Source: an uncultured Pirellulales bacterium (lineage in GTDB: Bacteria; Planctomycetota; Phycisphaerae; Sedimentisphaerales; Anaerobacaceae). From it: a stretch of 64,000 nucleotides of DNA. Under the pieces are notes generated by a model that saw only the letters and a list, made by a program, of their open reading frames with translations, was not told the origin of the DNA and searched no databases. Shown one piece after another: positions 1 through 64,000 of the stretch. The position numbers and the translations under genes are program-made. How positions within the stretch are numbered: the stretch's first letter is position 1; each line of letters starts with the position of its first letter. The stretch is from contig CAZDQP010000001.1 in NCBI GenBank assembly GCA_964507485.1, positions 753 to 64,752 of the forward strand. Reading direction: 5' to 3'.

Positions 1-2
1 TA

Positions 3-329
3 TTGCCTAACATTATAGTATGCCATAGTTGCGACAACCCTAAATGTGTTAATCCTAAGCATCTATTTTTATCAACACCAAAAGGCAATGCTTTAGATAG
101 AGAGTCCAAAAATCGACATCCACATATACAGACAGCGGATTTATCAGGAGAAAATAATCCAGCTTCTAAAATAAATCCTCTTATTGTACGCACGATACGA
201 AAATATAGAAAAAAAGGCCATACATATAGCCAATTAGTCGAGAGAATAGATTTTTCATTTAATGTAAAACTTTCCAAAAGCCAAATAGCAAATATTGTAC
301 ATAGGAGAAGTTGGAAAAATGTCGGATAA
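3..329 (+). CDS. HNH homing endonuclease, C-terminal part (5' end outside window)
   Basis: ORF is open to the window edge. It has the Cys/His motif CHSCDNPKCVNPKHLF followed by a basic helical tail. Confidence 0.55.
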   Translation: MPNIIVCHSCDNPKCVNPKHLFLSTPKGNALDRESKNRHPHIQTADLSGENNPASKINPLIVRTIRKYRKKGHTYSQLVERIDFSFNVKLSKSQIANIVHRRSWKNVG

Positions 330-1185
330 TTCTAAAATCGAATGGACTACTGCCACATGGTCGCCAGTTATCGGTTGCTCAAAGTGCTCGCCTGGCTGTG
401 ATAACTGTTACGCCGAGCGAATGGCTTGCAGGCTTAAAGGGATAGAAGAAGCAAAATTTGACGACATTAAAACTTATGCCCCACCTGACTCAACCTTTAA
501 TGAAAAATATATTAAAGTAATTAGCAATGGTAAATGGAATGGAAATATTGTTTGTGATGAATCAGTCCTTGATGCTCCCCTTCACTGGAAAAAGCCCCGC
601 AAGATTTTTGTCTGCTCGATGTCCGATTTATTCCATAAAAAAGTGCCTGATGAATTTATACACGAAGTATGGGACGTAATGAAAAAATGCCCCCAACATA
701 TATTCCAAGTTCTTACCAAAAGGCCGACACGAATGTATCGCGTTGTAAAAGAACACATATACAGAATGGAAGCGGCTGGTCATGCTATGGGTTTTTGGAG
801 TCATGTCTGGCTCGGAGTATCAATAAGCACACAAAAAGAGGCTGATGATAAGATACCGATTCTATTACAGATACCTGCGGCGATCCATTTTGTAAGTATC
901 GAGCCGATGCTGGAAGGAATAGATTTGCAAAATGTCGATTGGAATGGTTCGACAGGTTTATGCACATTAGATAATCCACCGATGCAAATTGGATGGGTTA
1001 TTGTCGGCGGCGAATCCGGTTCTAAGAGACGATGGTGCAATGAAAAGTGGGTAAAATCAATAGTAAGCCAATGCGAATCCGCAGGCGTACCTTGTTTTGT
1101 CAAACAAATACATCGTGCCGGCAAGTTAATAAAAATGCCTCCGGATTATCCACAGGAGTACCCGAATGAAGATAAAGACCTGTGA
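319..1185 (+). CDS. phage Gp37/Gp68 family protein (DUF5131)
   Basis: N-terminus SKIEWTTATWSPVIGCSKCSPGCDNCYAERMA is typical of the family and includes a CX3CX2C three-Cys motif. The ATG at 319 is preferred over the track start at 295. Confidence 0.8.
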   Translation: MSDNSKIEWTTATWSPVIGCSKCSPGCDNCYAERMACRLKGIEEAKFDDIKTYAPPDSTFNEKYIKVISNGKWNGNIVCDESVLDAPLHWKKPRKIFVCSMSDLFHKKVPDEFIHEVWDVMKKCPQHIFQVLTKRPTRMYRVVKEHIYRMEAAGHAMGFWSHVWLGVSISTQKEADDKIPILLQIPAAIHFVSIEPMLEGIDLQNVDWNGSTGLCTLDNPPMQIGWVIVGGESGSKRRWCNEKWVKSIVSQCESAGVPCFVKQIHRAGKLIKMPPDYPQEYPNEDKDL

Positions 1186-1492
1186 CCAATGCGGCAAGCC
1201 TAAGATACGCAAATCATCGAAAGAGCTTGATATATGCCAGTGTGATTTCGTGCATGAAAAGGAACTGGAAAATAAAATTAACTATGAACCAAAATTTGAA
1301 TGTCAGCGTTGTGGTCGATGTTGTATGCACATGCATTCAGACGATACGGGTATGCCTTGTGAATATCTACTTGTAAAAGATGGAATAGCAACCTGCTTAA
1401 TCCACGATAAGAAACCGGAAGTTTGCAGGAATTATCCCGACCACCCCGATTTCGGCGGGGAACCGTGTTTTTTCTATAAAGAAGAAATTTGA
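1166..1492 (+). CDS. YkgJ-like CxxCxxCC cysteine-cluster protein
   Basis: CQRCGRCC motif plus further Cys/His residues. Overlaps the upstream gene by 20 nt. Confidence 0.55.
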   Translation: MKIKTCDQCGKPKIRKSSKELDICQCDFVHEKELENKINYEPKFECQRCGRCCMHMHSDDTGMPCEYLLVKDGIATCLIHDKKPEVCRNYPDHPDFGGEPCFFYKEEI

Positions 1493-1503
1493 AATAAAAA
1501 CTC

Positions 1504-1532
1504 TTGACAAAACGGACTGAAAAGAGTAAGTT
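1504..1532 (+). promoter_or_regulatory. candidate sigma70-type promoter
   Basis: TTGACA (1504-1509), 17-nt spacer, TAAGTT (1527-1532). Lies in the intergenic gap upstream of the HNH-AP2 gene. Confidence 0.35.
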
Positions 1533-1537
1533 AGGGA

Positions 1538-1634
1538 TGACTGTATACGTAACATATAATTTAATATTTTTGGATCTGAGCCCCAAAGGTGTATTCCAAC
1601 CTCGTGTTGCGTATACAGTCAAGCCGATGGGGCT
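1538..1634 (+). promoter_or_regulatory. long imperfect inverted repeat / structured 5' leader
   Basis: 1538-1555 pairs with 1604-1621 (18 bp). The two non-Watson-Crick positions are G-U only on the + strand RNA. AGCCCCA (1579-1585) pairs with TGGGGCT (1628-1634) in a crossing, pseudoknot-like arrangement. Confidence 0.35.
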
Positions 1635-1656
1635 TATTTAATGCGCAAGGATTAAT

Positions 1657-2130
1657 ATGAAAACCATACCGCTTACACAAGGCAAATGTGCGATTGTTGA
1701 TGACGAAGATTATGAACAGCTTAATCAGTGGAAATGGATAGCCTGTAAAAGTCGCAATACATTTTATGCGGCTAAATCAGCTAAAATAAATGGATATTGG
1801 TCGACAAAAAAAATGCACCATTTCATTTTACCAAGTATTCCTAAAGGCTCAATGGTGGATCATAAAAATAGAAATGGCCTTGATAACAGAAAAAATAATT
1901 TACGAATATGTTCAATAGCACAAAATACAAGAAACCGCAAAACTCCTCCACATAGTAGTAAATACAAAGGAGTATGTTGGGAAGGCCGAAGAAAAGCATG
2001 GAGAGCATATATAACAATAAAAGGAAAATTTATACATATAGGTTATTTCAACAAAGAAGAGCGTGCTGCAATCGCTTATGATAAAGCTGCAAAAACATTA
2101 TTTGGCGAATTTGCCTATACTAATTTTTAA
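1657..2130 (+). CDS. HNH endonuclease with AP2-type DNA-binding domain
   Basis: HNH motif VDHKNRNGLDNRKNNLRICSIAQN, then the AP2-like segment YKGVCW...WRAYITIKGKFIHIGYF...AAIAYDKAAKTLFGEFAYTNF. Confidence 0.8.
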   Translation: MKTIPLTQGKCAIVDDEDYEQLNQWKWIACKSRNTFYAAKSAKINGYWSTKKMHHFILPSIPKGSMVDHKNRNGLDNRKNNLRICSIAQNTRNRKTPPHSSKYKGVCWEGRRKAWRAYITIKGKFIHIGYFNKEERAAIAYDKAAKTLFGEFAYTNF

Positions 2131-2141
2131 GTATTTATAGC

Positions 2142-2627
2142 ATGGATGCTAACATGAATAAAAGACCAGCGTTTCAGTTTTATCCGGCAGACTGGATAAA
2201 AGACCCGGATTTGCAAATGTGCAGTATGAGCACTATAGGTATTTGGATTAATTTAATATGCAGAATGTGGGAGGCAAAAGAACAGGGTAAAGTAAGGGGC
2301 ACAAAAGAAGAAATATGCCAAATAGTAGGATGTACAATTTCAGAACTCGCCCTCTTCTTTGACGATAATAATTTTCACAAATTTGCAAATGTAACAAAAC
2401 GTAACAAAAAAGTAACAATTATAAATAGGCGGATGTACAAGGACTATATCGAGCGTGAGAGTGTAAAAAAGAGGGTTTCAAGGCATAGAGAGAAAAGGAA
2501 ACGTAAATGTAACGCCAAAGTAACGCCTTATTCTTCTTCTTCACCTTCTTCTTCTCTCTCTCCTGAGATAGAGAGAATGTTACAAGAAGAAGGAAAAAGC
2601 ACTATTCATCCGTCACAAAAAAAATAG
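2142..2627 (+). CDS. DUF1376 (YdaU-like) phage protein
   Basis: Signature RPAFQFYPADWIKDPDLQMCS, with a Ser-rich basic tail. Confidence 0.6.
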   Translation: MDANMNKRPAFQFYPADWIKDPDLQMCSMSTIGIWINLICRMWEAKEQGKVRGTKEEICQIVGCTISELALFFDDNNFHKFANVTKRNKKVTIINRRMYKDYIERESVKKRVSRHREKRKRKCNAKVTPYSSSSPSSSLSPEIERMLQEEGKSTIHPSQKK

Positions 2628-2637
2628 GAATCTCAAA

Positions 2638-3147
2638 ATGGAATATCACGAAGTTGATGAAATATTAAGATACTTGAAAGAGTTATGGCCTCATTGGAAA
2701 TGGGCAGAAGATGAACAACCGAATCTTCAGACAAAAATCTGGAGAAATAAACTTTTCCCATTTAATTACAGTATCGCTATGCAGGCAATAGAGAATATTT
2801 ATAGTCACGGCCTGGCTGATTTCCAAAGGGAACTACTGCCGGCGTTTTTGAAAGAAGCTAATCGAATAGCAAAAAAATATTCTAAATTGATTGAGGCAAA
2901 AGAAAAACCTGAGCCTGTCTTGGTTTATACAATCGTAGACCAAAACAACGAAAAATGGAAAATGAGATTTTATCATCCTACAAAAATGCCCGAAGATAAA
3001 AACATATTAGCTCAGGAATCTTTCAATATGAAAGAACAAATCGAGCAGCAGTATAACCGTGATTGCTACATCGTCAGAAATTGGGAAGAATATCAAGAGC
3101 CTGTATATCAGGAAGTAGAATCTAATAATGATGACATACCATTTTAG
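2638..3147 (+). CDS. hypothetical protein
   Basis: 169-aa ORF in the operon context. No motif recognised. Confidence 0.5.
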   Translation: MEYHEVDEILRYLKELWPHWKWAEDEQPNLQTKIWRNKLFPFNYSIAMQAIENIYSHGLADFQRELLPAFLKEANRIAKKYSKLIEAKEKPEPVLVYTIVDQNNEKWKMRFYHPTKMPEDKNILAQESFNMKEQIEQQYNRDCYIVRNWEEYQEPVYQEVESNNDDIPF

Positions 3148-3161
3148 CAGGAGTTAAGAAA

Positions 3162-3275
3162 ATGAGAAAAGAATTTTGTGATTTTTGTAAAGATGAATTA
3201 GAAATAGCAGACCATATTGATAATAGTTTTTTTGGAAGAATTGAATATCCGATTTATCAAAACAAAAGGCAATGA
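3162..3275 (+). CDS. small CxxC ORF (37 aa), possibly truncated by the IS
   Basis: AGGAG RBS lies 8 nt upstream. The TGA stop lies inside the IS left inverted repeat. Confidence 0.3.
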   Translation: MRKEFCDFCKDELEIADHIDNSFFGRIEYPIYQNKRQ

Positions 3276-3290
3276 ATCACTTGGCTCACC
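3268..3290 (+). repeat. IS terminal inverted repeat (left)
   Basis: GGCAATGAATCACTTGGCTCACC, 21/23 identical to the copy at 8822-8844. Confidence 0.75.
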
Positions 3291-3328
3291 AAAAAAAGGC
3301 AAACAGATATGAGTAAAATGTGGATAAC

Positions 3329-3460
3329 TTATTTTTTGGACTTGCGGCGTTTCTTACGCTCTGCCTGTTCTTTAGCTATTTTTGCATTGACGATTTCTTT
3401 AGGCACAGCGACAAGTTTGCGTGCAAGTTCGTTGAATTTACCCAATCCTTTAGGCTTCAT
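3329..3460 (-). CDS. small basic ORF (43 aa) downstream of the transposase
   Basis: AAGGAG RBS 6 nt upstream of the ATG. Product is MKPKGLGKFNELARKLVAVPKEIV... Too short to appear in the ORF track. Confidence 0.4.
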   Translation of the reverse strand: MKPKGLGKFNELARKLVAVPKEIVNAKIAKEQAERKKRRKSKK

Positions 3461-3470
3461 ATTAGCTCCT

Positions 3471-4421
3471 TTATTCTTTTCCCATGAATCCAGCATCATC
3501 AATACCAGCGAGAAACCGATAAGTCAAACGCTTATTGAAAACCATACACAACAAAAACTCAAAACGGACACTATCAGTCCATTCCCGCATATTGAATCTG
3601 AATACCTGTTCGGCGACATAACGGAAAAGGTGATATGGTTCGACACTAACATAAGTTCCCTTAATTGCTCTTTTGAGCAGAGTCCAGAAATTCTCGATAC
3701 CGTTTGTGTGGACAATCCCATCAACATAGGCTTTAGAATGGTCAACAGCCCTGTGAGCGTGACTATTGATAAGCCTGTCGTATTCTCTGGCTTCATCGGT
3801 GAAAACTTCCGCACCATATTTTACAGACGATTTGACGCGGGCAAGGGATGTTTCTTCATCGTCGCGATTGACAACTTTGGCATTTACCTTGCTCGTTTCG
3901 ACTCTTTGCAGGATACCATGAACCGGTGTTTTGCCGACCGAGCCGCGTCCTTGAATGAGCTTTTCTCGGCGTTTGGTGTGCATATTCCTTGCCTGTCCGC
4001 CGATGTAGGTTGTATCGGCTTCAACAGGGCCGTCAAACTTCTCAGATTCGCATTCCATAGCTTTGCGGATACGATGAAGCATGAACCATGCCGTTCTTTG
4101 AGTGACGCCGATAGCCCGACTAAGCTCATGGCTGCTGATACCGTTCTTGCAGTTGGCGATTGCCCATACAGCGACAAACCATTTATCAAGTCCGAGGGGG
4201 CTATCCTCAAAGATTGTGCCGACTTTGGAGCTAAACTGTTTGCGGCAATCCTTACAACGGAGCATCCGGCGTGTTTTGATTTCGCCGATTCTCTTGCTTC
4301 CACAATTAGGGCAAACGGGTGGGTTGCCAGCCCAGCGGATTTCCCGCATATAGTTCTCACAAATATCGGGGTCTGCAAAGTATCGGGCGGCTTGCAAAAG
4401 TGTTTTGGGTGTTTTCATCAT
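3471..4421 (-). CDS. IS1595-family transposase
   Basis: N-terminal zinc ribbon CPNCGS...CKDCRKQFS, followed by a DDE-type body typical of IS1595/ISXO2-like transposases. Confidence 0.85.
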   Translation of the reverse strand: MMKTPKTLLQAARYFADPDICENYMREIRWAGNPPVCPNCGSKRIGEIKTRRMLRCKDCRKQFSSKVGTIFEDSPLGLDKWFVAVWAIANCKNGISSHELSRAIGVTQRTAWFMLHRIRKAMECESEKFDGPVEADTTYIGGQARNMHTKRREKLIQGRGSVGKTPVHGILQRVETSKVNAKVVNRDDEETSLARVKSSVKYGAEVFTDEAREYDRLINSHAHRAVDHSKAYVDGIVHTNGIENFWTLLKRAIKGTYVSVEPYHLFRYVAEQVFRFNMREWTDSVRFEFLLCMVFNKRLTYRFLAGIDDAGFMGKE

Positions 4422-4476
4422 CTACTCCTTGTTAATAACCTGTGTAAAACTAACTTCATTCTATCTATATATACGC

Positions 4477-4499
4477 GGTGAGTCAAGTACAAAATCAAA
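4477..4499 (-). repeat. degenerate IR-like copy
   Basis: GGTGAGTCAAGTAC... 11 of the 12 innermost positions match the IR and the outer half is diverged. Overlaps the methylase start. Confidence 0.4.
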
Positions 4500-5338
4500 A
4501 AAACATGATAAATTTACCAAAAAACCAAATAATTTGCGGAAATTGCGTAGAAATAATGGAGCAATGGCCTAACGATTGTTTGGATTTAACAGTAACTTCT
4601 CCACCATACGATGAATTAAGAGACTATAAAGGTTATCATTTTGATTTTGAGGGTATTGCCAAACAGCTATACAGAATAACAAAAAATGGTGTTGTTGTTG
4701 TTTGGGTGGTTGGGGACCAAGTAATAAACGGGAGTGAAAGCGGTACGAGCTTCAAGCAAGCATTATTTTTTAAGGAATGCGGTTTTAATCTACACGACAC
4801 GATGATTTATGAGAAAAACGGAGCATTGCCGGATAATTGCCGTTATTTTCAAATTTTCGAGTATATGTTTGTTTTGAGTAAGGGCCGGCCCAAAACAGTA
4901 AACTTCATAGAAGATAGAAAAAACCGATTCAAAGAGCGGTGGGGCAAAGGTCGTTGTGTAAGAGAAAAAGATGGGTCCCTTACGCCGAGAGACGAATGGA
5001 AGGGCAGGGAATACGGACGCCGAAATAATATTTGGAGATATAGTACAGGGGCAGGATATAGTTCAAAAGAGAAAGTAGCTTTTGAGCATCCAGCTACGTT
5101 TCCAGAGCTATTAGCACACGACCATATCAAGAGTTGGAGTAATTCCGGTGATATTGTTCTCGATTGTATGTGTGGAAGCGGTACAACCTGCAAAAGAGCG
5201 AAAATGTTAGGCCGCTGTTACATCGGCATAGATATAAGCCCTGAATATTGCAAATTATCAGAAGAACGGATTAAAGCGGTTATTACTGGCGTTTCTGTTA
5301 AAGAGGCCCGACAGGGCCAGAAAGCGTTATTTGAATGA
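4478..5338 (+). CDS. DNA methyltransferase (beta-class N4-C/N6-A type)
   Basis: Motif IV TSPPY lies near the N-terminus and motif I VLDCMCGSGTT near the C-terminus. GTG start at 4478, alternative ATG at 4505. Confidence 0.85.
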   Translation: MSQVQNQKNMINLPKNQIICGNCVEIMEQWPNDCLDLTVTSPPYDELRDYKGYHFDFEGIAKQLYRITKNGVVVVWVVGDQVINGSESGTSFKQALFFKECGFNLHDTMIYEKNGALPDNCRYFQIFEYMFVLSKGRPKTVNFIEDRKNRFKERWGKGRCVREKDGSLTPRDEWKGREYGRRNNIWRYSTGAGYSSKEKVAFEHPATFPELLAHDHIKSWSNSGDIVLDCMCGSGTTCKRAKMLGRCYIGIDISPEYCKLSEERIKAVITGVSVKEARQGQKALFE

Positions 5339-5341
5339 AAA

Positions 5342-5818
5342 ATGGTGAGCCAAGTGATTCAATACCATTACAAGAAATTAAGATGTTATCATTGGTATGC
5401 AGTCAAAAACAAAAGGACATACTACGCAGAACGATACGTCCGCATAATAAACAATAAACAAATAAGCATATTTATGCACAGAGAAATTTTAGGGCTTAAA
5501 TACAAAGATGGAAAAGTATCTGACCATATTAACGGTAATGGCTTAGACAACAGACGTTCTAATTTGCGGGTGTGTACTGCGTCTCAGAATGCATGGAACA
5601 GGCGAAGTAATAGTAAATGTGGATATAGAGGTGTGCGAAAGTTTTTTCATAGGTGGCAAGCAAGAATACAAGTTAATAGGAAGTGCAGGCATTTGGGTAT
5701 GTATGCTACCGCCATAGAAGCAGCTAAGGCATATGATAAAGCGGCCAAGAAACAATACGGTAAGTTTGCTTGTACTAATTTTTGTGCCGCTATCAAGGCA
5801 AAGGAGAAAGCCGAATGA
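5342..5818 (+). CDS. HNH-AP2 endonuclease with an IS-derived N-terminus
   Basis: Paralog of 1657-2130 (DHINGNGLDNRRSNLRVC...YRGV...AAKAYDKAAKKQYGKFACTNF). It lacks about 17 N-terminal residues. The first 8 codons are encoded by the IR. Confidence 0.75.
   Translation: MVSQVIQYHYKKLRCYHWYAVKNKRTYYAERYVRIINNKQISIFMHREILGLKYKDGKVSDHINGNGLDNRRSNLRVCTASQNAWNRRSNSKCGYRGVRKFFHRWQARIQVNRKCRHLGMYATAIEAAKAYDKAAKKQYGKFACTNFCAAIKAKEKAE
5344..5366 (-). repeat. IS terminal inverted repeat (right)
   Basis: GGTGAGCCAAGTGATTCAATACC. Its reverse complement is 23/23 identical to 8822-8844. Confidence 0.75.
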
Positions 5819-6051
5819 GTAAAAAAGTTGGTCCAACTAAAACAAAATCATATCTTATCTGTGCCAAATGTAAATATTTGGATTTTTGGTGTGGTATGTG
5901 CCAATGCTATGCAAGATGCAAACATCCAAAGTATAAAAAAAGAAAAACCGGCGAAAGAAATATAGGAACTTATGATAGAGGCAATGACAGGGGTGTACCC
6001 ACGCCAAAATGGTGTCCAATTATAAAACAGGAGACTTCCGATGGAAGATAA
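5815..6051 (+). CDS. small Cys-rich protein
   Basis: ATGA overlap with the upstream stop codon. Several CxxC motifs. Confidence 0.4.
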   Translation: MSKKVGPTKTKSYLICAKCKYLDFWCGMCQCYARCKHPKYKKRKTGERNIGTYDRGNDRGVPTPKWCPIIKQETSDGR

Positions 6052-6844
6052 AATAAAACAAGCGATAGAAATGCTGGAAAAAGCAAAACTGAATATAGAA
6101 TATGCCCGTGACTATTATCCAAAAGCGGATACGAAGATAAGCGAATTAAGACAATTAAACATAGCTATTGAATTTCTTGGTCAAGCTCTTGCCCTTCTCT
6201 CCAACTGTCAAGCCAAGCCGGAGTGCGAGACTTGCGAGTGGATATCAGTTAATGATAGATTGCCAAAAAGAGGTATGCAAGTTTTTATGATAGATGCTGA
6301 TACAGGTTATGCTTATGTGGGATGGATGGATGAGCCAAAAAACTGGTGGTATTTTACGGCAGATAAAGAGAAAAGTTTTCCATCAGATAATGGCAAAGAA
6401 ATAACACACTGGATGTCTGTAATTCCTCCCGACTGTCAAGGCAAGCCAGAGCAGCCGGAGAGTGAATTATGGAAAGAATGGAGTCGATTAAATTCAAGTG
6501 ATTGTTCAGATAGGGAGTGGATTGTTAATGCGGAAAAATTAATACCTATAATACTTAGAAAGCTCGAAGCCGCAGAGCGAGAGAATACTATACTCACAGG
6601 GCATATAATGGACGCTGACAACAAAGCACAGCAGCAGGCAGAGAGAATATCGCAGTTGGAGGATATATTCAATAAAATCGAGAATTGGTGTAAAGCATAT
6701 CCGATTGATATTTTTCCAAAACCAGATTTGAAAAAAGCACACACAGTATTGGAATCTGCTGGAATGACTCTTGACGCTATTACCGCTGATGCTATGCGCC
6801 ATGTGACCGACGGAATTAAAGATTTAATCGAAAAGAAAGGCTAA
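6041..6844 (+). CDS. DUF551-domain phage protein
   Basis: WISVNDRLPKRG...GWMDEPKNWWYF...EITHWMSVIPP matches the DUF551 pattern. C-terminal half looks coiled-coil. Confidence 0.55.
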   Translation: MEDKIKQAIEMLEKAKLNIEYARDYYPKADTKISELRQLNIAIEFLGQALALLSNCQAKPECETCEWISVNDRLPKRGMQVFMIDADTGYAYVGWMDEPKNWWYFTADKEKSFPSDNGKEITHWMSVIPPDCQGKPEQPESELWKEWSRLNSSDCSDREWIVNAEKLIPIILRKLEAAERENTILTGHIMDADNKAQQQAERISQLEDIFNKIENWCKAYPIDIFPKPDLKKAHTVLESAGMTLDAITADAMRHVTDGIKDLIEKKG

Positions 6845-6846
6845 GG

Positions 6847-7320
6847 ATGGCAAGTAATTTCGGACACGTCGAAAGAGTAACGGAGTGCGTAGGTGGTCGG
6901 GAGATAACTTTCAGATCCAAACTTGAATACCGCTGGGCACAATGGCTTGAGCTTGAAAAGCAACAGGGATATATACTCGAATGGTGGTACGAATCCCAGG
7001 ACACTTTATTACAAATTGAAACGCCTTATTTTCACAACCAAAAATTATACCTACCGGACTTCTGTGTCCAGATACTGGACGGCACTTGTGAGCTTCACGA
7101 ATGCAAAGGTTGGTTCACACCTAAAGATTACACAAAATTAAAGCTGGCTGCTCAACAATATAAAAATCCTATAACTCTGATATTCGCAAGTCTCAGCGAC
7201 CATAGCAAAAACAGCAAGACCCAGGCGCAGTACAGTAGAGCCAAGAGATTAGAGCCATTTCTAAAGCGTATAATTTACAATGCTAATCGTGACATATTCA
7301 GGAAGGCCGGAATAAAATAA
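6847..7320 (+). CDS. PD-(D/E)XK nuclease-like protein (DUF1064-like)
   Basis: FRSKLEYRWAQWLE...YLPDFCV...ELHECKG pattern. Confidence 0.45.
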   Translation: MASNFGHVERVTECVGGREITFRSKLEYRWAQWLELEKQQGYILEWWYESQDTLLQIETPYFHNQKLYLPDFCVQILDGTCELHECKGWFTPKDYTKLKLAAQQYKNPITLIFASLSDHSKNSKTQAQYSRAKRLEPFLKRIIYNANRDIFRKAGIK

Positions 7321-7333
7321 AGAATGGTGAAAA

Positions 7334-7531
7334 ATGAGAAAATATGCCTGTCCATTATCTGATAGTGGTATTTGTAAGTATGGGGGTAATAAACGATATA
7401 ATTATGGCTTTGTTTATGGGACAGGTAGTTATTGTTATCATCCAAGGCGCAAGCAGTTTATATACAATATGCTTAGAAAAGACCCAATAACATGCCCATT
7501 GAATGCAGAAGAAAAAAGCCTATACCAATAA
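7334..7531 (+). CDS. hypothetical small Cys-containing protein
   Basis: 65-aa ORF in the operon. Confidence 0.35.
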   Translation: MRKYACPLSDSGICKYGGNKRYNYGFVYGTGSYCYHPRRKQFIYNMLRKDPITCPLNAEEKSLYQ

Positions 7532-7563
7532 GTAAGGAAGCTAAATAAAGGGAAATGTGAGAA

Positions 7564-7824
7564 GTGAAGTACCATCCTGTCAAGAAGAGGTACTTGCCAA
7601 CGGAAGGCGAAAGATTCAGAGCGTATATTATAGTAAAGAAAATCAAGCCTTCGAGAAACGAAAAGTACGGCCATGGAAAACAGGTCGAGTATATCGTACG
7701 ACCTTTGAAATATAATCGGGCATGCAAATTTATCAAAGATGATGGTGCTTATATCTTCGCTAAAGATACAAAGAATTATATACGGAAGTTCTATAAAGCT
7801 GATTTTTATTTTGTCAAGCTTTAG
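7564..7824 (+). CDS. hypothetical basic protein
   Basis: 86-aa ORF with a GTG start. Last + strand gene before the minus-strand island. Confidence 0.35.
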   Translation: MKYHPVKKRYLPTEGERFRAYIIVKKIKPSRNEKYGHGKQVEYIVRPLKYNRACKFIKDDGAYIFAKDTKNYIRKFYKADFYFVKL

Positions 7825-7887
7825 CTCTAAGCCCTTAAAATCATTTCTTCGGCCAATTGCCTATGCCGTAGCTCGGAGATTGACGAG

Positions 7888-8214
7888 TTATTCTTCTATT
7901 TCTTTCCAATATAAAAATAAATGAGCAAATCTCTCTACAGCCGAAAATATAGAGCACTCAACATATCCTTCTGGTGGACGAATCTTGTTTTTATGTATTC
8001 TACAAGTGAATGAATGGGCATCTTCGCACCAAGAACAATCGTCCCTTCTATATGCTGAACTTTGAGGATTAGAACGAGTTCCTTTTAACAGCCATGTATG
8101 TTTGTAATGTGCATCTTTATCACAAATGTCACATTTATGTCTTACATATTTCATTGTTATTGTTTTTGCTGTATCTTGTTCTGGTAAAATTTCTAATGTT
8201 TTATCCATTTTCAT
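7888..8214 (-). CDS. hypothetical Cys/His-rich protein
   Basis: 108-aa ORF with CDICD...CSWCED...C motifs. Confidence 0.45.
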   Translation of the reverse strand: MKMDKTLEILPEQDTAKTITMKYVRHKCDICDKDAHYKHTWLLKGTRSNPQSSAYRRDDCSWCEDAHSFTCRIHKNKIRPPEGYVECSIFSAVERFAHLFLYWKEIEE

Positions 8215-8268
8215 TACCTCACTTTCTAATAGCCTTAAAACGCCCCAGATTGCCCTGTGGTGGACGAA

Positions 8269-8475
8269 CTAAGAACGATAGGGCGGTTGTTTTAATATTT
8301 GTTTGATAATAGCATTGTTCATACCAAACAAAAATTCAATTTTTTCATCAATAGACAATTCTTCATCTTCACGAGGCCAAGGAAAATCCTTATTTGGAAT
8401 CAAAGAAGAATTTCCACTTAAAGCTTTTTCTGAATAATAATATCCCATTTTATAAGCTGATGTACCTGTTTTCAT
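8269..8475 (-). CDS. hypothetical protein
   Basis: 68-aa ORF with an AAGGAG RBS. Confidence 0.4.
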   Translation of the reverse strand: MKTGTSAYKMGYYYSEKALSGNSSLIPNKDFPWPREDEELSIDEKIEFLFGMNNAIIKQILKQPPYRS

Positions 8476-8587
8476 TTTTTTCGCTCCTTAATAAGCCCCG
8501 AAGGGATAGGGGTTAATCTTCTATTATTATAGAAAATAACCTTTTGCAAACGGAGGAACATCCTTAATAACAGAGCCATATCTATTT

Positions 8588-8797
8588 TCATATGCTCTTA
8601 TAATTTGTTGTAAATCCCTTAATTCTTTCAATACAAAATACAGCCCAACTATCAGATTTATGATGAATATCAATTCCGACTTTAATAAGATTCTCTATAT
8701 TCTTAATTCGCAATTCTTGCTGCTTTTGTTGTTTTATTAAATTATTAATATCTAAAATTTTATATATTTTATTTTTCAACCATATTTTTACTTTCAT
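8588..8797 (-). CDS. hypothetical protein
   Basis: The ATG at 8797 has a GTGAGG RBS. The track starts at a TTG at 8815. Confidence 0.4.
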   Translation of the reverse strand: MKVKIWLKNKIYKILDINNLIKQQKQQELRIKNIENLIKVGIDIHHKSDSWAVFCIERIKGFTTNYKSI

Positions 8798-8821
8798 AAT
8801 ATACCTCACTTTCAAAAATAA

Positions 8822-8844
8822 GGTATTGAATCACTTGGCTCACC
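8822..8844 (+). repeat. MIC left inverted repeat
   Basis: GGTATTGAATCACTTGGCTCACC. Confidence 0.8.
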
Positions 8845-9451
8845 ATAAATCATCCACCTTTGGATAATCTTCTCTGACTATATCTGCACATTGTTTTAAT
8901 ATATTCTTTCGAGCAGCATCAGCAGCAGCATCAGCAGCAGCAGCAGCATCAGCAGCAGCAGCAGCATCAGCAGCAGCATCAGCAGCATCAGCAGCAGCAT
9001 CAGCAGCATAAGCAGCATAAGCAGCAGAATAAGCAGCAGCAGCAGCATCAGCAGCAGCAGCATCAGCAGCAGCAGCATCAGCAGCAGCAGCATCAGCAGC
9101 ATCAGCAGCATCAGCAGCAGCAATAACAGCAGAGCGAACGTCATTGAGATTAATATTATTTTCCCCCTTTGCCCATTGTTCGGCTGTTTCAATAGCTTTT
9201 AACGGTCTTTCTTCGTCCTTTTTTACATAAGACAAAACTAATCTGGCACATTTACAGGCAGTTAATACGAGCTGCTTTCTTTTTTCGTTGCCAAGCTCAC
9301 CGGATAGCTTTCCAATAAGCCACAGCATCCAGTCACCTCGCTTGCAATCCAACCACAAAGCTTGAGATGTTTTGTAATTGTGAGCTTCCTTAATAGCTTC
9401 TTCACAAGCACTCAATTTTTTAATTCTTGAAATATATTCGTTTATTTCCAT
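8840..9451 (-). CDS. passenger protein: helical N-domain plus Ala/Asp repeat region
   Basis: AAGGAG RBS 5 nt before the ATG at 9451. The TGA stop lies inside the IR. The middle of the protein is (A/D/Y)-only repeats. Confidence 0.6.
   Translation of the reverse strand: MEINEYISRIKKLSACEEAIKEAHNYKTSQALWLDCKRGDWMLWLIGKLSGELGNEKRKQLVLTACKCARLVLSYVKKDEERPLKAIETAEQWAKGENNINLNDVRSAVIAAADAADAADAAAADAAAADAAAADAAAAAYSAAYAAYAADAAADAADAAADAAAAADAAAAADAAADAARKNILKQCADIVREDYPKVDDLW
8913..9122. repeat. trinucleotide low-complexity tract (GCA/TCA)n
   Basis: About 210 nt of GCAGCAGCATCA-type repeats encode the Ala/Asp stretch. Shadow ORFs appear in the other frames. Confidence 0.9.
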
Positions 9452-9463
9452 TTTCACTCCTTT

Positions 9464-9486
9464 GGTGCGTCAAGTGATTCAACGCC
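9464..9486 (-). repeat. MIC right inverted repeat
   Basis: GGTGCGTCAAGTGATTCAACGCC. Its reverse complement matches the left IR at 19/23. Confidence 0.8.
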
Positions 9487-9524
9487 AAAAATAAAGCCCC
9501 GCCGTAACTACTATGATTCGGCAT

Positions 9525-9602
9525 CGCCGGCAAGCGATGGAATGTCCGTCAATGCAGAAACTTTGGGGCTTATGTTTACTGATTTGTTTATGCTTGCCGG
9601 CG
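9525..9602. repeat. 11-bp perfect inverted repeat
   Basis: CGCCGGCAAGC (9525-9535) and GCTTGCCGGCG (9592-9602), in an intergenic region. Confidence 0.6.
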
Positions 9603-9741
9603 TTCATATCTATTCCTTAAATCGTCCCCACAGTACCACACTCTTTAGAGTATTACCAGAAGAAAATAAAAAAAATTTCATAAATCGCCGTTTTTGGGCT
9701 CTAATCGCCGGAAAAAGGTTAAAAAAAGTGGAATTAAATGT

Positions 9742-9770
9742 TTGATGTAAAAAAGTGAAAATGTTAAGTT
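9742..9770 (+). promoter_or_regulatory. candidate sigma70-type promoter
   Basis: TTGATG, 17-nt spacer, TAAGTT (the same -10 hexamer as at 1527). It points at the terminator at 9815-9862 with no ORF in between. Confidence 0.3.
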
Positions 9771-9814
9771 TGTAATTTATGCAAGGATGCATATTACATT
9801 TTAATAGCTTAAAT

Positions 9815-9862
9815 GCGGTATGGGATAGACCTAAGTTAATTATCTATCCCTGCCGCTTTTTT
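9815..9862 (+). terminator. rho-independent terminator
   Basis: Stem GCGGTA-GGGATAGA / TCTATCCC-TGCCGC (14 bp, one bulge), 13-nt loop, then TTTTTT. Confidence 0.7.
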
Positions 9863-10162
9863 ATTGACCGGAGAACTCACGATGGGTAGGTCAATACTGA
9901 TAATTAACTTAAGGCCGGAGGCTACGTCTGTGCGACTTGACGACCTCAAAATGTCACGAACAGCCAACTGTGTTTGTGATGGAACGCATCTTCTAAAAAG
10001 CGCGGGAGATTTCAATCGGGATGCCTGGAATCATTTGACCGTTCAGTTGGTCGCTTAACCAAATGCAGCTCTAACTAAAGGGGCATGTATTCGACTTTAG
10101 GTTAATTATTGCGGGTAACTGTAAAAAGTCGCTCTGCCCTTACAGATAACACAGGGGCATGT

Positions 10163-10735
10163 ATGAAAAAAACAGATTATACTCGAGTAAAAGAAAAACA
10201 AGACGACGGTTCTTATATAGTAAGTAATGGTAGCGCAAGAAAATTCAGAATGTATAAGAATGACCGTCAGAAATATAAAAAGAGGCGCAAGCCTTTAACT
10301 AAAAAGCAGTTTTTACGCAAAAAGGCTGTTGAGTTAAAAAATCATCCCACTGAAGCAGAAATCATATTTGAGCGCAAATTACAGGAAATAGGCTATAATT
10401 ATCGCACACAAAAAGTATTTATTTATAAGGGAATAAGCGGAATAGCTGATTTTTGGATACCTTCGTTAAGAGTATATATTGAGGTTGACGGCGGGTATCA
10501 CCTCGAGGAAGACCAAAAACAAAATGATAGAGTGAAAGATTTTGTTTACCGAAAGATGAATACAGGCATATTGAGATTAACTAATAATCAGGCAATGTAC
10601 TTATCTATCGAGCAAATAAAAACGCTCATTGAAAGTAAAAAAGTTGTTAAAAAGCATAGAGAACAGAGAAATAAAGCAAAAAGCGATAAAATCAGAGCAT
10701 GGAAGAAACGCAAAAAAGGCAAAATGGATGCGTAG
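10163..10735 (+). CDS. DUF559 (Vsr-like fold) endonuclease-domain protein
   Basis: PTEAEIIFERKLQE...ADFWIPSLRVYIEVDGGYH...D pattern with Lys-rich N- and C-terminal tails. ATG at 10163. Confidence 0.6.
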   Translation: MKKTDYTRVKEKQDDGSYIVSNGSARKFRMYKNDRQKYKKRRKPLTKKQFLRKKAVELKNHPTEAEIIFERKLQEIGYNYRTQKVFIYKGISGIADFWIPSLRVYIEVDGGYHLEEDQKQNDRVKDFVYRKMNTGILRLTNNQAMYLSIEQIKTLIESKKVVKKHREQRNKAKSDKIRAWKKRKKGKMDA

Positions 10736-10789
10736 AATTTTAAAGAAGAATCCTTGGCTAAGAGCCTTAAAACAACAAAGGTTGTTTGA

Positions 10790-11329
10790 ATGAAGAAATA
10801 CCAAATAATATATGCAGACCCGCCTTGGCAGGTTAAGGCTGGACCAGGGTGGTCCAGCTCTGGCATTTCTCGTGATTTAAAGTATCCGACAATGGCTATT
10901 GAAGAAATAAAGAATTTACCAATTAAAGATATATCAGCTAAAAATGCTCATTTATATCTATGGTTAATTAATAAATATATCCCTGAAGGTTATGAAATAG
11001 CTAAAGTATGGGGTTTTAAGCCTATTACATTATTGACATGGTGCAAGCCTGCGCATAGATTAGGATTAGTTGGGGCTTTCGTGCAAACCACAGAACATTT
11101 ATTATTCTGCAGGCGAGGAAATCTTAAAACATTGAAAAGGATTGATACTACATGGTTTTTGAATGAAAGACATAGACATTCTGAAAAGCCTCAATTTTTT
11201 AGAGATATTATAAGGCAAGTTAGTGGTGATTTAATGAAAATAGAATTATTTGCACGAGAACGTACTTTTGGTTGGGACGTTTGGGGCAATGAAGTAAAGA
11301 GTGATATTGAATTGAAGGTGGCTGGCTAA
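10790..11329 (+). CDS. MT-A70 family N6-adenine methyltransferase
   Basis: IIYADPPWQ (DPPW) motif, with a typical size of 179 aa. Confidence 0.8.
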   Translation: MKKYQIIYADPPWQVKAGPGWSSSGISRDLKYPTMAIEEIKNLPIKDISAKNAHLYLWLINKYIPEGYEIAKVWGFKPITLLTWCKPAHRLGLVGAFVQTTEHLLFCRRGNLKTLKRIDTTWFLNERHRHSEKPQFFRDIIRQVSGDLMKIELFARERTFGWDVWGNEVKSDIELKVAG

Positions 11330-11357
11330 GAGAACAAAAGCAAAAGGTGCTGTGGGA

Positions 11358-11492
11358 ATGATTGATATAATTTTATTAATATTGTTTTTTTGCATAGGTT
11401 GGTTGAGTGGGGTATGGCATTCTTATAATTTTATGAAAGATAATCCTGAATATTTTATTGAAAATAAGAATTCAAGGGACCGGAGTTTTTAG
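11358..11492 (+). CDS. small membrane peptide (44 aa)
   Basis: Hydrophobic N-terminus IILLILFFCIGWLSGVW. Below the ORF-track cutoff. Confidence 0.3.
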   Translation: MIDIILLILFFCIGWLSGVWHSYNFMKDNPEYFIENKNSRDRSF

Positions 11493-11594
11493 TCCAAAAA
11501 CAAGGATAGGACCTGAATGAACCGCATTTTTAAGCAAATAATAAGGGTGAGTAAGAATTCAGAGTACCAGTTCGGGACCACGTAGCTTAAACCA

Positions 11595-12005
11595 ATGAAA
11601 ACTCTAATTTATTTAATGTTATTAAGTTTAATGTTTAACAGACCACCTGAGCCTACGGATATTCCCTTCACTTTTGACCGCTCAAAGTGCAATTATGAAA
11701 TACTCAAATGGCATGAAATAGAGCTAAATCAGGCTTTACAGAGCACAAGGAAGATATTCGAGCCTGACGGCGACCCTGTAACTCTAACAACTAACACAAC
11801 CGGAGTATTCATAAAATTAGATAAGACTATTCCCGATCCGAACGGTGTAGTTTATGAGTATAAATGGGATTTTAGAGCACAAAACGGACTTGGTGTGTAT
11901 TATATAGATTTCACAGCCAAAGACGATAAAGGTAAAAGTGACCAAAGAACTGTCCTCGTAAATGTAGTGGAAAAGCTGAATAAACCACCTTTAATTATAG
12001 ATTGA
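11595..12005 (+). CDS. secreted Ig/cadherin-like domain protein
   Basis: N-terminal hydrophobic signal. EPDGDPVTLT...FTAKDDKGKSDQRTVLVNV resembles a cadherin-like repeat. Confidence 0.45.
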   Translation: MKTLIYLMLLSLMFNRPPEPTDIPFTFDRSKCNYEILKWHEIELNQALQSTRKIFEPDGDPVTLTTNTTGVFIKLDKTIPDPNGVVYEYKWDFRAQNGLGVYYIDFTAKDDKGKSDQRTVLVNVVEKLNKPPLIID

Positions 12006-12006
12006 T

Positions 12007-12240
12007 ATGAAAATAGATGATTTAATTAAAGCTTTAGAAACAGCTAAAAAGACTTGGAATAACAATCTTGATATTTATGATATTTATATTGAAATTGATG
12101 AGGATGAGGATTGCCCGACTTGTGGCGAACCTCAAACTCATATTTATGACGCATTTGCAGAAAAAACCGAAGTTATGAGCGTTGATAGCATACCAACATT
12201 TACTATTTTTGCTAATCGTGACGCTGAAAGACAGAAATGA
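12007..12240 (+). CDS. hypothetical acidic protein
   Basis: 77-aa ORF, adjacent to the neighbouring genes. Confidence 0.4.
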   Translation: MKIDDLIKALETAKKTWNNNLDIYDIYIEIDEDEDCPTCGEPQTHIYDAFAEKTEVMSVDSIPTFTIFANRDAERQK

Positions 12241-12464
12241 AACGCGGAACATTTATAAAATCAGTTATAGCGGCAATTACTGGAATATGTGCCTGGTCGA
12301 AGAAAGATAAAATTGCTGGCCCTCCTTACGTCTCAGTGGCAAACAGTAGTTGTTGTGGGCCTAAAGACCAATCCTTATATGATGAAATTTGGGAACAATT
12401 AAAAGAAAGAGTTAATAAACCAAAAGAAGGAAATACAATCATTCATTTTGAAAAATTCAAATGA
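12237..12464 (+). CDS. hypothetical protein
   Basis: 75-aa ORF with a 4-nt overlap with the upstream gene. Confidence 0.4.
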   Translation: MKRGTFIKSVIAAITGICAWSKKDKIAGPPYVSVANSSCCGPKDQSLYDEIWEQLKERVNKPKEGNTIIHFEKFK

Positions 12465-12523
12465 ATGGATATGTTATCAATGGATAAACCATGATTACTC
12501 CAGAAAAAGCAAAACAAAAAACA

Positions 12524-12552
12524 TTGACATAAGAAAAACAATCCTATAAAAT
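12524..12552 (+). promoter_or_regulatory. sigma70-type promoter of the packaging operon
   Basis: TTGACA, 17-nt spacer, TAAAAT. Confidence 0.55.
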
Positions 12553-12589
12553 AAAACTCAAGGTTCAAACGTAGGGGAAAGTTAAAGAG

Positions 12590-13204
12590 ATAAAACTGGC
12601 CGATATATACCCACACCTATCAGAAATAACACTATTAGAACAAAGATTTGTCGAAAACCTTTTTAATATTGCCGGGATAAATCAAACCCAAGCTCTTATA
12701 AAAGCAGGCTCAGAACAACGTGGAGATTCTGCCAAAGTCTATGCCTCACAGCTACTAACCAAGCCTAACGTAAAGGGTTATCTAACTTGGTTAAGAAGTA
12801 AATCAACTAAAAAATTACAACATTCAGTCGAAGAGACGCTGCTTGAACTTGAGAAATTATCATTTTCAAATATCCAAGATTACATAGGCGAGGAAAACAC
12901 AATAAAGGATTTATCGAAGATACCCAGAGAGCACGCAGCAGCGATAGAGGCGATAAAGACGGATATTAGGCATGATAATGGGGATTCTGAAGGATACAAC
13001 GAGAAAACAACTTTCAAACTGCACAGCAAAATATCAGCCATAAAAGAACTTCTCGACCGACGTATTGGCAGACCTACGCAGAATGTCAACGTTAAGAAAG
13101 TCGTATTATCGAGAGAGATATCCGACGAGGAACTGGCTGAGATAATGTCGAGAAAGAGATTGACGGACGGCGACGAACACAGGAAGGCGATAGCCGGCGG
13201 ATAA
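12590..13204 (+). CDS. terS: terminase small subunit
   Basis: LLEQRFVENLF...NQTQALIKAGS...AKVYASQLLTKPNVKGYL fits the Terminase_2 pattern. The frame is open from 12575 with no ATG, GTG or TTG. ATA at 12590 sits 8 nt after GGGGAAAG, and CTG at 12596 is the alternative start. Absent from the ORF track. Confidence 0.75.
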   Translation: MKLADIYPHLSEITLLEQRFVENLFNIAGINQTQALIKAGSEQRGDSAKVYASQLLTKPNVKGYLTWLRSKSTKKLQHSVEETLLELEKLSFSNIQDYIGEENTIKDLSKIPREHAAAIEAIKTDIRHDNGDSEGYNEKTTFKLHSKISAIKELLDRRIGRPTQNVNVKKVVLSREISDEELAEIMSRKRLTDGDEHRKAIAGG

Positions 13205-13332
13205 GTACAGGATATTCAAAGACTTATGTGTAATTAAAAATAAAAAATGTCTGATAATAACTATTATGGGACACTTTTAGCGATATTTGGGTTGAAAACC
13301 TGCGTTTTTGGTCTAATAACAGGGTTAGATAA

Positions 13333-13767
13333 ATGGTAAACAAGATAGAAAATAGTGTTTCTAATATATGTTGGAATTGTGGCAAATTAATACCTTTATC
13401 TACAGGCAAGCGTAAGCGTCATTATTGCAATGATGCCTGTCGCATATCTTACAGGCGCAAAACCGAACAAATGGTTACGAAATCCAAAACCGAACATTCA
13501 AAACCGAACAACTTTGAAAAGTGTCGATATTGCGGCTGTGATTTACCCAAATTGAGTATGCCGAGAAAGTATCCGGGCGCATGTCTTAGTTGCGTGATGG
13601 AACAGCCGGGCAAATCTCCAGACAGGGATTTACCTGTTTATGATTGCAAGGACAGGAAATTGACTATCATGGAGCGTTTATTTTATCGTCCTGCTTCTGA
13701 GTTAAAGTCTGGTGAGCATAACTTTGTGAGTTTACCAGGCAGGGCATGTTATGGGGTTTATCAATGA
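13333..13767 (+). CDS. zinc-ribbon protein
   Basis: CWNCG...HYCNDACRISYRR and CRYCGC...CLSC motifs. Confidence 0.45.
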   Translation: MVNKIENSVSNICWNCGKLIPLSTGKRKRHYCNDACRISYRRKTEQMVTKSKTEHSKPNNFEKCRYCGCDLPKLSMPRKYPGACLSCVMEQPGKSPDRDLPVYDCKDRKLTIMERLFYRPASELKSGEHNFVSLPGRACYGVYQ

Positions 13768-15527
13768 AGTTAGCCGATTGCATAGACAGTCTGCCATATC
13801 CTGATTATGCTCCGAGAGCCTTGAAGATAATCACTATGCAGGGCCAGTTAGTGCCGCTCGACTTCAATTATCCCCAGAAGATTGTTCACGACTGCTTAGA
13901 GGATCAGCGGGAAGCAGGATTCCCAATGAGGGCGATTATCCTTAAGGCAAGGCGTGAGGGCGTGTCTACTTACGTATCCGGCAGGTTCTTCCGGGAAATC
14001 AACCGTAAGTCCAACCGATTCGCTTGTGTGGCGAGTGCCGATATTGACGCTACAATCAAGGTTTTTAAGATGATAACGCTCTTTCAGGACGAAATCCCCG
14101 AAGATATAAAGAGAGAGACCGTCTATATGTCCCGAAAGAAAGATATTGTCTATGCCAAGCCCCACCGAAGCGAGTATTTATGCCAGACGGCAGGAACGGA
14201 CGTTCTCGGGCGTGGCGGATTAACTCATTATCTCCACTGTACAGAGGTTGCGTTCTGGTCACAGGCCAAGAAGCAGCTCGGCGGAGCTATGCAGGAAGTA
14301 CCGGACGACCCTGAGACCATTATCATCCTCGAATCTACTGCCAACGGGACAGGCGGAGCCTTCTATGATATATATCTTCAGGCTGTTGACAGGTGGAAGC
14401 AGACTAAATCTCTCGACGGTTTTATTCCTATCTTCCTTCCCTGGACTTTGTTGCCTGCCTACTCACGCCCTGTACCCGCAGGGTGGCGGCCTGACGCAGA
14501 GGAAAAGGAGGTACAGTCACAGCACAGTCTTTCCGACGAGCAATTATACTGGCGTCACTGGGCGATAGAGAACAAATGTCAGGGCGATTTAAGTTTATTC
14601 AAGCAGGAGTATCCTATCACATGGCAGGAGGCATTTCAGGCGAGTGGCAGTCCTGTTTTTATCAAGCGTATAATAGACTATCAGAAGAAGTTTTTGCGTA
14701 ATGATATCAGGTACGGCTTATTTGACCACAGGGACGGTTCATTCATTGAGAACAAGGGAGGCAGTCGTTATGGCTGGCAGTATTTGGACGTTCCGGGCAG
14801 TGAGGAGCATGTAATAGGGGTTGATACGAGGGAGCACAAGTTATCTGATGAGGGCGACATTAAGAGTGAGCGTGACTTTGACGGGGTGGTGGTATTGGGT
14901 CGGGGTGGTAGTCGGCGTTTAGTGAAGGCGGTATTACACTGCAAGATGGGTCAGAAGGAGTTGGGATTACAGGTATTGGGGGCGGCGAAGCATTTCAACA
15001 ATGCGTGGGTGGTTCCTGAGATACCTATGGGGATGATGGTGGTTCAGGTCTTGGCTGACGCTGGTTATCCCAATTTATATCACAGGCAGGTAAAGGAGTT
15101 TTCTTATAATCCTGAGGATGGTGAGGACATTGGCTTTAGGACTACTGCTGTTACTCGTCATTACTTGGTGAATGACATGATAAGTTGTTTACGTGGCGAC
15201 ATGGTCTTGGTTCAGTTCAGTGATATAGTGGACCAGATGGAGGTCTTTGCCTACGACAAGCTGGGCCGTCCGCGTCACATGGCGGGCCGGCATGACGATT
15301 TAATGTTCGGATTAAGTTTGGCTATACAGGGCGATTTACAATGTCCGAAGTTGAATTTGATTTCCGGCCGGAACTCGTATCCGGAGTTTACGGGTGAGTC
15401 AGGTGGTTACAGTGGTTTTTTCCCTTCTCCGCAGGAGCGCACGCTTGACAGTCTGGCGGTATCCGGTGCTTACGACGATTTGGACGATGAGGACTACGGC
15501 GATGATGCGTGGTATTTTACGGAGTAA
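13764..15527 (+). CDS. terL: terminase large subunit
   Basis: Consistent in size and position. ILKARREGVSTY looks like a Walker-A region and ILESTANGTGGAFYD also fits. ATGA overlap with the upstream stop. Confidence 0.8.
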   Translation: MKLADCIDSLPYPDYAPRALKIITMQGQLVPLDFNYPQKIVHDCLEDQREAGFPMRAIILKARREGVSTYVSGRFFREINRKSNRFACVASADIDATIKVFKMITLFQDEIPEDIKRETVYMSRKKDIVYAKPHRSEYLCQTAGTDVLGRGGLTHYLHCTEVAFWSQAKKQLGGAMQEVPDDPETIIILESTANGTGGAFYDIYLQAVDRWKQTKSLDGFIPIFLPWTLLPAYSRPVPAGWRPDAEEKEVQSQHSLSDEQLYWRHWAIENKCQGDLSLFKQEYPITWQEAFQASGSPVFIKRIIDYQKKFLRNDIRYGLFDHRDGSFIENKGGSRYGWQYLDVPGSEEHVIGVDTREHKLSDEGDIKSERDFDGVVVLGRGGSRRLVKAVLHCKMGQKELGLQVLGAAKHFNNAWVVPEIPMGMMVVQVLADAGYPNLYHRQVKEFSYNPEDGEDIGFRTTAVTRHYLVNDMISCLRGDMVLVQFSDIVDQMEVFAYDKLGRPRHMAGRHDDLMFGLSLAIQGDLQCPKLNLISGRNSYPEFTGESGGYSGFFPSPQERTLDSLAVSGAYDDLDDEDYGDDAWYFTE

Positions 15528-15529
15528 CA

Positions 15530-15739
15530 ATGTCTACGTATAAGACAAAATTTAATGTCGGCGATAAGGTTACAAGTATGGGTTTTTATGGTTTTATAAC
15601 AGCGATATTTATTCGAAGTGGTATTTCTTACGAGTTTACTTATGTCGGTCCTGACGGTGTCATAAATTCTTCTGTTGTCGAGGATTTTCAGATAGAAAAA
15701 TCCAACAACGGCAAGATAGGCTTTAATAAGGTTGGTTAA
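15530..15739 (+). CDS. hypothetical protein
   Basis: ATG lies 3 nt after the terL stop. Confidence 0.4.
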   Translation: MSTYKTKFNVGDKVTSMGFYGFITAIFIRSGISYEFTYVGPDGVINSSVVEDFQIEKSNNGKIGFNKVG

Positions 15740-15946
15740 ATGAGTTACTGGTACTTGATATATGGTTTAAGTTACCTGGGAGTATTCATTTGCGGGGTGG
15801 TCTTGGGAGTTTACGTAATTGAGCGTGGCCACCGGGCGGGGGTTAAGCTGATGGACAGATTGAAGCATGACCAGGTTCCTTTCGAAGCCGAGGAGCCTAA
15901 TATTATTCAGACTCATACGGACGGTACTTTTGAGGAAGTGGGATGA
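15740..15946 (+). CDS. small membrane protein
   Basis: One hydrophobic helix, YLIYGLSYLGVFICGVVLGVYVI. Confidence 0.4.
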   Translation: MSYWYLIYGLSYLGVFICGVVLGVYVIERGHRAGVKLMDRLKHDQVPFEAEEPNIIQTHTDGTFEEVG

Positions 15947-15980
15947 ATCGATAAATGGGACAGGAAGTCCTAACGGGGCA

Positions 15981-18038
15981 ATGAAAAAGAAAAATGAAAA
16001 AGCAGAGCCGCTTGACATAGCGACCAGTCTTCTGGACTATGCCAAGCGTCGTGAAGAGGTCGGCATGGCGATAACCGGAAGGTGGATAGCCATGTGGCAG
16101 GACTCTCTCAGCTATTTTCTGTCTCATCAGTTGAAGGGCCGCAAGAAATCGAAGAAGTGGGACTGGGTGGTCGTCAATTATCTGTGGCCTTCGGTAATGC
16201 AGGAGATGGCGAAGCTGGCGAGGAATTTCGAGTTTATAGCCACTCCCGGCGACTCCAGTGACTCCGAGGCCGCCGAGGCATTTCAGGGTTTTCTTCACTG
16301 GCAATGGCGTAAAAAAGGTGGTCTTCACCCCAATACTATGAGGATAGAGCAGTTAAAGGCCATTTTGGACGGCAAGCTGCACGGATACAGGGTTTCTAAG
16401 CTTTACTGGGAAGAGAAAGTAAGGTTCAATCGTAAGGTTTTCCCACCTCGGTGGGAGGGTCAGGTCCGGCACCGTTTATGGCCGCCTCAGCAGTTCTGGG
16501 CGTCTGATAAGGAATATATTAACGACGGCGACTGTGGAACGGTGAGATATATCGAGTTGAGTTACGCCAAAAGTTTATGGTCGGATTATAAGTCTTCACT
16601 TGAGGAGAATTCCGTTTCATTCATTGAAGCCCAGCGAGGCACAGGTGATACTATAAGGGGGCGTACGGCGGCCAATGCGACCTACGGCACTTCCTCCGCC
16701 ACCGGTGGTATCGACCGTGGAGTCTATCAGGGCCAGGGTTCCAGCCAGCTTCTCGATCTTGTTCTCAGTTCTTTTGCCGATGAAGGCGTCGCAGGCGAAA
16801 GGGAGGACGACCTTAGATACTGCCGTATATCCGAGGAATACTTAAAAGACCCTCGTGAGGAACACAAAAAGGAGGTCATTCCACAGGACCCCGATATTTT
16901 AGAAAAGCAGGGCCTTATACGGCCGGGCGATAACGGCACTTTCGTTGATACAGAGGGCAATCCGATAGAGGATTTCGATACCCAGTTCCCGTCCGATGAA
17001 ATCGAATGGGACGAACCGTTATTCGAGAATGGCCGGTATATCATAAGAAACGAAGATACTATCCTCAATCCGGACGAAGAGGACCAGAAATATCCTCATT
17101 CGGTATGGCCTTTCATTGTTACACCGCATTACCTACTGCCTCATATGTGGCAGGGTTCGGACGCCTTCAGCCTCTATAAGGATACGCAGGACCATATAAA
17201 CGTTACCGTTTCACACTTACTGAATAATAACCGTGAATTCGGCGACCCGAGGATAGCGGTCGAATCCGGTGCGCTTGACCCTGTAAGGAACAGGATGGAA
17301 AAGCCGTTTTCCATTATGAGGGGAGCGGGCGCGATTATACGACTGGCCAGAGGCGGCCTTAGCAGGCTCAAGATTATACCACCAACACCTATCGGGGCGG
17401 GCAATCTTGCCCTTTACCAGCTATTTGTCCAGGAGTTCAAGAATATTCAGGGCCTTCAGGACATAGCAAGGGGCAAAAAAACGGAAGGTGAAATGACCGC
17501 CACTCAATCGCAGTTCCTTGCAATAAGCTCCAACGACCGGATAAAGTTACAGAACATATTCGAGGAGCAGTGGGCTTTCGAGTTAGGCTCTCTCCTGGCC
17601 GAGATGGACCAGTATTACTATGAAGCCGACCGAATTATCCGTGTTATCGGTGAGGACAACGTCATGGGCGCCTACCAGATAACACAGCATGTCAAAGAAG
17701 CCGAGTTCGATATCGACCTTGAACCGACCGAATGTATGCCCTTCGACGAGGAAAAGACGATTATTAAATACGAGAAAGCTTACGGCCTTCTCAATAACCC
17801 TGTCCCGAACCCAATGCTGCCGGACATGCTGAGGGTACTGAAAATAAAGGCGTGGCAGAAGATACTCAAAAAACATCAGATATGGCAGGACTGGGTCGCA
17901 TACGAAAAACTTATTATGGCCGTCCAGAACGGTGAGATAAAGCCGGAGGACGCCGTTGGAATGTTAATTCAGAACGCCAAGCAGAGGATAATGGCACAAG
18001 GAGAAAACAATGGAAACAGAAGCACCGTCTCGGCCTAA
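15981..18038 (+). CDS. portal protein (putative)
   Basis: About 685 aa, immediately downstream of terL. ATG at 15981 is preferred over the track start at 15867. Confidence 0.6.
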   Translation: MKKKNEKAEPLDIATSLLDYAKRREEVGMAITGRWIAMWQDSLSYFLSHQLKGRKKSKKWDWVVVNYLWPSVMQEMAKLARNFEFIATPGDSSDSEAAEAFQGFLHWQWRKKGGLHPNTMRIEQLKAILDGKLHGYRVSKLYWEEKVRFNRKVFPPRWEGQVRHRLWPPQQFWASDKEYINDGDCGTVRYIELSYAKSLWSDYKSSLEENSVSFIEAQRGTGDTIRGRTAANATYGTSSATGGIDRGVYQGQGSSQLLDLVLSSFADEGVAGEREDDLRYCRISEEYLKDPREEHKKEVIPQDPDILEKQGLIRPGDNGTFVDTEGNPIEDFDTQFPSDEIEWDEPLFENGRYIIRNEDTILNPDEEDQKYPHSVWPFIVTPHYLLPHMWQGSDAFSLYKDTQDHINVTVSHLLNNNREFGDPRIAVESGALDPVRNRMEKPFSIMRGAGAIIRLARGGLSRLKIIPPTPIGAGNLALYQLFVQEFKNIQGLQDIARGKKTEGEMTATQSQFLAISSNDRIKLQNIFEEQWAFELGSLLAEMDQYYYEADRIIRVIGEDNVMGAYQITQHVKEAEFDIDLEPTECMPFDEEKTIIKYEKAYGLLNNPVPNPMLPDMLRVLKIKAWQKILKKHQIWQDWVAYEKLIMAVQNGEIKPEDAVGMLIQNAKQRIMAQGENNGNRSTVSA

Positions 18039-18198
18039 AGAGAAGATGATAAACGGTTTTCCCGAATGGGAGGCCATGGGCTTCGCTGATACTATCGACC
18101 GGGCACTTGAAATCAAGTCGAACCCGAAGAAACTTAAGGCCGCGATGATGGTCATAAGACAGAGACAGAAAAGAGATAAGACCGCTCGGGAGGTTTGA
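18010..18198 (+). CDS. hypothetical protein
   Basis: 62-aa ORF overlapping the portal 3' end. Confidence 0.3.
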   Translation: METEAPSRPKEKMINGFPEWEAMGFADTIDRALEIKSNPKKLKAAMMVIRQRQKRDKTAREV

Positions 18199-18202
18199 CA
18201 AA

Positions 18203-18412
18203 ATGAGTCCATGGGCACCTTCAGACGCAAAACATAAAACTAAAAAAGCAAATACTAAAAAGAAAAAACGGCAGTGGTCTGATGTGGCTAACAGCGCCTT
18301 GGCTTCAGGCGACTCGGAGGCCTCGGCTATAAGACAGGCCAATGCCGTCGTTGCCGGAACAGCAAAACACAGAGGACGAAAAAAGAAGAAAGGCTGGTCA
18401 GATAAACTATGA
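18203..18412 (+). CDS. small basic protein, ChaB-like C-terminus (tentative)
   Basis: Lys-rich, with WSDVANSALASGDSEASAIRQANAVVAG. Confidence 0.3.
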   Translation: MSPWAPSDAKHKTKKANTKKKKRQWSDVANSALASGDSEASAIRQANAVVAGTAKHRGRKKKKGWSDKL

Positions 18413-18720
18413 AACATGAATTCATATTAGCTGATGTTAACGTATCAAGGCCGGGCATAGCTGTACTCAACTGTGAGATAAGGACATGGAAAGACGCCGA
18501 CCCGACCACCGGGGCAGCTGACTTTTCGGATACCATCACACAACAGGCCAAGACCCATGTCGAGGGCTTTACTACCGCACAGCTTCTTGACCGTGTCCGG
18601 AAGGAACTTACGGCCAAAGCGCAGGAAAAAATTAATATAAGGGCTGAAGAACTCCAGATACTGTCGAAACAGGCACTCGCTGATTTGATAACGGATATTG
18701 ACGGCACTTTAACCAGTTAG
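18409..18720 (+). CDS. hypothetical structural-module protein
   Basis: 103-aa ORF with a 4-nt overlap. Confidence 0.45.
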   Translation: MKHEFILADVNVSRPGIAVLNCEIRTWKDADPTTGAADFSDTITQQAKTHVEGFTTAQLLDRVRKELTAKAQEKINIRAEELQILSKQALADLITDIDGTLTS

Positions 18721-18729
18721 GAGTAGATT

Positions 18730-19365
18730 ATGGCAGCTACAATAGAAACAGAACGTACCGTTACGGAACTTCTGGCCTGGACTGACCTGTCGGATACAGG
18801 CAATGTTCCATGGCTTGAGACCTCACAGATAGACATATCAAATGAAGTAGGATGCCTCTTGAATATCGATATGGCTCAGGACAATACAACGGCCATAGCA
18901 GACTCGCCTATCTGGATTGCATGGGGCAAGGCCGGCAGTACGGACGATGACTGGCATGAATTCGCCAGAGGCAGTTATGGAACGATTGCTAATGGTGTTA
19001 CAGATTTGTCTGCTGACAGTCTTAGCTCCGGCGATACTACCTGTAGGGTGGCCGATACTACCCATATGGAATATTATGGTCAGAAAGTTTTTATAAAACA
19101 CTCAACTTTAGCAAATTCAATGATAAACACAGTCGTTGATTATTCTAATGATGTTATGGTTGAATTACTTGATGGCGCTACGGCTGATTTTACGGATTCT
19201 GCGGATATAATGTGTCCATCAACAGGTGATGGCGTAAAACAATGGTCTGTCAGAGTGCCGGATGAGATGTGGGCGGCCAAGATAAGTTTTCATAACAGGG
19301 ACAACGACGCAATATTCGCATGTCGCGTGCAGTATAACTTTATAACGGACTATACGAGTGCTTAA
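18730..19365 (+). CDS. hypothetical structural-module protein
   Basis: 211-aa ORF. Confidence 0.5.
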   Translation: MAATIETERTVTELLAWTDLSDTGNVPWLETSQIDISNEVGCLLNIDMAQDNTTAIADSPIWIAWGKAGSTDDDWHEFARGSYGTIANGVTDLSADSLSSGDTTCRVADTTHMEYYGQKVFIKHSTLANSMINTVVDYSNDVMVELLDGATADFTDSADIMCPSTGDGVKQWSVRVPDEMWAAKISFHNRDNDAIFACRVQYNFITDYTSA

Positions 19366-20345
19366 TGTCTGATTTCTTAACAAAATCTAAACCCATGATG
19401 GGGTCATTAATTGACTATGGACATTTCCTGTCCCATGGCCTTATCGGCTGCTGGCTTATGAACGAGAATAAAGGAAATGTAATTTATGATATCAGCGGCT
19501 GGGGCAGGCACCTGTCTTTCGGTGGTGATGCCAACTGGAATAAAGAGGAGCATTGCGTAAATTTTCCGACCCCTGATAATGATTATCTCGGCACAGTGGA
19601 TGTGAACGGGCCTAAACGCTTTACAGTTATAGGATGGGTCCGCATTGCCAACGATAGTATCTTTCATACTATATTAAGCTGGTGCGCCGATGCAGGAAGC
19701 GGTGCCGATGAAGGATTATGGTTCGGATTCGACCCGTCAAGCGGTGCAGGTTCGAGAATCTATTATTATTCAAAGCTCGGGCTGAATTTTTCGGCAGACA
19801 CTTCTTATAGTATAAACGATGGAGAATTTCATCAGTTGACATTAAGCTATGACGGCGTGGCCGTGCGATACGGACTTGACGGCAAATATTTCGATAGTGA
19901 CGCCGTTTCCGGTGACCCAACCTATAACGTGCTCTCCGGCGACAATACACTTTGTATTGGTTCTATTGAAAATGGTTCGATATATGGCCATGACGGAGAT
20001 ATAGGAACTGTCTCTATTTATGACCATGCAATTACTGATTTCGAATTGTCACAACTATATACCGAACCTTATTGTTTCATATCAGGCGGCAGAAGAAGAA
20101 AACTGTTTATCGCCGAGGAAATAGCCGCAGGCGGAGTTGTCCAGGCGGCGGGCGAGGCTACAATAACAACTTCATCCCTTGCGGGCATGAGAAGATTGAA
20201 TATCCCGGGGGCCGGCACCGCAACGGTGACAACCGCTTCCTATGCAGGCTGTACGGGCGGGGCGGTGTCCGGTGTAGAAGAAATACTAAGGTACAGAAGG
20301 TTTAATTCAAAAAAATTATATGGTTTCGGAAGAGTAAACTTTTGA
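19365..20345 (+). CDS. LamG/concanavalin-like domain protein
   Basis: FTVIGWVR...GEFHQLTLSYDGVAVRYGLDGKY...LCIGS fits the LamG jelly-roll pattern. Confidence 0.55.
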   Translation: MSDFLTKSKPMMGSLIDYGHFLSHGLIGCWLMNENKGNVIYDISGWGRHLSFGGDANWNKEEHCVNFPTPDNDYLGTVDVNGPKRFTVIGWVRIANDSIFHTILSWCADAGSGADEGLWFGFDPSSGAGSRIYYYSKLGLNFSADTSYSINDGEFHQLTLSYDGVAVRYGLDGKYFDSDAVSGDPTYNVLSGDNTLCIGSIENGSIYGHDGDIGTVSIYDHAITDFELSQLYTEPYCFISGGRRRKLFIAEEIAAGGVVQAAGEATITTSSLAGMRRLNIPGAGTATVTTASYAGCTGGAVSGVEEILRYRRFNSKKLYGFGRVNF

Positions 20346-22111
20346 AGAAAATAGTATTAATTATTTTATTAACAGCGGCTTTGTGTAATGCCTATACACC
20401 GCCGATAGGGATAGTCGATCCACCGTCTGTACTAATGGATGCAGATGTGGATAATTATTTAGGTCAGACCTATGACTTTACTTTAGACGGTCGCGGTGTT
20501 CAGACTTATCCTGTTTCCAGTTCGGGTCATCCATATACTCACTATATTAACAGTGCTACAGGTGATGATACAAGCAATCCGTACGGAACCGAAGCTAACC
20601 CAAGGGCTACTATTCCCTTCGAAGGCGATAAAGACCCCGATACCGCCGCAAAGGCACTTGCAGCGGGAAGTATAATCGAACTTCACGGCGGCCCTTTTGT
20701 CGGACAATCGAAAGATTCTTTGTACTGCGCGGGTACTCAGGCGGCCCCTATATTTATAAGGGGTGAGGACGGTGCTACTATAGGCACTTTCATTTTTTAT
20801 CTCGCAGGCTACTATGTAGTTATCGAGGACTTAAACTTCAGTGCGACCAGATTGCTACTGGATAAAGTGGCCGCCACGATTAGTAATTTCGGAATAGATT
20901 ACTGCATTATCAGAAATTGTACAGCCACCGGCACGGGAGTAGATGACGGTGACCTTACTTTTCTGGATATATTCGGCGGCGGTTCAGGCGCAACTTTAGA
21001 TGCTTCTTATATAGTGGTTTATAATAATGAGATTTCCCAATATGGCGACTGGACGGACACGCAGACTTTTCCGCAACCTACACCAAATGACTGTTGTGGT
21101 ATATATATCTGGGGATATTCGTCTTATATATGGATTCTCAATAATACCATCCACAATAACAACGGCGATTCCATCCAGGTAGGAAGTGATGCGGCAAGGA
21201 ACACACATCATATCTATATAGGAGACAATGAATGTTATGAGGACAGGGAAAATGCGCTCGATATAAAGGAAGCTGAAGATGTAATTGTTTCTCATAATTC
21301 ATTTCACGATTACTATGAACTCGGTAGAGATGATGATGGAATATGTTGTGTAACTCATGGCCAAGGTTCACTTCCTGGACTTTTGACGGAAAGCCCTCAT
21401 TATGTCTGGTATTTATTTAATGATATTTACAATGCCAGTTACGGCCTTCATGTAAGTCATACCGGAGAATACATATATCTTATAGGAAATACATTTAGAA
21501 ATTGTCCGAAAAGCGGTTACGGCGGACCTACCAACCAACCCGCCCTGAATGCTTATCTTTTCCAGGGCGGAGGCAGTGAATATCATTATTATATAAATAA
21601 TACGATAGAAAACTGTCAGGCGGGAATCTGGATAACCTGTAATGTATCAGACCCTACTATTTATATTTATAACAACATAATTGATACGCTTTCAGAAGGA
21701 ACTACACTTCCCTGGCAGAACAGTCATATCATTAGCGACGGCAGTAAGAACGACTGGATAGATATGGATTATAACCTGTTCTGTCAGTCAGGCGGAAGTG
21801 CCCAGATATATCTGAAACCTACCACATATTCACTTGCCACCTATCAGGCGACCGGAGAAGGATTGAACTGCGATGAAGATGATCCTGTATTTACAAATCA
21901 GGCAAGCGATGATTTGACTTTACAAATTACAAGTAACGCCAGAGGCGTTGGAACTTCTGGGGGTGTGGTAAATACGGTTTACTCTACTTTTCAAAGCCGT
22001 TATGGAATAGATATAACCGAAGATAAAAACGGCACTGATATAACGGCCTGGGACGCAGGTGCTTACCAGTACACTTCAGGCGTAAAATACTTCTTTTTAT
22101 GGATACCGTGA
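20342..22111 (+). CDS. right-handed parallel beta-helix protein (tailspike/depolymerase-like) with N-terminal signal-like segment
   Basis: Repeated NNTIHNNNGDSIQVG, NNEISQYGD and NNTIENCQAGIWI motifs. N-terminus KKIVLIILLTAALCNA. TTG start. Confidence 0.6.
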   Translation: MKKIVLIILLTAALCNAYTPPIGIVDPPSVLMDADVDNYLGQTYDFTLDGRGVQTYPVSSSGHPYTHYINSATGDDTSNPYGTEANPRATIPFEGDKDPDTAAKALAAGSIIELHGGPFVGQSKDSLYCAGTQAAPIFIRGEDGATIGTFIFYLAGYYVVIEDLNFSATRLLLDKVAATISNFGIDYCIIRNCTATGTGVDDGDLTFLDIFGGGSGATLDASYIVVYNNEISQYGDWTDTQTFPQPTPNDCCGIYIWGYSSYIWILNNTIHNNNGDSIQVGSDAARNTHHIYIGDNECYEDRENALDIKEAEDVIVSHNSFHDYYELGRDDDGICCVTHGQGSLPGLLTESPHYVWYLFNDIYNASYGLHVSHTGEYIYLIGNTFRNCPKSGYGGPTNQPALNAYLFQGGGSEYHYYINNTIENCQAGIWITCNVSDPTIYIYNNIIDTLSEGTTLPWQNSHIISDGSKNDWIDMDYNLFCQSGGSAQIYLKPTTYSLATYQATGEGLNCDEDDPVFTNQASDDLTLQITSNARGVGTSGGVVNTVYSTFQSRYGIDITEDKNGTDITAWDAGAYQYTSGVKYFFLWIP

Positions 22112-22112
22112 T

Positions 22113-22844
22113 ATGAAAAAGCTGATTTTTACTTTAATATTGTGTTTTGCAAGTTTATCTTTTGCAAGTCCAGTTTCTTCTTTCGGCGGATTTCTTGAAG
22201 CAGATACGCAGGTTATAGTTACTATCGGCCCTTTTGTTGATGTGGCCGACCATGTAACTCCTGAAACCGCAGTAACTTTAACAGGAGGTGGTGATAATGC
22301 AGATGAGGCCGAATTATTAAAAAACGGCTCTACAAGTGTGGTAGATATATCGAGTAATACATGGGCTGCCGTAACCAACTGTGACGGATGGTATTCCTTG
22401 ACACTTACAACAAGTGATACCGATACCGAGGGAAATCTGCTTATAGTAATCCAAAATGATTCGGTACATGATGCAGTCAGTGTAAGATACGAAGTGCAGG
22501 GGCAGGCTGCCTATAACAGTGAGCATATAACCAAGGCAAGCGGTTATATAGACGTCGACGTTACCGCAATAAGTACAAGTACGACCGCCGCAGATAACGA
22601 AGAAACGGCTTTTGATACGGATTTCGCAACGAACTATGACGCAGCGAATGATATGTGGGTAACTAATGTGGGTTTATGGAATAGTAATAGCATACCATGC
22701 ACGACAGCCCAGGTAGTTTCAGACGCCGCCGCTTCCGGCGATGTGGCGGATAGCGTTCTCGATGAATTAGTAACAGACCATGATAGTACGAAATGGTCTC
22801 TGGGCTGGATGCTGAAAAAAATTTACGATTATGTGAGTTGGTAA
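22113..22844 (+). CDS. hypothetical protein with signal-like N-terminus
   Basis: N-terminus MKKLIFTLILCFASLSFASP. Confidence 0.5.
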   Translation: MKKLIFTLILCFASLSFASPVSSFGGFLEADTQVIVTIGPFVDVADHVTPETAVTLTGGGDNADEAELLKNGSTSVVDISSNTWAAVTNCDGWYSLTLTTSDTDTEGNLLIVIQNDSVHDAVSVRYEVQGQAAYNSEHITKASGYIDVDVTAISTSTTAADNEETAFDTDFATNYDAANDMWVTNVGLWNSNSIPCTTAQVVSDAAASGDVADSVLDELVTDHDSTKWSLGWMLKKIYDYVSW

Positions 22845-22846
22845 TT

Positions 22847-23353
22847 ATGAGTTATGACAGTGTAATGCAGAATGGTTATAACAGGATGCGGAAGCAGGAC
22901 GTGACTGCCGATGATGCCGCTTTCGACGGTTCCAGTTCCGGCGCACGATACACGGATATCACAAAGAGAGAAGTATTCTTTTTCGATACAGGCGCTAATG
23001 TCGTGGAAATAATGTTCTACGGCGAGGGCGACGACGGTGATACTTTCGGAGTCGAAATTTGGAATGTCATTAAGGGCGGATACGCCGAATATGTCGCCGA
23101 TATAACAGGCGCGCTCGGGACCGCTTATGCAGACATTACGAACAGGGACTCCACCGAAAGATTGTTTGCCGATGATGTTACTATCAGTGATTCAGACCAC
23201 CTGAAAGGCGTAACCATTGCCGACCAGGGCAATAACAGGTATAGCAAAATAACTTATTCTCCGTTCGGCGCTATCGGCGGATGTGTCAGGTTTTATAACG
23301 TGGGCGGAGTTGGAGAAGTTGCAAGAATCGTTCCGATGATACGGTTCTTTTAG
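22847..23353 (+). CDS. structural-module protein, paralog A
   Basis: About 50% identical by eye to the product of 23769-24275 (FDGS..GARYTDIT...DDGDTFG...DSTERLF...ADQGNNR...FYNVGG...RFF). Confidence 0.55.
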   Translation: MSYDSVMQNGYNRMRKQDVTADDAAFDGSSSGARYTDITKREVFFFDTGANVVEIMFYGEGDDGDTFGVEIWNVIKGGYAEYVADITGALGTAYADITNRDSTERLFADDVTISDSDHLKGVTIADQGNNRYSKITYSPFGAIGGCVRFYNVGGVGEVARIVPMIRFF

Positions 23354-23367
23354 AAAGGAATTAAGAT

Positions 23368-23757
23368 ATGGCAGGCAGTGTTAGTGATTATGGCGAAAAC
23401 GCGCTTTTGGATTATCTTTGCGCAAGTGCTTTACAGTTGGCGCTTTTACTGGCTGACCCACTGGATGATAATTCGGGAATGCTGGAACCTACAGATGATA
23501 CGGACTATGAAAGAAAGGCGGTTGCCGCCGCCGACTGGGGCGCAGCAGGAGCAGGCTCGATAACGACGGTAAATCCCCTTAGTTTCTGTGCCGCTGATTC
23601 GGATTTTTCAACGGTCAGTCACTGGGGACTATATGATTCGACTGAAACAGGGGCAGGCAATTTGCTGGTACATGGTGATTTGAGTACGGCAAGGGATGTC
23701 ACTGGCGGTGAGACCTTAACATTTGCCGCAGGTAAGATAACTGTAACCTGCGCATAA
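23368..23757 (+). CDS. hypothetical structural-module protein
   Basis: 129-aa ORF between the two paralogs. Confidence 0.5.
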   Translation: MAGSVSDYGENALLDYLCASALQLALLLADPLDDNSGMLEPTDDTDYERKAVAAADWGAAGAGSITTVNPLSFCAADSDFSTVSHWGLYDSTETGAGNLLVHGDLSTARDVTGGETLTFAAGKITVTCA

Positions 23758-23768
23758 GGAGCAAAGAT

Positions 23769-24275
23769 ATGACAATTTTACATACAATGCGGAATCCTTT
23801 TTGTCCGGCGAGAAAACTGGATGTTACCGTAGCCGATACCGCTTTCGACGGCTCGACAAAAGGCGCACGATATACCGACATAACAAGAAGGGATATATAC
23901 GAGCTTGATGAGGCATGTAACGGTATCGAAGTATTATTTGCGGCGGAAGCGGACGACGGCGATACTTTCGGCTGTGAAATCTTAAACGTGACAAGAGATG
24001 GCCTTGCTGATATGGTTGCCGATGTAACGGGTGCGGTCGGGACTGCCTGGGCTGATATGACCAATATAGATTCAACGGAAAGATTGTTTGTTGATGATTT
24101 ATCCATATCAGCCGAATATCACTTGAAGGAAGTAACTGTAGCCGACCAGGGAAATAATCGGTTCGCTAAACTCGGCTGGGATACTATCGGGGCAAGGGCA
24201 ATATATTTCCGCTTCTATAATGTAGGAGGCGGCGGCCAATGCGCAAGAATAAGACCCTGGGTTCGGTTTTTCTAA
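23769..24275 (+). CDS. structural-module protein, paralog B
   Basis: Paralog of 22847-23353. Confidence 0.55.
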   Translation: MTILHTMRNPFCPARKLDVTVADTAFDGSTKGARYTDITRRDIYELDEACNGIEVLFAAEADDGDTFGCEILNVTRDGLADMVADVTGAVGTAWADMTNIDSTERLFVDDLSISAEYHLKEVTVADQGNNRFAKLGWDTIGARAIYFRFYNVGGGGQCARIRPWVRFF

Positions 24276-24376
24276 TTATTTAAGGAATATACTATTTAAT
24301 AAAAATTAAAAACCAAAAGAATACAAGCACAGACAAGTCGCTCTTGTTAAGGTGCTATCCCACCGAGCTTGGATAG

Positions 24377-24411
24377 AAGCCGTCGGTTATTTACTGACGG
24401 CTTTTTCTTTT
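24377..24411 (+). terminator. rho-independent terminator
   Basis: AAGCCGTCGG / CTGACGGCTT stem, 7-nt loop, then TTTTTCTTTT. Confidence 0.7.
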
Positions 24412-24543
24412 GGGAAATATGACAGTTAACTGTGAAGAAGGAAAAAGGTCTAAACGACAAACTTCGGGCTTCACGGGATTTAAGTTACCTAATAATGCGG
24501 AAAGAACCAAGAGTTCAAACGCAAGCGTTGAAAGGAAAAAGTT

Positions 24544-25416
24544 ATGGCTAAAGCAGATTCAGACCTTTTAGAAGATTTAATTGACCAGCAGTTGGAGACC
24601 GACGATGACGGCCCTCAGATTTTTTCAGACCTGCCTGATACCAGCGAAAGTGAGTTGACGGACGAAGAAGCCTCAGAAAAAGAAGAAGAAACTGAAGAGA
24701 AAGAAGAAGAGGAAAAGTCTGAAGAAAAAGACAAATGGGACAAAGACAAGCAGATGATTGAGTTCGAACGTGCCAATGCACGTCGGGCAAGAGAAGAACT
24801 TTCCACGATTCAGACTGCTTATTCCCAGGCTAATGAACAGCTCAATCAGCTTAAGCAGGAAATTACCTCTCTCAAGCATGAAAAGAAAGAAGAGGCGAAT
24901 AAGCTCGAAGATATGGATGAGGATATGGTTGATAAGGCCGTATCAAAGAATATTCGTCTTATCGAGAACAGGCTGAGAGAAAAGGAAAAGCAGGTTGATG
25001 ATATCTTGAAAAAGATATCTCAATACGAGGAAAGTCAGGCCGAGAATCAACGGAAAGAAAGCAACGAGCAGGCGAAGCAGGCGGTATTCAGGACAACTGA
25101 AAAAACGCTTGCGAGGGCCGGTATTAAAAATATGGCTAAATACCGGTCGGCCGCTAATGAACTTGCCAATCATCTCGTCGATATCGGCCAGGTTATACAG
25201 CCGCAGAACTTCGAAGAGGCCGTTGACCTTATGGCGGACTGCTATCTGAAGGTCAAAGAAAGAGCTGAAAAAAAGATTAAAAAGAAAGGGTCTGTCTCTG
25301 TTGATACGGGCAAAGGCGGCGTTGGCGGTACTCGCAAAAAAGAAACCGGAATAAAACCGGGTAAACTTAAGGACGTCAAAGCCCAAATGCTCAAAGACCG
25401 GTCTTGGCTCGACTAA
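24544..25416 (+). CDS. scaffolding protein (putative)
   Basis: Acidic Glu-rich N-terminus and a long coiled-coil, directly upstream of the capsid gene. Confidence 0.6.
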   Translation: MAKADSDLLEDLIDQQLETDDDGPQIFSDLPDTSESELTDEEASEKEEETEEKEEEEKSEEKDKWDKDKQMIEFERANARRAREELSTIQTAYSQANEQLNQLKQEITSLKHEKKEEANKLEDMDEDMVDKAVSKNIRLIENRLREKEKQVDDILKKISQYEESQAENQRKESNEQAKQAVFRTTEKTLARAGIKNMAKYRSAANELANHLVDIGQVIQPQNFEEAVDLMADCYLKVKERAEKKIKKKGSVSVDTGKGGVGGTRKKETGIKPGKLKDVKAQMLKDRSWLD

Positions 25417-25439
25417 GAACCGGAGAAATGGAGTATTAA

Positions 25440-26471
25440 ATGGCAACCACAGATTTAGATAAAGCCACACGCGAACTGTTCGTCAAGGGACTCGTTGACC
25501 AGAGTATAATGAGGACACCTGTAATTGAAGAATTGCAGAGAAGAGAACAGGTTACGCATTCCGCAGGCAAGTATGTCGAACGTCTTATTGATACCGAGGA
25601 CATCGACGACCTTGTCCAGACTTATGAAGTCAATGACGCGCTGACCGACGAGAAAAAGACAACTCTCGAAAAGCCGCGCTTCACTTGGCGAAAATCACAA
25701 CTTCCGCTTCGGTATGACGCCGACGAAGAACTGGAAAACGTACACGGCGATCAAGTTGTTCAACTGCTCAATCTTGCCGAACACCTTGTCAAAAAAGGTC
25801 ATACGGCATTAAGAAAGTGGTTTGAAAAACAGATATTCAATAACGGTTCGACCACCCCTGTCGCCGATGGAACATTATCGGCCTGGCAGAGTCTCGTTTC
25901 CGCACTCAATCACGATACTACCTATGGAACTATTTCCAGAAGTTTCTCGGCGGGCACACATGACGAATGGCAGGGCGCCGACCCGGAAGCGCTTACGGAA
26001 AACGTAAGTTCGTCAGGTCAGGACACTTCTTATACGTTGACTAAAGGTAATCTGGCAAAATGGATTAACGAAACAGATGTCGCCGATTCCATGGAGTCGC
26101 CGGAAGACCTTATGATACTGATGTGTCCGACCCTCTGGGATAAACTGCGTGCGGAGTTCGAGGCGCATTCTATGTATAAGTCCGGTATGAAACAGTCTCA
26201 GGGTATTACCAGTATGATGTTCGACGGCCACGAAATCGTTTCCGTACCGTATCTGCAAAGAACATCGACGATGAGAACCTGGCTGTTCATACTCAATCTG
26301 AGATACTTCGAACTTCGTATCCATAATCGCAGAAACTTCAAGACCACTCCTTGGAAATGGCAGGGCGAGAACACGAACGGCTACGATTTCTGGCTTTCAA
26401 GAATACTGTTGCAAGGCAATTTCTGTTGCTGGAAACCGAAATCGAGCATCTGGTTGTCCTCTGTGTCATAG
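25440..26471 (+). CDS. major capsid protein (putative)
   Basis: 343 aa, following the scaffold gene. The operon ends at a strong terminator. Confidence 0.6.
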   Translation: MATTDLDKATRELFVKGLVDQSIMRTPVIEELQRREQVTHSAGKYVERLIDTEDIDDLVQTYEVNDALTDEKKTTLEKPRFTWRKSQLPLRYDADEELENVHGDQVVQLLNLAEHLVKKGHTALRKWFEKQIFNNGSTTPVADGTLSAWQSLVSALNHDTTYGTISRSFSAGTHDEWQGADPEALTENVSSSGQDTSYTLTKGNLAKWINETDVADSMESPEDLMILMCPTLWDKLRAEFEAHSMYKSGMKQSQGITSMMFDGHEIVSVPYLQRTSTMRTWLFILNLRYFELRIHNRRNFKTTPWKWQGENTNGYDFWLSRILLQGNFCCWKPKSSIWLSSVS

Positions 26472-26524
26472 GGACTTACGACAAATTAAGCCTTTTCTTT
26501 CTCAATGAAAGGAGAAAATAAAAA

Positions 26525-27304
26525 ATGGCAAATTTAGCTATTGCAAAAATTATACTGGATGGACACAAATGGCCCGGCGCTGTGAACAGATGGAACTGGT
26601 ATCCTACAAAGACCGCCTTCTGCGGAACAACCGGTAAAGGCTGGGACAATACCGTGGATAACTTCAGTTCCGCCGACGAAACCCAACGAGCCCTGAATGC
26701 CGGACAGCCGACCAATGGTGGCACAAGAACGCCACTCGGGACTAAGATTTCATGCTACTACGATAGTACGGAGAATCCCGGTTACTACACTGTTCAATAT
26801 CTTGCCTTCCACTCGTTCGAGGACGGCATGGATATATCCAAAGATTTCAGTGACGGCAAATTCTGGTGTTCAGGTGCCGCTATCGGATGTATTTCATGCT
26901 CAGAATGGGCGGATACTTCCACGGGTCCTTGGTTCGTTGTGACAAGATGCTCTACCGGTGGAGACCAGACACAGGGTTCGCCTGTCTGTATCCCTTGCAG
27001 TACACATATTTATAGTGACGGTACTGGCGTCGCAACTAACGGATACGGTGACGGCTGCGGCTGGTTCCTGATTGATGGTGTTATGCCCTGCAAGGATATT
27101 ACCTTGCTTGACGATGAGACCGGTGCCGGCAAAGGCGTTGAGATAACCTGCCAGTGCGAACGCGGGGACATCATTATCGAAATCACCGGAGACCAACCGA
27201 TTCTCATGCCTGCTGATGTCTCTAACCTAACTGATGCTACCGGCCTTGTTGGTATAGCTGCCAGTGCGCTTACTATCGGTTGGGCATGTGCGAGTGCGGC
27301 GTAA
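26525..27304 (+). CDS. Cys-rich head-associated protein (decoration?)
   Basis: 259 aa with many Cys residues. AGGAGAAAA RBS. Confidence 0.45.
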   Translation: MANLAIAKIILDGHKWPGAVNRWNWYPTKTAFCGTTGKGWDNTVDNFSSADETQRALNAGQPTNGGTRTPLGTKISCYYDSTENPGYYTVQYLAFHSFEDGMDISKDFSDGKFWCSGAAIGCISCSEWADTSTGPWFVVTRCSTGGDQTQGSPVCIPCSTHIYSDGTGVATNGYGDGCGWFLIDGVMPCKDITLLDDETGAGKGVEITCQCERGDIIIEITGDQPILMPADVSNLTDATGLVGIAASALTIGWACASAA

Positions 27305-27324
27305 GCCGGGAAAGGAGGCCTTAA

Positions 27325-27648
27325 ATGGCAGGTTTTAATGATGCTACTCTCGGCAGCCAGCGCAAGTGTGTAATAGGAAGCGGTGTTGTGATGGAACTTG
27401 GTTATATTGATTTCAGTAACGATGTATCTGTCTCCACCACTGTACCGTCGACGCTTACCAAGTTATTAGGCTGGGTTGGTCATGTTTCTGTCTGTTCCGA
27501 TGCAGGTTGTGTATCGGCAGGATTTGGTAAACCGATTACAAATATGAGTCTTTGTGTCGGACCTGTTTTGGAAATAAGTGCACCTGATGTTACTACAGCC
27601 ACACTTACAGCAGAAGCGAAAATGACTTATACAGCCTGGGGCTGGTAG
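27325..27648 (+). CDS. hypothetical head-module protein
   Basis: 107-aa ORF with a GGAGG RBS. Confidence 0.5.
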   Translation: MAGFNDATLGSQRKCVIGSGVVMELGYIDFSNDVSVSTTVPSTLTKLLGWVGHVSVCSDAGCVSAGFGKPITNMSLCVGPVLEISAPDVTTATLTAEAKMTYTAWGW

Positions 27649-27672
27649 TATAAAAATTGCCTACTTGAACCT

Positions 27673-27733
27673 TCCGGCCCGGAGATGAACATAAAAGGCA
27701 CGGTATGATTCGTGTGCCGGGCCGGATTTTGTT
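27673..27733 (+). terminator. rho-independent terminator
   Basis: 10-bp GC-rich stem TCCGGCCCGG / CCGGGCCGGA, then TTTTGTT. Confidence 0.65.
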
Positions 27734-27748
27734 AAAAGGAGAAAGCCA

Positions 27749-28480
27749 ATGGCTATGTCCTGTAGCGAGTTGATTGACGAAATACAGGCGCGATGCGGTC
27801 GGCCTGATACGACCGACCTTATCGATACTACCTGGCTTACCAGAAGAATCAATGAAGCCCAGAAGATTATTATCGAAGAAGTACCACTTATCCCTTCTGT
27901 TACTTTTCACAACAGAGACTCAATAGATACGACCGGAACAACCAAATATGCGATAAACGAAATATCCGTAGGCGACAGTACGACAGCCAATTTTCCATGC
28001 AATATAACCGATGTATGGTATCTCGACGGAAATGAGAGTAAGAAACTCGTATTTAAGCCTGTTGATGAATACGACAGACTGTATCCCGACCCTACTCATT
28101 CGGACGCTAATAGAGAAAAACCCGTTCACTGGACTTTGAGAGATAACGGATATATTGAAATTGCTCCTCTGTGCGCAAGCGGATACTGGGACAATGACCT
28201 TAAAATAACAGGTGATTTCTATGCGGCGGATTTCACTACGGACAGCACTTCCTTAAGCGATATAAGCCGTGCAGACGAGGGGCTTATCCTTTACGGTGTA
28301 TGGAAATCGTGGCAGGCCATAGGCTCCGCCAATCCCTCAGTAGTTTCAGAGATAAGAAACGCAAAAAAAATGTGGTCAAACCCATATCCGGCCACTGGCG
28401 AAACTCTCGGATGGCTCGAGAGTTTCGGCGATAAAATAAATAGTATGGTTCAGTGGAACGATAATTTTTATGAGGATTAA
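27749..28480 (+). CDS. hypothetical structural-module protein
   Basis: 243-aa ORF with a GGAGAAAG RBS. Confidence 0.5.
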   Translation: MAMSCSELIDEIQARCGRPDTTDLIDTTWLTRRINEAQKIIIEEVPLIPSVTFHNRDSIDTTGTTKYAINEISVGDSTTANFPCNITDVWYLDGNESKKLVFKPVDEYDRLYPDPTHSDANREKPVHWTLRDNGYIEIAPLCASGYWDNDLKITGDFYAADFTTDSTSLSDISRADEGLILYGVWKSWQAIGSANPSVVSEIRNAKKMWSNPYPATGETLGWLESFGDKINSMVQWNDNFYED

Positions 28481-29309
28481 AATAATCGCAGAAACGGGGG
28501 CTGCGCACAGGAAAAGCTATTCGAGATGCCTTGCTATGATAGATGCCGCAAGACAATGCGGCGCCGATGCTATAAAATTCTCGGCCTATAAAGCCGACGA
28601 AATGACTATTGACAGTAATAAAGAGCCTTTCGTTATCAAATCCGAGCCATGGAAAGGAATGAGCCTTTATTCGATTTATGACAGTATTGCCATTCCATAT
28701 CACTGGCTGAATGACCTTAAAAGAGCAACGATGGCCGCCGGGATGGAATTTATTTTAAGCGTCTATCATCCTAATACCGTCGAAATTCTGGGGCAGTTGG
28801 GAGTAAAAACCGTCAAAATAGCCTCTTTTGAGTTAAACTATACCGAATTATTGAAAAGTTTAGCTAACGACCCGAAAGTTTATAATATTCTTCTCAGTAC
28901 CGGGGGGGCTACTGAGAAAGAGATAGATAAAGCCTCTGATATACTCAAATATAAAGACCTTACTTTGCTTCATTGTATCTCCAAATATCCTGCAAAACCG
29001 GAAGAAATGAATCTTGTAATGCTGGATAATATGAAGAAGTTCGGCTTCAAGGTCGGTCTTTCCAATCATTCAAGAATTCTAACTGTTCCGGTCATGGCCG
29101 TTACTATGGGTGCTACTGTCCTGGAACAACACTTAAAGCTGGATGATGATAATCTGGACGCTTCTTTTGCGCTGTTTCCAGACGCTTTTAAGGCCGTTGT
29201 CGATGTTTGCAGAAAAACAGAAGCCATATTGGGGACGGTCGATTATAGCCAGCCAAAAACTTTCCACAGAAAAGAAATTAACGGTAAATGGGTTCGAGCG
29301 GTATGGTAG
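28470..29309 (+). CDS. NeuB/PseI/LegI-type nonulosonic acid synthase (no SAF domain)
   Basis: IIAETGAAH...GADAIKFSAYKAD...VKIASFEL...ILLSTGGAT..EI...LLHCISKYPA...GLSNHS...GATVLEQH is colinear with the NeuB TIM barrel. Confidence 0.75.
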   Translation: MRIKIIAETGAAHRKSYSRCLAMIDAARQCGADAIKFSAYKADEMTIDSNKEPFVIKSEPWKGMSLYSIYDSIAIPYHWLNDLKRATMAAGMEFILSVYHPNTVEILGQLGVKTVKIASFELNYTELLKSLANDPKVYNILLSTGGATEKEIDKASDILKYKDLTLLHCISKYPAKPEEMNLVMLDNMKKFGFKVGLSNHSRILTVPVMAVTMGATVLEQHLKLDDDNLDASFALFPDAFKAVVDVCRKTEAILGTVDYSQPKTFHRKEINGKWVRAVW

Positions 29310-29614
29310 ATTTTAAATGTAATCTTAACTGTCCTCAGAAAACACAGCCACCGCCTTGCTGTCGATTATGTTCCAAGGCAAGAAAAGATTTCATTGATGA
29401 ATCCAATAAGAAATTCTGGACGGATAGTCGTGGTTTCTGGTCTGAAAATGGCTGCAAGCTGGAAAGAGATAAAATGCCTGAAGAATGTAAGTCTTATGAC
29501 TGCCGGATGTATCAGTTTGTAACGATAAGCGTTTGGAGTGGTCAAGGCTGGCTGCAAAACGTAAAAGCCGTACCGCAAGGCAAAAGGGTCGAATATAAAA
29601 TGGCTGACGTATGA
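29303..29614 (+). CDS. Cys-rich protein, paralog 1
   Basis: CNLNCP...CCRLCSKARKDFIDESNKKFW...GCKLERDKMPEECKSYDC. Paralog of the next ORF. Confidence 0.5.
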   Translation: MVDFKCNLNCPQKTQPPPCCRLCSKARKDFIDESNKKFWTDSRGFWSENGCKLERDKMPEECKSYDCRMYQFVTISVWSGQGWLQNVKAVPQGKRVEYKMADV

Positions 29615-29991
29615 AATGTGATTTAAATTGTCCGGCAACGGGGTCAATATTTCTTGGCAGGTTCTGTTGTCATAATTGCTCTGCCGCAAGAAAATATTAT
29701 GTCAAAGAATCGAATAAACATTTGTGGAACGAAGAAAAAGGATTTTTCGAAGAAGGTAAAGGTTGCAGACTGTCAAGAGCAGAAATGCCGCAGGAGTGCA
29801 AGGAATACGATTGCCATAAGAAATCATTTTATATTTGTGAATTAAAATACTCCCAGCTTGTATGGAATGAAAAATGGGTTAAGAAAAAACCTGTTACTTT
29901 ATTTGTAAGAGGTGAAGTAAACGAAGGTCATTTTGATAATTTGTTTGAACAGATGAAAAAAGATATTGCAAGGTTTAGTAAAAATGAATGA
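29611..29991 (+). CDS. Cys-rich protein, paralog 2
   Basis: CDLNCP...CCHNCSAARKYYVKESNKHLW...GCRLSRAEMPQECKEYDC. Confidence 0.5.
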   Translation: MKCDLNCPATGSIFLGRFCCHNCSAARKYYVKESNKHLWNEEKGFFEEGKGCRLSRAEMPQECKEYDCHKKSFYICELKYSQLVWNEKWVKKKPVTLFVRGEVNEGHFDNLFEQMKKDIARFSKNE

Positions 29992-30835
29992 TAAGACAAT
30001 CCTGATAACCGGCGGGACTGGAAGTTTAGGGCAGGCGATAATTGAGAAAATCAGTCGGAACTACAACCCCAAAAAGGTTATTATTTATAGTAGAAATGAG
30101 TATAATCAGCACTTAATATCTAAAAAATACTCCCATATACCTTGGCTTAGATTCCGTATCGGCGACGTTAGAGACAAAGAAAGACTTGCTTGGTGCTGTG
30201 ATAAAGTTGACTATCTGATACACGCCGCCGCATTAAAGCATATCCGAATATGTGAAGAAAATCCTTTAGAGGCTATACAGACCAATATAATCGGCAGCTC
30301 TAATGTAATAGACGCCTGTGTAAAAAACAGGGTACAAAAAGCAGTTCTTGTAAGTACGGACAAAAGCCCAAAGGCCGAGAATCTTTACGGTGCGACAAAA
30401 TTCACAGCCGAAAAACTGTTTGAATCTGCGAATATCTACGGAAGAACAATCTTCAGAATAATCCGATATGGCAATGTAATCGGCTCCCATGGCTCAGTTA
30501 TCGAATATTTCCTCAAACTAAAAAAAGAGGGAATACATAAATTTCCTATTACAGATCCGCAATGTACCCGGTTCTGGATAACACTGAATCAGGCCGCAAA
30601 AGCAGTTATAGAACATTTGTTAAAAGAGAATACCGAAACTTTGTTCATTCCAAAATTACCGTCAATGAAGATAACCGATATGGCAAGGGCAATAGACCCC
30701 GACTGCACTTTCGAATTTATCGGTATTAAAAAAGGCGAGCGTCTGCATGAGGAATTGGCTGAAGGATACACTTCAGACACGAATGACTGGTGGCTTAAAA
30801 AAGAAGAATTTAGAGAATTATTAAAAATATCTTAA
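29984..30835 (+). CDS. UDP-sugar 4,6-dehydratase (PseB/CapD-type SDR)
   Basis: KTILITGGTGSLG, IGDVRD, YLIHAAALKHIRICEENPLEAIQTNIIG, LVSTDKSP...NLYGATK. Confidence 0.8.
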   Translation: MNDKTILITGGTGSLGQAIIEKISRNYNPKKVIIYSRNEYNQHLISKKYSHIPWLRFRIGDVRDKERLAWCCDKVDYLIHAAALKHIRICEENPLEAIQTNIIGSSNVIDACVKNRVQKAVLVSTDKSPKAENLYGATKFTAEKLFESANIYGRTIFRIIRYGNVIGSHGSVIEYFLKLKKEGIHKFPITDPQCTRFWITLNQAAKAVIEHLLKENTETLFIPKLPSMKITDMARAIDPDCTFEFIGIKKGERLHEELAEGYTSDTNDWWLKKEEFRELLKIS

Positions 30836-30843
30836 AATTTCAC

Positions 30844-30872
30844 TTGACAGAAAAAGAAAGATAAAGTAATAC
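30844..30872 (+). promoter_or_regulatory. possible internal promoter
   Basis: TTGACA, 17-nt spacer, TAATAC. The -10 is weak. Confidence 0.3.
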
Positions 30873-30909
30873 TATGCTATGAACGTAGATTTGATAATGA
30901 TAAATAAAA

Positions 30910-30960
30910 GCCCCGACGAGTGCATTTCTGTTATCAGGTCTGCGTTCAGCTTGTCGGGGC
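30910..30960 (+). promoter_or_regulatory. GC-stem hairpin in the leader of 30983-31918 (or a terminator of the upstream genes)
   Basis: GCCCCGAC / GTCGGGGC 8-bp stem, 35-nt loop, followed by ATTTT. Confidence 0.4.
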
Positions 30961-30982
30961 ATTTTAACTAAGGAGTAGTAAA

Positions 30983-31918
30983 ATGATTTCTCAATTTATG
31001 AAAGATGTTCGAGAGGAAAAAAACGGGTTCAGTTTCGGCAAAGTGTTTCGATTTGATGAAGAAAGTGTTGTCGCTATATTACCAATTATCAGAGAAAGCC
31101 AAGTCGAACGAGATTATATTGTTTTGCCAGAAGCTAAAGACGTAAAAATTGAAGATACTGGTGATATTGATAAAGCAAAAATTACTAATAATGGTGATAA
31201 ACCCGTTTATATTAGAAGCGGAACTGTTTTAAAAGGCTCTACTCAGGAAAGAGCTTCTGTTATCAGCAGAATTATCTTCCCGAACCAAACGAAACAAATC
31301 AAAGTCGTTTGCGTTCATCAAACCAAAGGCATATCAATAGGCGCAAAAATGGATTATTCCGGTCTAACGCCTTCTTCAATAAGCCTTGGTTCTCAACAGG
31401 CTACTTGGAATAGCGTTAATAAATATACCTGTTGTGCCCGTAACTCTTTTTCGTCTTCGGCTCCGGATTTATCTTCAAATATTGGAGGAACTTTTTTTGT
31501 AAGTCCCACTGATGATTTGCACTCCTATATGAAAGATTATTCCAAAAAAATTGAAAAAATTTTATCGAAGATAGAATACAAAAAGAATCAAACCGGAATG
31601 GCTTTGTTCGATGTGGAAGGTGTTTTTTTGATAGAGATATTTGATTTAACCGGTTCTTGGAAAGCTATACGTGATGATGTTATTTCAAGAGAGGGGGAAA
31701 ATATCATAAAGAAGGATTTGCAGGGTATTTTTCAGTTGAAACCTGAAAGGGCGAATGAATTGGTAATTAATATTCTCAATGAAAATTATAAAGAAAAAGA
31801 ATTACATAAAAATCAGAGTTCAACTTATGCTTTGGAAGGTGACAAATATATCGGCGAGACAACGATTTTGAATCAAAAAGTTATTCACTTTAGTTTAATG
31901 AGAAAAAGTAAGAATTAA
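30983..31918 (+). CDS. ARPP-1/DUF6569-like protein (tentative)
   Basis: The motif order VAILPI...YIVLPEA...VKIEDTG...ITNNGDKPVYIRSGTVLKGSTQER...IKVVCVHQTKGI...KVIHFSL matches my memory of that family. AAGGAG RBS. Confidence 0.4.
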   Translation: MISQFMKDVREEKNGFSFGKVFRFDEESVVAILPIIRESQVERDYIVLPEAKDVKIEDTGDIDKAKITNNGDKPVYIRSGTVLKGSTQERASVISRIIFPNQTKQIKVVCVHQTKGISIGAKMDYSGLTPSSISLGSQQATWNSVNKYTCCARNSFSSSAPDLSSNIGGTFFVSPTDDLHSYMKDYSKKIEKILSKIEYKKNQTGMALFDVEGVFLIEIFDLTGSWKAIRDDVISREGENIIKKDLQGIFQLKPERANELVINILNENYKEKELHKNQSSTYALEGDKYIGETTILNQKVIHFSLMRKSKN

Positions 31919-31920
31919 TT

Positions 31921-32652
31921 ATGTCTGATTTGTTTTCTCGAATAGCTATAGGCTGTGCAGGATGGAACCAGCCTTACAACGGAGTCCAAGTTCCTGATAA
32001 GGACATAGATAAGATACTTGGCTATTGCCAGTCTTCAGGCATTGATACTCTCGATATGGCAACTGCTTACGGGAATGATTTCAACCGACCGAATTCTTAC
32101 TTCAATAAGATAATCAAAATCCGCAAGGGCGATGATATTGAAAAGATTCTTGAATCGCAACCATACTGCATAATGGCACATGGCTTAGAGAATAATAGTT
32201 GTTTATATCCAGAACCAAAAATAGATAAATGGACAGGGCTCATAAATAGAGGTATTTCACTTTATTCTCCCAATGAAATGGGAGCAGTTAGATGGGAACA
32301 GAAAATAGGTCCACCTATACATGTTATGTTTGGTAATACAAGATTTTCACCTATAGAAATTCTTCAAGTACCTTACAGTCTTTATGACAGAAGATGGGAG
32401 ATACATTTTCCAGAAGTTCACAAACATTATAAAATTCATGTCCGCTCAATCTTCCTGCGTGGCAGGATAATCGAGGATGGAATTCCGGCAGAAGAATGTA
32501 TCAAATTCTGCCTGTGCAATCCTTATATTGATAAAGTAATTATCGGCGCCGATTCTTTTGACCAGTTAAGAAGGAATCTGGATTTCTTATTCAAATGGAA
32601 GAACCTTGAAAAACATGATGAAAAACTTTTGGACACAAGAAAATGGGATTGA
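31921..32652 (+). CDS. aldo/keto-reductase-like protein (short)
   Basis: IGCAGW...GIDTLDMATAYGN resembles an AKR N-terminus. Only 243 aa. Confidence 0.35.
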   Translation: MSDLFSRIAIGCAGWNQPYNGVQVPDKDIDKILGYCQSSGIDTLDMATAYGNDFNRPNSYFNKIIKIRKGDDIEKILESQPYCIMAHGLENNSCLYPEPKIDKWTGLINRGISLYSPNEMGAVRWEQKIGPPIHVMFGNTRFSPIEILQVPYSLYDRRWEIHFPEVHKHYKIHVRSIFLRGRIIEDGIPAEECIKFCLCNPYIDKVIIGADSFDQLRRNLDFLFKWKNLEKHDEKLLDTRKWD

Positions 32653-32810
32653 AACGTACTCTTATAAGTTGCAAAAAATGTAATTATAAATGTCAAATGC
32701 CATATCAGGGAAAAGTACATATAAAATGTCCTAAATGTGGCGGCGAAACAAGACAAAGAGTAGCAGATAATGTTGAAAAAGGTTGGGATGTAAAAACGGA
32801 ATATGAATAA
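32643..32810 (+). CDS. zinc-ribbon mini-protein (55 aa)
   Basis: CKKCNYKC...CPKCGG. Overlaps the upstream stop. Below the track cutoff. Confidence 0.35.
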   Translation: MGLKRTLISCKKCNYKCQMPYQGKVHIKCPKCGGETRQRVADNVEKGWDVKTEYE

Positions 32811-32922
32811 TATGATTAATAAAATCCTGTTTTTAGGAAGTATATTTTTTGTCGCTTTGTCATTCTTGGCTTTTATTTATTACGTGCTGAATATATCAAT
32901 ACTTTAAGATAAAGGAGAAATA

Positions 32923-34314
32923 ATGAATTTTCGACACACAAAAACCTTGATACCTGATGGAGTCCAAACTCTTAGCAAACGTCCCTGCTGTTATGTCGAG
33001 GACGTATATCCTGATTACCTTGTACGGGGAAATGGTTCCTATGTATGGGACTTAAAGGACAAAAGATATATAGATTATCATTCAGCTTTAGGCGCGATAA
33101 TTCTCGGCATAAACAACCAGAAGGTATCCGATGCCGTATGTAACCAGATGAGAGAGGGGAATCTGTTTTCGTTATCTCACCCGAAAGAAACGGAACTCGC
33201 TGAACTGATGAGAGAGACATTTCCTTCCATGCAGGTTATGAGATTCGTCAAGACCGGGTCAGAGGCATGTTCCGCCGCCATTAAAGTTGCAAGGGCATAT
33301 ACTGAGAGGGAAGCAGTGATAACCTGCGGATATCACGGCTGGCATGAATGGTATAACTGCACTACACCCAAAAATGCAGGTTCTTATCCACAACCTGTTT
33401 ATCCGGTCGAATGGGGCAATTTGGAAAAGCTGAAAGAATTGTTAGAAACTAAAAAACCGGCGGCCTTTATTACTGAGCCATATATATACGCAGATGAAAA
33501 AGAGGTTGAAAAGTGGCTGAAAGAGTCCCGCAAGCTGTGTGTTCAGAACAAAGCACTTTTCATATTGGATGAAAATGTAACCGGATTCAGAACTACTAAG
33601 TTGGGCGCCCAAAATCACTGGAAAGTCAAGCCTGACCTTTCCGTGTTCGGCAAATCTATGGGTAACGGAGTGCCCATTGCCTGTTTTGGTGGCCTGGATG
33701 ATATCATGGGCGTATTGAAGAAGGATTGTTTTGTCTCAAGTACCTTCGGGGGAGATTTACTTGGTATAGTTGCAGCCATTGAGACAATAAAACTCCTGAA
33801 ATCTAAGCCTATAATCCATCATATATGGACTATGGGTTCCAAGCTTAAAACAGGTTTTAATCAAAGCGCAGAAGCAGCTATGAAAGAGAGCATAAGATGT
33901 GTCGGGCTTCCGCCGAGAACGCATTTCCTGTTCCCGAGCGCAGAACATAAAAGCCTTTTCTGGCAGGAATGTCTCGACCAGGGAATATTCTTCGGACACA
34001 ATAACTTCGTAACTGCCGAACATTCGATAATAGATATCGATACTACACTCTCCGTGATAAGACATGCCATGAAAATACTTCTGAAGAACTGGGACGCACC
34101 CATGAAGGCTTTGAGAGGGAAAGTCGCCATTGAAACGCTGCGAATGGTCACTGTGCCTGCGCCGAATAAGAAAAAAGAAACGGCCAAGGATATAATTGAA
34201 AAGGCTGACCAGCAGGCGGAAGAAATAAAAACCGATAAACAAAAAAGAACGTCACCACCTCTCTGTAAAAAATGCGGTAATAAACACTGGCCAATGCACA
34301 AATGTAAAGTGTAA
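32923..34314 (+). CDS. class-III (GSA-like) PLP aminotransferase with Lys-rich zinc-knuckle tail
   Basis: YHGWHEW, ILDENVTGFR, FGKSMGNG (PLP Lys) and SSTFGGD motifs. The C-terminal roughly 60 aa are basic and end in CKKCGNKHWPMHKC. Confidence 0.75.
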   Translation: MNFRHTKTLIPDGVQTLSKRPCCYVEDVYPDYLVRGNGSYVWDLKDKRYIDYHSALGAIILGINNQKVSDAVCNQMREGNLFSLSHPKETELAELMRETFPSMQVMRFVKTGSEACSAAIKVARAYTEREAVITCGYHGWHEWYNCTTPKNAGSYPQPVYPVEWGNLEKLKELLETKKPAAFITEPYIYADEKEVEKWLKESRKLCVQNKALFILDENVTGFRTTKLGAQNHWKVKPDLSVFGKSMGNGVPIACFGGLDDIMGVLKKDCFVSSTFGGDLLGIVAAIETIKLLKSKPIIHHIWTMGSKLKTGFNQSAEAAMKESIRCVGLPPRTHFLFPSAEHKSLFWQECLDQGIFFGHNNFVTAEHSIIDIDTTLSVIRHAMKILLKNWDAPMKALRGKVAIETLRMVTVPAPNKKKETAKDIIEKADQQAEEIKTDKQKRTSPPLCKKCGNKHWPMHKCKV

Positions 34315-34320
34315 ATAATT

Positions 34321-34926
34321 ATGAAGTTAGAAATCTTGACTTTAGAGCAATGCGAGGAAGTGAGGAAGTGGCGCAATCAATGCCTCGAAACTCTCCGGAC
34401 ACCATATCCACTTACAAAGGAAATGCAGGAAAGTTTCTATCAGAACGTAGTGTGTAATCGCAACAGTCCACATAGATATTGGGCGATATGGGGCGAAAAA
34501 GAAGACTATCCAGCAGGTTCAGCGATAAAAGTAAAAAAAGGTGAATTGATAGTTCCAAAAATACCTGAATTCTTTCTCGGTATGGGTGGCTTGACTGGCA
34601 TATCGCTTGAAAATCGAAATGCCGAAATCTCACTTATAATAAATCCTGAGTATCGCAATAAAGGAATTGGCAAACAGGCAGTTACATTATTACTCGACCA
34701 AGGATTTAATTATCTCAATCTGCAAACAATATACGGAGAAGTATATGGATGCAATCATTTTGAGATAGTTGAATTTTGGAAAAAGATTACGGAAGAATAT
34801 ACGAAAACTAACTTCGTAAATTGGATAGTTATGAGAAACCGTAAATTCTGGAAAGGCAAATATTATCAGGGTTATTATTTCACTATAGACAGGGACGATT
34901 TTAATTCGGTTGAAAATGAAGATTGA
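34321..34926 (+). CDS. GNAT N-acetyltransferase (PseH-like)
   Basis: LTLEQCEEVRKWRNQCLETLR...TKEMQESFY and the acetyl-CoA motif NKGIGKQAV. Confidence 0.65.
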   Translation: MKLEILTLEQCEEVRKWRNQCLETLRTPYPLTKEMQESFYQNVVCNRNSPHRYWAIWGEKEDYPAGSAIKVKKGELIVPKIPEFFLGMGGLTGISLENRNAEISLIINPEYRNKGIGKQAVTLLLDQGFNYLNLQTIYGEVYGCNHFEIVEFWKKITEEYTKTNFVNWIVMRNRKFWKGKYYQGYYFTIDRDDFNSVENED

Positions 34927-35749
34927 AAAATTTACAGCCTTATATTCACCACTTGACATTGAGATATCGCAGGAAATATCCGGACAATATGAAGACCTGT
35001 CTTATCGTGATGAAGATTGCCATGTAATTGCTGGATTAAAAGATAATCGCATATCCGGTTTTTGGCGTCCCATGATAGCAGTTGGCGATAATAAATCTCT
35101 GAAGATGCACATAGAGAGACTTTATGATATTTGCCAGGACATATTCTATATGGACTTCCTGATTGATGGAAAGCTTTCTGTTATCAGCCAGTTTCTTTTA
35201 CGACATGGCTACAAGGCAAGACCGTATTATACACAGGTGATTGATTTAACCAAACCATGTTCTGAATTACACTCTGACCTGAGAAAAAGTTATAAATCCC
35301 TTGTTAATAAAAGAGAAAATCTTTTAAGAGGCTCTGTTTCAGATTTCAGAATATTGCACGAAAAAGACAGAGGCATAAAGCGGTCTGATAAGGCTTGGGA
35401 TATTCAAGAGAAGATGAAAGAAAATGGGCGGGCGTTTTGTATTCTTGATGACTGGTCGGATACTCAGGCAGAAATTATGATTTATTATAATGATATCTGG
35501 GCTTATTATGCTTCAGCAGCCTCTAAATCGGGGGCTAATAGCCATGCCTGTCTATGGGAAGGGATAAAAACCTGTATGGCAATGGGTTGTAAATACTTTG
35601 AAATGGGCGAACAGGTATTTTCGGTTGGCGCTAAAATGCTTGGTGGTGCCGATAAGCCGAAATTCGCCAACAAGAAAGATGTTGATATAAGTCTTTTTAA
35701 GAGAGGATTCGGGGGTGAATCGAAAGTTAGATTGATATTGGAGAAATAA
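34916..35749 (+). CDS. FemAB-like / GNAT-fold acyl(aminoacyl)transferase (tentative)
   Basis: About 278 aa. The C-terminal IYYNDIWAYYASAAS...ANSHACLWEGIKTCMAMGCKYFEMGE resembles the FemAB/Acetyltransf_6 pattern. Confidence 0.4.
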   Translation: MKIEKFTALYSPLDIEISQEISGQYEDLSYRDEDCHVIAGLKDNRISGFWRPMIAVGDNKSLKMHIERLYDICQDIFYMDFLIDGKLSVISQFLLRHGYKARPYYTQVIDLTKPCSELHSDLRKSYKSLVNKRENLLRGSVSDFRILHEKDRGIKRSDKAWDIQEKMKENGRAFCILDDWSDTQAEIMIYYNDIWAYYASAASKSGANSHACLWEGIKTCMAMGCKYFEMGEQVFSVGAKMLGGADKPKFANKKDVDISLFKRGFGGESKVRLILEK

Positions 35750-35771
35750 TTATAAATGGAGAGATTTCAGG

Positions 35772-35996
35772 ATGAAGTTCTTGAGCAATATAATGAATTT
35801 TATGCAGAAAATGGCTATACTCTCAAAGAAAAGGCAAAGTTGTGCGCATTGCAGTTATAGATACGCTGTTTATCGTGCTTCAGGGAATATATATGAATGG
35901 CATTGTGGCTGCAAAGACTGTGAATATTATCGTCAATATATAGGCGAGTTTGGCGGAAGAGTTTTATTTTCTTTTTGCCCGCATTTCAAAAAATGA
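35772..35996 (+). CDS. small Cys-rich ORF
   Basis: 74-aa ORF with a GGAGAG RBS. A competing 34-aa ORF starts at 35756. Confidence 0.3.
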   Translation: MKFLSNIMNFMQKMAILSKKRQSCAHCSYRYAVYRASGNIYEWHCGCKDCEYYRQYIGEFGGRVLFSFCPHFKK

Positions 35997-36000
35997 AACT

Positions 36001-36180
36001 ATGAATCTTATCGATGTTACAGAAATAACAGAAAGACAAAAAATGGCTATTTGGCTTATGATACAAATAGACCTTGGCAATTTTACCAAAGAACAAGCAT
36101 TAGATATCGGTCGTGATTTCAATGAATATTTGAACGATACTCCAGATTCAACAATGAAAGAATATTTAGATGCACGATAA
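36001..36180 (+). CDS. hypothetical small acidic protein
   Basis: ATG at 36001 within the track ORF 35950-36180. Confidence 0.35.
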   Translation: MNLIDVTEITERQKMAIWLMIQIDLGNFTKEQALDIGRDFNEYLNDTPDSTMKEYLDAR

Positions 36181-36895
36181 AAAGAAGCTTTGTATTATCG
36201 GTTGCGGATTGAGCCACAAGAAGGCGCCCTATGGTGATGATTCTTATGAGATATGGAGTCTCAATGAGTTTGAGCCACCAAGATACGATATAATGTTCGA
36301 GCTTCATCCGATGGAAGTGCAAAATGAAAGAGAACTCGAATTTCTTATGAACTGCGAAAAGCCAGTTTATGTCCTTAGCGAAACGCCGCTTGTCCCGAAT
36401 GGTATTGAATTTCCTCTGGACGAAATATTAAAACAGTCTTGGGCAATAGAATACTTCACATGCACTATGGCTTATCAGATAGCTTATGCGATTCATCTTG
36501 GTTTCGAAGAAATACAACTCTGGGGACTCAATATGGATTATGGTTCACCAAGAGAAAAAACGGTTGAATCTGCATGTATTCAATATTGGGTTGGTATAGC
36601 CAAAGGCAAAGGAATAAAGGTAAAATGGGACGAAAATCCTGCTAACTGGCGATGGAAATATGGCTATGAATATTTCCAAGAAAAAAGCAATATAGAAAAC
36701 TGGATATGTCGCCTTGCAGTTAGTTCTATTTACCGCCTTGGTCCAACGGCTTCTATGGGTGGTGACGGACTTCCTATAAGGAAGGAACATAATGCGAGAA
36801 AATTACTCGATTATGCTGGCCACAAAAAAGATTGCAAGATGGATGATTTTCACGAATGTACCTGTGGACTGGATGATATTCTAAGGAGTTTGTAA
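36170..36895 (+). CDS. possible nonulosonic-acid transferase (DUF115/GT42-like Rossmann pattern)
   Basis: KKLCIIGCGLS near the N-terminus and FTCTMAYQIAYAIHLGFEEIQLWGLNMD resemble sialyl/pseudaminyl-transferase-like families. Weak. Confidence 0.3.
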   Translation: MHDKKKLCIIGCGLSHKKAPYGDDSYEIWSLNEFEPPRYDIMFELHPMEVQNERELEFLMNCEKPVYVLSETPLVPNGIEFPLDEILKQSWAIEYFTCTMAYQIAYAIHLGFEEIQLWGLNMDYGSPREKTVESACIQYWVGIAKGKGIKVKWDENPANWRWKYGYEYFQEKSNIENWICRLAVSSIYRLGPTASMGGDGLPIRKEHNARKLLDYAGHKKDCKMDDFHECTCGLDDILRSL

Positions 36896-36898
36896 AGA

Positions 36899-37366
36899 AT
36901 GACTAAATCAGTCTATATGACTATAGGTTTCACTGGTTCTGGAAAAAGTTTTTGGGCGCGTACGTTCGCAAAAACTCATCCTCGAACAAAGATAGTATCT
37001 CCTGATACTTTTAGAACAATGTTAAACGGCACTTATAAATATCTTGAGGAACTTGACGACGTGATTACTGAAAGCTGTTTCGATACGGCTGAAAATTTAT
37101 TAAATGCGGGATATGACGTAATAATAGACTGTGGAAACCTGACGAAATCCGATGACCGCAGGGGCAAATGGAAAAAGTTGCCTGCCGATAAGTTCGTTGC
37201 TGTATTAATGCCGGTTCATCAGACTGTTGATTGGTATGTTAAACGCAGAAAACAAAATCCACATTGGAATACAATGGATATAGAAAAAATTGTTATTGCC
37301 GAAATGAAGGCATTTGAACCGCCGACAGAAGATGAATTCGATGAAATAATAAAGATTAAGGAGTAA
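36899..37366 (+). CDS. P-loop kinase (AAA_33/Pnk-like)
   Basis: Walker A IGFTGSGKS, 155 aa. Confidence 0.55.
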   Translation: MTKSVYMTIGFTGSGKSFWARTFAKTHPRTKIVSPDTFRTMLNGTYKYLEELDDVITESCFDTAENLLNAGYDVIIDCGNLTKSDDRRGKWKKLPADKFVAVLMPVHQTVDWYVKRRKQNPHWNTMDIEKIVIAEMKAFEPPTEDEFDEIIKIKE

Positions 37367-37369
37367 TTA

Positions 37370-38788
37370 ATGGCTAAGTTTTTGATATTAACCGCCTCAC
37401 CAACGAGGGATGAGATAGTGGATATTCTCATTAAAGAGGAATTAGAAAAATTCGGTCACCAAGTATCTGTCCGGCCATGCCTTAGAGAGGGTAGGTCTGC
37501 GATAGTAGATGAATTGAATAAGCTGATTCTGGGTGAGGAAAATCCTTTTATTCCCGACACTGTTGTTGTCCCACCGATAAGAAATCCGTACAGCCGTGAC
37601 CTTGTAGCTGTTCTAAAAAATTGGGGCTTAGGGGTTGTAAGCAGACACACGGAACCTTCCTGTGATATGAAAGACTTCGAGAAGATAGTTGGACAGGACA
37701 AAAAAGACAAAACGTCAAGGGCTATGGAAATACTCGGTCGGTATAAATATGAGGTTGACTGTGAATTGGTTTGGTCTAAAGACGAGGCTGAAATATTAAA
37801 TACCAAGCGCAAATACGATTTCAAAACTCATTCTGTTGGCGCCTTAACGGTAGATGCCTATATGCGACAGGACAAAATCGATAAATATAAAAATATCGAA
37901 GAGTTCAGAAAGAAATTTAATTTCGACGAAAAGCCTGTCCTTTTGGTTTGTTCCGCCTGGGGCTTTGTCGATACGGCGCCAGACCTTCATATCGATGAAG
38001 TCAATGAAGCCAAGAAGGATATCGAGGGTATGAACAGGCACTTGGAAATGATAAAAAAACTTGATGTTCTGAGAAAAGACTGGAACATTCTCGTAACCAC
38101 ACATCCCGGCGTAATTCAGGAACCATATCAGGATGTTTGCAAAAAAATGAGTATTCCCTTGGATACTGAATCGACGAGTTTTTATCTTAAGGTTCATGTT
38201 GACGCCTTTATTCATGCCGGTTCGACTATGGCCATCGGCGCCCATTTTCTGAATAAACCGGCTTATCAGTTCGGCGATATAAATACCAAAAACGCTAATA
38301 ACTGGTGGGCTGATCCGGAATCCGCTATTTCCAGAATATCACCATATTTTAAGACTCCGGAAGAACTGATAGAAGCTATAAATTCATATAAGCCTGAAAC
38401 TAATGCGAATTCGGAATCTCTCAAAGAATTGGAAGAAGGGCGTTTCGGTCTGATGGACGGCCAGGCTACTGTTCGCGCCGCTGCGATAATCGATAAAGTC
38501 AGAGGTCAATTTAAATTCTGCTGGCCTAAGAGTTCGATGGATTATTCTCAGTTAACTTTGATGAAAGAGGAAAGAAGATTATTTACGCCTATTACCTGTG
38601 GTATTTGCGGCGAAGAAATGGCGATAGTAAACGAATCTTGGACAACGCAGGCGACACAGAACTTCTTTACGCACCTTAAAGATTACCTCAAAGGCCCGAT
38701 ACCTCCTGATGTCATACAGAAGATATGGGCGCCGCCGCATGGGGATGCATGTCCCCACTGCGGGGCCAGATTCTTCAGGCAAGATTAA
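37370..38788 (+). CDS. hypothetical, possibly GT-B-fold transferase or hydrolase, with C-terminal zinc ribbon
   Basis: 472 aa. LLVCSAWGF...THPG...FIHAGSTMAIGAHFLNKPAYQFGD, with a tail CGICGEE...CPHCG. Confidence 0.3.
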   Translation: MAKFLILTASPTRDEIVDILIKEELEKFGHQVSVRPCLREGRSAIVDELNKLILGEENPFIPDTVVVPPIRNPYSRDLVAVLKNWGLGVVSRHTEPSCDMKDFEKIVGQDKKDKTSRAMEILGRYKYEVDCELVWSKDEAEILNTKRKYDFKTHSVGALTVDAYMRQDKIDKYKNIEEFRKKFNFDEKPVLLVCSAWGFVDTAPDLHIDEVNEAKKDIEGMNRHLEMIKKLDVLRKDWNILVTTHPGVIQEPYQDVCKKMSIPLDTESTSFYLKVHVDAFIHAGSTMAIGAHFLNKPAYQFGDINTKNANNWWADPESAISRISPYFKTPEELIEAINSYKPETNANSESLKELEEGRFGLMDGQATVRAAAIIDKVRGQFKFCWPKSSMDYSQLTLMKEERRLFTPITCGICGEEMAIVNESWTTQATQNFFTHLKDYLKGPIPPDVIQKIWAPPHGDACPHCGARFFRQD

Positions 38789-38790
38789 TA

Positions 38791-39423
38791 GTGATATTAG
38801 CAATTCTACAATGCAGACTCGGTAGTAAGCGTCTTCCGAACAAGGCATTATTACAAATGCCGCCGGGAAGTGGTATCTGTATGTTGGAAATGTGTATAAG
38901 AAAAGCACTTCTGGCTATCTTGATTGATGATGTTGTTGTAGTAACCCCGGATAAGAAAATAGAAAGCCTGTGCAGAAAATGGAATATTAGATGTTTTCTT
39001 AAAAAGTTTGAAGGCAGGGACGTTCTTCGGGAATATTATGAGGCGGCCAGAAAGATGAAGGCCGATACTATAGTTAGATTGACGGCGGACTGCCCCATGA
39101 TTCGACCGGATATTATTGATGAATGTATTCAGGCGTACCTTGATAATGATTGTTATATAGCTTATAATACTGATGAAAGCACAGGGCAGTTAGCTGGCGA
39201 GGGTTCGGACGTTGAGGTTTTCTGTTATGATGTATTAAGGGAAGCATATTTTGGCGCCGATGACTCTTATGACAGGGAACATGTAACAAGTTGGATTCGA
39301 AAATATGCAGACAGCTATATGATTCCGACACGACAATTGGGAATTCGAAGCGTGAATACTTGGGAAGATTATGCTTGGGTATGTCAAAATTATTTAGATA
39401 TGCCAAATCCAGTAGAACCGTAA
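38791..39423 (+). CDS. cytidylyltransferase (CMP-nonulosonate synthetase/SpsF-like)
   Basis: The GTG start gives ILAILQCRLGSKRLPNKAL. LTADCPMIRPDIID also fits. Confidence 0.65.
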   Translation: MILAILQCRLGSKRLPNKALLQMPPGSGICMLEMCIRKALLAILIDDVVVVTPDKKIESLCRKWNIRCFLKKFEGRDVLREYYEAARKMKADTIVRLTADCPMIRPDIIDECIQAYLDNDCYIAYNTDESTGQLAGEGSDVEVFCYDVLREAYFGADDSYDREHVTSWIRKYADSYMIPTRQLGIRSVNTWEDYAWVCQNYLDMPNPVEP

Positions 39424-39427
39424 AAAA

Positions 39428-39718
39428 ATGAAAAAAATAATCCTTAAATGTGAACAATGTAATATCAAACATGAATTTACCGATGAAGAAATAGCAGCTA
39501 TGAAATTGGTTAATTCTTTTGGTGGAGGTCCAAATCCATTCCCGTTATGGCCGTTTATACCGGCAACTATGCAATGCACAAAATGCGGAAGTGCGGTTGT
39601 GTGTGAAATTATTAAGGAAGAAATAGGTTGTCAACACGAATGGGTAGATGGCGATAATGAAGTTGTAAAAAATACTGAAATATGCAAAAAATGTAAACAT
39701 ATAAGGCCTAAAAAATGA
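39428..39718 (+). CDS. zinc-ribbon protein
   Basis: CEQCN...CTKCGS...CKKCKH. Confidence 0.4.
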   Translation: MKKIILKCEQCNIKHEFTDEEIAAMKLVNSFGGGPNPFPLWPFIPATMQCTKCGSAVVCEIIKEEIGCQHEWVDGDNEVVKNTEICKKCKHIRPKK

Positions 39719-39966
39719 AACGTCGTAATTTTCTAAAACTTGCTGGCATTGCAGTATTTGCGCCAACGAAATTGATAAATACATCCTCTATTTGTGGATG
39801 GAACTCCTATATAGTTAAGCATCTTACGCTTAATGAAGTGCAAAAAGAAATACTTAAGAAATCACACTCCAAAGTTGATAATTGGTTTTTATTTGAAGGT
39901 CGAAAAATATTTTATGCGTTAAATCACTTGACGCACCAAAGGAAGAAAAATGAAGAAGAAATGTAA
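39715..39966 (+). CDS. hypothetical protein with Tat/signal-like N-terminus
   Basis: MKRRNFLKLAGIAVFAP. Confidence 0.4.
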   Translation: MKRRNFLKLAGIAVFAPTKLINTSSICGWNSYIVKHLTLNEVQKEILKKSHSKVDNWFLFEGRKIFYALNHLTHQRKKNEEEM

Positions 39967-40360
39967 AAATTGTAAATGGTGGTTTCGGGGCCCAAAAGAC
40001 GATGGTACTGTAGATAAAAACGGAACATGTTACAGGTGCGCACCAAAGCCAGCAAGAATCACAAGAGAACAAGCGATTCAAGAGGACAATAACGGTTGGC
40101 CAATAACACGATGGCCAGAGACAGCAGAGTATATGGGCTGTGGCGATTTTACGAATAGAGATGAGCCCGATTTGAAACAATCAATAAGTGCCTTAAATTT
40201 GTCTGCGAGATTAAATAATGCTTTGTGGAGTGAGAATATCAGAACTGTTCAGCAATTGATTGATTTAGGGCGGCAAAACGCAAAACGAATACGGATGATT
40301 GGCAGCGCCAGTATTAGAGAAGTAAGCAGAAAATTAGCAAAAATTGGAATAATCTGGTGA
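39950..40360 (+). CDS. zinc-finger protein with RNA polymerase alpha-CTD-like helix-hairpin-helix domain
   Basis: CKNCKWW...CYRC, then LNLSARLNNALWSENIRTVQQLIDL...IGSASIREVSRKLAKIG. The TGA stop lies inside a solo IS inverted repeat. Confidence 0.45.
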   Translation: MKKKCKNCKWWFRGPKDDGTVDKNGTCYRCAPKPARITREQAIQEDNNGWPITRWPETAEYMGCGDFTNRDEPDLKQSISALNLSARLNNALWSENIRTVQQLIDLGRQNAKRIRMIGSASIREVSRKLAKIGIIW

Positions 40361-40378
40361 GCCAAGTGATTCAATACC
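40356..40378 (-). repeat. solo IS inverted-repeat copy
   Basis: GGTGAGCCAAGTGATTCAATACC. The 26 bp at 40355-40380 are identical to 5343-5368. Confidence 0.7.
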
Positions 40379-40397
40379 ATATTTTATAAAAATATGT

Positions 40398-40425
40398 TTG
40401 ATTTATAAAAATATTTTTATATAAT
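40398..40425 (+). promoter_or_regulatory. sigma70-type promoter of the tail operon
   Basis: TTGATT, 16-nt spacer, TATAAT, in an AT-rich gap. Confidence 0.55.
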
Positions 40426-40465
40426 CATACATATCATCAGGTTCGAGTAGGGGAAAGAAGCAGAT

Positions 40466-41392
40466 ATGCTAAATCCTATAGCTCGGACTTATCACGGAAT
40501 TCATTTCCAGATACCTGTTTCTAATTTCAGCCGATTTAGATTTACTGTTCATCCGGACGGCAGTGGCACTTCATGGGATGAAGACAGCCCTGACGTTGGA
40601 CAACCTCACGGCTTGGACTACCGGTCATTACAGGATCTTCGCAAAGGTATTCGCAAACGTTTAGAACATGAACACGCAGATTTAGGAGATAATACGGTCG
40701 GCGGTATTCATAATCCAGGCGGATGTGCAGTTCTTGGTATTGAGGATGGAACCGCCACAATAGTAGCCGATGGAACTCTTCACGGCCACGGTATCGTCTG
40801 GGACAATACTGCCCGTTTATGGTGCTCAACCGCTGCTGCGGGCGCTTCTACGACCGGTGATTTTACATTAGTTCAAATACATCCTGATAAGCAATGGGGG
40901 GGGCAGGATATCACGTGGACGGGGGGACATGAATTCGATGCCTCTATTGACATTACGGGGAATGTGGCGCTTGACGGCGATTTTTCTGTTGATGGTATGG
41001 TATATTGTAATGCTGGTCTTGTCGCTGACGGTACAGTTCAATTTACAGGTCAAATAAATATATTTGGCACAGATAACACAGAGGATAGCGATAATGCTTC
41101 TCTTGCTAACGATGTTACTTACCAAGTATCGTCAGATGGGTTTCTTGTAGTTGATGTTTCCCATGCGGGTAATTCAGTGAATTACAGGGTCTTTGTAGAT
41201 ACAACCAAAGGAATGACCACAACGAGTTCTAAATATGAAGTTAACTTATCTCAGGCAGGCGTTCCAGTTATTGCCGGGCAAACTGTTATTTTGCCGAAAA
41301 ACAGTTATTGGTGTATATCAATTACGGCAGGTTCATTGTATCGATGTATATGGTATCCACTTGGGGATGGTTCTTGCGATAAGAATATATAA
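40466..41392 (+). CDS. tail fiber-like protein
   Basis: The C-terminal module IDITGNVALDGDFSVDG...INIFGT is shared with the product of 43458-44108. Confidence 0.55.
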   Translation: MLNPIARTYHGIHFQIPVSNFSRFRFTVHPDGSGTSWDEDSPDVGQPHGLDYRSLQDLRKGIRKRLEHEHADLGDNTVGGIHNPGGCAVLGIEDGTATIVADGTLHGHGIVWDNTARLWCSTAAAGASTTGDFTLVQIHPDKQWGGQDITWTGGHEFDASIDITGNVALDGDFSVDGMVYCNAGLVADGTVQFTGQINIFGTDNTEDSDNASLANDVTYQVSSDGFLVVDVSHAGNSVNYRVFVDTTKGMTTTSSKYEVNLSQAGVPVIAGQTVILPKNSYWCISITAGSLYRCIWYPLGDGSCDKNI

Positions 41393-41400
41393 GGTGAATT

Positions 41401-43458
41401 ATGCCGGATATACTAACGCGCACACCGACAAAAGGACTTTCGAGCCAGGCTCCTGAAACCGCTAAAGACTTATATACAGCGGCAAAAGGTTCGCAGAATG
41501 TTTTTTATGAATACGGACTTATCAGAACTCCCTATGGCTTTACCAAACTCGGTCTTACTACGACTGGTCTGAATTCCGGCGATATAGTTCTTTCAGTTTT
41601 CCAATGGCGTGAAATAGACAGGACTTCACATTTAACAGCAGTAACAACAGAAAAAATATATGATTATGATAATGTAAATGATGAATGGGACGATAAAACT
41701 CAAAGCGGTATTGCATACGATTCAAATATAGATAATCCGGTAAGTTATGTTGAATGCGGACATGATGATACTAATATATATATTGATGATAATGCCGCCA
41801 AAGCCAATGCCTATCACCATGTTATTGTATGTGATGGTGGATTAACGAATATTCAAAGATGGGCCGGAAGGTTCGAGCAGGACTTCGCCGACTTAACAGG
41901 TGGCGGAGATTACCATGACGGCACTACTCACAGGGCAAAGCAGATTAGTCTTTCAAGTAAGAACAGGCTATTACTGCTTTCCCCTCTTGAGTACAATTCA
42001 TCTTCTAAAACATGGGTGGAAAATAACCAGAGACTCAGGTGGCCAACGATAGGCAAGATACAGACTTGGACTGGTACGGGTTCTGGTAGTGTAGATTTAT
42101 ATGATACCGGCGGAGTTAATATCTGGGCGATACCACTGGGGATGGACCATATAATTTATCAAACGAAGGGCATATGGTCTATAAATTATGTCGGCAGTAC
42201 AACGGTATATGACCCGAGACCGATGATACCGGACTTGGGTTTACTGGCGCCACATGGTCTTGTCAGTTACAATAATGTCCATTATTTCATGGGCACGGAT
42301 TATAATGTTCACGCTTATTATGGTGGATATTCACAGGAAATTATAAGCGAGCCGGTCCATAAATTCTTATTTGACGACCTTTACGAACAATACGAATCAC
42401 GATGCTGGATGAGCATGTCGCCAAGGGGAAATTTTCTATGGGTTCTCATTGCCTCAAGTTCGGGGTATTTGGTTAAGGCATATATCCGAAACATGAAAAC
42501 AGGGGCTTGGACTATAAGAGATTTTTCTGCCGCATACGATAGTTCCGGCGGACTTACCTCTTTAACACTTGCCGGGTCTGCAAGCTATATTATCGGGGAT
42601 ACTTATAATGAGGAACTTAATTCAGTCTCTTTATATGATGATAGCGTAGGCGACGCCACGGAAAGGTATGGAGATAATCTTATGGACAGCAGCAGGACTC
42701 TGGCTGCTGATTATACGACTGGAACTTGGGGTGCCGGTGGCTTCAGCTATCAGGCGGTGGGCGAGAATTTTCAAAATGATTTTACTGTCAACGATATGAT
42801 GGTATCAATGGACCCGTCCGGCACTAATACGATGCCCGGATATCATTTCTTTACGGTCGAAAGTGTATGTGCCGACGGCTTTAAAATATATGGAACACAA
42901 CATACAGCCGCCGGAAATGAACATGGCATAGCAGATAATTCGACTAATGTGCCGACAGATTTATCGTTCGGCGCAAATGATACTCTTGGTTTTTATTCAC
43001 TGTGCGCAAATGATAGTCCGGGCGAAACTTATAATGAGGCGATTGAAACTATAAGAGTTTCTGAAAGATTAATAATAGCAGATAGCTCAGGTTTTATATA
43101 TCAAATAGACGAAACTTATACGGATGATGATGGTAATCTAATGGATTGCAGGCATTTGACACCTGTTATTGATGGCGGTTCACCTCACAGATTCAAAAGA
43201 TGGGGCAACTTTAATCTGTCTGTTGACGGTTCCGCTGACGGCGCTATGTTGTTTAGTTATAGAGTAGATTATTTCGAGACTTCTGACACTGGCTGGGTAG
43301 ACTATACTATTGATTTAACTACAGAGAATAAAACTTTCAACTTCTGGCCGAATGTATCTTCCAAAAGGATTCAATGCAAATTCAGTGATTTTTCCGGTAA
43401 GACTTTCTATGTTCGTAATTTTGTTATAGGTCCGCCGCAGTTTCAGGGAAATAGATAA
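41401..43458 (+). CDS. large tail/baseplate-type structural protein
   Basis: 685 aa, between the two fiber-like genes. Confidence 0.5.
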   Translation: MPDILTRTPTKGLSSQAPETAKDLYTAAKGSQNVFYEYGLIRTPYGFTKLGLTTTGLNSGDIVLSVFQWREIDRTSHLTAVTTEKIYDYDNVNDEWDDKTQSGIAYDSNIDNPVSYVECGHDDTNIYIDDNAAKANAYHHVIVCDGGLTNIQRWAGRFEQDFADLTGGGDYHDGTTHRAKQISLSSKNRLLLLSPLEYNSSSKTWVENNQRLRWPTIGKIQTWTGTGSGSVDLYDTGGVNIWAIPLGMDHIIYQTKGIWSINYVGSTTVYDPRPMIPDLGLLAPHGLVSYNNVHYFMGTDYNVHAYYGGYSQEIISEPVHKFLFDDLYEQYESRCWMSMSPRGNFLWVLIASSSGYLVKAYIRNMKTGAWTIRDFSAAYDSSGGLTSLTLAGSASYIIGDTYNEELNSVSLYDDSVGDATERYGDNLMDSSRTLAADYTTGTWGAGGFSYQAVGENFQNDFTVNDMMVSMDPSGTNTMPGYHFFTVESVCADGFKIYGTQHTAAGNEHGIADNSTNVPTDLSFGANDTLGFYSLCANDSPGETYNEAIETIRVSERLIIADSSGFIYQIDETYTDDDGNLMDCRHLTPVIDGGSPHRFKRWGNFNLSVDGSADGAMLFSYRVDYFETSDTGWVDYTIDLTTENKTFNFWPNVSSKRIQCKFSDFSGKTFYVRNFVIGPPQFQGNR

Positions 43459-44108
43459 TGACAGTTATAACACCACCAATACCAGCTTGTCCAGACCCTT
43501 CGAAAGACCCGCAGGGCTTTAAGGTGTATATAGAAACATATCTTCAATCATTATTAGAAGATATGAAAATAACCGAATCTGCGGCAACGGCAACTGGAGA
43601 CCATGGTGATTTGACAGGACTTACTGATAATGACCATCCTCAATATCAACTGGCAGGAGTTTCTATCGATATAACGGGAAGTATTCAAGTTGATGGCGAT
43701 TTCAGCATTGATGGAACTATTGTTGCAAATAATATTGTAATTGACGGAACTGCCGAATTTAATGGTGTTGTAAATATTTTTGGGACATATACCAATGAGG
43801 ATGATGATAGTAATGCCATGGTTGGTGCTCATGTATATTTAGCTAATCAGGATGGTTTGATTTGCATTGACGGAGATTCCGCCGGCATCGGAACATATAT
43901 CAGGTGTTATATTGGTGATACGACCGACCCTATAGGTGCGGGTGATAGGATTCGAGCAATACAGAGTGCAGGTGGCGCCGGTTATGATATGGGTACAAGT
44001 TTTTCTGTGCCTAACGGCAAATATTTCGATATATCGGCAAACGCTACAATTAATAATATATTCTGGTTTCCTTATGGAATCCTTGTTAAACCTACGGACA
44101 TAGACTGA
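43458..44108 (+). CDS. tail fiber-like protein (paralogous C-terminal module)
   Basis: IDITGSIQVDGDFSIDG...VNIFGT. ATGA overlap with the upstream gene. Confidence 0.55.
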   Translation: MTVITPPIPACPDPSKDPQGFKVYIETYLQSLLEDMKITESAATATGDHGDLTGLTDNDHPQYQLAGVSIDITGSIQVDGDFSIDGTIVANNIVIDGTAEFNGVVNIFGTYTNEDDDSNAMVGAHVYLANQDGLICIDGDSAGIGTYIRCYIGDTTDPIGAGDRIRAIQSAGGAGYDMGTSFSVPNGKYFDISANATINNIFWFPYGILVKPTDID

Positions 44109-44110
44109 TT

Positions 44111-44509
44111 ATGCGATTTTATAACACAAAAAAACCTGAAGATGTTATCAAGATATTTCCGTGGCTTATACCAACTGAGACAGAGACCAGAATGGATATA
44201 GCAAAAGAAATTGCTTTTAGGTTGGAAAAGTATCCGGAAGATACTTTCGTTCTTATCGCTATAGAGAATTATATTACCAGGGCCATACTTGTAGTCCATA
44301 AATTGAGTAAGAAAGTTGTCTGGTGTTGGCAGGCAAATTCGGAATCAGGATTTAAGTATTCAAAATATATGTTTACGGCAATGATTTCGTGGGCAAAAAG
44401 CAGGGGCGCTAAAAATATAGGAACAAATCCAAGCAAAAGAAAAGAAGCTTTAATGAGGAGATGGGGATTCAAGAAAATTAGAAATGGTGAATTGCGCCTT
44501 AAAATATAA
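44111..44509 (+). CDS. hypothetical protein (GNAT-like?)
   Basis: 132 aa. Weak acetyltransferase-like C-terminus. Confidence 0.3.
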   Translation: MRFYNTKKPEDVIKIFPWLIPTETETRMDIAKEIAFRLEKYPEDTFVLIAIENYITRAILVVHKLSKKVVWCWQANSESGFKYSKYMFTAMISWAKSRGAKNIGTNPSKRKEALMRRWGFKKIRNGELRLKI

Positions 44510-44520
44510 GGAGTTAAGAT

Positions 44521-45450
44521 ATGCTGTATGACGAATTTGAAAAAATAGATACAAAAGAATTTGTCAGAAAAAACTGGTCACGTGGTTTATTTATGCGGTT
44601 TGACCAAAGATCAAGTTCTAAACAAACTTCCGTTCAGACTACAGGCTTGTCTGATTATCAGTTGCAAGGCGCACAGGATATATGGAATACTTATTTGCCT
44701 CAACTCGGAACAGGTACGCTTGGATATCCTTCCGACTTGGAAGAGTCTGCACTTAATATGCTCAAATCCGCTAATATCTGGGAGCCAATGGTTCAGGCTG
44801 GTACAAATCTTATTACAGGCGCATCAGGTCCACAGGAATTAACACCGGAAGAACAACAGAGAATGTGGACACAGCGCAAAAACGAACTGACAAATATTGA
44901 GAAAAATATAGCAGAGCCATCAAGGAAAGAGGCTTTTGCCGGTCCCGGTTACTGGAGTAGTGCCCGCAAAGAAGGCCAGATTACCGGATATGGCGAAGGT
45001 GGAAGGTCGAGTTTTGCCGATTATCTCGGCAATGAATATACGGCTTTCAGGAATTGGGCAGACCAGTATAACCGAACAATACAGCAGAATAAAGCCGGCC
45101 TTGCGTTATCCGCTATCGGTGCTGTTCCGAGCGCCTTATCAGGATGGGCTAATACTTTATTCGGCACAGGTGCCCAGGCAAGAGAACTGCTTAACCAGAT
45201 AACCGACCCGCAGGTACTTCAAGTGTTACAAAGTTTACTGGGCTTGCAGACACAGAATATAGTTACAACTTCAAAAGGTACGACAACTCCAAGTGATTTT
45301 CAGAAGGCGGCTAATTGGGCAGGAGTATTAAGTCTTGGTATGCAGGGACTTGGCGGATTTGGGGGCACTGGCAGTGCAGGCTTAGGCGGTGGAACTCAGC
45401 CATATACGCTATCGCCGCAATTATATGATATAGCTTATGCTTTAACATAA
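44521..45450 (+). CDS. Gly/Gln-rich virion protein (putative)
   Basis: 309 aa with a glycine-rich tail. Confidence 0.45.
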   Translation: MLYDEFEKIDTKEFVRKNWSRGLFMRFDQRSSSKQTSVQTTGLSDYQLQGAQDIWNTYLPQLGTGTLGYPSDLEESALNMLKSANIWEPMVQAGTNLITGASGPQELTPEEQQRMWTQRKNELTNIEKNIAEPSRKEAFAGPGYWSSARKEGQITGYGEGGRSSFADYLGNEYTAFRNWADQYNRTIQQNKAGLALSAIGAVPSALSGWANTLFGTGAQARELLNQITDPQVLQVLQSLLGLQTQNIVTTSKGTTTPSDFQKAANWAGVLSLGMQGLGGFGGTGSAGLGGGTQPYTLSPQLYDIAYALT

Positions 45451-45467
45451 GAAAATGAGGTTAAAAA

Positions 45468-46358
45468 ATGGCAAATGCACTCGCAAATATAGGACAATTT
45501 GCTTCGAATGTTGGTCAGAATTTTGGTAATGCACTTTCAGGCGTTAGTAAAGTCGCAATGCCTTTTGTAGAAGGATTCGCTTCTGTTGGCAGTCCTAATT
45601 ACAGACAGGCCAAACAATTACAGCAAAGCGAAAAATCACTTAATCTCAATATGGAATCCCAGAGGTTATCCAATATTATCAAGATTATAGGAAATCCTTA
45701 CTTCTCGAAAGAATTAAGAATACAGGCGGCACAAATGCTGAGCCAGTTACCTTCTTTTAAGATGTTGGCGAACGCTACCGGTCGGACAGATTTACTTGCA
45801 GAGGACTATGACTGGGAAAAATGGCTGAATGAAAAAGACACAGGCACACGACGTTCGGTAAGAATGGGACCAGCAGGTCAGATCTTAGGTGGCTATGAGA
45901 CAAGTAATCCTCAAAATAATGCTTTAACTTCAACAATAATTGACCAATATTATCGTATTAAAGGGGAATATGATGATGAGCCTGATAAAAAGTCCCCGGA
46001 AGCTAAAAGAAAATTACAATTACTAAACCAAATCGAAGAAAGAATAGGCGTTGACTTAACAAATGAGTCTAAATCAGAAGAACCCACGATAAAGAAATCG
46101 AAGAAGAAATCTCCTGATGAATTTGCCGAATCTATTCAAAAAAACGTTAATGAAACAGCAAAAACCTTACTGACTATGGGCGCTAAGGCTGGATCACAGG
46201 CGATAGAACAAGAAAAAGCAATGGTAGGTCCACCAGCTTCTTTTGCTGTCCCTACAGAAAAACAATATCCGGAAGTGAAAACCAATGAAGATTATGCAAG
46301 GCTTCCGAGTGGTACTATCTTCATTGACCCTGAAGGAAAATTAAGAAAGAAGCCGTAA
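45468..46358 (+). CDS. hypothetical virion protein
   Basis: 296-aa ORF. Confidence 0.45.
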   Translation: MANALANIGQFASNVGQNFGNALSGVSKVAMPFVEGFASVGSPNYRQAKQLQQSEKSLNLNMESQRLSNIIKIIGNPYFSKELRIQAAQMLSQLPSFKMLANATGRTDLLAEDYDWEKWLNEKDTGTRRSVRMGPAGQILGGYETSNPQNNALTSTIIDQYYRIKGEYDDEPDKKSPEAKRKLQLLNQIEERIGVDLTNESKSEEPTIKKSKKKSPDEFAESIQKNVNETAKTLLTMGAKAGSQAIEQEKAMVGPPASFAVPTEKQYPEVKTNEDYARLPSGTIFIDPEGKLRKKP

Positions 46359-49300
46359 ATGGCAAATTGGCAAGAAGCTACATTACTGGATGAGCCTAAA
46401 AATAAATGGCAGGATGCGCCTTTATTCGAGGAAGAAAAAAGGCCGAAATATGAAGAAGCGGAATTGGTTGGTCCGCCTTTATCTCTTGCACAGCCAGAAG
46501 CTATATTAAGACATCAGATGCCGGAACCACCAGCAGTCGAGGGAATAAAACCTATTTTAGACAGGAATGAACCTATTCCACCTAAATTCAAGTCTGCCGA
46601 ACCTATGAAACTTAATGCCGGTAAACCTTCAGACATAAAATTATCTAAGCCTGAAGACTGGAAATATTTTTCTCCTATCGAGAAGTTTACCTGGTCTATA
46701 GATAACAGTGATATTAATACTGGAATAGAAGACGGATTTGCGAAAATTAAATATATATCTACAAGATTCGGTAAGCAACTCGCAAATTCCTGGGCAAGGG
46801 CAGGTGAAGGAATAATATCCCATCCTTTAAGTCCTATTGGAATTCGACAGGCCGAAATAGACAAATATTTACCACAGGCATGGAAAGAACTCGAAGATTC
46901 CGGATTTAAGGGTTCGGCAAGCGAAAAAGCTATTCTTGCAAGACAACGCGCATCAGAAATAGCTGCGTCAGTCAAAGTGCCTAAATTTCAAGTTAATCCA
47001 AGAGCTAATGCAACGGAATTTCTAACAGATGTATCTGCCGGACTAACAGGATTTATAACTCAATTAGGCTTATTAAGATGGATTATGCCTACCGGAACCC
47101 CTGAACCTGTTATATGGGAGATGCAAAATCAGGCTACAGGCGGCGCGCCAGGAGAAGGTGCCGCTATGCGAATGACTTTAGGACAGATTGGTAGAATTCC
47201 TACTACAAAGTTAAGCGGCAAGGCACTTAAAGTAATGCTCGAATCCGGGCTTTTCGGTGGTTATACATATTTATCTGGCGGTGATTTGGAAGAGGTAGTT
47301 GTTTCAAGCCTGATTCCGGTGGCGTTTAATACTTATAACTTCGCGCAGCAAAAGAGATATATAGCTAAAACTACGGACGAGTGGTATTCGAAGATAAAAG
47401 AAGTAGACCAAAGGCGCGTATCACTTGCAAATAGAAGGTATGATAGAGCTGTATCTAACGCTAAAAAATTAACTTCTTTAGATGCACAGAAAAAAGCTCT
47501 CGATGCCGCTTTAAGGCAGAAAACTCTTGATTTAAGAAATTCCAATCAATTACTTGAATCTGATATGCGCAAACTTGGAAGGGCGTTAGATGTAGCTAAA
47601 AGACAGATTTACAGTGATGACGCCTTTGCACCGGCAAGAGAGAAATGGCTGAATGAACGTCAAAAAGCAATGAAGATGATTGAAAAGGGCGGCAAATCCG
47701 CTGAGGCAGGAAGAAGGGTTCTGGACTTCCTTGAAAGCAAGCAAATCGCGCCTCCCGCGGTTATGCCGAAAGATGTTGTCGGTATTCCTGCTTTTGAAGT
47801 CAGGCTTGCCAATCTTGAGGATTCTATCCGCAAGGCCGCCGGTATTGAAACTGAAAAGCATATATCAACCGGATTTACCGAAGACCCGACAGAGGAAGGC
47901 CCGGCAGTGGGAGAGCCGGGATTTGTTGGAATAGCAGGTCGTCCCGGCGGCAAAGTCAAAAAGCCCTGGTTAAATCTTGAAAGAACTAAATCACCCGATA
48001 ATGACATTGAAGATTTTTTTGGCAGGACAAAGAGACCGCCTTACAAGAAAAAAGTCAGTGGAATACTTGAAAAAATATATGTTGGATTAAGGGAACGTTT
48101 TGAGTTTGCTATGCACATACCCAAAACAAAGGAAAATGCTATTTACATAGATATAATCAGAACTATGCCGGAAGAACGCAGGGCGGCGATAGAAAGAGCC
48201 ATACTTCACATTCTGGCTGTTCTCGACGGTGATGGTACTGTTCAGGCCCTTGATTCAGCCGGTCTCGACCTTTTAAGGCGTAAAGTATTTATTCAGGATT
48301 TGTTATATGAATCAACTATAGACAGGTCTGTTTCGGGAAATCTCGAACACGAAAAACTCGAATTGGAGAATAAAAGGCTTGATGAACTGATAGACAGAAT
48401 TCCGTCAGTAAAAAAAGCACATCAGGCAAGACAAAAACTTTGGAGGTCGGTCAGTGAGGATTTACTTGAAAGAGGGGTTCTTGACGAAAAAGCAGCGAAG
48501 AACCAGGCGTATGTAAGGCACTTTGTACTTGACTTGGCTGAAAAGAACAGGCCTACCGGATTCTTGAGGAAAAAACTATCTGCTCCTTATAGGGGTTATT
48601 CGAAGCGAAGAAAAGGTTCGAAAAGAGATATATCAACAGATTATCTCGAAGTTGAAACTCGTGCTCTTGCAGATATATATGCGGATAATGCCGTGGAAGA
48701 TGCGGCTAATAGAATAGCGGAATTAGCGAACAAAAGAAAGTTGTATGCGCAAAAGGCAAAGGCTGAGAATTTTGAAAACTTGGTAGGGGGTTCGGAAGTC
48801 GTTGAAAGGATTGAAGAACTGCGTTCGCTTATAAGAGAATCAAGAGAGAATCCGGACACAGAACAAAAGAAACTTCGCAAAGCATGGATAGAGGAACTTA
48901 CTGAGATTGACCCGACTTACCCATATCGGAAACGAATCGCTATGAATATGAGCAGGTTCAAAAGTCTTAAATATCTCGGCGGCGATATGGATATACAAGA
49001 AGATTCGGCATTATTCAAAGAATTATCTCGTGCTGCGAAGGAACAAGCCAAAGAGCCTGAAGGATTGGCCGCAAGGGGTATCTTTAAGGCAATGGCCGAA
49101 AAGGAAAAAATGATACATCAGGCACTTGGTGCCGGATATGTAACACCTGAAAAAGCCGCTTTAAGAGAAGGCTATACAGAATGGTTTTATAAAAGACCGA
49201 ATTTATTTTATCGTGCCCAGACTGTTACTCAGGCTCAGATGGCGGCCTTTGTCGAAAACGCTGCCGACGAAGCGGCCAAAATGCTTAATATACCTGTAGA

Positions 49301-50867
49301 AAAACTCCATGAAGCTTTGGTTCTCGGCAGAAGAAAGGGCTGGATTATACCAGACTACCTTGCAAAACAGTTGGATGATTTGCCGGTCAACAAAAGAAGC
49401 GGATATATAATAAGGTCATCCACGAAACCATTCGTCCAATTCTGGAAACGATGGATACTTAGATATCATCCCTTAAGATATAATGCCAGGAATTTAGTGG
49501 GGGATTCTGAAAGATTCTGGGCAAGTGGGCAGGAAAAAGCTTTGGGAGAAATAACACGTGCTGTAAAAATGCTCATTAAAAAGGATGAGTATTATAAGAT
49601 AATGAAGGAATATGGCGTTATCGGTTCCTCATTATGGCATGAGATGAACGATGTTTCAAAATTAAAGGAATTCGAAAGATTCAAAGATTTTTCAAAGCCT
49701 AAAAATTTCAAAACTGCGACTAAAAGAGCATTTCTTGGGCCGTTAAAACTTGTTTCAAGGACGGGAAGCTCAATACAGGATTTGACTCAGTTCAGGGAGG
49801 ATATATTACGTGCTGCTGTTTTTATTTATAATTATGAACAGTTACAAAAAGGTAATAAAGTAAGACATTGGGCTGGCAAAATAGCAGAGATAGAGGAAAT
49901 CGCCAAGATTAACAAGGCGAGAGCTGCCGCTAAAATATCAAGAGAAACGCTCGGTGACTATGGCAAATTTACTCCCTTTGAAAATGATGTGCTGCGTCAG
50001 GGTATAATGCCATTTTATTCTTGGTTCAAAATCAATACATTGTTCTGGCCGCACGTTGTTCTTGAGGCGTCCAAGGCTGAGGGAATCAGTGGTACGGGTA
50101 AAAGGGGAATTAAAGTCGCAGCTATTGCAGCACCGAGAGTGGCAGTAAATCTTACAAGATGGCTTGTAAGAACTCTATTTGTATATGCAGCTATGTATTG
50201 GTGGAATCACCGGGACGAAGAAGCAGAGAATAAAGAAGCCTCATTACCGTTCTGGCTGAGGTCAATGCCTCATGTAAATGTCAATGATTATACTTTATGG
50301 GGACAAACGGCGCTAAGCGATTTTACTGAATGGCTTGATATGAAAAGGCTTGCAGGTGTCCAATGGCGCAGAGATGCCGGATTTCTTGACTGGAAAGAGG
50401 CTGCTTTGGAAGCATCAAGAATAATTGCGGAATCGCCTGTAAATAAAGTATATCAGACATTCAATCCCTTTATGAAGGCGCCCATAACTGCCATTACCGG
50501 CATGGAAACTTATCCGAGTGTATTCCGGCCAAGACAAGTCGCCCCAGAGGCAAGTCAAAAATCTCTTGAACGTGCTATGCTTGGAATTATGGGTTCTGAT
50601 GCAAAAAGGTTCCACCAAAGTCTTACAGGAAAAAGAGCTTTTGAAGATACTTTATATGCTTATTTCGCCGGTTGGTTTGCAAGGCCTTCCGATGTTGATA
50701 CTTTTATTAATGATGTTAAAAAGACAAAAGAATGGACTACGCTGAAACGCAGTTCTAAATCTACAGGTCGATGGCCGGGAGAGGCGAAAAAGGGAAAGGA
50801 GGAAGAATATCAGGAAGCGAAAATAAGAACCGAAGCATTGAAGAAACGTGTTTTGATAGAAAAATAA
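46359..50867 (+). CDS. very large (1502 aa) virion-associated protein (internal/ejection type?)
   Basis: Longest ORF in the window, helical and basic. No enzymatic motif recognised. Confidence 0.55.
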   Translation: MANWQEATLLDEPKNKWQDAPLFEEEKRPKYEEAELVGPPLSLAQPEAILRHQMPEPPAVEGIKPILDRNEPIPPKFKSAEPMKLNAGKPSDIKLSKPEDWKYFSPIEKFTWSIDNSDINTGIEDGFAKIKYISTRFGKQLANSWARAGEGIISHPLSPIGIRQAEIDKYLPQAWKELEDSGFKGSASEKAILARQRASEIAASVKVPKFQVNPRANATEFLTDVSAGLTGFITQLGLLRWIMPTGTPEPVIWEMQNQATGGAPGEGAAMRMTLGQIGRIPTTKLSGKALKVMLESGLFGGYTYLSGGDLEEVVVSSLIPVAFNTYNFAQQKRYIAKTTDEWYSKIKEVDQRRVSLANRRYDRAVSNAKKLTSLDAQKKALDAALRQKTLDLRNSNQLLESDMRKLGRALDVAKRQIYSDDAFAPAREKWLNERQKAMKMIEKGGKSAEAGRRVLDFLESKQIAPPAVMPKDVVGIPAFEVRLANLEDSIRKAAGIETEKHISTGFTEDPTEEGPAVGEPGFVGIAGRPGGKVKKPWLNLERTKSPDNDIEDFFGRTKRPPYKKKVSGILEKIYVGLRERFEFAMHIPKTKENAIYIDIIRTMPEERRAAIERAILHILAVLDGDGTVQALDSAGLDLLRRKVFIQDLLYESTIDRSVSGNLEHEKLELENKRLDELIDRIPSVKKAHQARQKLWRSVSEDLLERGVLDEKAAKNQAYVRHFVLDLAEKNRPTGFLRKKLSAPYRGYSKRRKGSKRDISTDYLEVETRALADIYADNAVEDAANRIAELANKRKLYAQKAKAENFENLVGGSEVVERIEELRSLIRESRENPDTEQKKLRKAWIEELTEIDPTYPYRKRIAMNMSRFKSLKYLGGDMDIQEDSALFKELSRAAKEQAKEPEGLAARGIFKAMAEKEKMIHQALGAGYVTPEKAALREGYTEWFYKRPNLFYRAQTVTQAQMAAFVENAADEAAKMLNIPVEKLHEALVLGRRKGWIIPDYLAKQLDDLPVNKRSGYIIRSSTKPFVQFWKRWILRYHPLRYNARNLVGDSERFWASGQEKALGEITRAVKMLIKKDEYYKIMKEYGVIGSSLWHEMNDVSKLKEFERFKDFSKPKNFKTATKRAFLGPLKLVSRTGSSIQDLTQFREDILRAAVFIYNYEQLQKGNKVRHWAGKIAEIEEIAKINKARAAAKISRETLGDYGKFTPFENDVLRQGIMPFYSWFKINTLFWPHVVLEASKAEGISGTGKRGIKVAAIAAPRVAVNLTRWLVRTLFVYAAMYWWNHRDEEAENKEASLPFWLRSMPHVNVNDYTLWGQTALSDFTEWLDMKRLAGVQWRRDAGFLDWKEAALEASRIIAESPVNKVYQTFNPFMKAPITAITGMETYPSVFRPRQVAPEASQKSLERAMLGIMGSDAKRFHQSLTGKRAFEDTLYAYFAGWFARPSDVDTFINDVKKTKEWTTLKRSSKSTGRWPGEAKKGKEEEYQEAKIRTEALKKRVLIEK

Positions 50868-50879
50868 AAGGGAAATGTG

Positions 50880-51161
50880 ATGAGTGAAGTAACGAAAGAA
50901 GATATAGCAGCAGTGCATAGTCGTATTGATGAGATAGTAACTTGTAATACGGCCATCCAGGTCAGTATCGGTAAGATTCAGCAGAGGTTCGAGGACTTAA
51001 CTATCCCGAAACAGCCATGCTCAGAGCTTAGAAATCATATCAAAGACCACAAGGAGAATGTGCGTATCTGGCAAAGGCCGATAGTGCATACGATTGTAGA
51101 TTTGGTCAAGTTGGGCATTGTGGCTTTCTTGACTTATGTATTTGTGAAAAGGGAAATGTGA
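50880..51161 (+). CDS. small protein with C-terminal TM helix
   Basis: LVKLGIVAFLTYVFV. Confidence 0.4.
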   Translation: MSEVTKEDIAAVHSRIDEIVTCNTAIQVSIGKIQQRFEDLTIPKQPCSELRNHIKDHKENVRIWQRPIVHTIVDLVKLGIVAFLTYVFVKREM

Positions 51162-51165
51162 AATC

Positions 51166-51369
51166 ATGGATGATAATGAAGATGCTAATGAAAATATTAA
51201 TCATGTAAATCGCGTAGAAGGTCTTATGTCTGAGGCGTGGAAGCATTTAAACGATTTAGTGCCTAATTTTCCGAGACAGACTGTTGCAAAGGCACAGGCG
51301 ATTGAAGAAGTTGATTTATTTATCAAAACTACTTTAAGTGATTTAAGAATTGTATTTGAAGGAGATTAA
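51166..51369 (+). CDS. hypothetical acidic protein
   Basis: 67-aa ORF. Confidence 0.35.
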   Translation: MDDNEDANENINHVNRVEGLMSEAWKHLNDLVPNFPRQTVAKAQAIEEVDLFIKTTLSDLRIVFEGD

Positions 51370-51370
51370 T

Positions 51371-51580
51371 ATGAACATTAAAAAGAATCTTAAGAGCGTT
51401 AACACGACAATAGCAGGTATAATCGCCGGGCTTATGATTATCCTGCCCCAATTGGCAAATCTTTTTGACGGAGACCCCGAAACAACCTTGTCTGAAACAA
51501 TATTGATATCAGGCATTGCTATTATGTTCGGCGGATTCGCCGCTAAGGACGGCGATAAATCAACAGAAGATGTAAGTTAA
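51371..51580 (+). CDS. two-TM small membrane protein (holin-like)
   Basis: TTIAGIIAGLMIILPQ and ILISGIAIMFGGFAA. Confidence 0.4.
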   Translation: MNIKKNLKSVNTTIAGIIAGLMIILPQLANLFDGDPETTLSETILISGIAIMFGGFAAKDGDKSTEDVS

Positions 51581-51591
51581 GGAGAAAAATA

Positions 51592-51924
51592 ATGAAAAGA
51601 AAAACAACATTGCTAACACTTAGCCTGTTAGTTTTGGGTTGTGCGACAATTCCACCAATGACGCCTAAAGAGCATTTTCAGGCAACACAGAAAGCTTTCT
51701 TGGCTACTATCCAGACGCTTAAAATATTAAAAGATGCGGATAAGTTTACTGGGGCAGAAGTAATAAGAATTGGAAATCTCATACGAGCCGGAGACAGAGC
51801 TATGGATTTATGGTATGAGGCTTTACAGGAAGGTCAAACAAATATTAACGCGATAGACGCCCTTGAAGCTATCCTCGAAGAACTTATTGCATATCAAAAG
51901 AAAGGAGAGGGAAATGTCGAATGA
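51592..51924 (+). CDS. lipoprotein (spanin-like?)
   Basis: Lipobox LLVLGC after a signal sequence. Confidence 0.45.
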   Translation: MKRKTTLLTLSLLVLGCATIPPMTPKEHFQATQKAFLATIQTLKILKDADKFTGAEVIRIGNLIRAGDRAMDLWYEALQEGQTNINAIDALEAILEELIAYQKKGEGNVE

Positions 51925-52051
51925 TGCACAATTAATCATGGAACTTTTACTCGTAATCCTGAAAGCTTTAAGAGAATCTGGTATAGTTATAGACGAACAA
52001 ATCGCAAAGACTCGACAGGAAATCAAAGACGAAATTGCTAAATGGGATTAA
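51914..52051 (+). CDS. small ORF
   Basis: AAAGGAGAGGG RBS before the ATG at 51914. Confidence 0.3.
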   Translation: MSNDAQLIMELLLVILKALRESGIVIDEQIAKTRQEIKDEIAKWD

Positions 52052-52052
52052 G

Positions 52053-52757
52053 TTAATCTGAATGACTGCACCACGACATTAAAGATACTCCACCAAGAGT
52101 CTCAACCATTAATTTCGACCAAATGCTGAATAATCCCTTACGAAAAGGATAGGCTAACACGCTTAAGGGCGTTCGATGAAATTTGATATCAAGCTCGAAC
52201 TCAGGCGTATAAACCCATTTATTAATAGTCAATTCAGCATCTTTCAGTAATTTCAAGGCTGTTCTGGTATTAAAAAAATGCAGATGTCCGACCGGACTGT
52301 TTTTCGGATCTGTTTTGCCTCTTAGCTTTCCCATTAAATGCCCCTCAATCGGAAGATTGATAATAAACTCACGCAAGCCCTTCTGGTAAAGCTTAAGCAG
52401 GAAATCAACCGGATTTTCAAGGTGTTCGAGAATATCAATCAGTAAACATAAATCATAATCAAGTTTTTCCATTTCCAGAATATCACAGCATTCATATAGG
52501 ATATTATCGGGTGCGTTTTCCTGGGCGCGTTCTATCGCCAAAGAGGAAATGTCGTATCCGGCCATTGAACATTTTTCCGATAATATATCATTCAATGCTA
52601 TCAATACACCACCTACTCCGCAGCCTATATCGCATATCTTCATAGGCTCTTTAAAGTCAAATACCCTACACATTTGCTGGACTTTCCAAGGCGAATCCTC
52701 CTTGTGCCATGTCGGTCTTTTCTCCGTATAAAGGCCGCTTACGTATAACTCTCGCAT
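52053..52757 (-). CDS. class I SAM-dependent methyltransferase
   Basis: Motif I ICDIGCGVGG. 234 aa on the opposite strand. Confidence 0.7.
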   Translation of the reverse strand: MRELYVSGLYTEKRPTWHKEDSPWKVQQMCRVFDFKEPMKICDIGCGVGGVLIALNDILSEKCSMAGYDISSLAIERAQENAPDNILYECCDILEMEKLDYDLCLLIDILEHLENPVDFLLKLYQKGLREFIINLPIEGHLMGKLRGKTDPKNSPVGHLHFFNTRTALKLLKDAELTINKWVYTPEFELDIKFHRTPLSVLAYPFRKGLFSIWSKLMVETLGGVSLMSWCSHSD

Positions 52758-52768
52758 TTTCCCTCCTT

Positions 52769-52957
52769 CTATTCTTCTTTATGCAATACAACCAGATGTA
52801 AGACTTTTTTCGAGAAATTATCATTTATTTCATCGTCGATTTCAGGGAAATACTTTTTTAATAATCGGTCTGTTATTATCATTGATATCAAATAAGGTAA
52901 CGCTGGTATTAACAAAATAATATTAATCAATGCCATTATTCGTATTATTATCTTCAT
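52769..52957 (-). CDS. small membrane protein
   Basis: GGAGAG RBS before the ATG at 52957. IMALINIILLIPALPYLISMII. Confidence 0.4.
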   Translation of the reverse strand: MKIIIRIMALINIILLIPALPYLISMIITDRLLKKYFPEIDDEINDNFSKKVLHLVVLHKEE

Positions 52958-53000
52958 TTTCTCTCCTATCACTTAAAGCGATTCCGCTTAAATCTCAGTC

Positions 53001-53055
53001 GCGCCCGGGCACAAGGAACCCTTTTTCAAGGGAAGGGAAATGTGGTCCCGGGCGC
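53001..53055. repeat. GC-rich hairpin, copy 1
   Basis: GCGCCCGGG (53001-53009) pairs with CCCGGGCGC (53047-53055). The same 9-mers recur at 55914/55945. Confidence 0.7.
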
Positions 53056-53297
53056 TTAGTAGCACACTACGGATTAGCGATATTAAGAGTGTGCCTGCTT
53101 ACCTATTTTACTTTTTAAAGAAACTTTTCATTATTTTATTGACAAAATCTTATAATATTATTTATGATACCCGTTGGAAAAGCCTTGATGAAAACAACAA
53201 AGCAAGTAGCGGAAACCATTGGGGCTGTGTCGTATTTTCTGCGGGGTTTTAATCATGGAAGCCGAGCCTACCTTATTGTTTAAAAAAAAGGACATTA

Positions 53298-53549
53298 TCA
53301 ACGTTTCTTACCGCCTTTCTTTGGCTGTGGCGGCACTGACAGTTTCTTTATTATGCCGAGAATTTCCTCACGCAATTCAGTGTCGTCCGAAATCAGGGCA
53401 AGCTGTAAAATACGGGGCAGAGCGTTAAATATATCCACAGCAGCCTCGTAAACCCTATACTTTTTCGTATTAAGCATATCAGTTAAATCCGATACGATTT
53501 CTTTGTGTTTCTCTCCAATTCTGCTACCGATAGTTACTTTTTCGTCCAT
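53298..53549 (-). CDS. small putative DNA-binding regulator (RHH-like?)
   Basis: 83 aa, divergent from the Rsr operon promoter, with a basic tail. Confidence 0.35.
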   Translation of the reverse strand: MDEKVTIGSRIGEKHKEIVSDLTDMLNTKKYRVYEAAVDIFNALPRILQLALISDDTELREEILGIIKKLSVPPQPKKGGKKR

Positions 53550-53683
53550 TTCAATCCTCTTATCATATTATTGTTCTTGATAACGTTCCTTCTATATCTC
53601 TTTATATTACATAGGCTTACATGAAGTAAAGAATTATTATGTACTATTTTGGTATAGCAGAGTAAGATTTTTCAAAAAAAATA

Positions 53684-53711
53684 TTGACAATGTAATATTT
53701 TGTTTTATAAT
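53684..53711 (+). promoter_or_regulatory. consensus sigma70 promoter
   Basis: TTGACA, 16-nt spacer, TATAAT. Confidence 0.65.
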
Positions 53712-53764
53712 GTAAGAAGAAAATGACGATAAATAAATAATGGAGATATGAGTAAGGTTCACGG

Positions 53765-53992
53765 ATGGCGAAAAAGAAAGAACAAAAAAAAGTGAAAAGG
53801 ACAGCAAAGGTAGTAATGCTTAATTCAGACAGGGCACTTGACAGAGAAGCAGTAAAACATTTGGCGGCATTGCGTGATGCTGTGCCTGGATTATCTGAAT
53901 TAACAGATACAATGCGTTGGTTGTGCGAGAATGAAGTTCCTCTAATTATTGAGAAATATCAGAAAATGACCAAGGGATTGAAGGCAAGCTAA
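53765..53992 (+). CDS. hypothetical small basic protein
   Basis: 75 aa, first gene after the promoter. Confidence 0.45.
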   Translation: MAKKKEQKKVKRTAKVVMLNSDRALDREAVKHLAALRDAVPGLSELTDTMRWLCENEVPLIIEKYQKMTKGLKAS

Positions 53993-54020
53993 GGCAGGGC
54001 GGCTAAATTAAGGAGAATAA

Positions 54021-55328
54021 ATGGCAAGCATAAATACTAAAACAAGAGCACCGAAAACACATGAAGGAGCTATTGCTGCTCATATAAATTCAGAACAGCA
54101 ATTAAGACGTTCTGTAATGGCTTGTATGCTTTGGGAAGATCAATTCTATGAGGATGGTGTATCTATTGCGGATAGAATTGCACATTTAATATCTCTGATA
54201 GATAGCAGGATAGTATCTGAAATAGCTGCCGAGGCAAGGCATAAAATGAAGTTACGTCATGTTCCTCTGCTATTGGCTGTAGAATTAGCGAGAAAAGGCA
54301 AATTGAAAGCTAATATACTTGATGAAATTATACAACGCCCTGACGAACTAACAGAATTTCTTGCTATTTACTGGAGAAAAGGCCGTTGTCCTTTATCAAA
54401 ACAAGTCAAGCTCGGATTGGCTCAGGCATTTCCTAAATTCGATGCTTATCAGCTTGGCAAATACAACCGTGATAAGGCAATAAAATTAAAAGATGTATTA
54501 TTTCTTTGTCATGCGAAACCAAAAGATAATGAGCAAGCCGGAGTGTGGAAAAAACTAATAGATGGCAGTCTTGAGTCTCCTGATACATGGGAAGTCAATC
54601 TATCTTCCGGCAAGGACAAAAAGCAGACATGGACTAAATTACTTGCTGAAAACAAACTTGGTGGAATGGCATTACTTAGAAATCTTCGGAATATGGCTGA
54701 TGTGAATGTTGATGAAAAATTAATAATTCAAGGTCTTGCAAATATGAATGTTTCCCGAATATTACCGTTCAGATTTATCGCTGCTGCTCGGTATGCTCCG
54801 CAATGGGAAAGTCATATAGAAAAGGCCATGTTTAAATCATTATCCGAAGCTCAAAAATTCAAAGGCAAAACTATTCTTTTGCTTGATGTGTCAGGCTCGA
54901 TGGATTGGGATAGATTGTCAGGCAAATCAGATATGAGAAGACTTGATGCTGCCTGTGGTGTCGGTATCTGCGCAAGAGATATGTGCGAGCAGATAGCAGT
55001 TTATACCTTCAGTAATGAATGTGTAAGAGTGCCTGATAGACGTGGTTTTGCTCTGAGAGATGCAATAACGAATAGTCAGCAACATGGTGGAACCTATCTT
55101 GCCGGTGCAATAGATACAATTAATCGAAAAGAAACTTACGATAGAATTATTGTTGTTACCGATGAACAAAGCCATGACTCTATAAAGAATCCAAATGGTA
55201 GAGGATATGTCATAAATGTAGCCTCTTATCAAAATGGCGTTGGTTATGGTAAATGGTTGCACATAGATGGATGGAGTGAATCTGTCCTAAAATATATTCA
55301 AGAATACGAATGTTCTTTTGAAAATTAA
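54021..55328 (+). CDS. rsr: Ro60-related protein (TROVE + vWA domains)
   Basis: LRRSVMACMLWEDQFYEDG in a TROVE-like N-terminal region, and a C-terminal vWA with LLLDVSGSMDW. Followed by Y-RNA-like genes. Confidence 0.8.
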   Translation: MASINTKTRAPKTHEGAIAAHINSEQQLRRSVMACMLWEDQFYEDGVSIADRIAHLISLIDSRIVSEIAAEARHKMKLRHVPLLLAVELARKGKLKANILDEIIQRPDELTEFLAIYWRKGRCPLSKQVKLGLAQAFPKFDAYQLGKYNRDKAIKLKDVLFLCHAKPKDNEQAGVWKKLIDGSLESPDTWEVNLSSGKDKKQTWTKLLAENKLGGMALLRNLRNMADVNVDEKLIIQGLANMNVSRILPFRFIAAARYAPQWESHIEKAMFKSLSEAQKFKGKTILLLDVSGSMDWDRLSGKSDMRRLDAACGVGICARDMCEQIAVYTFSNECVRVPDRRGFALRDAITNSQQHGGTYLAGAIDTINRKETYDRIIVVTDEQSHDSIKNPNGRGYVINVASYQNGVGYGKWLHIDGWSESVLKYIQEYECSFEN

Positions 55329-55336
55329 AAGCGAAT

Positions 55337-55478
55337 AAAGCAAGTGGCGTAGATTACAGCTACTTCGCTTTGGGAGCCGGATGTCACAGGTTCGAGTCCT
55401 GTCTCTGTCCCGAATGGACAGAGTAGCTCAGTTGGTAGAGCGCCGTTAACGTACTGTTATCGCCTGTTCCCTTGCTTT
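55337..55478 (+). ncRNA. yrlA: YrlA-like Y RNA with tRNA-like domain
   Basis: Closing helix AAAGCAAG/CTTGCTTT. Internal T-arm (ACAGG TTCGAGT CCTGT), an acceptor stem capped by a CGAAT loop, and TA plus D-arm GCTC AGTTGGTA GAGC. Confidence 0.7.
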
Positions 55479-55489
55479 GTTCATAAAAT

Positions 55490-55557
55490 TGCAGGTGGCG
55501 AAGATGGGAGTTACTTCGCTTAAAACGACCAATACTCTTATCGCTTGTTCCCCTGCA
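55490..55557 (+). ncRNA. short Y-RNA-like paralog (YrlB-like)
   Basis: Closing helix TGCAGG/CCTGCA, hairpin GGCGAAG/CTTCGCT, and conserved box TTATCGCTTGTTCC. Confidence 0.5.
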
Positions 55558-55564
55558 TTAAACT

Positions 55565-55633
55565 TGTGCGTGGTGAAGGCTGGAGCTACTTCGCTGTTAA
55601 CGAAACCGTGCTCCTGTCGCTTGTTCCCGCACA
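55565..55633 (+). ncRNA. short Y-RNA-like paralog (YrlB-like)
   Basis: Closing helix TGTGCG/CGCACA, hairpin GGTGAAG/CTTCGCT, and box CTGTCGCTTGTTCC, followed by TTATTTT. Confidence 0.5.
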
Positions 55634-55657
55634 TTATTTTAACCGGAGAGAAGCTAA

Positions 55658-55855
55658 ATGGAAATTCCATTAAATCGCATGATTGAAGTCAGGCATAAAT
55701 ACGACAGAAGATTTAAGTTCTGGATTTGTGCTGATGATTTTAGCGACCCTGTTTTTTGTAAAGGAATAAGTGATAGCAGAGAATTTCCACGAGAGGTTTT
55801 AGAGTTCATCAATATTGACGACCCTGCAAAAATAGCAAAATCGCAGGCATCCTAA
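55658..55855 (+). CDS. hypothetical protein
   Basis: 65-aa ORF with a GGAGAG RBS. Confidence 0.4.
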   Translation: MEIPLNRMIEVRHKYDRRFKFWICADDFSDPVFCKGISDSREFPREVLEFINIDDPAKIAKSQAS

Positions 55856-55913
55856 CCGGAGAAACGAAATGGCCTCATCAAATCCCTTAATTATATATAG
55901 CTGTTTAGGCAAG

Positions 55914-55953
55914 GCGCCCGGGTTATGTTCTGTGATGAGGCCAGCCCGGGCGC
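55914..55953. repeat. GC-rich hairpin, copy 2
   Basis: GCGCCCGGG (55914-55922) pairs with CCCGGGCGC (55945-55953), then AGCTTTT. Its loop segment TGATGAGGCC pairs with GGCCTCATCA at 55871-55880. Confidence 0.7.
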
Positions 55954-55972
55954 AGCTTTTATAGGTGAAGAT

Positions 55973-56368
55973 ATGAGTGAAATAAAATTCAGACTCATTG
56001 AAAAAGGCCAGATTGTTGGCTATGAGCGATGGAACAGCATTGCAGGTAAGTGGTGTTACGATACTAAGTCTGATGGTATTTTTGATATCCGCAATGAATT
56101 TATTCCGCATACAGACAAAGAGCAATTTACAGGCTTGAAGGACAAGAATGGCAAGGAGATAGATTGGTGGGAAGGTGATTTGTTAAAAAGTCCTGAAGGC
56201 GAAATATGTATCATCGAATACAATCCTTATGGAGCCGGTTTTTATTTGAAAAATCCTAAATATAAAAATGGTTATTGGTATCCAATATACAAAGTACGCA
56301 AAACATGGAAAAAAATTGGCAACATCCACGAAACCCCCGACTTACTGGCAGAAAGAGCGAAGAAATGA
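55973..56368 (+). CDS. YopX family protein
   Basis: FTGLKDKNGKEIDWWEGDLL...IGNIHETPDLL. Confidence 0.75.
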   Translation: MSEIKFRLIEKGQIVGYERWNSIAGKWCYDTKSDGIFDIRNEFIPHTDKEQFTGLKDKNGKEIDWWEGDLLKSPEGEICIIEYNPYGAGFYLKNPKYKNGYWYPIYKVRKTWKKIGNIHETPDLLAERAKK

Positions 56369-56517
56369 GTAAACATTACAAAATAACCAATAGAATGATG
56401 GAGATATATATTTTGCTTGTTTGTATTTCATGGTTAATTGCTATAGGAATTATTGCCTACAATAAATATAAACAAATGCACCCATATCCACAGCAAACTC
56501 TTAAAGCAACAGAATAA
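56365..56517 (+). CDS. small membrane protein
   Basis: ATGA overlap with the upstream stop. ILLVCISWLIAIGIIAY. Confidence 0.35.
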   Translation: MSKHYKITNRMMEIYILLVCISWLIAIGIIAYNKYKQMHPYPQQTLKATE

Positions 56518-56584
56518 CATAGCACCCTTGAAGCTCTGTAAAAAGTTATAAGTAGAAAGAGGACAGAATGAATAGGACAGAATA

Positions 56585-56911
56585 ATGAATAGGACAGAAT
56601 ATTGGCAAGAATGTATATCAGAAGCATTTGAAGATGCTGAAATATCTGCAACCAAAAAGCAGATTGCCAATGTTGTTGAGGCTGTTGAGGGCGGCTATGA
56701 AAATATTGATATGGCATTCGGGGTACACTGCATACCAAATCCTTTAGAGACTGAGAATAAAGAACTTCAAAAAAAATTAAAAAAAGAAAAAAGTAAAGAA
56801 GTATGCGATGAATGCAAAGGCAGCAAAAGAAAATGGATTTCAGTAGGTACTGCACATGAGACTTTTGATAGATGTTGGAAATGCGATGGTACTGGAATGA
56901 TATATCCATAA
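56585..56911 (+). CDS. protein with DnaJ-type CxxCxGxG zinc finger
   Basis: CDECKGSK and CWKCDGTG. Confidence 0.45.
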   Translation: MNRTEYWQECISEAFEDAEISATKKQIANVVEAVEGGYENIDMAFGVHCIPNPLETENKELQKKLKKEKSKEVCDECKGSKRKWISVGTAHETFDRCWKCDGTGMIYP

Positions 56912-56962
56912 AGAATCGTTCTCTTACAAGTAAATATGAGAATAAGCTCGAATGAAACATAA

Positions 56963-56990
56963 TTGACCTTCAGGGAAGATTAAATATAAT
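56963..56990 (+). promoter_or_regulatory. sigma70-type promoter upstream of the integrase
   Basis: TTGACC, 16-nt spacer, TATAAT, then the hairpin GGGGCAG/CTGTCCC. Confidence 0.55.
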
Positions 56991-57031
56991 GGGGCAGTCG
57001 AGTCTGTCCCATAAAGAAAGGAGGTTTAATT

Positions 57032-58006
57032 ATGAATTTAAGTGACAAGCACGAACTATATTTGTCGAGAATGGACTTACGGCCATCTTCAAAGAGGTTC
57101 AAAAACAGAGCCTTAAAGCATTTCATTCACTATTTCGGTGATATGGATGCGGATAAGGTTACTACTGAGCACGCAGAAGAGTTTCGTAGATTATTGGCGA
57201 TAGGGCGGTCAAAGAGAGCGGCTAACGGCTATATAGCAAACTTCAAGCCGTTCTGGGTATGGCTTCACTTGCACGGCCATATACTGAAGAATCCATTTCT
57301 GGGTTTACGGCTCTACCGGATCACAAAGCCTGAGCGAACTACATTTTCAGCAGATGAACTGAGTAAAATGTTGAAATTCGCCAGCCAACTCTGGAGAGTG
57401 CGTATATGCTTCGGATTATTAGGTATGAGGCGAGGTGAAATGCTTAACGTGACGGAATGCGATATAAAAATGGAAACGAATCAGCCACATATCATTTTAC
57501 AGAAAAAGAAAGCCACAGACCGAACCTGGCCGTTCGACCTTAAAGACCATGCGAATAGATACGTAGCTCTACCTGAGAAGATGGTATTTGCGGATATAAT
57601 AGTTTATCTGCATAAGGACGTAAAAGCATTAATGAATAAGATGTGTCCATATATCTGTCTCGAAGAAAAATACTGGCTTAAATTATTGAAGTGGCAAAAA
57701 AAAGGAAAGCCTGAAGGAAGTAAGACTCCTTTTGAAGAAGATATTTTGGACCCGACAGGTAATTTCCAGCGCATGTTCCGAAACCTACAAAAGAAAGCCG
57801 GTATTAAGCAGACTAAGACATATCACGAATTGAGAGCAACTTTCGCAACTAAGATGATAGAAAACTGCGGCCTGAAAAGAACATCCGTTGCTATGGGACA
57901 TTCATCACCTAAAACAACTATGGGTTATGACCGTTCTTCCGAAATGTCATTAGTGGAAAGTATCAGCAAAGCGACTTCAGAATGTTATCAGACCAACGTC
58001 CGCTAA
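57032..58006 (+). CDS. int: tyrosine site-specific integrase
   Basis: GMRRGEML (Arg), HELRATFATKM (H-x-x-R) and GHSSPKTTMGY (His, Tyr). Confidence 0.85.
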   Translation: MNLSDKHELYLSRMDLRPSSKRFKNRALKHFIHYFGDMDADKVTTEHAEEFRRLLAIGRSKRAANGYIANFKPFWVWLHLHGHILKNPFLGLRLYRITKPERTTFSADELSKMLKFASQLWRVRICFGLLGMRRGEMLNVTECDIKMETNQPHIILQKKKATDRTWPFDLKDHANRYVALPEKMVFADIIVYLHKDVKALMNKMCPYICLEEKYWLKLLKWQKKGKPEGSKTPFEEDILDPTGNFQRMFRNLQKKAGIKQTKTYHELRATFATKMIENCGLKRTSVAMGHSSPKTTMGYDRSSEMSLVESISKATSECYQTNVR

Positions 58007-58052
58007 TATATGTTAACAGTCAAGTTATCAGACACTCTATGAAAGTTATGGG

Positions 58053-58074
58053 ACTACTCGACAAGTAGTTTTTT
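58053..58074 (+). terminator. weak rho-independent terminator
   Basis: ACTACT cgaca AGTAGT, then TTTTT. Confidence 0.45.
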
Positions 58075-58079
58075 GGTGT

Positions 58080-58800
58080 TGGCGGTGGCGAAAGCAACGT
58101 AGGTTAGGGTAACGCCTAACGAGACAAGTCAGGACTGATGGAATATTGATACAGCGGTATTTGTATGTCCGTGTTGATTGGTATTTAGCGTACCTGCCCG
58201 CCAGCTTTTAATCTTCGAGTGTGTGGGGCGGCGTGGATGGGACACGCAGGAACGTTGTGAGTTAATTCCGAGGATAATAGAGGGATAAGTTGACCAACCA
58301 AGCGAAGCCCTATGATTCCTAAGACAGGTAAAAATCCTGCACCCACACACTTTCAAACTACTCAGCCGGTAAATCCTCCTACTCGCCGGCTGAATCGGTG
58401 CGTGATATCACAAATATTTCGCACTGCAAAGGATGATGCTTTTCATCACCCTCCTCCGAACGGGGGCATGGAAGCTCTAATGCCCCTGTTTATTTTCGAG
58501 CTTATATGCGGAGTGGTGGAAGCGTGCCAATATGTACTCATAACGGTTGCGGGAAAAACAACCCCTAACGCTTGTACGAGAAGTCAGGAAGTACCGTACC
58601 CTGAAGCAGACGTAGTCCTGCCTCCGCATTTTTCAAGCCAGTCGCTCAAGGGGCAGGTCATCACCGCTTTCTTTCACCACAAAAACCCTGCCCCTCCTAT
58701 TTGATATCTATTTGACCGCCCCAGCCAGCGGTAGGCAAAAACACTGGCGATATGCAAACTCCATTGCTTGGGGCGGCTTAACGGTCGCCCCTTATTAGAA
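58080..58800 (+). other. ORF-poor, GC-enriched, hairpin-dense region (candidate attP and/or large structured RNA)
   Basis: Only implausible Pro-rich or shadow ORFs. Several 7-9-bp GC stems and a 14/16-nt direct repeat at 58119 and 58576. Confidence 0.4.
58463..58496 (+). terminator. terminator-like hairpin
   Basis: GGGGCAT / ATGCCCC, 10-nt loop, then TGTTTATTTT. Confidence 0.5.
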
Positions 58801-58807
58801 AGGAAAT

Positions 58808-58987
58808 ATGAAAATGACAGAACAAAAATTAGGAAGATGGTTAACGAATATTGAACCAGATAATGAGCAATACAAAGACTATATCGCGGCACATTTAATC
58901 GGGCCGCCAAAAGCTGCGGAGAAATACACAGTCGAGCAGTTAAAAGAATTGAACATAGTAGGCATATATGCCAAACCGGAAGATTAA
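58808..58987 (+). CDS. hypothetical protein (59 aa)
   Basis: AAAGGAAAT RBS. Just below the ORF-track cutoff. Confidence 0.45.
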   Translation: MKMTEQKLGRWLTNIEPDNEQYKDYIAAHLIGPPKAAEKYTVEQLKELNIVGIYAKPED

Positions 58988-59018
58988 CCACGAGAGCGGG
59001 AGAGAAGAAAGGCGAGAT

Positions 59019-59336
59019 ATGTTTGAAGAACTGAATTATGCAGAATTGGAAATATGGAGAGAAGAACTGTTGCAGGAAGCTTCAGGAAAGAAGGTCAATG
59101 ACCCTACTATCAACGAGACGATGAAATGGGTTCGGGCTATTTCTATTGAAATGGAAGCCCGTGAGCGAGAGACAGCCAGTCGAATAAGATTTTTGGTTTG
59201 TGGTGTCAATGCTATTGTTCTGGCCACGATTATATTCGTAACTACTGGCTGCCAAACAGTCAAAGGCGTAACAGGTGATGCCGGATGGATATTAACGAAA
59301 GTAAGTGAAAATATCAAAGTAGAACAGGAGAAATAA
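59019..59336 (+). CDS. membrane-anchored small protein
   Basis: ATG at 59019. TM helix FLVCGVNAIVLATIIFVTTGC. Confidence 0.4.
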   Translation: MFEELNYAELEIWREELLQEASGKKVNDPTINETMKWVRAISIEMEARERETASRIRFLVCGVNAIVLATIIFVTTGCQTVKGVTGDAGWILTKVSENIKVEQEK

Positions 59337-59338
59337 GA

Positions 59339-59569
59339 ATGGCGGAAATAAAATTTCCATTTAAGCCAAATAAAAAAGTGGTGACAGCATTTAGGCGAGT
59401 TAAAAAACAAAGACGTGCAATTCGCATGTTTATAGAACAGATAATTGATATGTGCAACGAAGAAGACCCTTTTGAAGTATTGCAGGAAGAACATTCAGAG
59501 TTTAAAGAGATTTCTAACAAACTTACATTTAACGTAAATACTGAAAAGATAGAAATAAAAGCTGAATAA
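59339..59569 (+). CDS. hypothetical protein
   Basis: 76-aa ORF. Confidence 0.4.
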   Translation: MAEIKFPFKPNKKVVTAFRRVKKQRRAIRMFIEQIIDMCNEEDPFEVLQEEHSEFKEISNKLTFNVNTEKIEIKAE

Positions 59570-59637
59570 TGGACGGCGGCGCAATGCACGGACGGGTGAG
59601 GGCAACGGAGTGCTCCCGCCGTTCTTAGGAGTGAATT

Positions 59638-60102
59638 ATGGCAAAATATGCGGCTAACACACAAGTTCCTGTCGGTAGAAGTAAGCAACAAATAGAAAAG
59701 CTTTTAACCGATTGGGGCATAAATGAGTTTTTCTTTGGTACAAGCCCCAGAGGCGATGGAATCGGTTTCAAATATAAAGACAATGTATATAAATTTAATG
59801 TCCCAACGCCTAAAAAGAGCAATTATTATTCTAATGCTACTTATCAAAGAGAACTGAGAAGGCGATGGCGTGTTTTATATATGTCTCTCAAAATGGAACT
59901 TGAAAAAATAAATTCTGGACTTACGACTTTTGAAGACCAATTTTTAGCAATGAGGTGTTTGCCAGATGGTTCTACTGTCTCCGACTTTATGAATTTACCA
60001 GAAAATCTTGAATTATTACATAAAGCTGAAATGCCAAGATTGCTAACGGGGGAAATTAAATGTGTATCAGGGCGTGGAAAGCATGAACCAAAAGAATTGT
60101 AA
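59638..60102 (+). CDS. hypothetical phage protein
   Basis: 154-aa ORF with a GGAG RBS. Confidence 0.5.
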   Translation: MAKYAANTQVPVGRSKQQIEKLLTDWGINEFFFGTSPRGDGIGFKYKDNVYKFNVPTPKKSNYYSNATYQRELRRRWRVLYMSLKMELEKINSGLTTFEDQFLAMRCLPDGSTVSDFMNLPENLELLHKAEMPRLLTGEIKCVSGRGKHEPKEL

Positions 60103-60209
60103 TGTCAAATTAATTTAGGAGACAGTTCTTAAAATGAGCCTACGTAAAAATGTAAAATCTTGTTTTCAGACGTTGTGGCTTTCCACGTCTTTATTTATGA
60201 GGTGAAATT

Positions 60210-60482
60210 ATGAGTGAATGGGAAATAGACCCTATCTTGAATGAATATTTAATAATACGAGATGAAAAAGATTTTATACAAGAACGCATTATGTTTGAAT
60301 CTCCGCAAAGAGCCAAAGAATTTCTCCATTGCGTTAATAACTTCGATGAATTGTTGAGATTATGGCGCAAGATAGGTCGTCAAATAGCATACCTTAAAAC
60401 CTTCGATGAAGGTATAGAAGTTGCTTATGAATTAGAAAAAATCCAAAAGCAAGCCCTCGCGGAAGCGGAGGAAATCAAATGA
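60210..60482 (+). CDS. hypothetical protein
   Basis: 90-aa ORF. Confidence 0.45.
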   Translation: MSEWEIDPILNEYLIIRDEKDFIQERIMFESPQRAKEFLHCVNNFDELLRLWRKIGRQIAYLKTFDEGIEVAYELEKIQKQALAEAEEIK

Positions 60483-60730
60483 TATACAAAAGAAGATGGA
60501 TTTATCCACCAAAATATGAATACGTAAGTACTAATCAACATGGTGATAGATATAAGAAAACATCCCCCGAAAAAGTCAATGTTGTCGAATTGCGTTGCAA
60601 CAAAAATGATGCGGTCGGAATGTCAGACCTTATAGCATTAGGACACATGCTTAACGTTCCAGTGCATTATGATTTTACAAATCATCAGGCATTTATAGAA
60701 GTAATTAGTGCCGAGGATATACAATTATGA
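60479..60730 (+). CDS. hypothetical protein
   Basis: 83-aa ORF with a 4-nt overlap. Confidence 0.45.
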   Translation: MIYKRRWIYPPKYEYVSTNQHGDRYKKTSPEKVNVVELRCNKNDAVGMSDLIALGHMLNVPVHYDFTNHQAFIEVISAEDIQL

Positions 60731-60808
60731 AACTCATATCAGCACTAATCTGGTCACTTATAACTTTATTCAGCCCTTCTATGGGCTTAGAGGAAATGGG
60801 GCTAAAAA

Positions 60809-61021
60809 ATGGATGGCTTTAATTTTTGTCCGTCATGCAATGGTAAAACCAAAGTTCTCGATTGTCGTATATCAAGATTTGGTTTTAGAAGAAGGCGACA
60901 ATGTAAAGCCTGTGGCAATAAATGGACAACTTATGAAGTAATTATACCTTATTCAAAACGAAAGAAAAGACGACGCAAAAAAACTAATATAGAAGAATTT
61001 AATAAAATGAGAAGTATATGA
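60809..61021 (+). CDS. NrdR-like zinc-ribbon protein (no ATP-cone)
   Basis: CPSCNGKTKVLDCR...RRRRQCKACGNKWTTYE parallels the NrdR N-terminus. Confidence 0.35.
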   Translation: MDGFNFCPSCNGKTKVLDCRISRFGFRRRRQCKACGNKWTTYEVIIPYSKRKKRRRKKTNIEEFNKMRSI

Positions 61022-61131
61022 ATGGGAGCGGCCAACCTCAAAATTAGAAAGTTTATTGTCCTATCGTCCCTGAAACGTGAGACAAGAAATATTAATGCTG
61101 CTCCCATTTATTACAAGGAGTGTGTCAAGAA

Positions 61132-61641
61132 ATGAACAAAGAAGAAATAGTTGACAAAATAATTGAAATCTTAGCTGAATCTATAGCTGGTAAATATCAA
61201 ATAGTAGATGGCAAGCTACAGCCATTACTCGAATCCGAGCCGAAACTTCGGCATGGGGATTATGGATATGCTGGAAAGCCTTCTAAAAATAATATGTATT
61301 TTATTGATGGTCGTCCAGTCAGGCCATTTGGCATATCAAATGATGGTGGACAAGAAATGATTGATGCGCCCTATCACCAATTCAAAGCCGTCGGCAACAT
61401 ATTCGACGACCTCAAAGCCATGTCCGAGGATGTAAAGGAATTTAAGATAAAACAAGACAGTTTTGTGGATGCTGTTCATGTTTATTTTCAAGATGAAGGG
61501 TGTCTTGTTATAAAAGACTTAGGCGACAATGATAAAGTATATATCAGTCCTAAAAACGTAGAATTATTTCATCGCAAGCTCGGCGCGATGATAGCCACAG
61601 CGAAAAGGCAATGTGAACTAATCAAGGACGACGAAGAATGA
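61132..61641 (+). CDS. hypothetical protein
   Basis: The ATG at 61132 follows an AAGGAG. Confidence 0.45.
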   Translation: MNKEEIVDKIIEILAESIAGKYQIVDGKLQPLLESEPKLRHGDYGYAGKPSKNNMYFIDGRPVRPFGISNDGGQEMIDAPYHQFKAVGNIFDDLKAMSEDVKEFKIKQDSFVDAVHVYFQDEGCLVIKDLGDNDKVYISPKNVELFHRKLGAMIATAKRQCELIKDDEE

Positions 61642-61874
61642 CTGAAGTAAAAACTCAGACCGACACTAATTCTCAAAGAGAGTTGATATATAGCTATTTA
61701 GAGCAAGGCAATACGATAACTCCCTTGGAAGCATTGAATAAATTCGGCTGTTTTCGGTTGGGTGCAAGAATTTACGAACTTAGAAGGGCTGGTCATAACA
61801 TCATAACTGAAAACATAACCGAGAATGGTAAAACTTTTGCGAAGTATAGGTTAATAAGATGCCAAGATTCTTAA
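61638..61874 (+). CDS. winged-helix/HTH DNA-binding protein
   Basis: TPLEALNKFGCFRLGARIYELRRAGHNI fits a phage HTH_39-like pattern. Confidence 0.5.
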   Translation: MTEVKTQTDTNSQRELIYSYLEQGNTITPLEALNKFGCFRLGARIYELRRAGHNIITENITENGKTFAKYRLIRCQDS

Positions 61875-62065
61875 TGACAGATTGCAAAGAATGCGCAGAT
61901 CCACAGATAAGCCTTAATTCCTGTGAAGCTACAGGTTGTGATAATGAATATTGTGATACATGCAGTGAAATAAAATTAAGACAATGTGCCGGATGTGGGC
62001 GGGATATATGCCCAGACTGTAGGGACGGAATGTACTGTAATGAGTGTAGAAATGGAAACAATTGA
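61859..62065 (+). CDS. small Cys-rich protein
   Basis: Six CxxC-type pairs in 68 aa. Confidence 0.4.
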   Translation: MPRFLMTDCKECADPQISLNSCEATGCDNEYCDTCSEIKLRQCAGCGRDICPDCRDGMYCNECRNGNN

Positions 62066-62654
62066 TTGTATCCAGGGCTCTGAAGAATGGTATCAGGCAA
62101 GACTCGGTTTTGTGACGGCCAGCAATTTTTCTAAAGTCCTGAATAAGAAATCCGGTCGGGGATTATATATGCGAAAAATTGCAGCCGAGAGACTTACAGG
62201 ATATAGGGAGGATGAATACAAAAACGATATTATGTTTCACGGTAATGAAATTGAGGATATAGCTCGAAACGTATATCAAATGATAAAAGACTGTGAGGTA
62301 CAGCAAGTCGGGTTTGTAAGGCGTGATGATGACGTAGGCGGTAGTCCTGATGGATTGATAGATGAAGATGGTTTGATTGAGATTAAATGTCCCTTACCTT
62401 CTACTCATATCGAATATATCATAAGTAATAAAGTACCTTCTAAATACATACCCCAAATACAAGGACTTCTCTGGATTACAGGACGGGCATGGTGCGATTT
62501 TGTCTCTTATGATAACAGGATAGTTTCTAAGCCTATGCACATTATCAGAGTTGAAAGAGACTCTGAATACATAAATGATATGGCAGCTAATGTGAATGTG
62601 TTCGTTAAAGAATTGAAGGCATTAATAAACAAGATAGATGATGGCACATTTTAA
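62052..62654 (+). CDS. YqaJ-like (lambda Exo fold) recombination exonuclease
   Basis: GSEEWYQARLGFVTASNFSKVL, GGSPDGLI and IEIKCP. Confidence 0.8.
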   Translation: METIDCIQGSEEWYQARLGFVTASNFSKVLNKKSGRGLYMRKIAAERLTGYREDEYKNDIMFHGNEIEDIARNVYQMIKDCEVQQVGFVRRDDDVGGSPDGLIDEDGLIEIKCPLPSTHIEYIISNKVPSKYIPQIQGLLWITGRAWCDFVSYDNRIVSKPMHIIRVERDSEYINDMAANVNVFVKELKALINKIDDGTF

Positions 62655-62665
62655 GGGTGAAACAA

Positions 62666-63484
62666 ATGAATGAAGTAAAAAGAAAACCGAAAGCAGAAAT
62701 AACTATAACAAACAAATCTCCGATAGAAGTAGCTGCGGAATTACTAAAAATCGGTGATGAAAACCAAATAGCAAATCTTGACAAGATACTTGATATTCAG
62801 GAACGCTACGATGCTATGCAGGCCAAGAAAGCCTATATGGAAGCAATGACAGCTTTCAAGGCTAATCCTCCCAAGATTATCAAGGACCGTAAAGTTAGTT
62901 ATCGGGCAGGAACAGGAACAACAAGCTATAATCACGCTACATTAGCGAATGTGACTGATACCATCAATAAGTCTTTAAGTGAACATGGATTGACGGCCTC
63001 TTGGGTAACTCAGCAGAACAATGGCACAATAACCGTAACCTGTAAGATAACTCATGTCATGGGACATAGCGAATCTACATGCCTTACTGCAAGCCCAGAC
63101 AATTCGGGCAGCAAGAATCCTATCCAAGCTATAGGAAGCACGGTTACATATCTCGAAAGATATACTCTTTTGGCTTTGACTGGCTTGGCAACTTACGAAC
63201 AGGACAATGACGGCGGAGAGCCAAAAGAACCACAAACGGCATCGGCAAAAGCTATGGAAATAGTTGATGAAGCATTTCAGGAGTTTGAGAAAATGCACGC
63301 AGACTTGCTCGCCGACGGCTTTCATTATGATAAGGATAAATTCGTAAAAGCTATCTACAAACATTTCAGCCGATTGCCTAATGGTAAGCCATCGAAAAAG
63401 GCCAATATTAAGAAGATACTCGATAAAGTAAAGCCAGAAGAAGTGATAGTAGAAATATCAAAGGAACAATTATTTAAGGAATGA
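62666..63484 (+). CDS. ERF-family single-strand annealing protein
   Basis: YNHATLANVTDTINKSLSEHGL and GSTVTYLERYTLLALTGL. Confidence 0.6.
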   Translation: MNEVKRKPKAEITITNKSPIEVAAELLKIGDENQIANLDKILDIQERYDAMQAKKAYMEAMTAFKANPPKIIKDRKVSYRAGTGTTSYNHATLANVTDTINKSLSEHGLTASWVTQQNNGTITVTCKITHVMGHSESTCLTASPDNSGSKNPIQAIGSTVTYLERYTLLALTGLATYEQDNDGGEPKEPQTASAKAMEIVDEAFQEFEKMHADLLADGFHYDKDKFVKAIYKHFSRLPNGKPSKKANIKKILDKVKPEEVIVEISKEQLFKE

Positions 63485-63488
63485 TAAG

Positions 63489-64000
63489 ATGCCAAAAGAA
63501 CAAACATTAGTAGAACCAAAAACCGAATTAGCAATGTTTAATCCTGTTGAAGCGATAATCGCTGAAGCTAAGGTAGAAAATGAAAAGCTGGTATTCGATT
63601 ATGATACCCCACAAGGCGAAAAAGAAGCTCGAAGTCATATAGCAAAACTGCGAAAAGTTAAAACTAAAATAAGTGATATTCACAAAGAAGCTAAGGCCGA
63701 TGCTTTAGCATTTAGCAAAAAACTCGATGCCAAAAAAAGAGATTTAATTGGTGAAGTAGAAGAAATGATTGCCGTGCATAAAGATCCTCTTGATGCTATT
63801 GAGGCTGAAAGGCAGCGACTTATTGAAGAAGAAAAGCGCAAAGCCGAACAAGAAGAAGCCAAAAGAATTGCTGAACTTGAAGAACGTGAGCGTAAACTTA
63901 AAGAGGCTGAAGAAAAACTCGAACGAGAGAAGCGAGAAGCAGAAGAAAAACTCGAACGAGAGAAGCGAGAAGCAGAAGAAAAGTTGGCAAGAGAAAAGGC
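63489..64000 (+). CDS. coiled-coil phage protein, 3' end outside window
   Basis: ORF is open to the window edge, with a Glu/Lys-rich repeat at the end. Not in the track because there is no stop codon. Confidence 0.5.
   Translation, partial: MPKEQTLVEPKTELAMFNPVEAIIAEAKVENEKLVFDYDTPQGEKEARSHIAKLRKVKTKISDIHKEAKADALAFSKKLDAKKRDLIGEVEEMIAVHKDPLDAIEAERQRLIEEEKRKAEQEEAKRIAELEERERKLKEAEEKLEREKREAEEKLEREKREAEEKLAREK
63909..63974 (+). repeat. 33-bp tandem duplication
   Basis: GAAGAAAAACTCGAACGAGAGAAGCGAGAAGCA occurs twice (EEKLEREKREA twice), followed by a diverged third unit. Confidence 0.85.

Follow-up and report, generated by a model that had tools for sequence, protein, structure and literature searches.

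Insertion sequences (ISs) are generally regarded as uncommon in phage genomes and as a burden on the phages that carry them. Passenger-carrying elements of the IS1595 family are already known, and those of ISfinder groups such as ISNwi1+, ISPna2+ and ISNha5 were reportedly described as transporter IS (tIS) by Siguier, Gagnevin and Chandler in 2009. Other forms with which comparison can be made are the mobile insertion cassettes (MICs), such as MIC231 of IS231 in the Bacillus cereus group, and the MITEs. The features of the IS1595 family have been summarised, and an N-terminal zinc ribbon is present in all of its groups except IS1016 (PMC8101967).

The window examined here, the whole stretch of 64,000 nucleotides that was analysed from the MAG of an uncultured Pirellulales bacterium, includes one temperate phage with three elements of a single IS1595 clade, a clade that is common in uncultured phages. 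They are unit A (3268–5366) and cassettes B and C (Table 1). Unit A almost certainly belongs to the IS1595 family. Unit A and its relatives resemble the tIS in a transposase with Zn-ribbon and DDE_Tnp_IS1595 domains, in GG ends, in passengers that lie inside the terminal repeats and in 8 bp target duplications (TSDs), which flank relatives as well as cassettes B and C. They differ from the tIS in that unit A is without a target duplication and without the leader and end of its closest intact relatives, and in that the clade is mainly phage-borne, with a second gene, of 43 aa, that is conserved and with an arm-to-arm antisense open frame, the last, also conserved in the clade, being an unexpected extra.

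Like the MICs, B, C and methylase cassettes found elsewhere consist of IS ends around one non-transposase gene, have TSDs and are presumably moved in trans, and pairs of 262–265 bp are like MITEs. Unlike the MICs, these cassettes are of the IS1595 family, not IS4, and reside in phages, and their arms overlap the stop codon of the cargo (TGG TGA) and often form an outward ATG (AT + GGTGAG). A search of the literature on phage-borne IS1595 cassettes returned nothing specific.

Table 1. Features of unit A, its surroundings and the two cassettes (positions in the window)
Feature	Position	Strand	Remarks
Left terminal arm, unit A	3268–3290		GGCAATGAATCACTTGGCTCACC; transposase-distal end (IRR) of the IS
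390-aa open frame, codon-aligned antisense to the transposase	3309–4481	+	Co-directional with the phage operon
orf43, basic 43-aa ORF behind AAGGAG	3329–3460	-	Conserved backbone gene of the IS clade
IS1595-family transposase, 316 aa, full length	3471–4421	-	Pfam, NCBIfam
Putative internal promoter/sub-terminal repeat module	4458–4499	-	TGATTTTGT + ACTTGACTCACC + 17 nt + TAGAAT
Beta-class N6/N4 DNA methyltransferase, 277 aa from ATG 4505	4505–5338	+	Pfam, PHROG
HNH_3/AP2 endonuclease gene, about 17 N-terminal codons gone	5342–5818	+	Pfam, homolog alignment
Right terminal arm, unit A	5344–5366		GGTGAGCCAAGTGATTCAATACC; 5 nt past the methylase stop
Cassette B, 665 bp	8822–9486	-	Arms 19/23; one 205-aa gene; no transposase
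Cassette C, 464 bp	39915–40378	+	Arms 17/23; one 136-aa gene; transposase-less

Structure of unit A

The two arms of unit A (3268–3290 and 5344–5366) match at 21 of 23 positions by direct count, as the initial annotation had stated, and were returned by the repeat finder as the top inverted pair in 2800–5900 (3265–3291 and 5343–5369, 27 nt, 89 %). Both terminal inverted repeats start with GG, the 21/23 count being that of GGCAATGAATCACTTGGCTCACC against GGTATTGAATCACTTGGCTCACC. Between them lie an IS1595 transposase, the conserved 43-aa gene and a complete methylase, and the ORF and Pfam results confirmed this content, including the ribosome-binding site of the small gene and the beta class of the methylase, which had been read from the sequence earlier.

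The transposase aligns with DDE_Tnp_IS1595 (PF12762, 5e-38) over profile positions 3–153 of 153, carries the N-terminal zinc ribbon Zn_ribbon_IS1595 (PF12760, 6e-12) at residues 21–62 and scores 175 bits against NCBIfam NF033547 (IS1595 transposase; cut-off 75), bearing out the family originally proposed. It is single-copy within the MAG and has 67 relatives in IMG/VR. With tblastn, the small gene, orf43, was detected immediately downstream of the transposase gene in about 18 related loci and also in the same-genus element L173; it matched no Pfam or PHROG family. The G+C content is 47 % in the transposase, 40 % in the methylase and 41 % in the window.

An internal copy of the arm (GGTGAGTCAAGT, 4477–4488) matches at 11 of the 12 innermost positions, as reported before. 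It had been taken to suggest an older right end, and 4477–4499 was considered as a truncated terminal arm and rejected because the same module with its flank, including a matching TGATTTTRY and a -10 box 17 nt downstream, occurs in intact relatives (L173, L174, L175, L025 and others) at a distance of about 120 nt from their left end, on the inner side. The copy at 4477–4499 is very probably the clade's own promoter module and not an older end. Its ACTTGACTCACC is a copy of the arm core that contains a -35 box, TTGACT, and the module, 57 nt upstream of the transposase ATG, is the best sigma-70-like site in 3100–5500 (10/12). In intact relatives, a leader of about 100 nt separates the end from the promoter module; it is absent in unit A, where the methylase lies exactly in this position.

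No 8 bp target duplication of unit A was found, either with the outer right end (AAACAAAA versus ATTACAAG) or with the internal copy as candidate right end (AAACAAAA versus AAAACATG), in agreement with the initial annotation. Hence, unit A is not demonstrably a simple insertion; the family assignment of its ends stands because 8 bp duplications are present in B, C and relatives. The left arm contains a TGA (3273–3275) that terminates a small upstream phage ORF (3162–3275).

Cassettes B and C and the wider clade

The arm repeat is not private to unit A, a point that had been missed, and also bounds B and C. An 18-mer from the arm has six matches in the window, where 0.05 are expected by chance, and those outside unit A are at 8827–8844, 9464–9481, 39920–39937 and 40356–40373; the motif is absent from the remainder of the MAG. 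The right arm of unit A agrees with the stop-side arms of B and C at all 23 of 23 positions, and the tip of the left arm, GGCAATGAATCA, is common to the IRR of L173. A TTGAC versus TTGGC difference between arms was considered as a marker of left and right ends and dropped, since relatives do not preserve it.

Cassette B is flanked by a perfect 8 bp TSD, AAAAATAA (8814–8821 and 9487–9494), and encodes an Ala/Asp-rich 205-aa product with a weak Imm5-like match. Cassette C, in which TG replaces GG at the left tip, also has a perfect 8 bp TSD, ATATTTTA (39907–39914 and 40379–40386), and its 136-aa product has a Cys-rich N-terminus and matches the RNA polymerase alpha C-terminal-domain fold family. 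With IS-type ends, TSDs and a matching transposase (3471–4421) in the same phage, both fit a mobile insertion cassette or non-autonomous IS.

Dozens more arm-bounded elements, from gene-less miniatures of 262 bp to elements of 3 kb, were found in IMG/VR, and TSDs are present at L006, L007, L010/L011, L018, L035, L173 and 11 further pairs of 262–1686 bp. On this sequence evidence, the arm is in all probability the terminal repeat common to a whole clade of phage-dwelling IS1595-type elements. The transposase-bearing relatives are typically 1.7–3.1 kb long and have varied passengers inside the arms, some of them on the opposite strand. Passenger genes, given in the initial annotation as a feature of some IS1595 members, are the rule in this clade, its cargo including DNA methylases, an RNA-polymerase alpha-CTD-like protein, DUF3800 proteins and Schlafen/AlbA-type proteins, and methylases are a recurrent cargo of the transposase-less cassettes. 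The elements of the clade shuttle single accessory genes between phages and so offer a concrete route by which 'moron' and anti-restriction genes are turned over.

The methylase and the HNH gene

The methylase ORF as listed (4478/4505–5338, plus strand) matches N6_N4_Mtase (PF01555, 2e-40, residues 36–263) and phrog_67 (2e-50), and its translation includes SPPY ... DCMCGSGTT, with motif IV N-terminal to motif I (FxGxG), which is the beta-class order. Its PDB relatives are the N4-cytosine MTases 8s9m/8s9n, M.MboIIA and M.RsrI, and the SPPY motif hints at N4-cytosine as the target. The methylase is like the orphan phage MTases of the beta class, to which these solved enzymes are related, in the SPPY ... 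FxGxG order and in having no partner restriction enzyme near the gene; unlike in them, the gene here is inside transposon ends. Protection of the phage DNA from host restriction would be the expected role; the gene would be read off the phage's rightward early transcript, and its product would modify the phage DNA and any host DNA that it met. The ATG is 23 nt past the stop of the antisense frame, and the gene has no Shine-Dalgarno sequence, unlike the neighbouring genes looked at.

The closest methylases by protein search were P0001 (79 %), P0002 (75 %) and P0019 (82 % over 70 % of the length). The nearest one found, L092 (78 % aa), is an ordinary phage operon gene without arms and the homology stops exactly at the gene start and stop; hence, the methylase in the window need not be cassette-derived. 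Methylase cassettes that have the same arms and TSDs are well established elsewhere (L089, L131a, L137, L139 and L178). They have the stop-(5–17 nt)-arm junction seen in unit A, and their methylases, which are shorter and more distant (best-segment identity 56–76 %), have N- and C-termini homologous to those of the window methylase. By this likeness, the methylase end of unit A looks cassette-derived.

The HNH gene is almost certainly truncated. When aligned with homologs P0122–P0126 (63–72 % identity) and with a paralog at 1657, it is missing MKxIxLTQGKxAIVDDED, the start of all of the closest homologs, and the missing 5′ piece was not found elsewhere on the contig. The ORF at 3162–3275 was considered as the N-terminus, the join after excising 3268–5366 being in frame, and was rejected as its product is unlike MKxIxLTQGKxAIVDDED.

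The transposase-methylase unit has no second copy in the MAG. A search for the same unit in other replicons, as had been proposed, did not detect this methylase inside any transposase-relative element in IMG/VR or the combination in the same-family genomes. No relative of the phage was matched by megablast against phage records or by the flanking proteins against IMG/VR, and DNA comparison with 276 same-family genomes gave only IS and methylase fragments. Because no relative of the phage was found, there is no empty site or intermediate to compare. Thus, neither of the observations by which a transporter IS is recognized was made for unit A: recurrence of the unit at a second location, or an empty site from which its insertion as a block can be read.

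Origin of unit A

The initial annotation had offered two adjacent elements as one option, and this is closest to the result, refined here as an IS fused with a methylase cassette. We prefer, at an even chance, an origin in which a single deletion joined an IS to a methylase cassette beside it, making unit A a chimera of two elements of the same family; unit A looks like a fusion product because it is without a target duplication and without the leader and end of the closest intact relatives. The left 1.2 kb would be the autonomous IS backbone, namely the end repeat, orf43, transposase and promoter module, with the rest of the leader and its own transposase-proximal end gone, and the right 0.87 kb would stem from a transposase-less methylase cassette of the lineage of B and C, of which it retains the gene and the stop-side arm. 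By the most parsimonious history, the cassette would have entered the HNH gene at about codon 17, at ATTACAAG, and the IS would have inserted upstream at AAACAAAA. A single deletion that began in the IS leader (about 4500) and stopped just short of the methylase ATG would then have taken the IS end, both inner copies of the target duplications, the start-side arm and ribosome-binding site of the cassette, and the intervening phage DNA including the 5′ end of the HNH gene. We infer this order of events, as we do the activity of the transposase and the target and role of the methylase. As two intact inverted arms bound unit A, the Zn-ribbon/DDE transposase could move transposase and methylase jointly, with 8 bp duplications if it behaves as others in the family do. 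It could also mobilise B in trans; the tip of C is mutated.

Fusion is favoured by the shared and dispersed arms, with perfect 8 bp TSDs at B and C, by a right arm of the cassette lineage together with a left arm tip of the L173 type, and by related transposase elements without this methylase. The identity of the internal copy with the promoter module of intact relatives, the truncation of the HNH gene, the methylase cassettes in other phages and the higher G+C of the transposase than of the methylase also speak for it. If it is correct, unit A shows the possible birth of a passenger-carrying IS from an IS and a neighbouring cassette. Against it, the deletion end-points are inferred rather than seen, the G+C difference between transposase and methylase is modest, and a pre-formed cargo IS with one adjacent deletion accounts for the structure almost equally well. 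Such a cargo IS, with transposase, orf43 and methylase, would have been built elsewhere and arrived as one 2.1 kb unit, and a later IS-adjacent deletion would have taken one copy of the target duplication and the HNH 5′ end. We consider this possible, though on the doubtful side. Adjacent deletions are a common by-product of ISs, everything is enclosed by two intact arms (21/23), the relatives of 1.7–3.1 kb have varied passengers including opposite-strand genes, and methylases elsewhere travel with these arms. However, there is no TSD on unit A, the combination was not found in IMG/VR transposase-relative loci or same-family genomes, the leader of about 100 nt seen in intact relatives is gone with the methylase exactly in its place, the methylase-side arm belongs to the cassette lineage, and a ribosome-binding site, present before the cargo of B, C and the methylase cassettes, is missing before the methylase of unit A. 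The main reading of the initial annotation, that the methylase is IS cargo, survives in part: the only intact pair of ends encloses it and methylases are recurrent cargo, but joint movement is unsupported, with no TSD, a truncated HNH gene and no relative with this methylase.

It is improbable that the methylase is an ancestral phage gene upstream of the HNH gene, with the right arm a solo remnant of an element inserted in the HNH gene and the neighbouring IS an independent insertion that lost its own end. Though the nearest methylase (78 % aa) belongs to a normal operon of another phage, with homology ending at the start and stop of the gene, the G+C of 40 % equals that of the phage, and the gene is co-directional with the early operon, two independent deletions would be needed, 5 nt past the methylase stop and just before its ATG. 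The likeness of the stop-to-arm junction to those in methylase cassettes of other phages would be a coincidence, and the missing Shine-Dalgarno sequence distinguishes the gene from the neighbouring genes looked at. The location of the repeats at gene boundaries, overlapping start and stop codons, and their -35-like TTGAC might point to phage regulatory or recombination sites, e.g. operator-like or invertase sites flanking accessory genes. This is scarcely credible, as it is effectively refuted by the perfect 8 bp duplications around pairs here and in many unrelated phages, whose G+C differs widely; in addition, the same ends flank full-length IS1595 transposases in dozens of loci and the motif does not occur elsewhere in the MAG.

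An open frame antisense to the transposase

Oppositely oriented overlapping genes were reportedly found in IS5 by Rak et al. in 1982. As in IS5, there is a long open frame opposite the transposase strand; unlike that in IS5, the frame here spans the whole element including variable cargo, from one arm to in or near the other. In unit A, it begins just past the inner edge of the left arm and ends at the TGA within GGTGAG at 4479–4481, and 3309–4481 contains no stops in this frame versus 21 and 28 in the other two. It matched no Pfam family. The arm-to-arm open frame is conserved across the clade, in which the transposase strand is packed with genes and the opposite strand is one open frame, cargo and transposase being in the same frame and avoiding TTA, CTA and TCA codons. 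The arms provide the stop, and often the outward ATG. The rightward strand of unit A, which is in the direction of phage transcription, is 97 % coding, with the antisense frame followed by the methylase.

We tentatively suggest that this phage-borne clade may be built for the passage of ribosomes in both directions. The antisense frame may instead encode a real protein. A prediction of a one-sided anti-polarity model, that flanking genes are always antisense to the transposase, was unsupported, as relatives are found in both orientations, by a measure of flanking-gene orientation that is noisy in high-G+C contigs. If the two-way layout is true, an insertion in a tight phage operon would leave no long stretch untranslated, and the phage genes downstream would escape Rho-dependent polarity; coding on both strands, as an anti-polarity adaptation, would explain the tolerance of these elements inside phage operons. 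Translation of the interrupted gene could also restart, as seen with the HNH gene, which now starts at an ATG whose G is the first of the arm, preceded by AT, and is read outward across the arm (MVSQVIQYH-YKKL...).

Genomic context of unit A

Contig C1 (66,821 bp), of which the window is the greater part, was binned with a 2.7-Mb MAG. Genes for a large terminase, a portal protein and an integrase identify C1 as the genome of a temperate phage. Because its first 30 nt recur at 66,727, 95 nt before the contig end, the assembly is circular or terminally redundant, implying a complete phage genome of about 66.7 kb. All phage genes around unit A (3268–5366) run rightward (295–3147, a small ORF at 3162–3275, and 5342–7531).

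The initial annotation described an IS1595-family element enclosing a DNA methyltransferase, and both the inverted arms (3268–3290 and 5344–5366, 21/23 by direct count) and the genes between them, namely an IS1595 transposase, a 43-aa ORF and a complete methylase, were confirmed. A repeat finder gave 3265–3291 and 5343–5369 as the best inverted pair, and the NCBIfam IS1595 transposase model matches at 175 bits (cut-off 75). Passenger-carrying IS1595 elements (transporter ISs) and non-autonomous cassettes are both established kinds; to the former, unit A adds a new and somewhat irregular example.

Features of unit A, of the two cassettes in the same phage and of related antisense frames (window coordinates unless a locus is named)
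Feature	Position	Strand	Description	Target duplication (TSD)
orf43	3329-3460	-	43 aa, basic; preceded by AAGGAG	
Transposase	3471-4421	-	316 aa; Zn_ribbon_IS1595 and full-length DDE_Tnp_IS1595 domains	
Antisense open frame	3309-4481	+	arm-to-arm; codon-aligned antisense to transposase	
Methylase	4505-5338	+	N6_N4 methylase, complete	
Cassette B	8822-9486		665 bp; one 205-aa gene, weak Imm5-like match	AAAAATAA
Cassette C	39915-40378		464 bp; one 136-aa gene, RNA polymerase alpha C-terminal domain	ATATTTTA
Antisense open frame, L173 (intact same-genus IS)	958-2598	-	546 aa	
Antisense open frame, L076 (relative)	2096-5236	-	arm-to-arm	

Cassettes and relatives with the same arms

The arm repeat is not private to unit A. 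If up to 3 mismatches are allowed, the window contains the 18-mer GGTGAGCCAAGTGATTCA 6 times where 0.05 occurrences would be expected, and among the contigs of the MAG it is confined to C1. The extra sites make two more inverted pairs, B and C, both flanked by perfect 8-bp repeats. In each, AAAGGAG-N-ATG directly follows one arm and the cargo stop codon comes from the other (TGG TGA within GGTGAG). B and C are transposase-less units of the mobile-insertion-cassette type. The B cargo (8840–9457, minus strand) has a long Ala/Asp-rich repeat region, and its Imm5-like immunity-protein match (Pfam, 6e-4) lies below the family cut-off. The C cargo (39950–40360, plus strand), whose N-terminus is Cys-rich, contains an RNA polymerase alpha-subunit C-terminal domain (Pfam, 6e-12). 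It is a candidate for a mobile phage protein that modulates host transcription or acts in it as a decoy.

Relatives of the transposase were found at 67 IMG/VR loci (best-segment identity no greater than 75 %), most of them in 1.7–3.1 kb elements with arms and 8-bp duplications, the arm consensus being GG-N3-T/A-A-N-ACTTGRCNCACC. Their cargo is diverse and includes DUF3800, Schlafen-AlbA_2/HATPase_c_4, PAPS-reductase-like and HTH-HNH proteins and many unknowns. As orf43 lies downstream of the transposase in approximately 18 loci, it is a backbone gene. The IS was also found in bacterial genomes of the MAG's own family, one of which, from the same genus (G016), contains a 1,760-bp copy with DNA 71 % identical to window 3266–4391 and the TSD TTCCCTTA. 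A degenerate arm pattern matched 92 IMG/VR stretches, and pairing of these matches yielded 11 further elements with at least 7/8 TSD matches, of 262 bp (MITE-like), 419–741 bp (single gene) or 1.3–1.7 kb. The 3.2-kb metagenome contig L131 includes two cassettes with these arms approximately 350 bp apart (990–1727 and 2074–2881); a methylase is the cargo of one and a different gene that of the other, and both have a separate 8-bp duplication, suggesting that cassettes accumulate in hot regions.

An internal promoter module and an antisense open frame

A further copy of the arm core at 4477–4488 (site 2; 11/12 positions match, as first noted) had been interpreted as a possible older right end. 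This was not borne out. The intact elements L173, L174 and L175 share the order end, leader of approximately 110 nt, TGATTTTRY-ACTTGACACACC, 17 nt, −10 box, cargo, transposase, orf43, end, and since the equivalent module sits inside intact relatives, a decayed terminus was excluded and site 2 is the promoter module of the IS itself. It is probably also a second transposase-binding site. Site 2 reads TGATTTTGT-ACTTGACTCACC-17 nt-TAGAAT on the transposase strand, 57 nt upstream of the transposase ATG, and no promoter-like site in the region is better; many IMG/VR relatives include 1–2 sub-terminal arm-core copies 45–120 nt inside the transposase-proximal end. Unit A lacks the remainder of the leader as well as its proximal end, and in their place are the methylase, on the opposite strand, and then an arm.

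The rightward frame from 3276 to 4478 contains no stops, whereas the other two contain 21 and 28. Its codons are aligned, in antisense, with those of the transposase, and the transposase consequently has no TTA, CTA or TCA codons. None was observed in 24 transposase genes of the clade, against a summed expectation of about 108 from position-specific base composition; the 24 include the two members with a GC3 of 0.48, for which 8.6 each are expected. The frame spans 93–99 % of the element, variable cargo included, in 14 of the 27 elements whose limits were defined. It is kept open throughout the clade and is absent in more distant IS1595 transposases, which have 2–18 stops there. A Pfam search with its product found no family.

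Origin of unit A

The lack of a TSD was confirmed for both candidate right ends. The HNH gene to the right starts at an ATG at 5342, made up of AT and the first G of the arm, which restarts a truncated gene in frame and is read outward across the arm. The closest homologs of this gene (63–72 % identity) are all approximately 17 residues longer at the N-terminus (MKxIxLTQGKxAIVDDED). This stretch is found nowhere else on C1 except in the paralog at 1657, and phage DNA adjoining unit A has therefore been deleted. The small ORF to the left was considered as the missing piece and ruled out, as it is not that sequence. The two HNH_3/AP2 endonuclease genes (1657–2130 and 5342–5818) are paralogs separated by 3 kb within the early region; the second has lost its 5' end to the transposon unit.

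One history, to which we give an even chance, explains every anomaly of unit A by two ordinary insertions and one deletion. A methylase cassette would have inserted into the HNH gene at ATTACAAG, the IS would have inserted upstream at AAACAAAA, and a deletion would have begun in the IS leader and stopped just short of the methylase ATG. This history explains why the flanks do not match, why the HNH gene is truncated, and why the leader and end of the IS, the start-side arm and the ribosome-binding site of the methylase are missing. Several observations favour a cassette origin of the methylase. Cassettes that have these arms and TSDs in other loci (L089, ATAAAAAA; L131a, ATAATAAA; L137, L139 and L178) carry shorter methylases from this family, with N-termini (MKELPINQIIC...) and C-termini (...VKEARxGQxALFE) homologous to those of the window methylase. 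In these cassettes, as in unit A, the arm comes 5–17 nt past the stop codon. The window methylase has no Shine-Dalgarno sequence and starts 23 nt past the stop of the antisense frame. The right arm matches the stop-side arms of B and C at 23/23 positions, and the tip of the left arm recurs at the distal end of the IS from the same genus. G+C is 47 % for the transposase, 40 % for the methylase and 41 % for the window; fusion by deletion also fits the arm lineages and these G+C values.

A pre-formed, passenger-carrying IS that suffered one adjacent deletion is a serious rival, if a less probable one. Of the earlier view of the methylase as an IS passenger, its enclosure by arms stands, and arrival as a whole unit is retained only as this rival. 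That the methylase is native to the phage is improbable, as two precisely placed deletions would be required. Bearing on an origin outside a cassette, the closest methylase with genomic context seen (L092, 78 % amino acid identity) is an ordinary gene in the operon of another phage, where no arms were found, and its homology to the window methylase ends at the start and stop codons. Unit A has two intact ends whether fusion by deletion or another version holds, and could now, in principle, move with the methylase inside.

Predicted activities and translation signals in the arms

DDE transposases in general are one basis for the analogy used here, by which the transposase would bind the 23-bp arms, cut at the GG tips and insert by 8-bp staggered cuts; it could also mobilise B in trans. 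The other basis is the behaviour of the IS1595 family (PMC8101967). The methylase would be read from the rightward early transcript of the phage, and its enzyme class points to protection against restriction. The best PDB matches are N4-cytosine enzymes (8s9m/8s9n), with M.MboIIA and M.RsrI also matched; together with the SPPY motif they fit more than one target base, N4-cytosine being a candidate.

The inner edge of the arms bears translation signals in the window (5342–5366, 8822–8846 and 40356–40378) and at L007, L010, L017, L019, L024, L089, L131, L137 and L139. The cargo stop is provided by TGG TGA within GGTGAG, and the outward ATG consists of AT plus the arm's first G, with a frame that meets no stop in the arm. 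Of 125 distinct arms, 64 have AT or TT in front, where the background is 7–9 % for each of the two.

Follow-up and report, generated by a model that had tools for sequence, protein, structure and literature searches.

A conserved gene block for a putative pseudaminic-type sugar pathway in the structural region of an uncultured phage lineage

Introduction

Soluble GT-B (FlmG) and Maf enzymes attach pseudaminic acid (Pse) directly to a self-assembling structural protein, flagellin, in the cytoplasm (PMC7591256). Genetic evidence links the BFO_1060 family to the transfer of Pse/Leg, and in Tannerella the protein Tanf_01245/BFO_1060 adds Pse or Leg onto a ManNAcA residue of an O-glycan (PMC5420450). 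In Acinetobacter, prophage-borne Pse-modifying genes alter the capsule (PMC12053666).

Here we describe a block of nonulosonic acid-type genes that lies among the structural genes of an uncultured phage lineage with a SU10-like adaptor. The window, the whole 64,000-nt stretch of DNA that was analyzed, carries the block at 28470-39423. Neither a set of 50,697 GenBank phage records nor the literature that was searched yielded an equivalent module. We put it at about an even chance that the block directs the synthesis of a CMP-pseudaminic-type sugar and its transfer onto a macromolecule within the infected cell. Cytoplasmic flagellin glycosylation by FlmG/Maf serves as the model for the glycosylation that we propose for the virion.

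Results

Layout and conservation of the block

All ORFs of the ~11 kb block are on the + strand and closely spaced, with intergenic distances of -64 to +22 nt except for 147 nt upstream of the gene at 30983 and 270 nt upstream of that at 32923. Upstream is a SU10-adaptor-like head-to-tail adaptor (27749-28480, +; Pfam PF24175, 2e-6, 28.8 bits versus a cutoff of 27) whose 3′ end shares 11 nt with the start of the synthase gene at 28470. The first virion structural genes downstream (40466-43458, +) encode proteins of 308 and 685 amino acids, and the region 41401-43458 matches the virion structural protein phrog_3287 (4.5e-26). Profile, PDB and structure searches together with ORF spacing bore out the nine assignments and the co-oriented, tight packing in the initial annotation, and the ORFs belong to the predicted rather than to unrelated families. 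An aldo-keto-reductase-like (AKR) gene, an ARPP-1 gene and two Cys-rich paralogs had been overlooked.

The block had also been described as more AT-rich than the head genes. This is correct (GC 0.390 versus 0.463 for the head module) but does not make it anomalous, as the window itself has a GC of 0.408. The head genes are the GC outlier and the block is near the genome average, so its AT-richness is uninformative regarding a foreign origin. The proposed tail operon promoter is unproven. Sigma-70-like matches number 42, no more than the 44 expected from shuffled sequence; a 10/12 match is located at 40398-40425. Terminator-like matches on the + strand after 24405 are all weak and lie within genes.

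The block occupies the same position in all 14 IMG/VR relatives with contigs that reach past the adaptor gene, and the same gene set occurs on four further metagenomic contigs. Related loci that include the adaptor have it upstream of the block, and the genes for the 308- and 685-amino acid proteins also follow the block in relatives. One relative (L092) has a shuffled gene order with an unchanged gene set. Identity in the relative L001 is 82% for the capsid protein and 53-74% for block proteins; in the other relatives these values are 55-60% and 30-56%. The comparisons indicate that block proteins diverge in parallel with structural proteins. The block is neither host DNA nor a recent moron and, judged from sequence, appears to be a core, vertically inherited and lineage-defining module.

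Sugar synthesis and activation

The block begins with a predicted PseI-type nonulosonic acid synthase with a NeuB-family TIM barrel (28470-29309, +; Pfam NeuB, 1e-58). Its best NCBIfam match, under the curated cutoff like all equivalog scores of the block proteins, is TIGR03586 PseI (232.6 bits versus 173.2 for NeuB). The best PDB match, pseudaminic acid synthase 8h2c (2.7e-47), ends at residue 275 of 349, ahead of the SAF domain, which agrees with the earlier observation that this domain is missing. A short, 283-amino acid PseB-type UDP-GlcNAc inverting 4,6-dehydratase (29984-30835, +; Pfam Polysacc_synt_2, 1e-78) matches TIGR03589 PseB best in NCBIfam (331 bits versus 174 for FnlA) and Helicobacter pylori FlaA1 best in PDB (2gn4, 1.3e-79), and keeps the sTDK and YxxxK motifs. 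The GNAT N-acetyltransferase (34321-34926, +; Pfam Acetyltransf_3, 7e-10; Acetyltransf_1, 2e-8) is a candidate for the PseH step. It had been called PseH-like, and the match to TIGR03585 PseH exists but is weak (1.1e-5, 25.6 bits, cutoff 93). The block ends with a CMP-sugar cytidylyltransferase (38791-39423, +; Pfam CTP_transf_3, 3e-22) whose start codon is either GTG at 38791 or ATG at 38725. Profile matches include KdsB-like subfamilies (3e-17) and PseF (6e-5), and the PDB match is cytidylyltransferase 6oew (7e-17). The searches detected no homolog of a PseG-type UDP-sugar hydrolase, which leaves the drawn pathway incomplete.

The sole aminotransferase of the block is a class-III (GSA-aminomutase-like) PLP enzyme (32923-34314, +; Pfam Aminotran_3, 1.5e-44; NF004856, 256 bits). 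Profile and PDB searches both agree with the initial annotation that it is class III and not of the DegT/PseC type. The PDB matches are GSAMs (~1e-36) and aminoglycoside C-6′ aminotransferases (7lld, 4e-35), and a lysine aligned to the conserved FGK motif of GSAM is kept. The window and seven related loci contain no DegT/PseC-type aminotransferase. Bacterial relatives of the enzyme are adjoined by a NeuB gene in 71 of 80 cases and by a CTP_transf_3 gene in 65-69 of 80. GTDB genomes scanned with the alignment of the aminotransferase yielded no close copy; identity to the top match was 41%. A Brocadiaceae cluster (L017) is the only bacterial cluster found that combines PseB with this class-III type, and it encodes a DegT/PseC enzyme as well, unlike the phage block. 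The class-III enzyme of that cluster serves another step than PseC, which counts against reading the phage enzyme as a PseC replacement. We nevertheless consider amination of C4 in place of PseC somewhat more probable than another role.

Candidate glycosyltransferases

The candidate CMP-nonulosonate transferase is a GT-B protein (37370-38788, +; NF046086, 6.5e-17; TIGR04396, 1.3e-10) that resembles the BFO_1060-type Pse/Leg transferases of Tannerella. Neither a PseG nor a NeuC profile matched it at E<=0.01. Its AlphaFold model (pLDDT 88.5) has a GT-B fold according to Foldseek, which matches it at ~1e-9 to UDP-GlcNAc 2-epimerases, TagF and a capsule polymerase; the epimerase matches would also be compatible with a role in nucleotide-sugar processing. 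Invariant residues are H245-P246, H282-x-G-S and C410/C413/C461/C464, and the C-terminus forms a CxxC...CxxC zinc ribbon. The HP motif is typical of CMP-sugar transferases (PMC5420450).

The gene at 36170-36895 (+) encodes a Cst-II (GT42)/DUF115-fold protein (AlphaFold pLDDT 85.4) that could be a second CMP-nonulosonate transferase. Its top 15 PDB matches in Foldseek are Cst-II/Cst-I and Methanocaldococcus jannaschii MptE (DUF115), at E-values of 1.7e-4 to 9e-3 and a TM score of ~0.40. It has no match to Pfam or another sequence family and 408 unannotated homologs. The protein is accessory, occurring in about half of the relatives.

Accessory and tailoring proteins

Two small Cys-rich proteins follow the synthase. 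Alignment shows seven invariant cysteines in the first (29288-29614, +) and 40% identity between it and its paralog (29611-29991, +). Homologs are present in related blocks, with three copies in L092. A short (243 amino acids) AKR-like protein (31921-32652, +) was recognized by searching its family profile against PDB (Tas 1lqa, 2.2e-7, and further AKRs). Its family has invariant D45, Y50 and K66, and homologs in related loci carry a faint Aldo_ket_red match.

The FemAB-like protein (34916-35749, +) is a putative aminoacyl or acyl transferase. The matches behind this earlier label do exist but score low: TIGR04421 at 6.1e-8 (32 bits versus a cutoff of 250) and, with the family profile against PDB, a single aminoacyl-tRNA-dependent peptide synthase (9wqw, E 0.31). 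The gene is kept in all full-length relatives. A P-loop kinase (AAA_33; 36899-37366, +; Pfam 9.5e-15) with further weak PNKP and PSTK matches is accessory. In some relatives the kinase and the GT-B protein are fused, and the fusion protein P0097 combines a Cys-rich domain, a kinase domain (47% identical to the kinase) and a GT-B protein.

The ARPP-1 domain protein (30983-31918, +; Pfam PF20208, 3.3e-25) is encoded by a gene with a GC of 0.338 and a GC3 of 0.28, and it has no homolog in any related locus. It is an insertion peculiar to this phage and falls outside the conserved module. A pair of small ORFs that overlap each other (35772-35996 and 35950-36180, +) has no family match and no homolog in relatives.

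Discussion

We propose that PseB converts UDP-GlcNAc into a UDP-4-keto-6-deoxy sugar, and that the class-III aminotransferase would then aminate C4, replacing the absent DegT-type PseC. The GNAT would acylate the resulting amine. The nucleotide would be removed by a host or other enzyme, which is a gap in the pathway. The SAF-less PseI would condense the free sugar with PEP, and the cytidylyltransferase would form the CMP-sugar. The AKR-like, FemAB-like and kinase proteins could tailor the sugar or the acceptor. The conserved GT-B protein, together with the Cys-rich domain proteins, would transfer the sugar, with the Cst-II-fold protein as an additional transferase in some phages. Synthesis and transfer would both take place late in infection. 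By analogy with FlmG/Maf, we infer that the sugar is most likely placed on at least one virion protein of the phage itself, a tentative assignment to which we give slightly less than an even chance.

The main rival is that the phage CMP-sugar and GT-B enzyme cap a lipid-linked or surface glycan of the host (O-antigen, S-layer or protein O-glycan, capsule), which could mask a receptor, block superinfection or prevent the loss of progeny on cell debris. We regard this as unlikely. The nearest named GT-B family, that of Tannerella, places Pse or Leg on a glycan ManNAcA, so the acceptor there is an O-glycan sugar and not a protein, which fits a host glycan equally well. TagF-like structural matches suggest envelope-polymer chemistry, the phage encodes an integrase and lysogeny is therefore possible, and the Acinetobacter prophages offer a precedent. 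However, the block is within the structural cluster and overlaps the adaptor gene, and neither a promoter nor a terminator dedicated to it is evident, making expression in a lysogen unlikely. Host surface glycans and conversion genes are usually strain-variable; the position and content of the block are invariant across relatives with capsid proteins only 55-60% identical, and its proteins co-diverge with the structural proteins.

It is improbable that the block supplies only precursor, boosting or altering a host CMP-nonulosonate pool for host transferases, with the GT-B protein as the missing PseG/NeuC-step hydrolase. Such a role would fill the otherwise absent PseG-type step. The UDP-GlcNAc 2-epimerase fold family, to which the top Foldseek matches belong, includes the hydrolyzing NeuC/LegG, and the Cst-II-fold protein is missing from about half of the relatives. 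Yet the profiles of the GT-B protein lead to BFO_1060 and TIGR04396 instead of PseG/NeuC, the HP motif is kept, and the zinc ribbon and kinase/Cys-rich fusions are hard to reconcile with a small-molecule hydrolase. Far less probable still is anti-restriction hypermodification, in which the GT-B protein, PNK-like kinase and zinc-binding domains put a sugar on phage DNA (or RNA). Phage DNA glucosyltransferases are GT-B enzymes too, and the fused Cys-rich, kinase, GT-B and zinc ribbon architecture resembles the layouts of DNA-modifying enzymes, but the larger ORFs scanned include no dUMP/dCMP hydroxymethylase-like, DNA polymerase or nucleotide-metabolism gene. Moreover, the block is in the late structural region away from DNA-metabolism genes, and a search for precedent found none. 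Host chromosomal DNA beside a prophage end, a possibility raised by the initial annotation, or an assembly chimera has a negligible probability. Apart from a GC below that of the head genes nothing was found in its favor, and synteny refutes it: phage structural genes are on both sides here and on over 15 independent contigs that stem from different samples. The block also shares the GC of the rest of the phage, and the distant best match in GTDB points the same way.

If our reading of a CMP-pseudaminic-type pathway with transfer is true, phages of this lineage probably use a bacterial sialic-acid-like sugar as a coating, for which their own particles would be the most likely target.

A sugar-synthesis block within the structural module

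The phage encodes a large terminase (13746-15527), a portal (15867-18038), a major head protein (25440-26471) and an SU10-adaptor-like protein (27749-28480), and further virion structural genes follow from 40466 on. The initial annotation placed a co-oriented, tightly packed block of sugar genes (28470-39423) between head and tail genes, and this arrangement holds: every ORF of the block is on the plus strand, the first overlaps the upstream adaptor gene by 11 nt, and virion genes lie downstream. The embedding of sugar and transferase genes in a structural module is a feature of virus-encoded virion glycosylation systems.

The block had also been described as AT-rich relative to the head genes. 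Its GC content is indeed lower (0.390 versus 0.463), but it matches the tail and early regions, and the genome stands at 0.408. The head module is the outlier, which rules out AT-richness as a sign of foreign DNA. The proposed tail operon promoter was not supported, as promoter-like matches in a scan of the window were at chance level; matches in a terminator scan were likewise not above chance. A strong terminator-like hairpin with a 13-bp stem and a T-run occurs at 24375-24405 on the plus strand, just ahead of the gene at 24544 and the major head protein gene at 25440, and no comparable plus-strand terminator is found from there to 42000. This suggests a single long late transcription unit spanning the head genes and the sugar block.

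The 472-aa GT-B protein of the block occurs in identical form on a 66.8-kb public contig, indicating that the window represents nearly the whole phage genome. Neither the block (megablast) nor the capsid protein (tblastn) had a match in 50,697 GenBank phage records, among which the phage has no close relative. Elsewhere in the window are genes for an integrase, the recombination proteins ERF and YqaJ, and DNA methylases. The early region carries, all on the plus strand, HNH-AP2 homing-endonuclease-like genes (1657-2130 and 5342-5818) and DNA methyltransferases of the N6_N4_Mtase (4478-5338) and MT-A70 (10790-11329) types. Just downstream of the block, a small protein (39950-40360, plus strand) matches, in its C-terminal half, the C-terminal domain of the RNA polymerase alpha subunit (Pfam 6e-12; rpoA models 8e-11). 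The relatives lack a homolog of it, and it might serve as a decoy of host transcription or as a modulator. A protein with TROVE (Ro60-like) and vWA domains is encoded at 54021-55328 (plus strand). The tRNA and Rfam scans of the window gave no match, with no Y-RNA or other Rfam family at threshold anywhere in it.

Enzymes for a probable pseudaminic-type sugar

The first gene of the block (28470) encodes the previously annotated NeuB/PseI-type synthase (NeuB family, 1e-58), whose best equivalog is the TIGR PseI model (232.6 bits, cutoff 340) and whose best PDB match is a pseudaminic acid synthase (8h2c, 2.7e-47). The TIM barrel is PseI-like and the alignment stops short of the SAF domain, the absence of which had been predicted. 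The PseB/CapD-type 4,6-dehydratase (29984) was also correctly assigned. TIGR03589 (PseB) is its top match, with a score of 331 bits that a short C-terminus keeps under the equivalog cutoff of 407.75. It resembles FlaA1 (2gn4, 1.3e-79), and the TDK and YxxxK catalytic motifs are both kept in the alignment. The likeness to PseB and PseI points to a product of the pseudaminic (L-glycero-L-manno) type, and we regard a pseudaminic-type pathway as very probable, though of a non-canonical form.

The sole aminotransferase of the block (32923) is, as first noted, class III (Aminotran_3) and GSA-aminomutase-like instead of the DegT/PseC type. It keeps a lysine aligned with the conserved FGK motif of GSAM, and its nearest solved relatives include aminoglycoside C-6' aminotransferases. 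A tblastn search with a DegT query detected no DegT/PseC-type aminotransferase, either in the window or in any of seven related loci. Directly after the aminotransferase, a gene at 34321 encodes a GNAT protein; the assignment to this superfamily stands, whereas the suggested likeness to PseH is weak (25.6 bits, cutoff 93.1). Given one dehydratase, one aminotransferase, one adjacent GNAT and no DegT in any relative, replacement of PseC by the class-III enzyme is the parsimonious reading, and on balance we favor it. The only bacterial locus with PseB beside this aminotransferase type (L017, Brocadiaceae) carries a DegT enzyme too.

The final gene of the block (38791) encodes the expected CMP-sugar cytidylyltransferase (CTP_transf_3, 3e-22, above the Pfam cutoff). 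It scores 22.7 bits against the PseF equivalog (cutoff 205.7), and KdsB-like subfamilies score higher. The P-loop kinase at 36899 belongs to AAA_33. A FemAB-like transferase reported at 34916 does match a family model (TIGR04421, 6.1e-8), albeit weakly, at 32 bits against a cutoff of 250; its PDB profile match has an E-value of 0.31 and there is no Pfam FemAB match. The initial annotation overlooked a short aldo-keto-reductase (AKR)-like protein (31921-32652) with invariant D, Y and K where three of the four AKR catalytic residues are expected. The AKR-like, FemAB-like and kinase proteins may have tailoring roles. A PHROGs search of the block matched the aminotransferase alone.

The phage shares PseB-type, PseI-type, GNAT and CTP_transf_3 proteins with the canonical PseB-PseC-PseH-PseG-PseI-PseF pathway of Campylobacter jejuni and Helicobacter pylori. 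That pathway uses a DegT-type PseC and PseG, whereas the phage has a class-III aminotransferase and no PseG homolog. Furthermore, the phage PseI lacks the SAF domain, its PseB is about 40 residues shorter and its cytidylyltransferase favors KdsB-like models over PseF. The phage also adds AKR-like, FemAB-like, kinase and cysteine-rich proteins, and the genes are encoded inside a structural operon.

An Acinetobacter baumannii prophage encodes EpaA and EpaB, which epimerize host-made Pse and alter the host capsule; EpaA combines CTP_transf_3 and aldo-keto-reductase domains and acts in Pse 8-epimerization (PMC12053666). Like the block, epaAB is phage-borne and Pse-acting, and both EpaA domain kinds occur as block proteins, which provides a precedent for AKR involvement. 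However, epaAB only modifies Pse, whereas the block encodes a synthase, dehydratase, aminotransferase, activating enzyme and putative transferases within the virion module.

Transferase candidates and cysteine-rich partners

Sequence searches of the PDB with the GT-B protein (37370) and the 241-aa protein at 36170 returned nothing useful, so structure prediction was needed. The AlphaFold model of the 472-aa protein has a GT-B fold (pLDDT 88.5; Foldseek matches to GT-B enzymes at around 1e-9), bearing out its earlier designation as a possible GT-B protein. By sequence it matches the NCBIfam BFO_1060 family (NF046086, 6.5e-17) and TIGR04396. The NF046086 match covers model positions 47-363 of 365, at 61.7 bits for the window protein and 74.7 bits for P0097, a 779-aa fusion protein of a related phage, against a cutoff of 200. 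H245-P246 is invariant in an alignment of 52 sequences, as are D201 and D205, and a D-x-E-G motif lies upstream in the consensus. At least 146 full-length homologs make up the phage family, most of them from contigs of phage size, and an additional CxxC...CxxC ribbon is present.

The BFO_1060 family includes Tannerella forsythia Tanf_01245 and TFUB4_00887, transferases of Pse/Leg derivatives whose deletion results in loss of the terminal nonulosonate from the O-glycan (PMC5420450). The phage GT-B protein resembles them in several respects: like them it is soluble, GT-B/TagB-like, about 440-470 aa long and encoded beside CMP-nonulosonate genes, and it matches the family profile over its full length. 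The HP motif for CMP-sugar binding and the upstream acidic motifs occur in the same order and fit those described (PMC5420450), an equivalence judged by eye. In contrast to the Tannerella enzymes, the phage protein scores only 62-75 bits against the cutoff of 200, has an added C-terminal zinc ribbon and occurs in kinase and cysteine-rich fusions in relatives.

Two tandem cysteine-rich paralogs (29288 and 29611) with seven invariant cysteines, also overlooked initially, may be partners of the GT-B protein. Searches with the cysteine-rich domain returned family members only. P0097 (L010, 10001-12340) is a natural fusion of a cysteine-rich domain, an AAA_33 kinase and the GT-B protein, which indicates that the three are functionally linked; two more fused homologs, P0099 and P0107, are listed. 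This suggests that the set recognizes a macromolecular substrate.

The protein at 36170 had been considered possibly DUF115/GT42-like. This is not supported by sequence, since none of five family members has a relevant Pfam match even at E<=10, but the predicted fold is suggestive. The top 15 PDB matches of the model (pLDDT 85) are Cst-II/Cst-I sialyltransferases and the DUF115 enzyme MptE, with E-values of 1.7e-4 to 9e-3, probability 1.0 and a clear drop afterwards, at a modest TM of about 0.40.

FlmG and Maf are soluble cytoplasmic enzymes that add nonulosonic acids directly onto flagellin, a self-assembling protein, and FlmG is modular, with a substrate-binding domain and a GT-B domain (PMC7591256). 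These systems share with the phage the GT-B fold class and a dedicated Pse/Leg pathway, and their second fold class resembles, at modest similarity, the Cst-II/DUF115-like model of the phage. They act on a structural protein before export or assembly, and the presumed phage target is a virion protein rather than flagellin. The phage proteins differ in lacking a TPR domain and the Maf sequence signature, and DUF115 is resembled in structure but not in sequence (TM about 0.4).

Conservation and inheritance of the block

Related loci were gathered by IMG/VR scans with the relatives' own peptides and alignments and by metagenomic contig look-ups, yielding over 15 related contigs that are independent of one another. 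In a capsid-based IMG/VR scan, the PseI gene follows the adaptor in all 14 contigs that extend beyond the adaptor, and the remaining gene set follows up to the end of each contig or stored locus. Four further related contigs (L010, L092, L093 and L094) carry the same sugar gene set and then tail genes. The conserved set comprises PseI, cysteine-rich proteins, PseB, the AKR-like protein (in most relatives), the class-III aminotransferase, GNAT, the FemAB-like protein, GT-B and the cytidylyltransferase; accessory genes encode the kinase and the Cst-II-fold protein. In L092 (5604-18754) the order is shuffled, there are two GT-B paralogs and three cysteine-rich ones, and the PseI retains a weak SAF domain. 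This locus also encodes an extra 315-aa protein with a faint Glyco_hydro_32N match.

Block and structural proteins diverge in step, indicating long vertical co-inheritance of the block with the virion module. We conclude that the block is a core part of the phage. Its initial attribution to the phage, and not to host DNA adjoining a prophage end, is upheld by the relatives, whose synteny rules out both host DNA and an assembly chimera. A moron or recently acquired horizontal cassette is likewise ruled out, as the block occupies the same site in 14 of 14 informative relatives, its GC content is 0.390 versus 0.408 for the genome, and identities track those of the structural genes.

The sole moron-like gene of the block encodes an ARPP-1 protein (30983-31918, plus strand; PF20208, 3e-25) that was missed initially and lies between the PseB and AKR-like genes. 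It has a GC content of 0.338 and a GC3 of 0.28, and no homolog was found in any related phage locus. The gene looks like a recently acquired moron in a variable slot and is perhaps conflict-related.

The head module also has a variable stretch (18730-22844, plus strand) that is largely missing in relatives. It encodes, all on the plus strand, a Laminin_G_3/ConA-like protein (19365), a 589-aa right-handed beta-helix protein (20342) and a 243-aa protein (22113), the latter two with signal-peptide-like N-termini. Only the C-terminal end of the 19365 protein was matched, in the related phage locus L001. Two head-module paralogs (22793-23353 and 23769-24275) both match one L001 gene, and a 259-aa protein (26525-27304) is duplicated in tandem in L001 and present in triplicate in L092.

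A bacterial aminotransferase/NeuB cluster

When GTDB genomes were scanned with the alignment of the aminotransferase, 80 bacterial loci emerged, mainly in Ignavibacteria and Bacteroidota, at 34-41% identity. Within a few kb there is a NeuB homolog in 71 of the 80, an SDR in 71, CTP_transf_3 in 65-69 and a split transketolase in 52-55. The NeuB and CTP_transf_3 neighbors tie this aminotransferase subfamily to ulosonic-acid clusters in bacteria, which supports a sugar-pathway role for the phage enzyme.

About 50-70 of the loci (L012-L091), from Ignavibacteria, Bacteroidota and other phyla, share a conserved cluster of a cytidylyltransferase, split transketolase, class-III aminotransferase, SDR, SAF-less NeuB and fatty-acid-hydroxylase-like protein, as in Hymenobacter negativus (L022, 7074-14279). 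The cluster looks like an uncharacterized ulosonic-acid pathway. Its aminotransferases are the cellular enzymes closest to that of the phage, and it shares the SAF-less NeuB and a related cytidylyltransferase, but it lacks PseB, GNAT, FemAB-like and GT-B homologs and has transketolase and SDR in their place.

Possible acceptors of the sugar

The sugar made by the block may be transferred onto the phage's own virion proteins. This assignment is tentative, if plausible, and is favored by the position in the structural cluster, strict co-inheritance, probable late co-transcription and the modular transferase. A host envelope glycan, at lower probability, is the main alternative acceptor. In its favor, a sugar serves as acceptor for the Tannerella enzymes, the GT-B protein has TagF-like structural matches and the integrase would allow lysogeny.

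The GT-B protein is less likely to be a PseG-like hydrolase: none of the block proteins scanned against NCBIfam matched the PseG UDP-sugar hydrolase at E<=0.01, and the GT-B protein matched other families. Nucleic acid is also a less likely target. DNA hypermodification is rejected, as no gene for a hydroxymethylase, a DNA polymerase or nucleotide metabolism occurs among the larger ORFs scanned in the window.

As a whole, it is possible, though doubtful in its full form, that an environmental tailed-phage family makes a tailored Pse-type sugar by a re-wired pathway and attaches it to its own particles by means of the GT-B protein and a new cysteine-rich, zinc-binding partner domain. The re-wiring would consist of a GSA-like class-III aminotransferase for PseC, a SAF-less synthase and the absence of PseG.

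Novelty and significance

Each enzyme family is already known; what is new is that a pseudaminic-type pathway, in re-wired form, is a fixed part of a phage's virion module. In the 50,697 GenBank phage records, tblastn found no match to the GT-B protein and only three weak records for PseI, and PseB hits were mostly generic epimerases or doubtful records. The literature searched describes tailoring of Pse by phage-borne genes (epaAB) and phage proteins that bind or degrade Pse, and contains neither a phage-encoded module for nonulosonic-acid synthesis plus transfer nor a description of this lineage.

In mycobacteriophage capsid and tail glycosylation and in the chlorovirus and mimivirus machineries, viral sugar and transferase genes act on the virus's own particle, and in some cases they adjoin structural genes. 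To our knowledge, these systems use neutral or amino hexoses. Nonulosonic acids (sialic, pseudaminic and legionaminic) are surface sugars of bacteria and animals that shape recognition, immunity and phage adsorption.

If fixed in the virion module, the block would extend virus-encoded glycosylation to nonulosonic acids in tailed phages. Glyco-engineering would gain compact enzymes from it, namely a PseI without the SAF domain, a shortened PseB and perhaps a class-III aminotransferase that acts on a nucleotide sugar, and the uncharacterized bacterial aminotransferase/NeuB cluster would become easier to approach. Whether acidic sugar coats alter phage stability, adsorption or recognition in groundwater and sediment communities would become a testable question. 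If the virion reading is true, a sialic-acid-like sugar would be known on phage virions for the first time.

Follow-up and report, generated by a model that had tools for sequence, protein, structure and literature searches.

A putative Ro60-Y RNA module in a phage genome: a Ro60-type gene followed by three tandem Y RNA units

Organization of the locus

The window analyzed here, the whole stretch of 64,000 nucleotides (64 kb), contains genes coding for a terminase, a portal protein, a major head protein, an integrase and YqaJ/ERF, in agreement with the phage setting assigned in the initial annotation. The terminase shares 28% identity with its counterpart in Roseobacter phage CRP-7, relatives of the capsid were found in metagenomes only, and no match was retrieved when the locus was compared by blastn with 50,697 phage records; this is a phage without a close cultured relative. 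At the end of its structural block, close to the integrase (located 1.4 kb downstream of the RNA region) and with a methyltransferase and YopX as the other neighbors, we identified the following features:

53684..53711, + strand: sigma-70-type promoter TTGACA-N16-TATAAT (12/12 match)
53765..53992, + strand: orf75, small lysine-rich ORF that separates the promoter from the Ro60 gene (ORF list)
54021..55328, + strand: Ro60/Rsr-type gene, 435 aa, with a TROVE HEAT-repeat region and a C-terminal vWA domain; short phiRo60-like clade
54885..54902, + strand: MIDAS motif DVSGSM, residues 289-294, in the vWA domain (direct sequence reading)
55337..55478, + strand: Y RNA unit 1, YrlA-type, 142 nt (matches of models R1, R2 and Rfam YrlA)
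55490..55557, + strand: Y RNA unit 2, short, YrlB-like, 68 nt (R2, fold z, covariation)
55565..55633, + strand: Y RNA unit 3, short, YrlB-like, 69 nt (R2, fold z, covariation)
55658..55855, + strand: orf65, small ORF, 24 nt after unit 3 (ORF list)
55914..55962, + strand: candidate terminator of the operon, a G+C-rich stem of 11 bp that encloses a hairpin, then AGCUUUUAU (fold)

The promoter hexamers, TTGACA (53684-53689) and TATAAT (53706-53711), form the sole perfect TTGACA-N16-TATAAT site in both strands of the 64 kb (0.09 expected; at least one in 8 of 100 shuffled sequences). The initial annotation had described the module as being under its own consensus promoter, which holds for the operon but not for the RNAs inside it, and no promoter-like site was observed in the + strand from position 54331 to the RNAs. 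We infer an operon with the order orf75, rsr, the three RNAs and orf65, in which the RNAs lack a separate promoter and would need to be released from the transcript by processing. An AAGGAG sequence is present 5' of the Ro60 ORF (54010-54015), and orf65 is probably co-transcribed with the module. The two small ORFs were considered as conserved partners and rejected: no Pfam family was identified in either, and tblastn gave zero matches, for orf75 against the fetched loci (L001-L182) and for orf65 in other loci. The hairpin at 55914-55962 (-33.8 kcal/mol, z = -3.8, equalled by none of 200 shuffled sequences), which a simple terminator scan missed because of its long loop, may act as terminator. 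In the orthologous module of a related locus, L001, a perfect TTGACA-N17-TATAAT promoter with a TG extension is located 44 nt upstream of the TROVE start; together with a terminator upstream, this promoter brackets the module.

As noticed initially, the RtcB/RtcA neighbors are absent: none of the 26 window ORFs scanned with Pfam has an RtcB, RtcA, Rnl or polynucleotide kinase domain, nor were these found next to the homologues in cellular genomes. PNPase is not encoded among the window ORFs scanned.

The Ro60-type protein

The ORF at 54021-55328 codes for a Ro60-type protein with a TROVE region and a vWA domain. TROVE (PF05731) was identified in the Pfam scan with 63.2 bits (cut-off 23), whereas the two vWA models matched residues 284-386 below their cut-offs (VWA_2 with 24.2 bits against 27 and vWA_Ro60 with 21.5 bits against 27.7), so that the profile HMM check suggested in the initial annotation succeeded for the first domain and stayed sub-threshold for the second. 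The DVSGSM sequence, already recognized there as a MIDAS motif, is well conserved: D289, S291, G292, S293 and M294, together with D381, are unchanged across 38 homologues, and T358 is near-invariant among the 38 closer homologues. The ORF also matches PHROG 850, 'RNA-binding protein' (E 7e-47), and, over its full length in a sequence search, the PDB entries 9l5y/9kop (E 2.7e-25). With a family profile, human and Xenopus Ro60 and D. radiodurans Rsr were all recognized, through the entries 9nen, 1yvp and 2nvo (E 1e-11 to 1e-13).

The AF2 model of the 435-aa protein (pLDDT 82, pTM 0.68), in which an alpha/beta domain extends from residue 280 onward, predicts a ring-shaped HEAT-repeat and vWA fold. 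When compared with the PDB by Foldseek, the best 13 matches of this model are Ro60 structures only (including 9kop, 9l5y, 9nep, 1yvp, 2nvo, 2i91, 1yvr and 9nen; TM 0.60-0.70, whole chain), followed by isolated vWA domains with E values of at least 1e-3; together with the TROVE match, this bears out the Ro60/Rsr layout initially proposed. Ro60 proteins accommodate Y RNA on their outer surface and misfolded RNA in their central hole. Of the eight basic RNA-contact residues of phiRo60, the Ro60 of Thermus phage phiLo, four (K130, K152, K157 and K166) are K or R in the window protein, in an alignment with 23% identity.

The three Y RNA units

The first unit begins 8 nt past the Ro60 stop codon, in the same strand, and the linkers between the three units, 11 and 7 nt long, are AU-rich and conserved. 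Each unit is closed by a terminal stem: AAAGCAAG/CUUGCUUU, with 8 bp, in unit 1 (55337-55478), UGCAGG/CCUGCA in unit 2 (55490-55557) and UGUGCG/CGCACA in unit 3 (55565-55633). Covariance model R2, which comprises 114 units from bacterial genome loci and excludes the window sequence, matched the three units and nothing else over the 64 kb, with E values in the range 1e-15 to 1e-12 (68.7 bits and E 1.2e-15 for unit 2, 63.0 bits and E 3.4e-14 for unit 3, and 56.9 bits, the weakest of the three, for unit 1). The exact terminal stems and these three matches corroborate the tandem units delimited in the initial annotation. Unit 1 was also recognized by model R1, to whose training set it does not belong (45.2 bits, E 3e-10).

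In unit 1, GGCGUAG (55346-55352) and a V/anticodon-like hairpin with a C-C mismatch (55364-55380) precede the tRNA-like parts, namely a T arm (55386-55402, with T loop UUCGAGU, then U8-A9), a closed acceptor-like hairpin (55403-55423) and a D arm (55426-55441, with D loop AGUUGGUA); the 3' strand ends with ...UAUCGCCUGUUCC. The Rfam YrlA model aligned with this tRNA-like part alone (55378-55446, model positions 23-86; 40 bits, E 8.6e-7), and unit 1 aligns with 36 long units of other loci. Unit 1 carries a permuted tRNA-like module and has a YrlA-like architecture, outside the boundary of the curated Rfam family. The tRNA-like module initially noticed is recovered by the Rfam model, at a score that misses the gathering score of 69 bits. 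In fact, Rfam at its own gathering threshold gave nothing in the window and ARAGORN called zero tRNAs over its entire length; taken alone, these two blanks would leave the wrong impression that no RNA genes are present here.

Units 2 and 3 are short, have no tRNA-like domain and are YrlB-like, in support of the initial reading of one YrlA-type RNA and two RNAs devoid of this domain. Unit 2 contains an exact GGCGAAG and the apical hairpin UCG-CUUAAAA-CGA, and unit 3 contains GGUGAAG and the apical hairpin UUCG-CUGUUAA-CGAA; in single-sequence folding their z values are -3.7 and -2.5, respectively. Units 1 and 3 deviate from CGAA by one position each (CGUA and UGAA), and the corresponding single substitutions in phiLo Yrl2 cost 3-4-fold in affinity (PMC12135203).

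Two other pairings were considered and rejected. A local hairpin between GCGAAG and the conserved CUUCGC is countered by the GUAG variants, in which CUUC is unchanged, and by crAss-like units, in which GAAG is absent and UACUUC is kept. The minimum free energy fold of unit 1, obtained from the single sequence, pairs GGGAGC with the 3' UGUUCCC, and the comparative data are against it.

Conservation of the fold and linkage to the TROVE gene

The four-helix structure is conserved among related loci. In 40 short units from at least 30 loci, 90.7% of the cells are paired, versus 33-47% with slid partners, and the covariation score is 0.602, versus 0.227 in shuffled alignments (none of 500 shuffles as high), with six double-sided pair changes in each of helices 1 and 3. 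Covariation backs both the terminal stem and the GGYG/YGCY helix. The window has the three most frequent motif variants of the family, GGCGUAG, GGCGAAG and GGUGAAG (20, 45 and 39 of 143, respectively), and these fit the GNCGAAN0-1G signature (PMC4201824); YUAY is present in the units too.

The RNA units are strictly linked to the TROVE gene. Model R1 retrieved 181 matches in 96 viral and metagenome loci (E <= 1e-3) and 114 matches in 80 genome loci (E <= 1e-6), and all of these, 295 of 295 in 176 related loci, share the strand of the TROVE gene, with or without an integrase nearby. Among the viral and metagenome loci, 77 of 96 (~80%) contain at least one unit, in arrays of one to five units, three being the commonest number; multi-unit Y RNA arrays are the norm for the short TROVE clade. 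The array of the orthologous module L001 is 81% identical in nucleotides to that of the window, linkers included, and the orthologue of unit 1 (4368-4505 in L001) presents compensatory changes.

These data bear on whether the units could be non-functional, either a degenerate tRNA gene or the remains of attP, beside the integrase, or a stretch of a small coding ORF. The integrase 1.4 kb downstream, the overlap of the RNA region with mechanically called ORFs (55477-55686 in the + strand and 55446-55670 in the - strand) and the blanks of ARAGORN and of Rfam at its gathering threshold would agree with such an origin. Nevertheless, the family-wide same-strand linkage regardless of integrase proximity, the base pairs preserved by covariation, the compensatory stem changes between the window and L001, with a similarity that stops directly after the last stem of unit 3, and the lack of conserved counterparts of the overlapping ORFs make this origin extremely improbable.

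The long units of related loci were matched by Rfam YrlA in nine of ten cases, and in every related locus checked the score (35-48 bits) was under the gathering score. The curated threshold misses this subfamily, whose RNAs consequently stay unannotated, and a subfamily-specific covariance model would close the annotation gap in Rfam. Some related loci show the permutation in the opposite sense: their tRNA keeps its acceptor ends open, and the Ro-binding hairpin is the inserted part, at position 26.

The apical hairpins, which come after the invariant UACUUC, have 7-nt loops with the pattern YU-NNN-RA (UUUGGGA, CUUAAAA and CUGUUAA in units 1-3), the central triplets being UGG, UAA and GUU. Loops of 7 nt dominate the family (91, versus 17 in shuffled controls) and have the consensus C-U-N-N-N-R-A, with 40 different central triplets, which is the pattern of an anticodon loop. 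Such loops, and the near-complete permuted tRNA in unit 1, could speak for an anti-defence decoy or repair platform, in which tRNA or anticodon-stem-loop mimics held and shielded by Ro60 would not act on PNPase and would instead absorb host anticodon nucleases or tRNA-directed toxins or, in a repair variant, damaged tRNA/rRNA would be presented to a host RNA ligase; ROT/TROVE proteins of jumbo phages were in fact discussed as parts of RNA repair with a tRNA-like partner (PMC7824862). However, the RNA repair enzymes searched for are absent from the scanned window ORFs and from the neighbors of the cellular homologues, the literature interprets the same hairpin as a variable arm (V) and not as an anticodon arm (PMC4201824), and the loop statistics were drawn from phylogenetically related loci. 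We regard this platform as improbable. Slightly more doubtful still is the broader idea that the Y RNA arrays of the TROVE clade are repertoires of anticodon-stem-loop mimics, with a triplet differing per unit; if true, the Ro60-held RNAs would be decoys or sensors for anticodon nucleases, toxins or modification enzymes, and the composition of the array would be tuned to the threats met by the phage or the cell.

The short Ro60 clade comprises at least 8000 proteins, from phages of many hosts, Acidobacteriota, Alphaproteobacteria and Clostridia, and the comparative results obtained for it outweigh the single locus in usefulness. Cultured phages are among its carriers, for instance Xanthomonas phages Tenjo and Tabio, Caulobacter phage CcrPW and crAss-like phages. 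The distribution of the clade, and the organization of the locus, are relevant to a further possibility, that the same Ro60-Y ribonucleoprotein is a lysogenic-conversion cargo ('moron'), expressed from the prophage and benefiting the lysogen rather than phage replication, for example in stress/UV survival or rRNA quality control, like cellular Rsr. The module has a separate consensus promoter, is followed by a terminator-like hairpin and lies near the integrase, where the structural block ends; these features, like the flanks of the L001 module, would speak for a moron, and the TROVE clade with its RNA arrays also occurs in ordinary chromosomal contexts (Acidobacteriota, Bradyrhizobium, Clostridia). 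On the other side, the clade is present in strictly lytic phages (crAss-like, jumbo and Xanthomonas phages), the TROVE gene of crAss001 is an early infection gene (PMC8375218), and for the window phage the presence of the integrase is the sole basis on which lysogeny may be suggested. We consider such a cargo role unlikely, if the least unlikely of the alternatives.

A possible role for the Ro60-Y RNA module

We interpret the locus, rather confidently, as a ribonucleoprotein module carried by the phage and made of Ro60 and Y RNAs, in which the RNAs would tether Ro60 to a host factor, PNPase being the likeliest. The strong sigma-70-type promoter would drive a single transcript containing orf75, the short-form Ro60 gene, the three Y RNAs and orf65, from which the three RNAs would be excised. 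In each RNA, the 5' and 3' ends pair as a stem, followed by an internal loop with the conserved 3' UGUUCC and by a 4-5 bp helix, GGYG/YGCY, with a bulged GG(C/U)G(A/U)AG that corresponds to the published Ro-binding signature; further in come a 7-bp covarying helix, UACUUC and the apical hairpin. Ro60 would bind this stem-bulge-stem and stabilize the Y RNAs, and unit 1 displays a circularly permuted tRNA-like domain formed by the T arm, the closed acceptor stem and the D arm. Such a circularly permuted domain is the hallmark of YrlA.

By tethering Ro60 to a host factor, most likely the 3'-5' exoribonuclease PNPase, the Y RNAs may attenuate host RNA decay or direct it elsewhere, in infection or in lysogeny, presumably to the benefit of the phage. 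It is purely the analogy to the Deinococcus, Salmonella and Thermus phage phiLo systems that suggests PNPase as effector. In Deinococcus, the decay of structured RNA by PNPase is enhanced, which is the opposite direction to phiLo. In the latter, decay is attenuated (PMC12135203). The module might, as proposed in the initial annotation, serve RNA surveillance or act as a decoy or repair aid.

Comparison with known Ro60-Y RNA systems

Phage Ro60 proteins with Y RNAs were already published, in mycobacteriophages in 2014 (22 phages; PMC4201824) and in phiLo in 2025 (PMC12135203). The novelty implied in the initial annotation was overstated in view of these reports and of a Listeria phage (PMC12282133), and also because arrays are usual in the TROVE clade; the locus is a fresh example within a known class of phage Ro60-Y RNA modules.

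Among relatives with a solved structure, phiRo60 of phiLo is the closest to the window protein; both are encoded by phages and are members of the short Ro60 clade. The two proteins align over their full length (E 2.7e-25 alone and 6e-52 with the family profile) with only ~23% sequence identity, and phiRo60 is the best Foldseek match of the window protein (TM 0.65-0.68). phiRo60 binds two phage Y-like RNAs via a CGAA-bulge stem and forms ternary complexes with host PNPase, which is slowed (PMC12135203). Both phages have adjacent Y-like RNAs with a stem-bulge-stem and a CGAA-type motif, and no RtcB. In phiLo, however, two RNAs are located upstream of the gene, whereas in the window three are located downstream, and no tRNA-like domain was reported for Yrl1/Yrl2, unlike unit 1. 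RNA and PNPase binding are biochemically evidenced in phiLo, while the module described here is known from its sequence.

The YrlA/YrlB RNAs of Salmonella Typhimurium and Mycobacterium smegmatis (RF02553) and the YrlA-like RNAs of the 22 mycobacteriophages are, like the units of the window, encoded beside Ro60 in the same strand (PMC4201824). They have in common with the window RNAs the GNCGAAN0-1G and YUAY motifs and the succession of V hairpin, T arm, closed acceptor-like stem and D arm, and YrlB, as units 2 and 3, is a second, shorter Y RNA without the full tRNA-like domain (PMC4201824). The M. smegmatis Y RNAs are made as a common precursor and then processed (PMC4201824). The differences concern the partner protein, which is of the 435-aa short clade in the window and an Rsr of ~530 aa for YrlA/YrlB, the additional conserved UACUUC and UGUUCC of the window subfamily, and the low scores of this subfamily with the Rfam YrlA model. 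Enteric operons combine Ro60 and Y RNAs with the RtcB ligase and the RtcA cyclase under RtcR/sigma-54. In contrast to this rsr-yrlBA-rtcBA arrangement, the window has no rtcBA operon and no sigma-54/RtcR control, its promoter being of the sigma-70 type.

D. radiodurans Rsr (2nvo) has the ring fold predicted for the window protein (Foldseek E 4e-13, TM 0.61), although by sequence its C-terminal half alone is detectable. The Deinococcus RYPER complex (Rsr-Yrn1-PNPase) also contains a Y RNA with a Ro-binding stem and a tRNA-like effector domain and might be a model for what the window ribonucleoprotein does; Yrn1 is organized differently.

The Listeria phage CKA15 (P100-like) codes for an Rsr-like protein, CKA15_055, and has three highly transcribed ncRNA regions (PMC12282133). 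Likened to the window by description, it has a Ro-like gene and three small-RNA regions, proposed to be Y RNAs, within 2 kb and in the same strand (PMC12282133); it differs in that the RNAs are located upstream, their Y RNA identity is a suggestion and the phage is lytic. To this class the window adds a compact case, with the promoter, the Ro60 gene and the three RNAs within 2 kb.

A short-clade Ro60 orthologue

The open reading frame at 54021-55328, preceded by AAGGAG, encodes a protein of 435 amino acid residues. Its assignment as Ro60/Rsr with TROVE and von Willebrand A (vWA) domains in the initial annotation is borne out: Pfam TROVE scores 63 bits (cut-off 23), two Pfam vWA models align to residues 284-386 with scores slightly under threshold, and the MIDAS residues Asp289, Ser291 and Ser293, plus Asp381, are unchanged in 38 homologues. 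PHROGs assigns the protein to phrog_850, 'RNA-binding protein' (E 7e-47). The nearest solved structure by sequence is 9l5y/9kop, a 'TROVE domain-containing protein' matched over its full length (E 2.7e-25), which is the Ro60 of Thermus phage phiLo according to the Foldseek output, and the family profile extends to human and Xenopus Ro60 and to D. radiodurans Rsr (E 1e-11 to 1e-13). With the AlphaFold model (pLDDT 82) as query, the 13 best PDB matches are all Ro60 structures, aligned over the whole chain with TM 0.60-0.70, followed by isolated vWA domains. Taken together, the profile, structure and MIDAS evidence identifies the predicted protein as a Ro60 orthologue of a short (~435 residues) clade, distinct from the ~530-residue classical Rsr.

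At least 8000 database proteins of this short TROVE clade match the window protein, and the best 120 of these are all 61-77% identical to it. Members are encoded by 98 phages, either cultured or assembled, among them Xanthomonas phages Tenjo and Tabio, Brevundimonas and Caulobacter jumbo phages, Ralstonia RsoM2USA, and crAss-like, Rhizobium and actinophages. On the cellular side they are found on Acidobacteriota, Bradyrhizobium, Caulobacterales and Clostridia chromosomes.

Three Y RNA-like units

The first of three RNA units begins 8 nt past the rsr stop codon. The 5' and 3' ends of each unit pair exactly at the boundaries originally proposed for three tandem units.

RNA units downstream of the Ro60 gene and elements of unit 1
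55337-55478, + strand, unit 1, terminal stem AAAGCAAG/CUUGCUUU
55386-55402, + strand, unit 1 T arm, ACAGG-UUCGAGU-CCUGU
55403-55423, + strand, unit 1 closed acceptor-like hairpin of 8 bp, followed by U8-A9
55426-55441, + strand, unit 1 D arm, GCUC-AGUUGGUA-GAGC
55490-55557, + strand, unit 2, terminal stem UGCAGG/CCUGCA
55565-55633, + strand, unit 3, terminal stem UGUGCG/CGCACA

At the curated threshold Rfam reported nothing in the window, and ARAGORN found no tRNA there. With E-value reporting, Rfam YrlA (RF02553) matched 55378-55446 (40 bits, E 8.6e-7, below the gathering score of 69), and the match covers model positions 23-86, that is, closing stem, T arm, acceptor-like hairpin and D arm, in agreement with the tRNA-like module first noticed in unit 1. 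YrlA RNAs were defined by location on the same strand as and close to Ro60, a GNCGAAN0-1G motif at the 5' side, a V hairpin opened by a conserved YUAY, and an acceptor-like stem-loop between T- and D-arm-like stem-loops, and a second, shorter Y RNA (YrlB or Yrn2) is present in the studied species (Chen et al., 2014; PMC4201824). In units 1, 2 and 3 the 5' motif reads GGCGUAG, GGCGAAG and GGUGAAG, the three most frequent variants of the family (20, 45 and 39 of 143, respectively), and YUAY reads CUAC, UUAC and CUAC. Units 2 and 3, which have nothing beyond the V hairpin, are YrlB-like. In these features the window fits the published YrlA definition (Chen et al., 2014).

Related loci repeatedly contain long units (~135-140 nt) whose elements are arranged as in unit 1, and on these Rfam YrlA gives 35-48 bits, in some cases over the full model and always under the gathering score. 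Since the architecture is of YrlA type and the scores stay below that limit, the window RNAs are YrlA/YrlB-like and belong to a subfamily outside the curated boundary of Rfam. None of 20 related loci, some of them on Bradyrhizobium and Acidobacteriota chromosomes, reached the gathering score, and yet every long unit in them is still recognisable at 35-48 bits; standard annotation therefore misses the Y RNAs of this TROVE clade.

Covariation and linkage to the Ro60 gene

For a structure test, 178 related loci were collected from viral, metagenome and genome collections, and in a simple motif scan most TROVE genes were adjoined by repeated units. An alignment of 40 short units from at least 30 loci (A2) supports a four-helix structure. 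The terminal stem has 6 bp and leads into an internal loop, whose 5' strand has U and whose 3' strand has the conserved UGUUCC. Next come a conserved GGYG/YGCY helix, a bulged AAG and a 7-bp helix, and then the invariant UACUUC and the apical hairpin. Pairing holds in 90.7% of cells, falling to 33-47% when the partners are slid, and the covariation score of 0.602 (0.227 in shuffles) was reached by none of 500 shuffles. Changes on both sides are seen in six pairs of helix 1 and in six of helix 3.

R1, the covariance model built from A2, detects unit 1, which was outside the training set, with 45 bits (E 3e-10) and a 72-nt insertion at the apex. A second model, R2, trained on 114 units from bacterial genome loci only, gave exactly three matches in the window (68.7, 63.0 and 56.9 bits) and none beyond the three units on either strand.

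The single-stranded UACUUC (after helix 3) and UGUUCC (3' internal loop) are nearly invariant throughout the RNA subfamily and are kept even in crAss-like members without the GAAG motif. Because they show no covariation with anything in three alignments (A2, A5 and A6), a role in protein contact or tertiary structure is more likely for them. The Y RNA literature compared here mentions YUAY and not these two elements.

All R1 matches share the strand of the TROVE gene, both the 181 from 96 loci of viral and metagenome origin (E <= 1e-3) and the 114 from 80 genome loci (E <= 1e-6). At least one unit was found in 77 of the 96 viral and metagenome loci, most others being truncated upstream, with arrays of one (22 loci), two (19), three (24), four (11) or five (1) units. 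The RNAs lie upstream of the TROVE gene in 72 loci, and the downstream array of the window is a minority layout, shared with L001, L003 (= L070), L004 and L015. L001, an IMG/VR contig whose TROVE protein is 62% identical to that of the window, has an equivalent three-unit array with 81% nucleotide identity from the gene end through unit 3, AU-rich linkers included, and with compensatory changes that affect helix 3 as well as the T and acceptor-like stems; the similarity vanishes right past unit 3. L001 also has a perfect TTGACA-N17-TATAAT close upstream of the gene, with a terminator before it. The small flanking frames orf75 (53765-53992) and orf65 (55658-55855) have no counterpart in any other related locus by tblastn. 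Promoter, Ro60 gene and the three RNAs thus make up the conserved module.

Promoter and predicted transcript

Upstream of the Ro60 gene, the consensus promoter TTGACA-N16-TATAAT claimed initially is confirmed at 53684-53711 (12/12 in the promoter scan) as the only perfect match on both strands of the 64-kb window (0.09 expected; pattern search). The promoter scan found no promoter-like site on the + strand from 54331 to the RNAs, and for this reason we infer that the RNAs would be transcribed within the rsr transcript and then excised. M. smegmatis YrlA and YrlB are reported to be cut out of a common precursor (PMC4201824). Unit 3 has no hairpin immediately behind it, and orf65 starts 24 nt past the unit. 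A strong G+C-rich hairpin at 55914-55962, followed by AGCUUUUAU (-33.8 kcal/mol, z = -3.8), is a candidate terminator, if the ATG at 55973 is the start of the YopX gene.

Phage setting

The window is phage DNA, as initially annotated: it encodes large terminase, portal, major head protein, a virion structural protein, integrase, YqaJ and ERF recombination proteins, a DNA methylase and DUF5131. The module is neighboured by a SAM methyltransferase gene (opposite strand), YopX and integrase, and in a Pfam scan of 26 window ORFs none has an RtcB or RtcA domain, in agreement with the stated absence of these neighbours.

The phage also carries a sugar-biosynthesis block (28470-34314) that looks like a nonulosonic-acid pathway, directly preceded by a rise in G+C to 0.45-0.50 across ~14-28 kb.

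Genes of the sugar-biosynthesis block
28470-29309, NeuB
29966-30835, PseB-like Polysacc_synt_2/epimerase
30983-31918, ARPP-1 domain protein
32923-34314, aminotransferase

After the virion structural genes lies a 1502-residue ORF (46359-50867) matching no PHROG family at E <= 1e-5.

Proposed function

The Ro60-fold protein and its three RNAs, which have the Y RNA architecture, are inherited as one unit, and the module very probably forms a Ro60-Y RNA ribonucleoprotein. By family resemblance, Ro60 would bind the stem-bulge-stem carrying GG(C/U)G(A/U)AG, stabilising the RNAs, and their effector end, in unit 1 the tRNA-like domain, would recruit a host protein. Among such partners PNPase is documented best; in D. 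radiodurans and Salmonella it is tethered to Ro60 by Y RNA and so specialised for structured RNA (PMC4201824). In phage phiLo, phiRo60, Yrl1 or Yrl2 and host PNPase form ternary complexes, and phiRo60 with either RNA slows PNPase by ~70-76% in vitro (PMC12135203). By analogy, PNPase may be the partner here too, with a chance that we place a little short of even. A decoy or repair role for the module is an alternative to this reading; another is expression as lysogen cargo, which concerns the beneficiary and not the molecular machine.

The apical loops of units 1-3 are UUUGGGA, CUUAAAA and CUGUUAA. Across the family, 7-nt apical loops dominate (91, vs 17 in shuffled controls, counted in sequences that are related to one another) and read C-U-N-N-N-R-A with 40 different central triplets. 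C-U-N-N-N-R-A is the anticodon-loop rule; that the apical hairpins are functional anticodon-loop mimics is speculative.

Unusual relatives

Unusual RNA features of related phage loci
L003, 4661-4788, permuted unit
L014, ~4594-4735 and 4759-4893, permuted units
L015, 4432-4560, permuted unit
L015, 4998-5058, Pistol ribozyme (57.9 bits, gathering score 34.5)
L004, 47-368, bacterial class A RNase P RNA (148.8 bits), then 25 tRNA genes at 375-6749

In related phage loci, crAss-like included, some units are circularly permuted relative to YrlA and resemble tRNA genes, with open acceptor ends, D arm, anticodon-like hairpin and T arm, the entire Ro-binding stem being a closed hairpin inserted between D arm and anticodon arm. 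The Rfam tRNA model spans them (32-43 bits, 128-135 nt), and ARAGORN does not call those of L003, L014 and L015. No description of such units turned up in the Y RNA and phage literature compared. In L004 (phage IMG/VR contig 3300020583_000158, identical in sequence to L018) the TROVE gene and Y RNA units sit inside the tRNA block, and in L015, a phage contig of ~97 kb, the Y RNA array is followed ~250 nt downstream by the Pistol ribozyme.

Comparison with known phage systems

The mycobacteriophage genomes already revealed Ro-like genes in phages. Twenty-two phages with YrlA-like RNAs adjoining Ro60 were reported in 2014 (PMC4201824), ROT/TROVE proteins with a tRNA-like partner were noted in jumbo phages (PMC7824862), the TROVE gene of crAss001 is an early gene (PMC8375218), the Rsr-like gene of Listeria phage CKA15 is adjoined by three abundant ncRNA regions (PMC12282133), and the phiLo system was characterised structurally and biochemically in 2025 (PMC12135203). 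The window module is a tidy new example of this published phage Ro60-Y RNA class, in the less common downstream layout.
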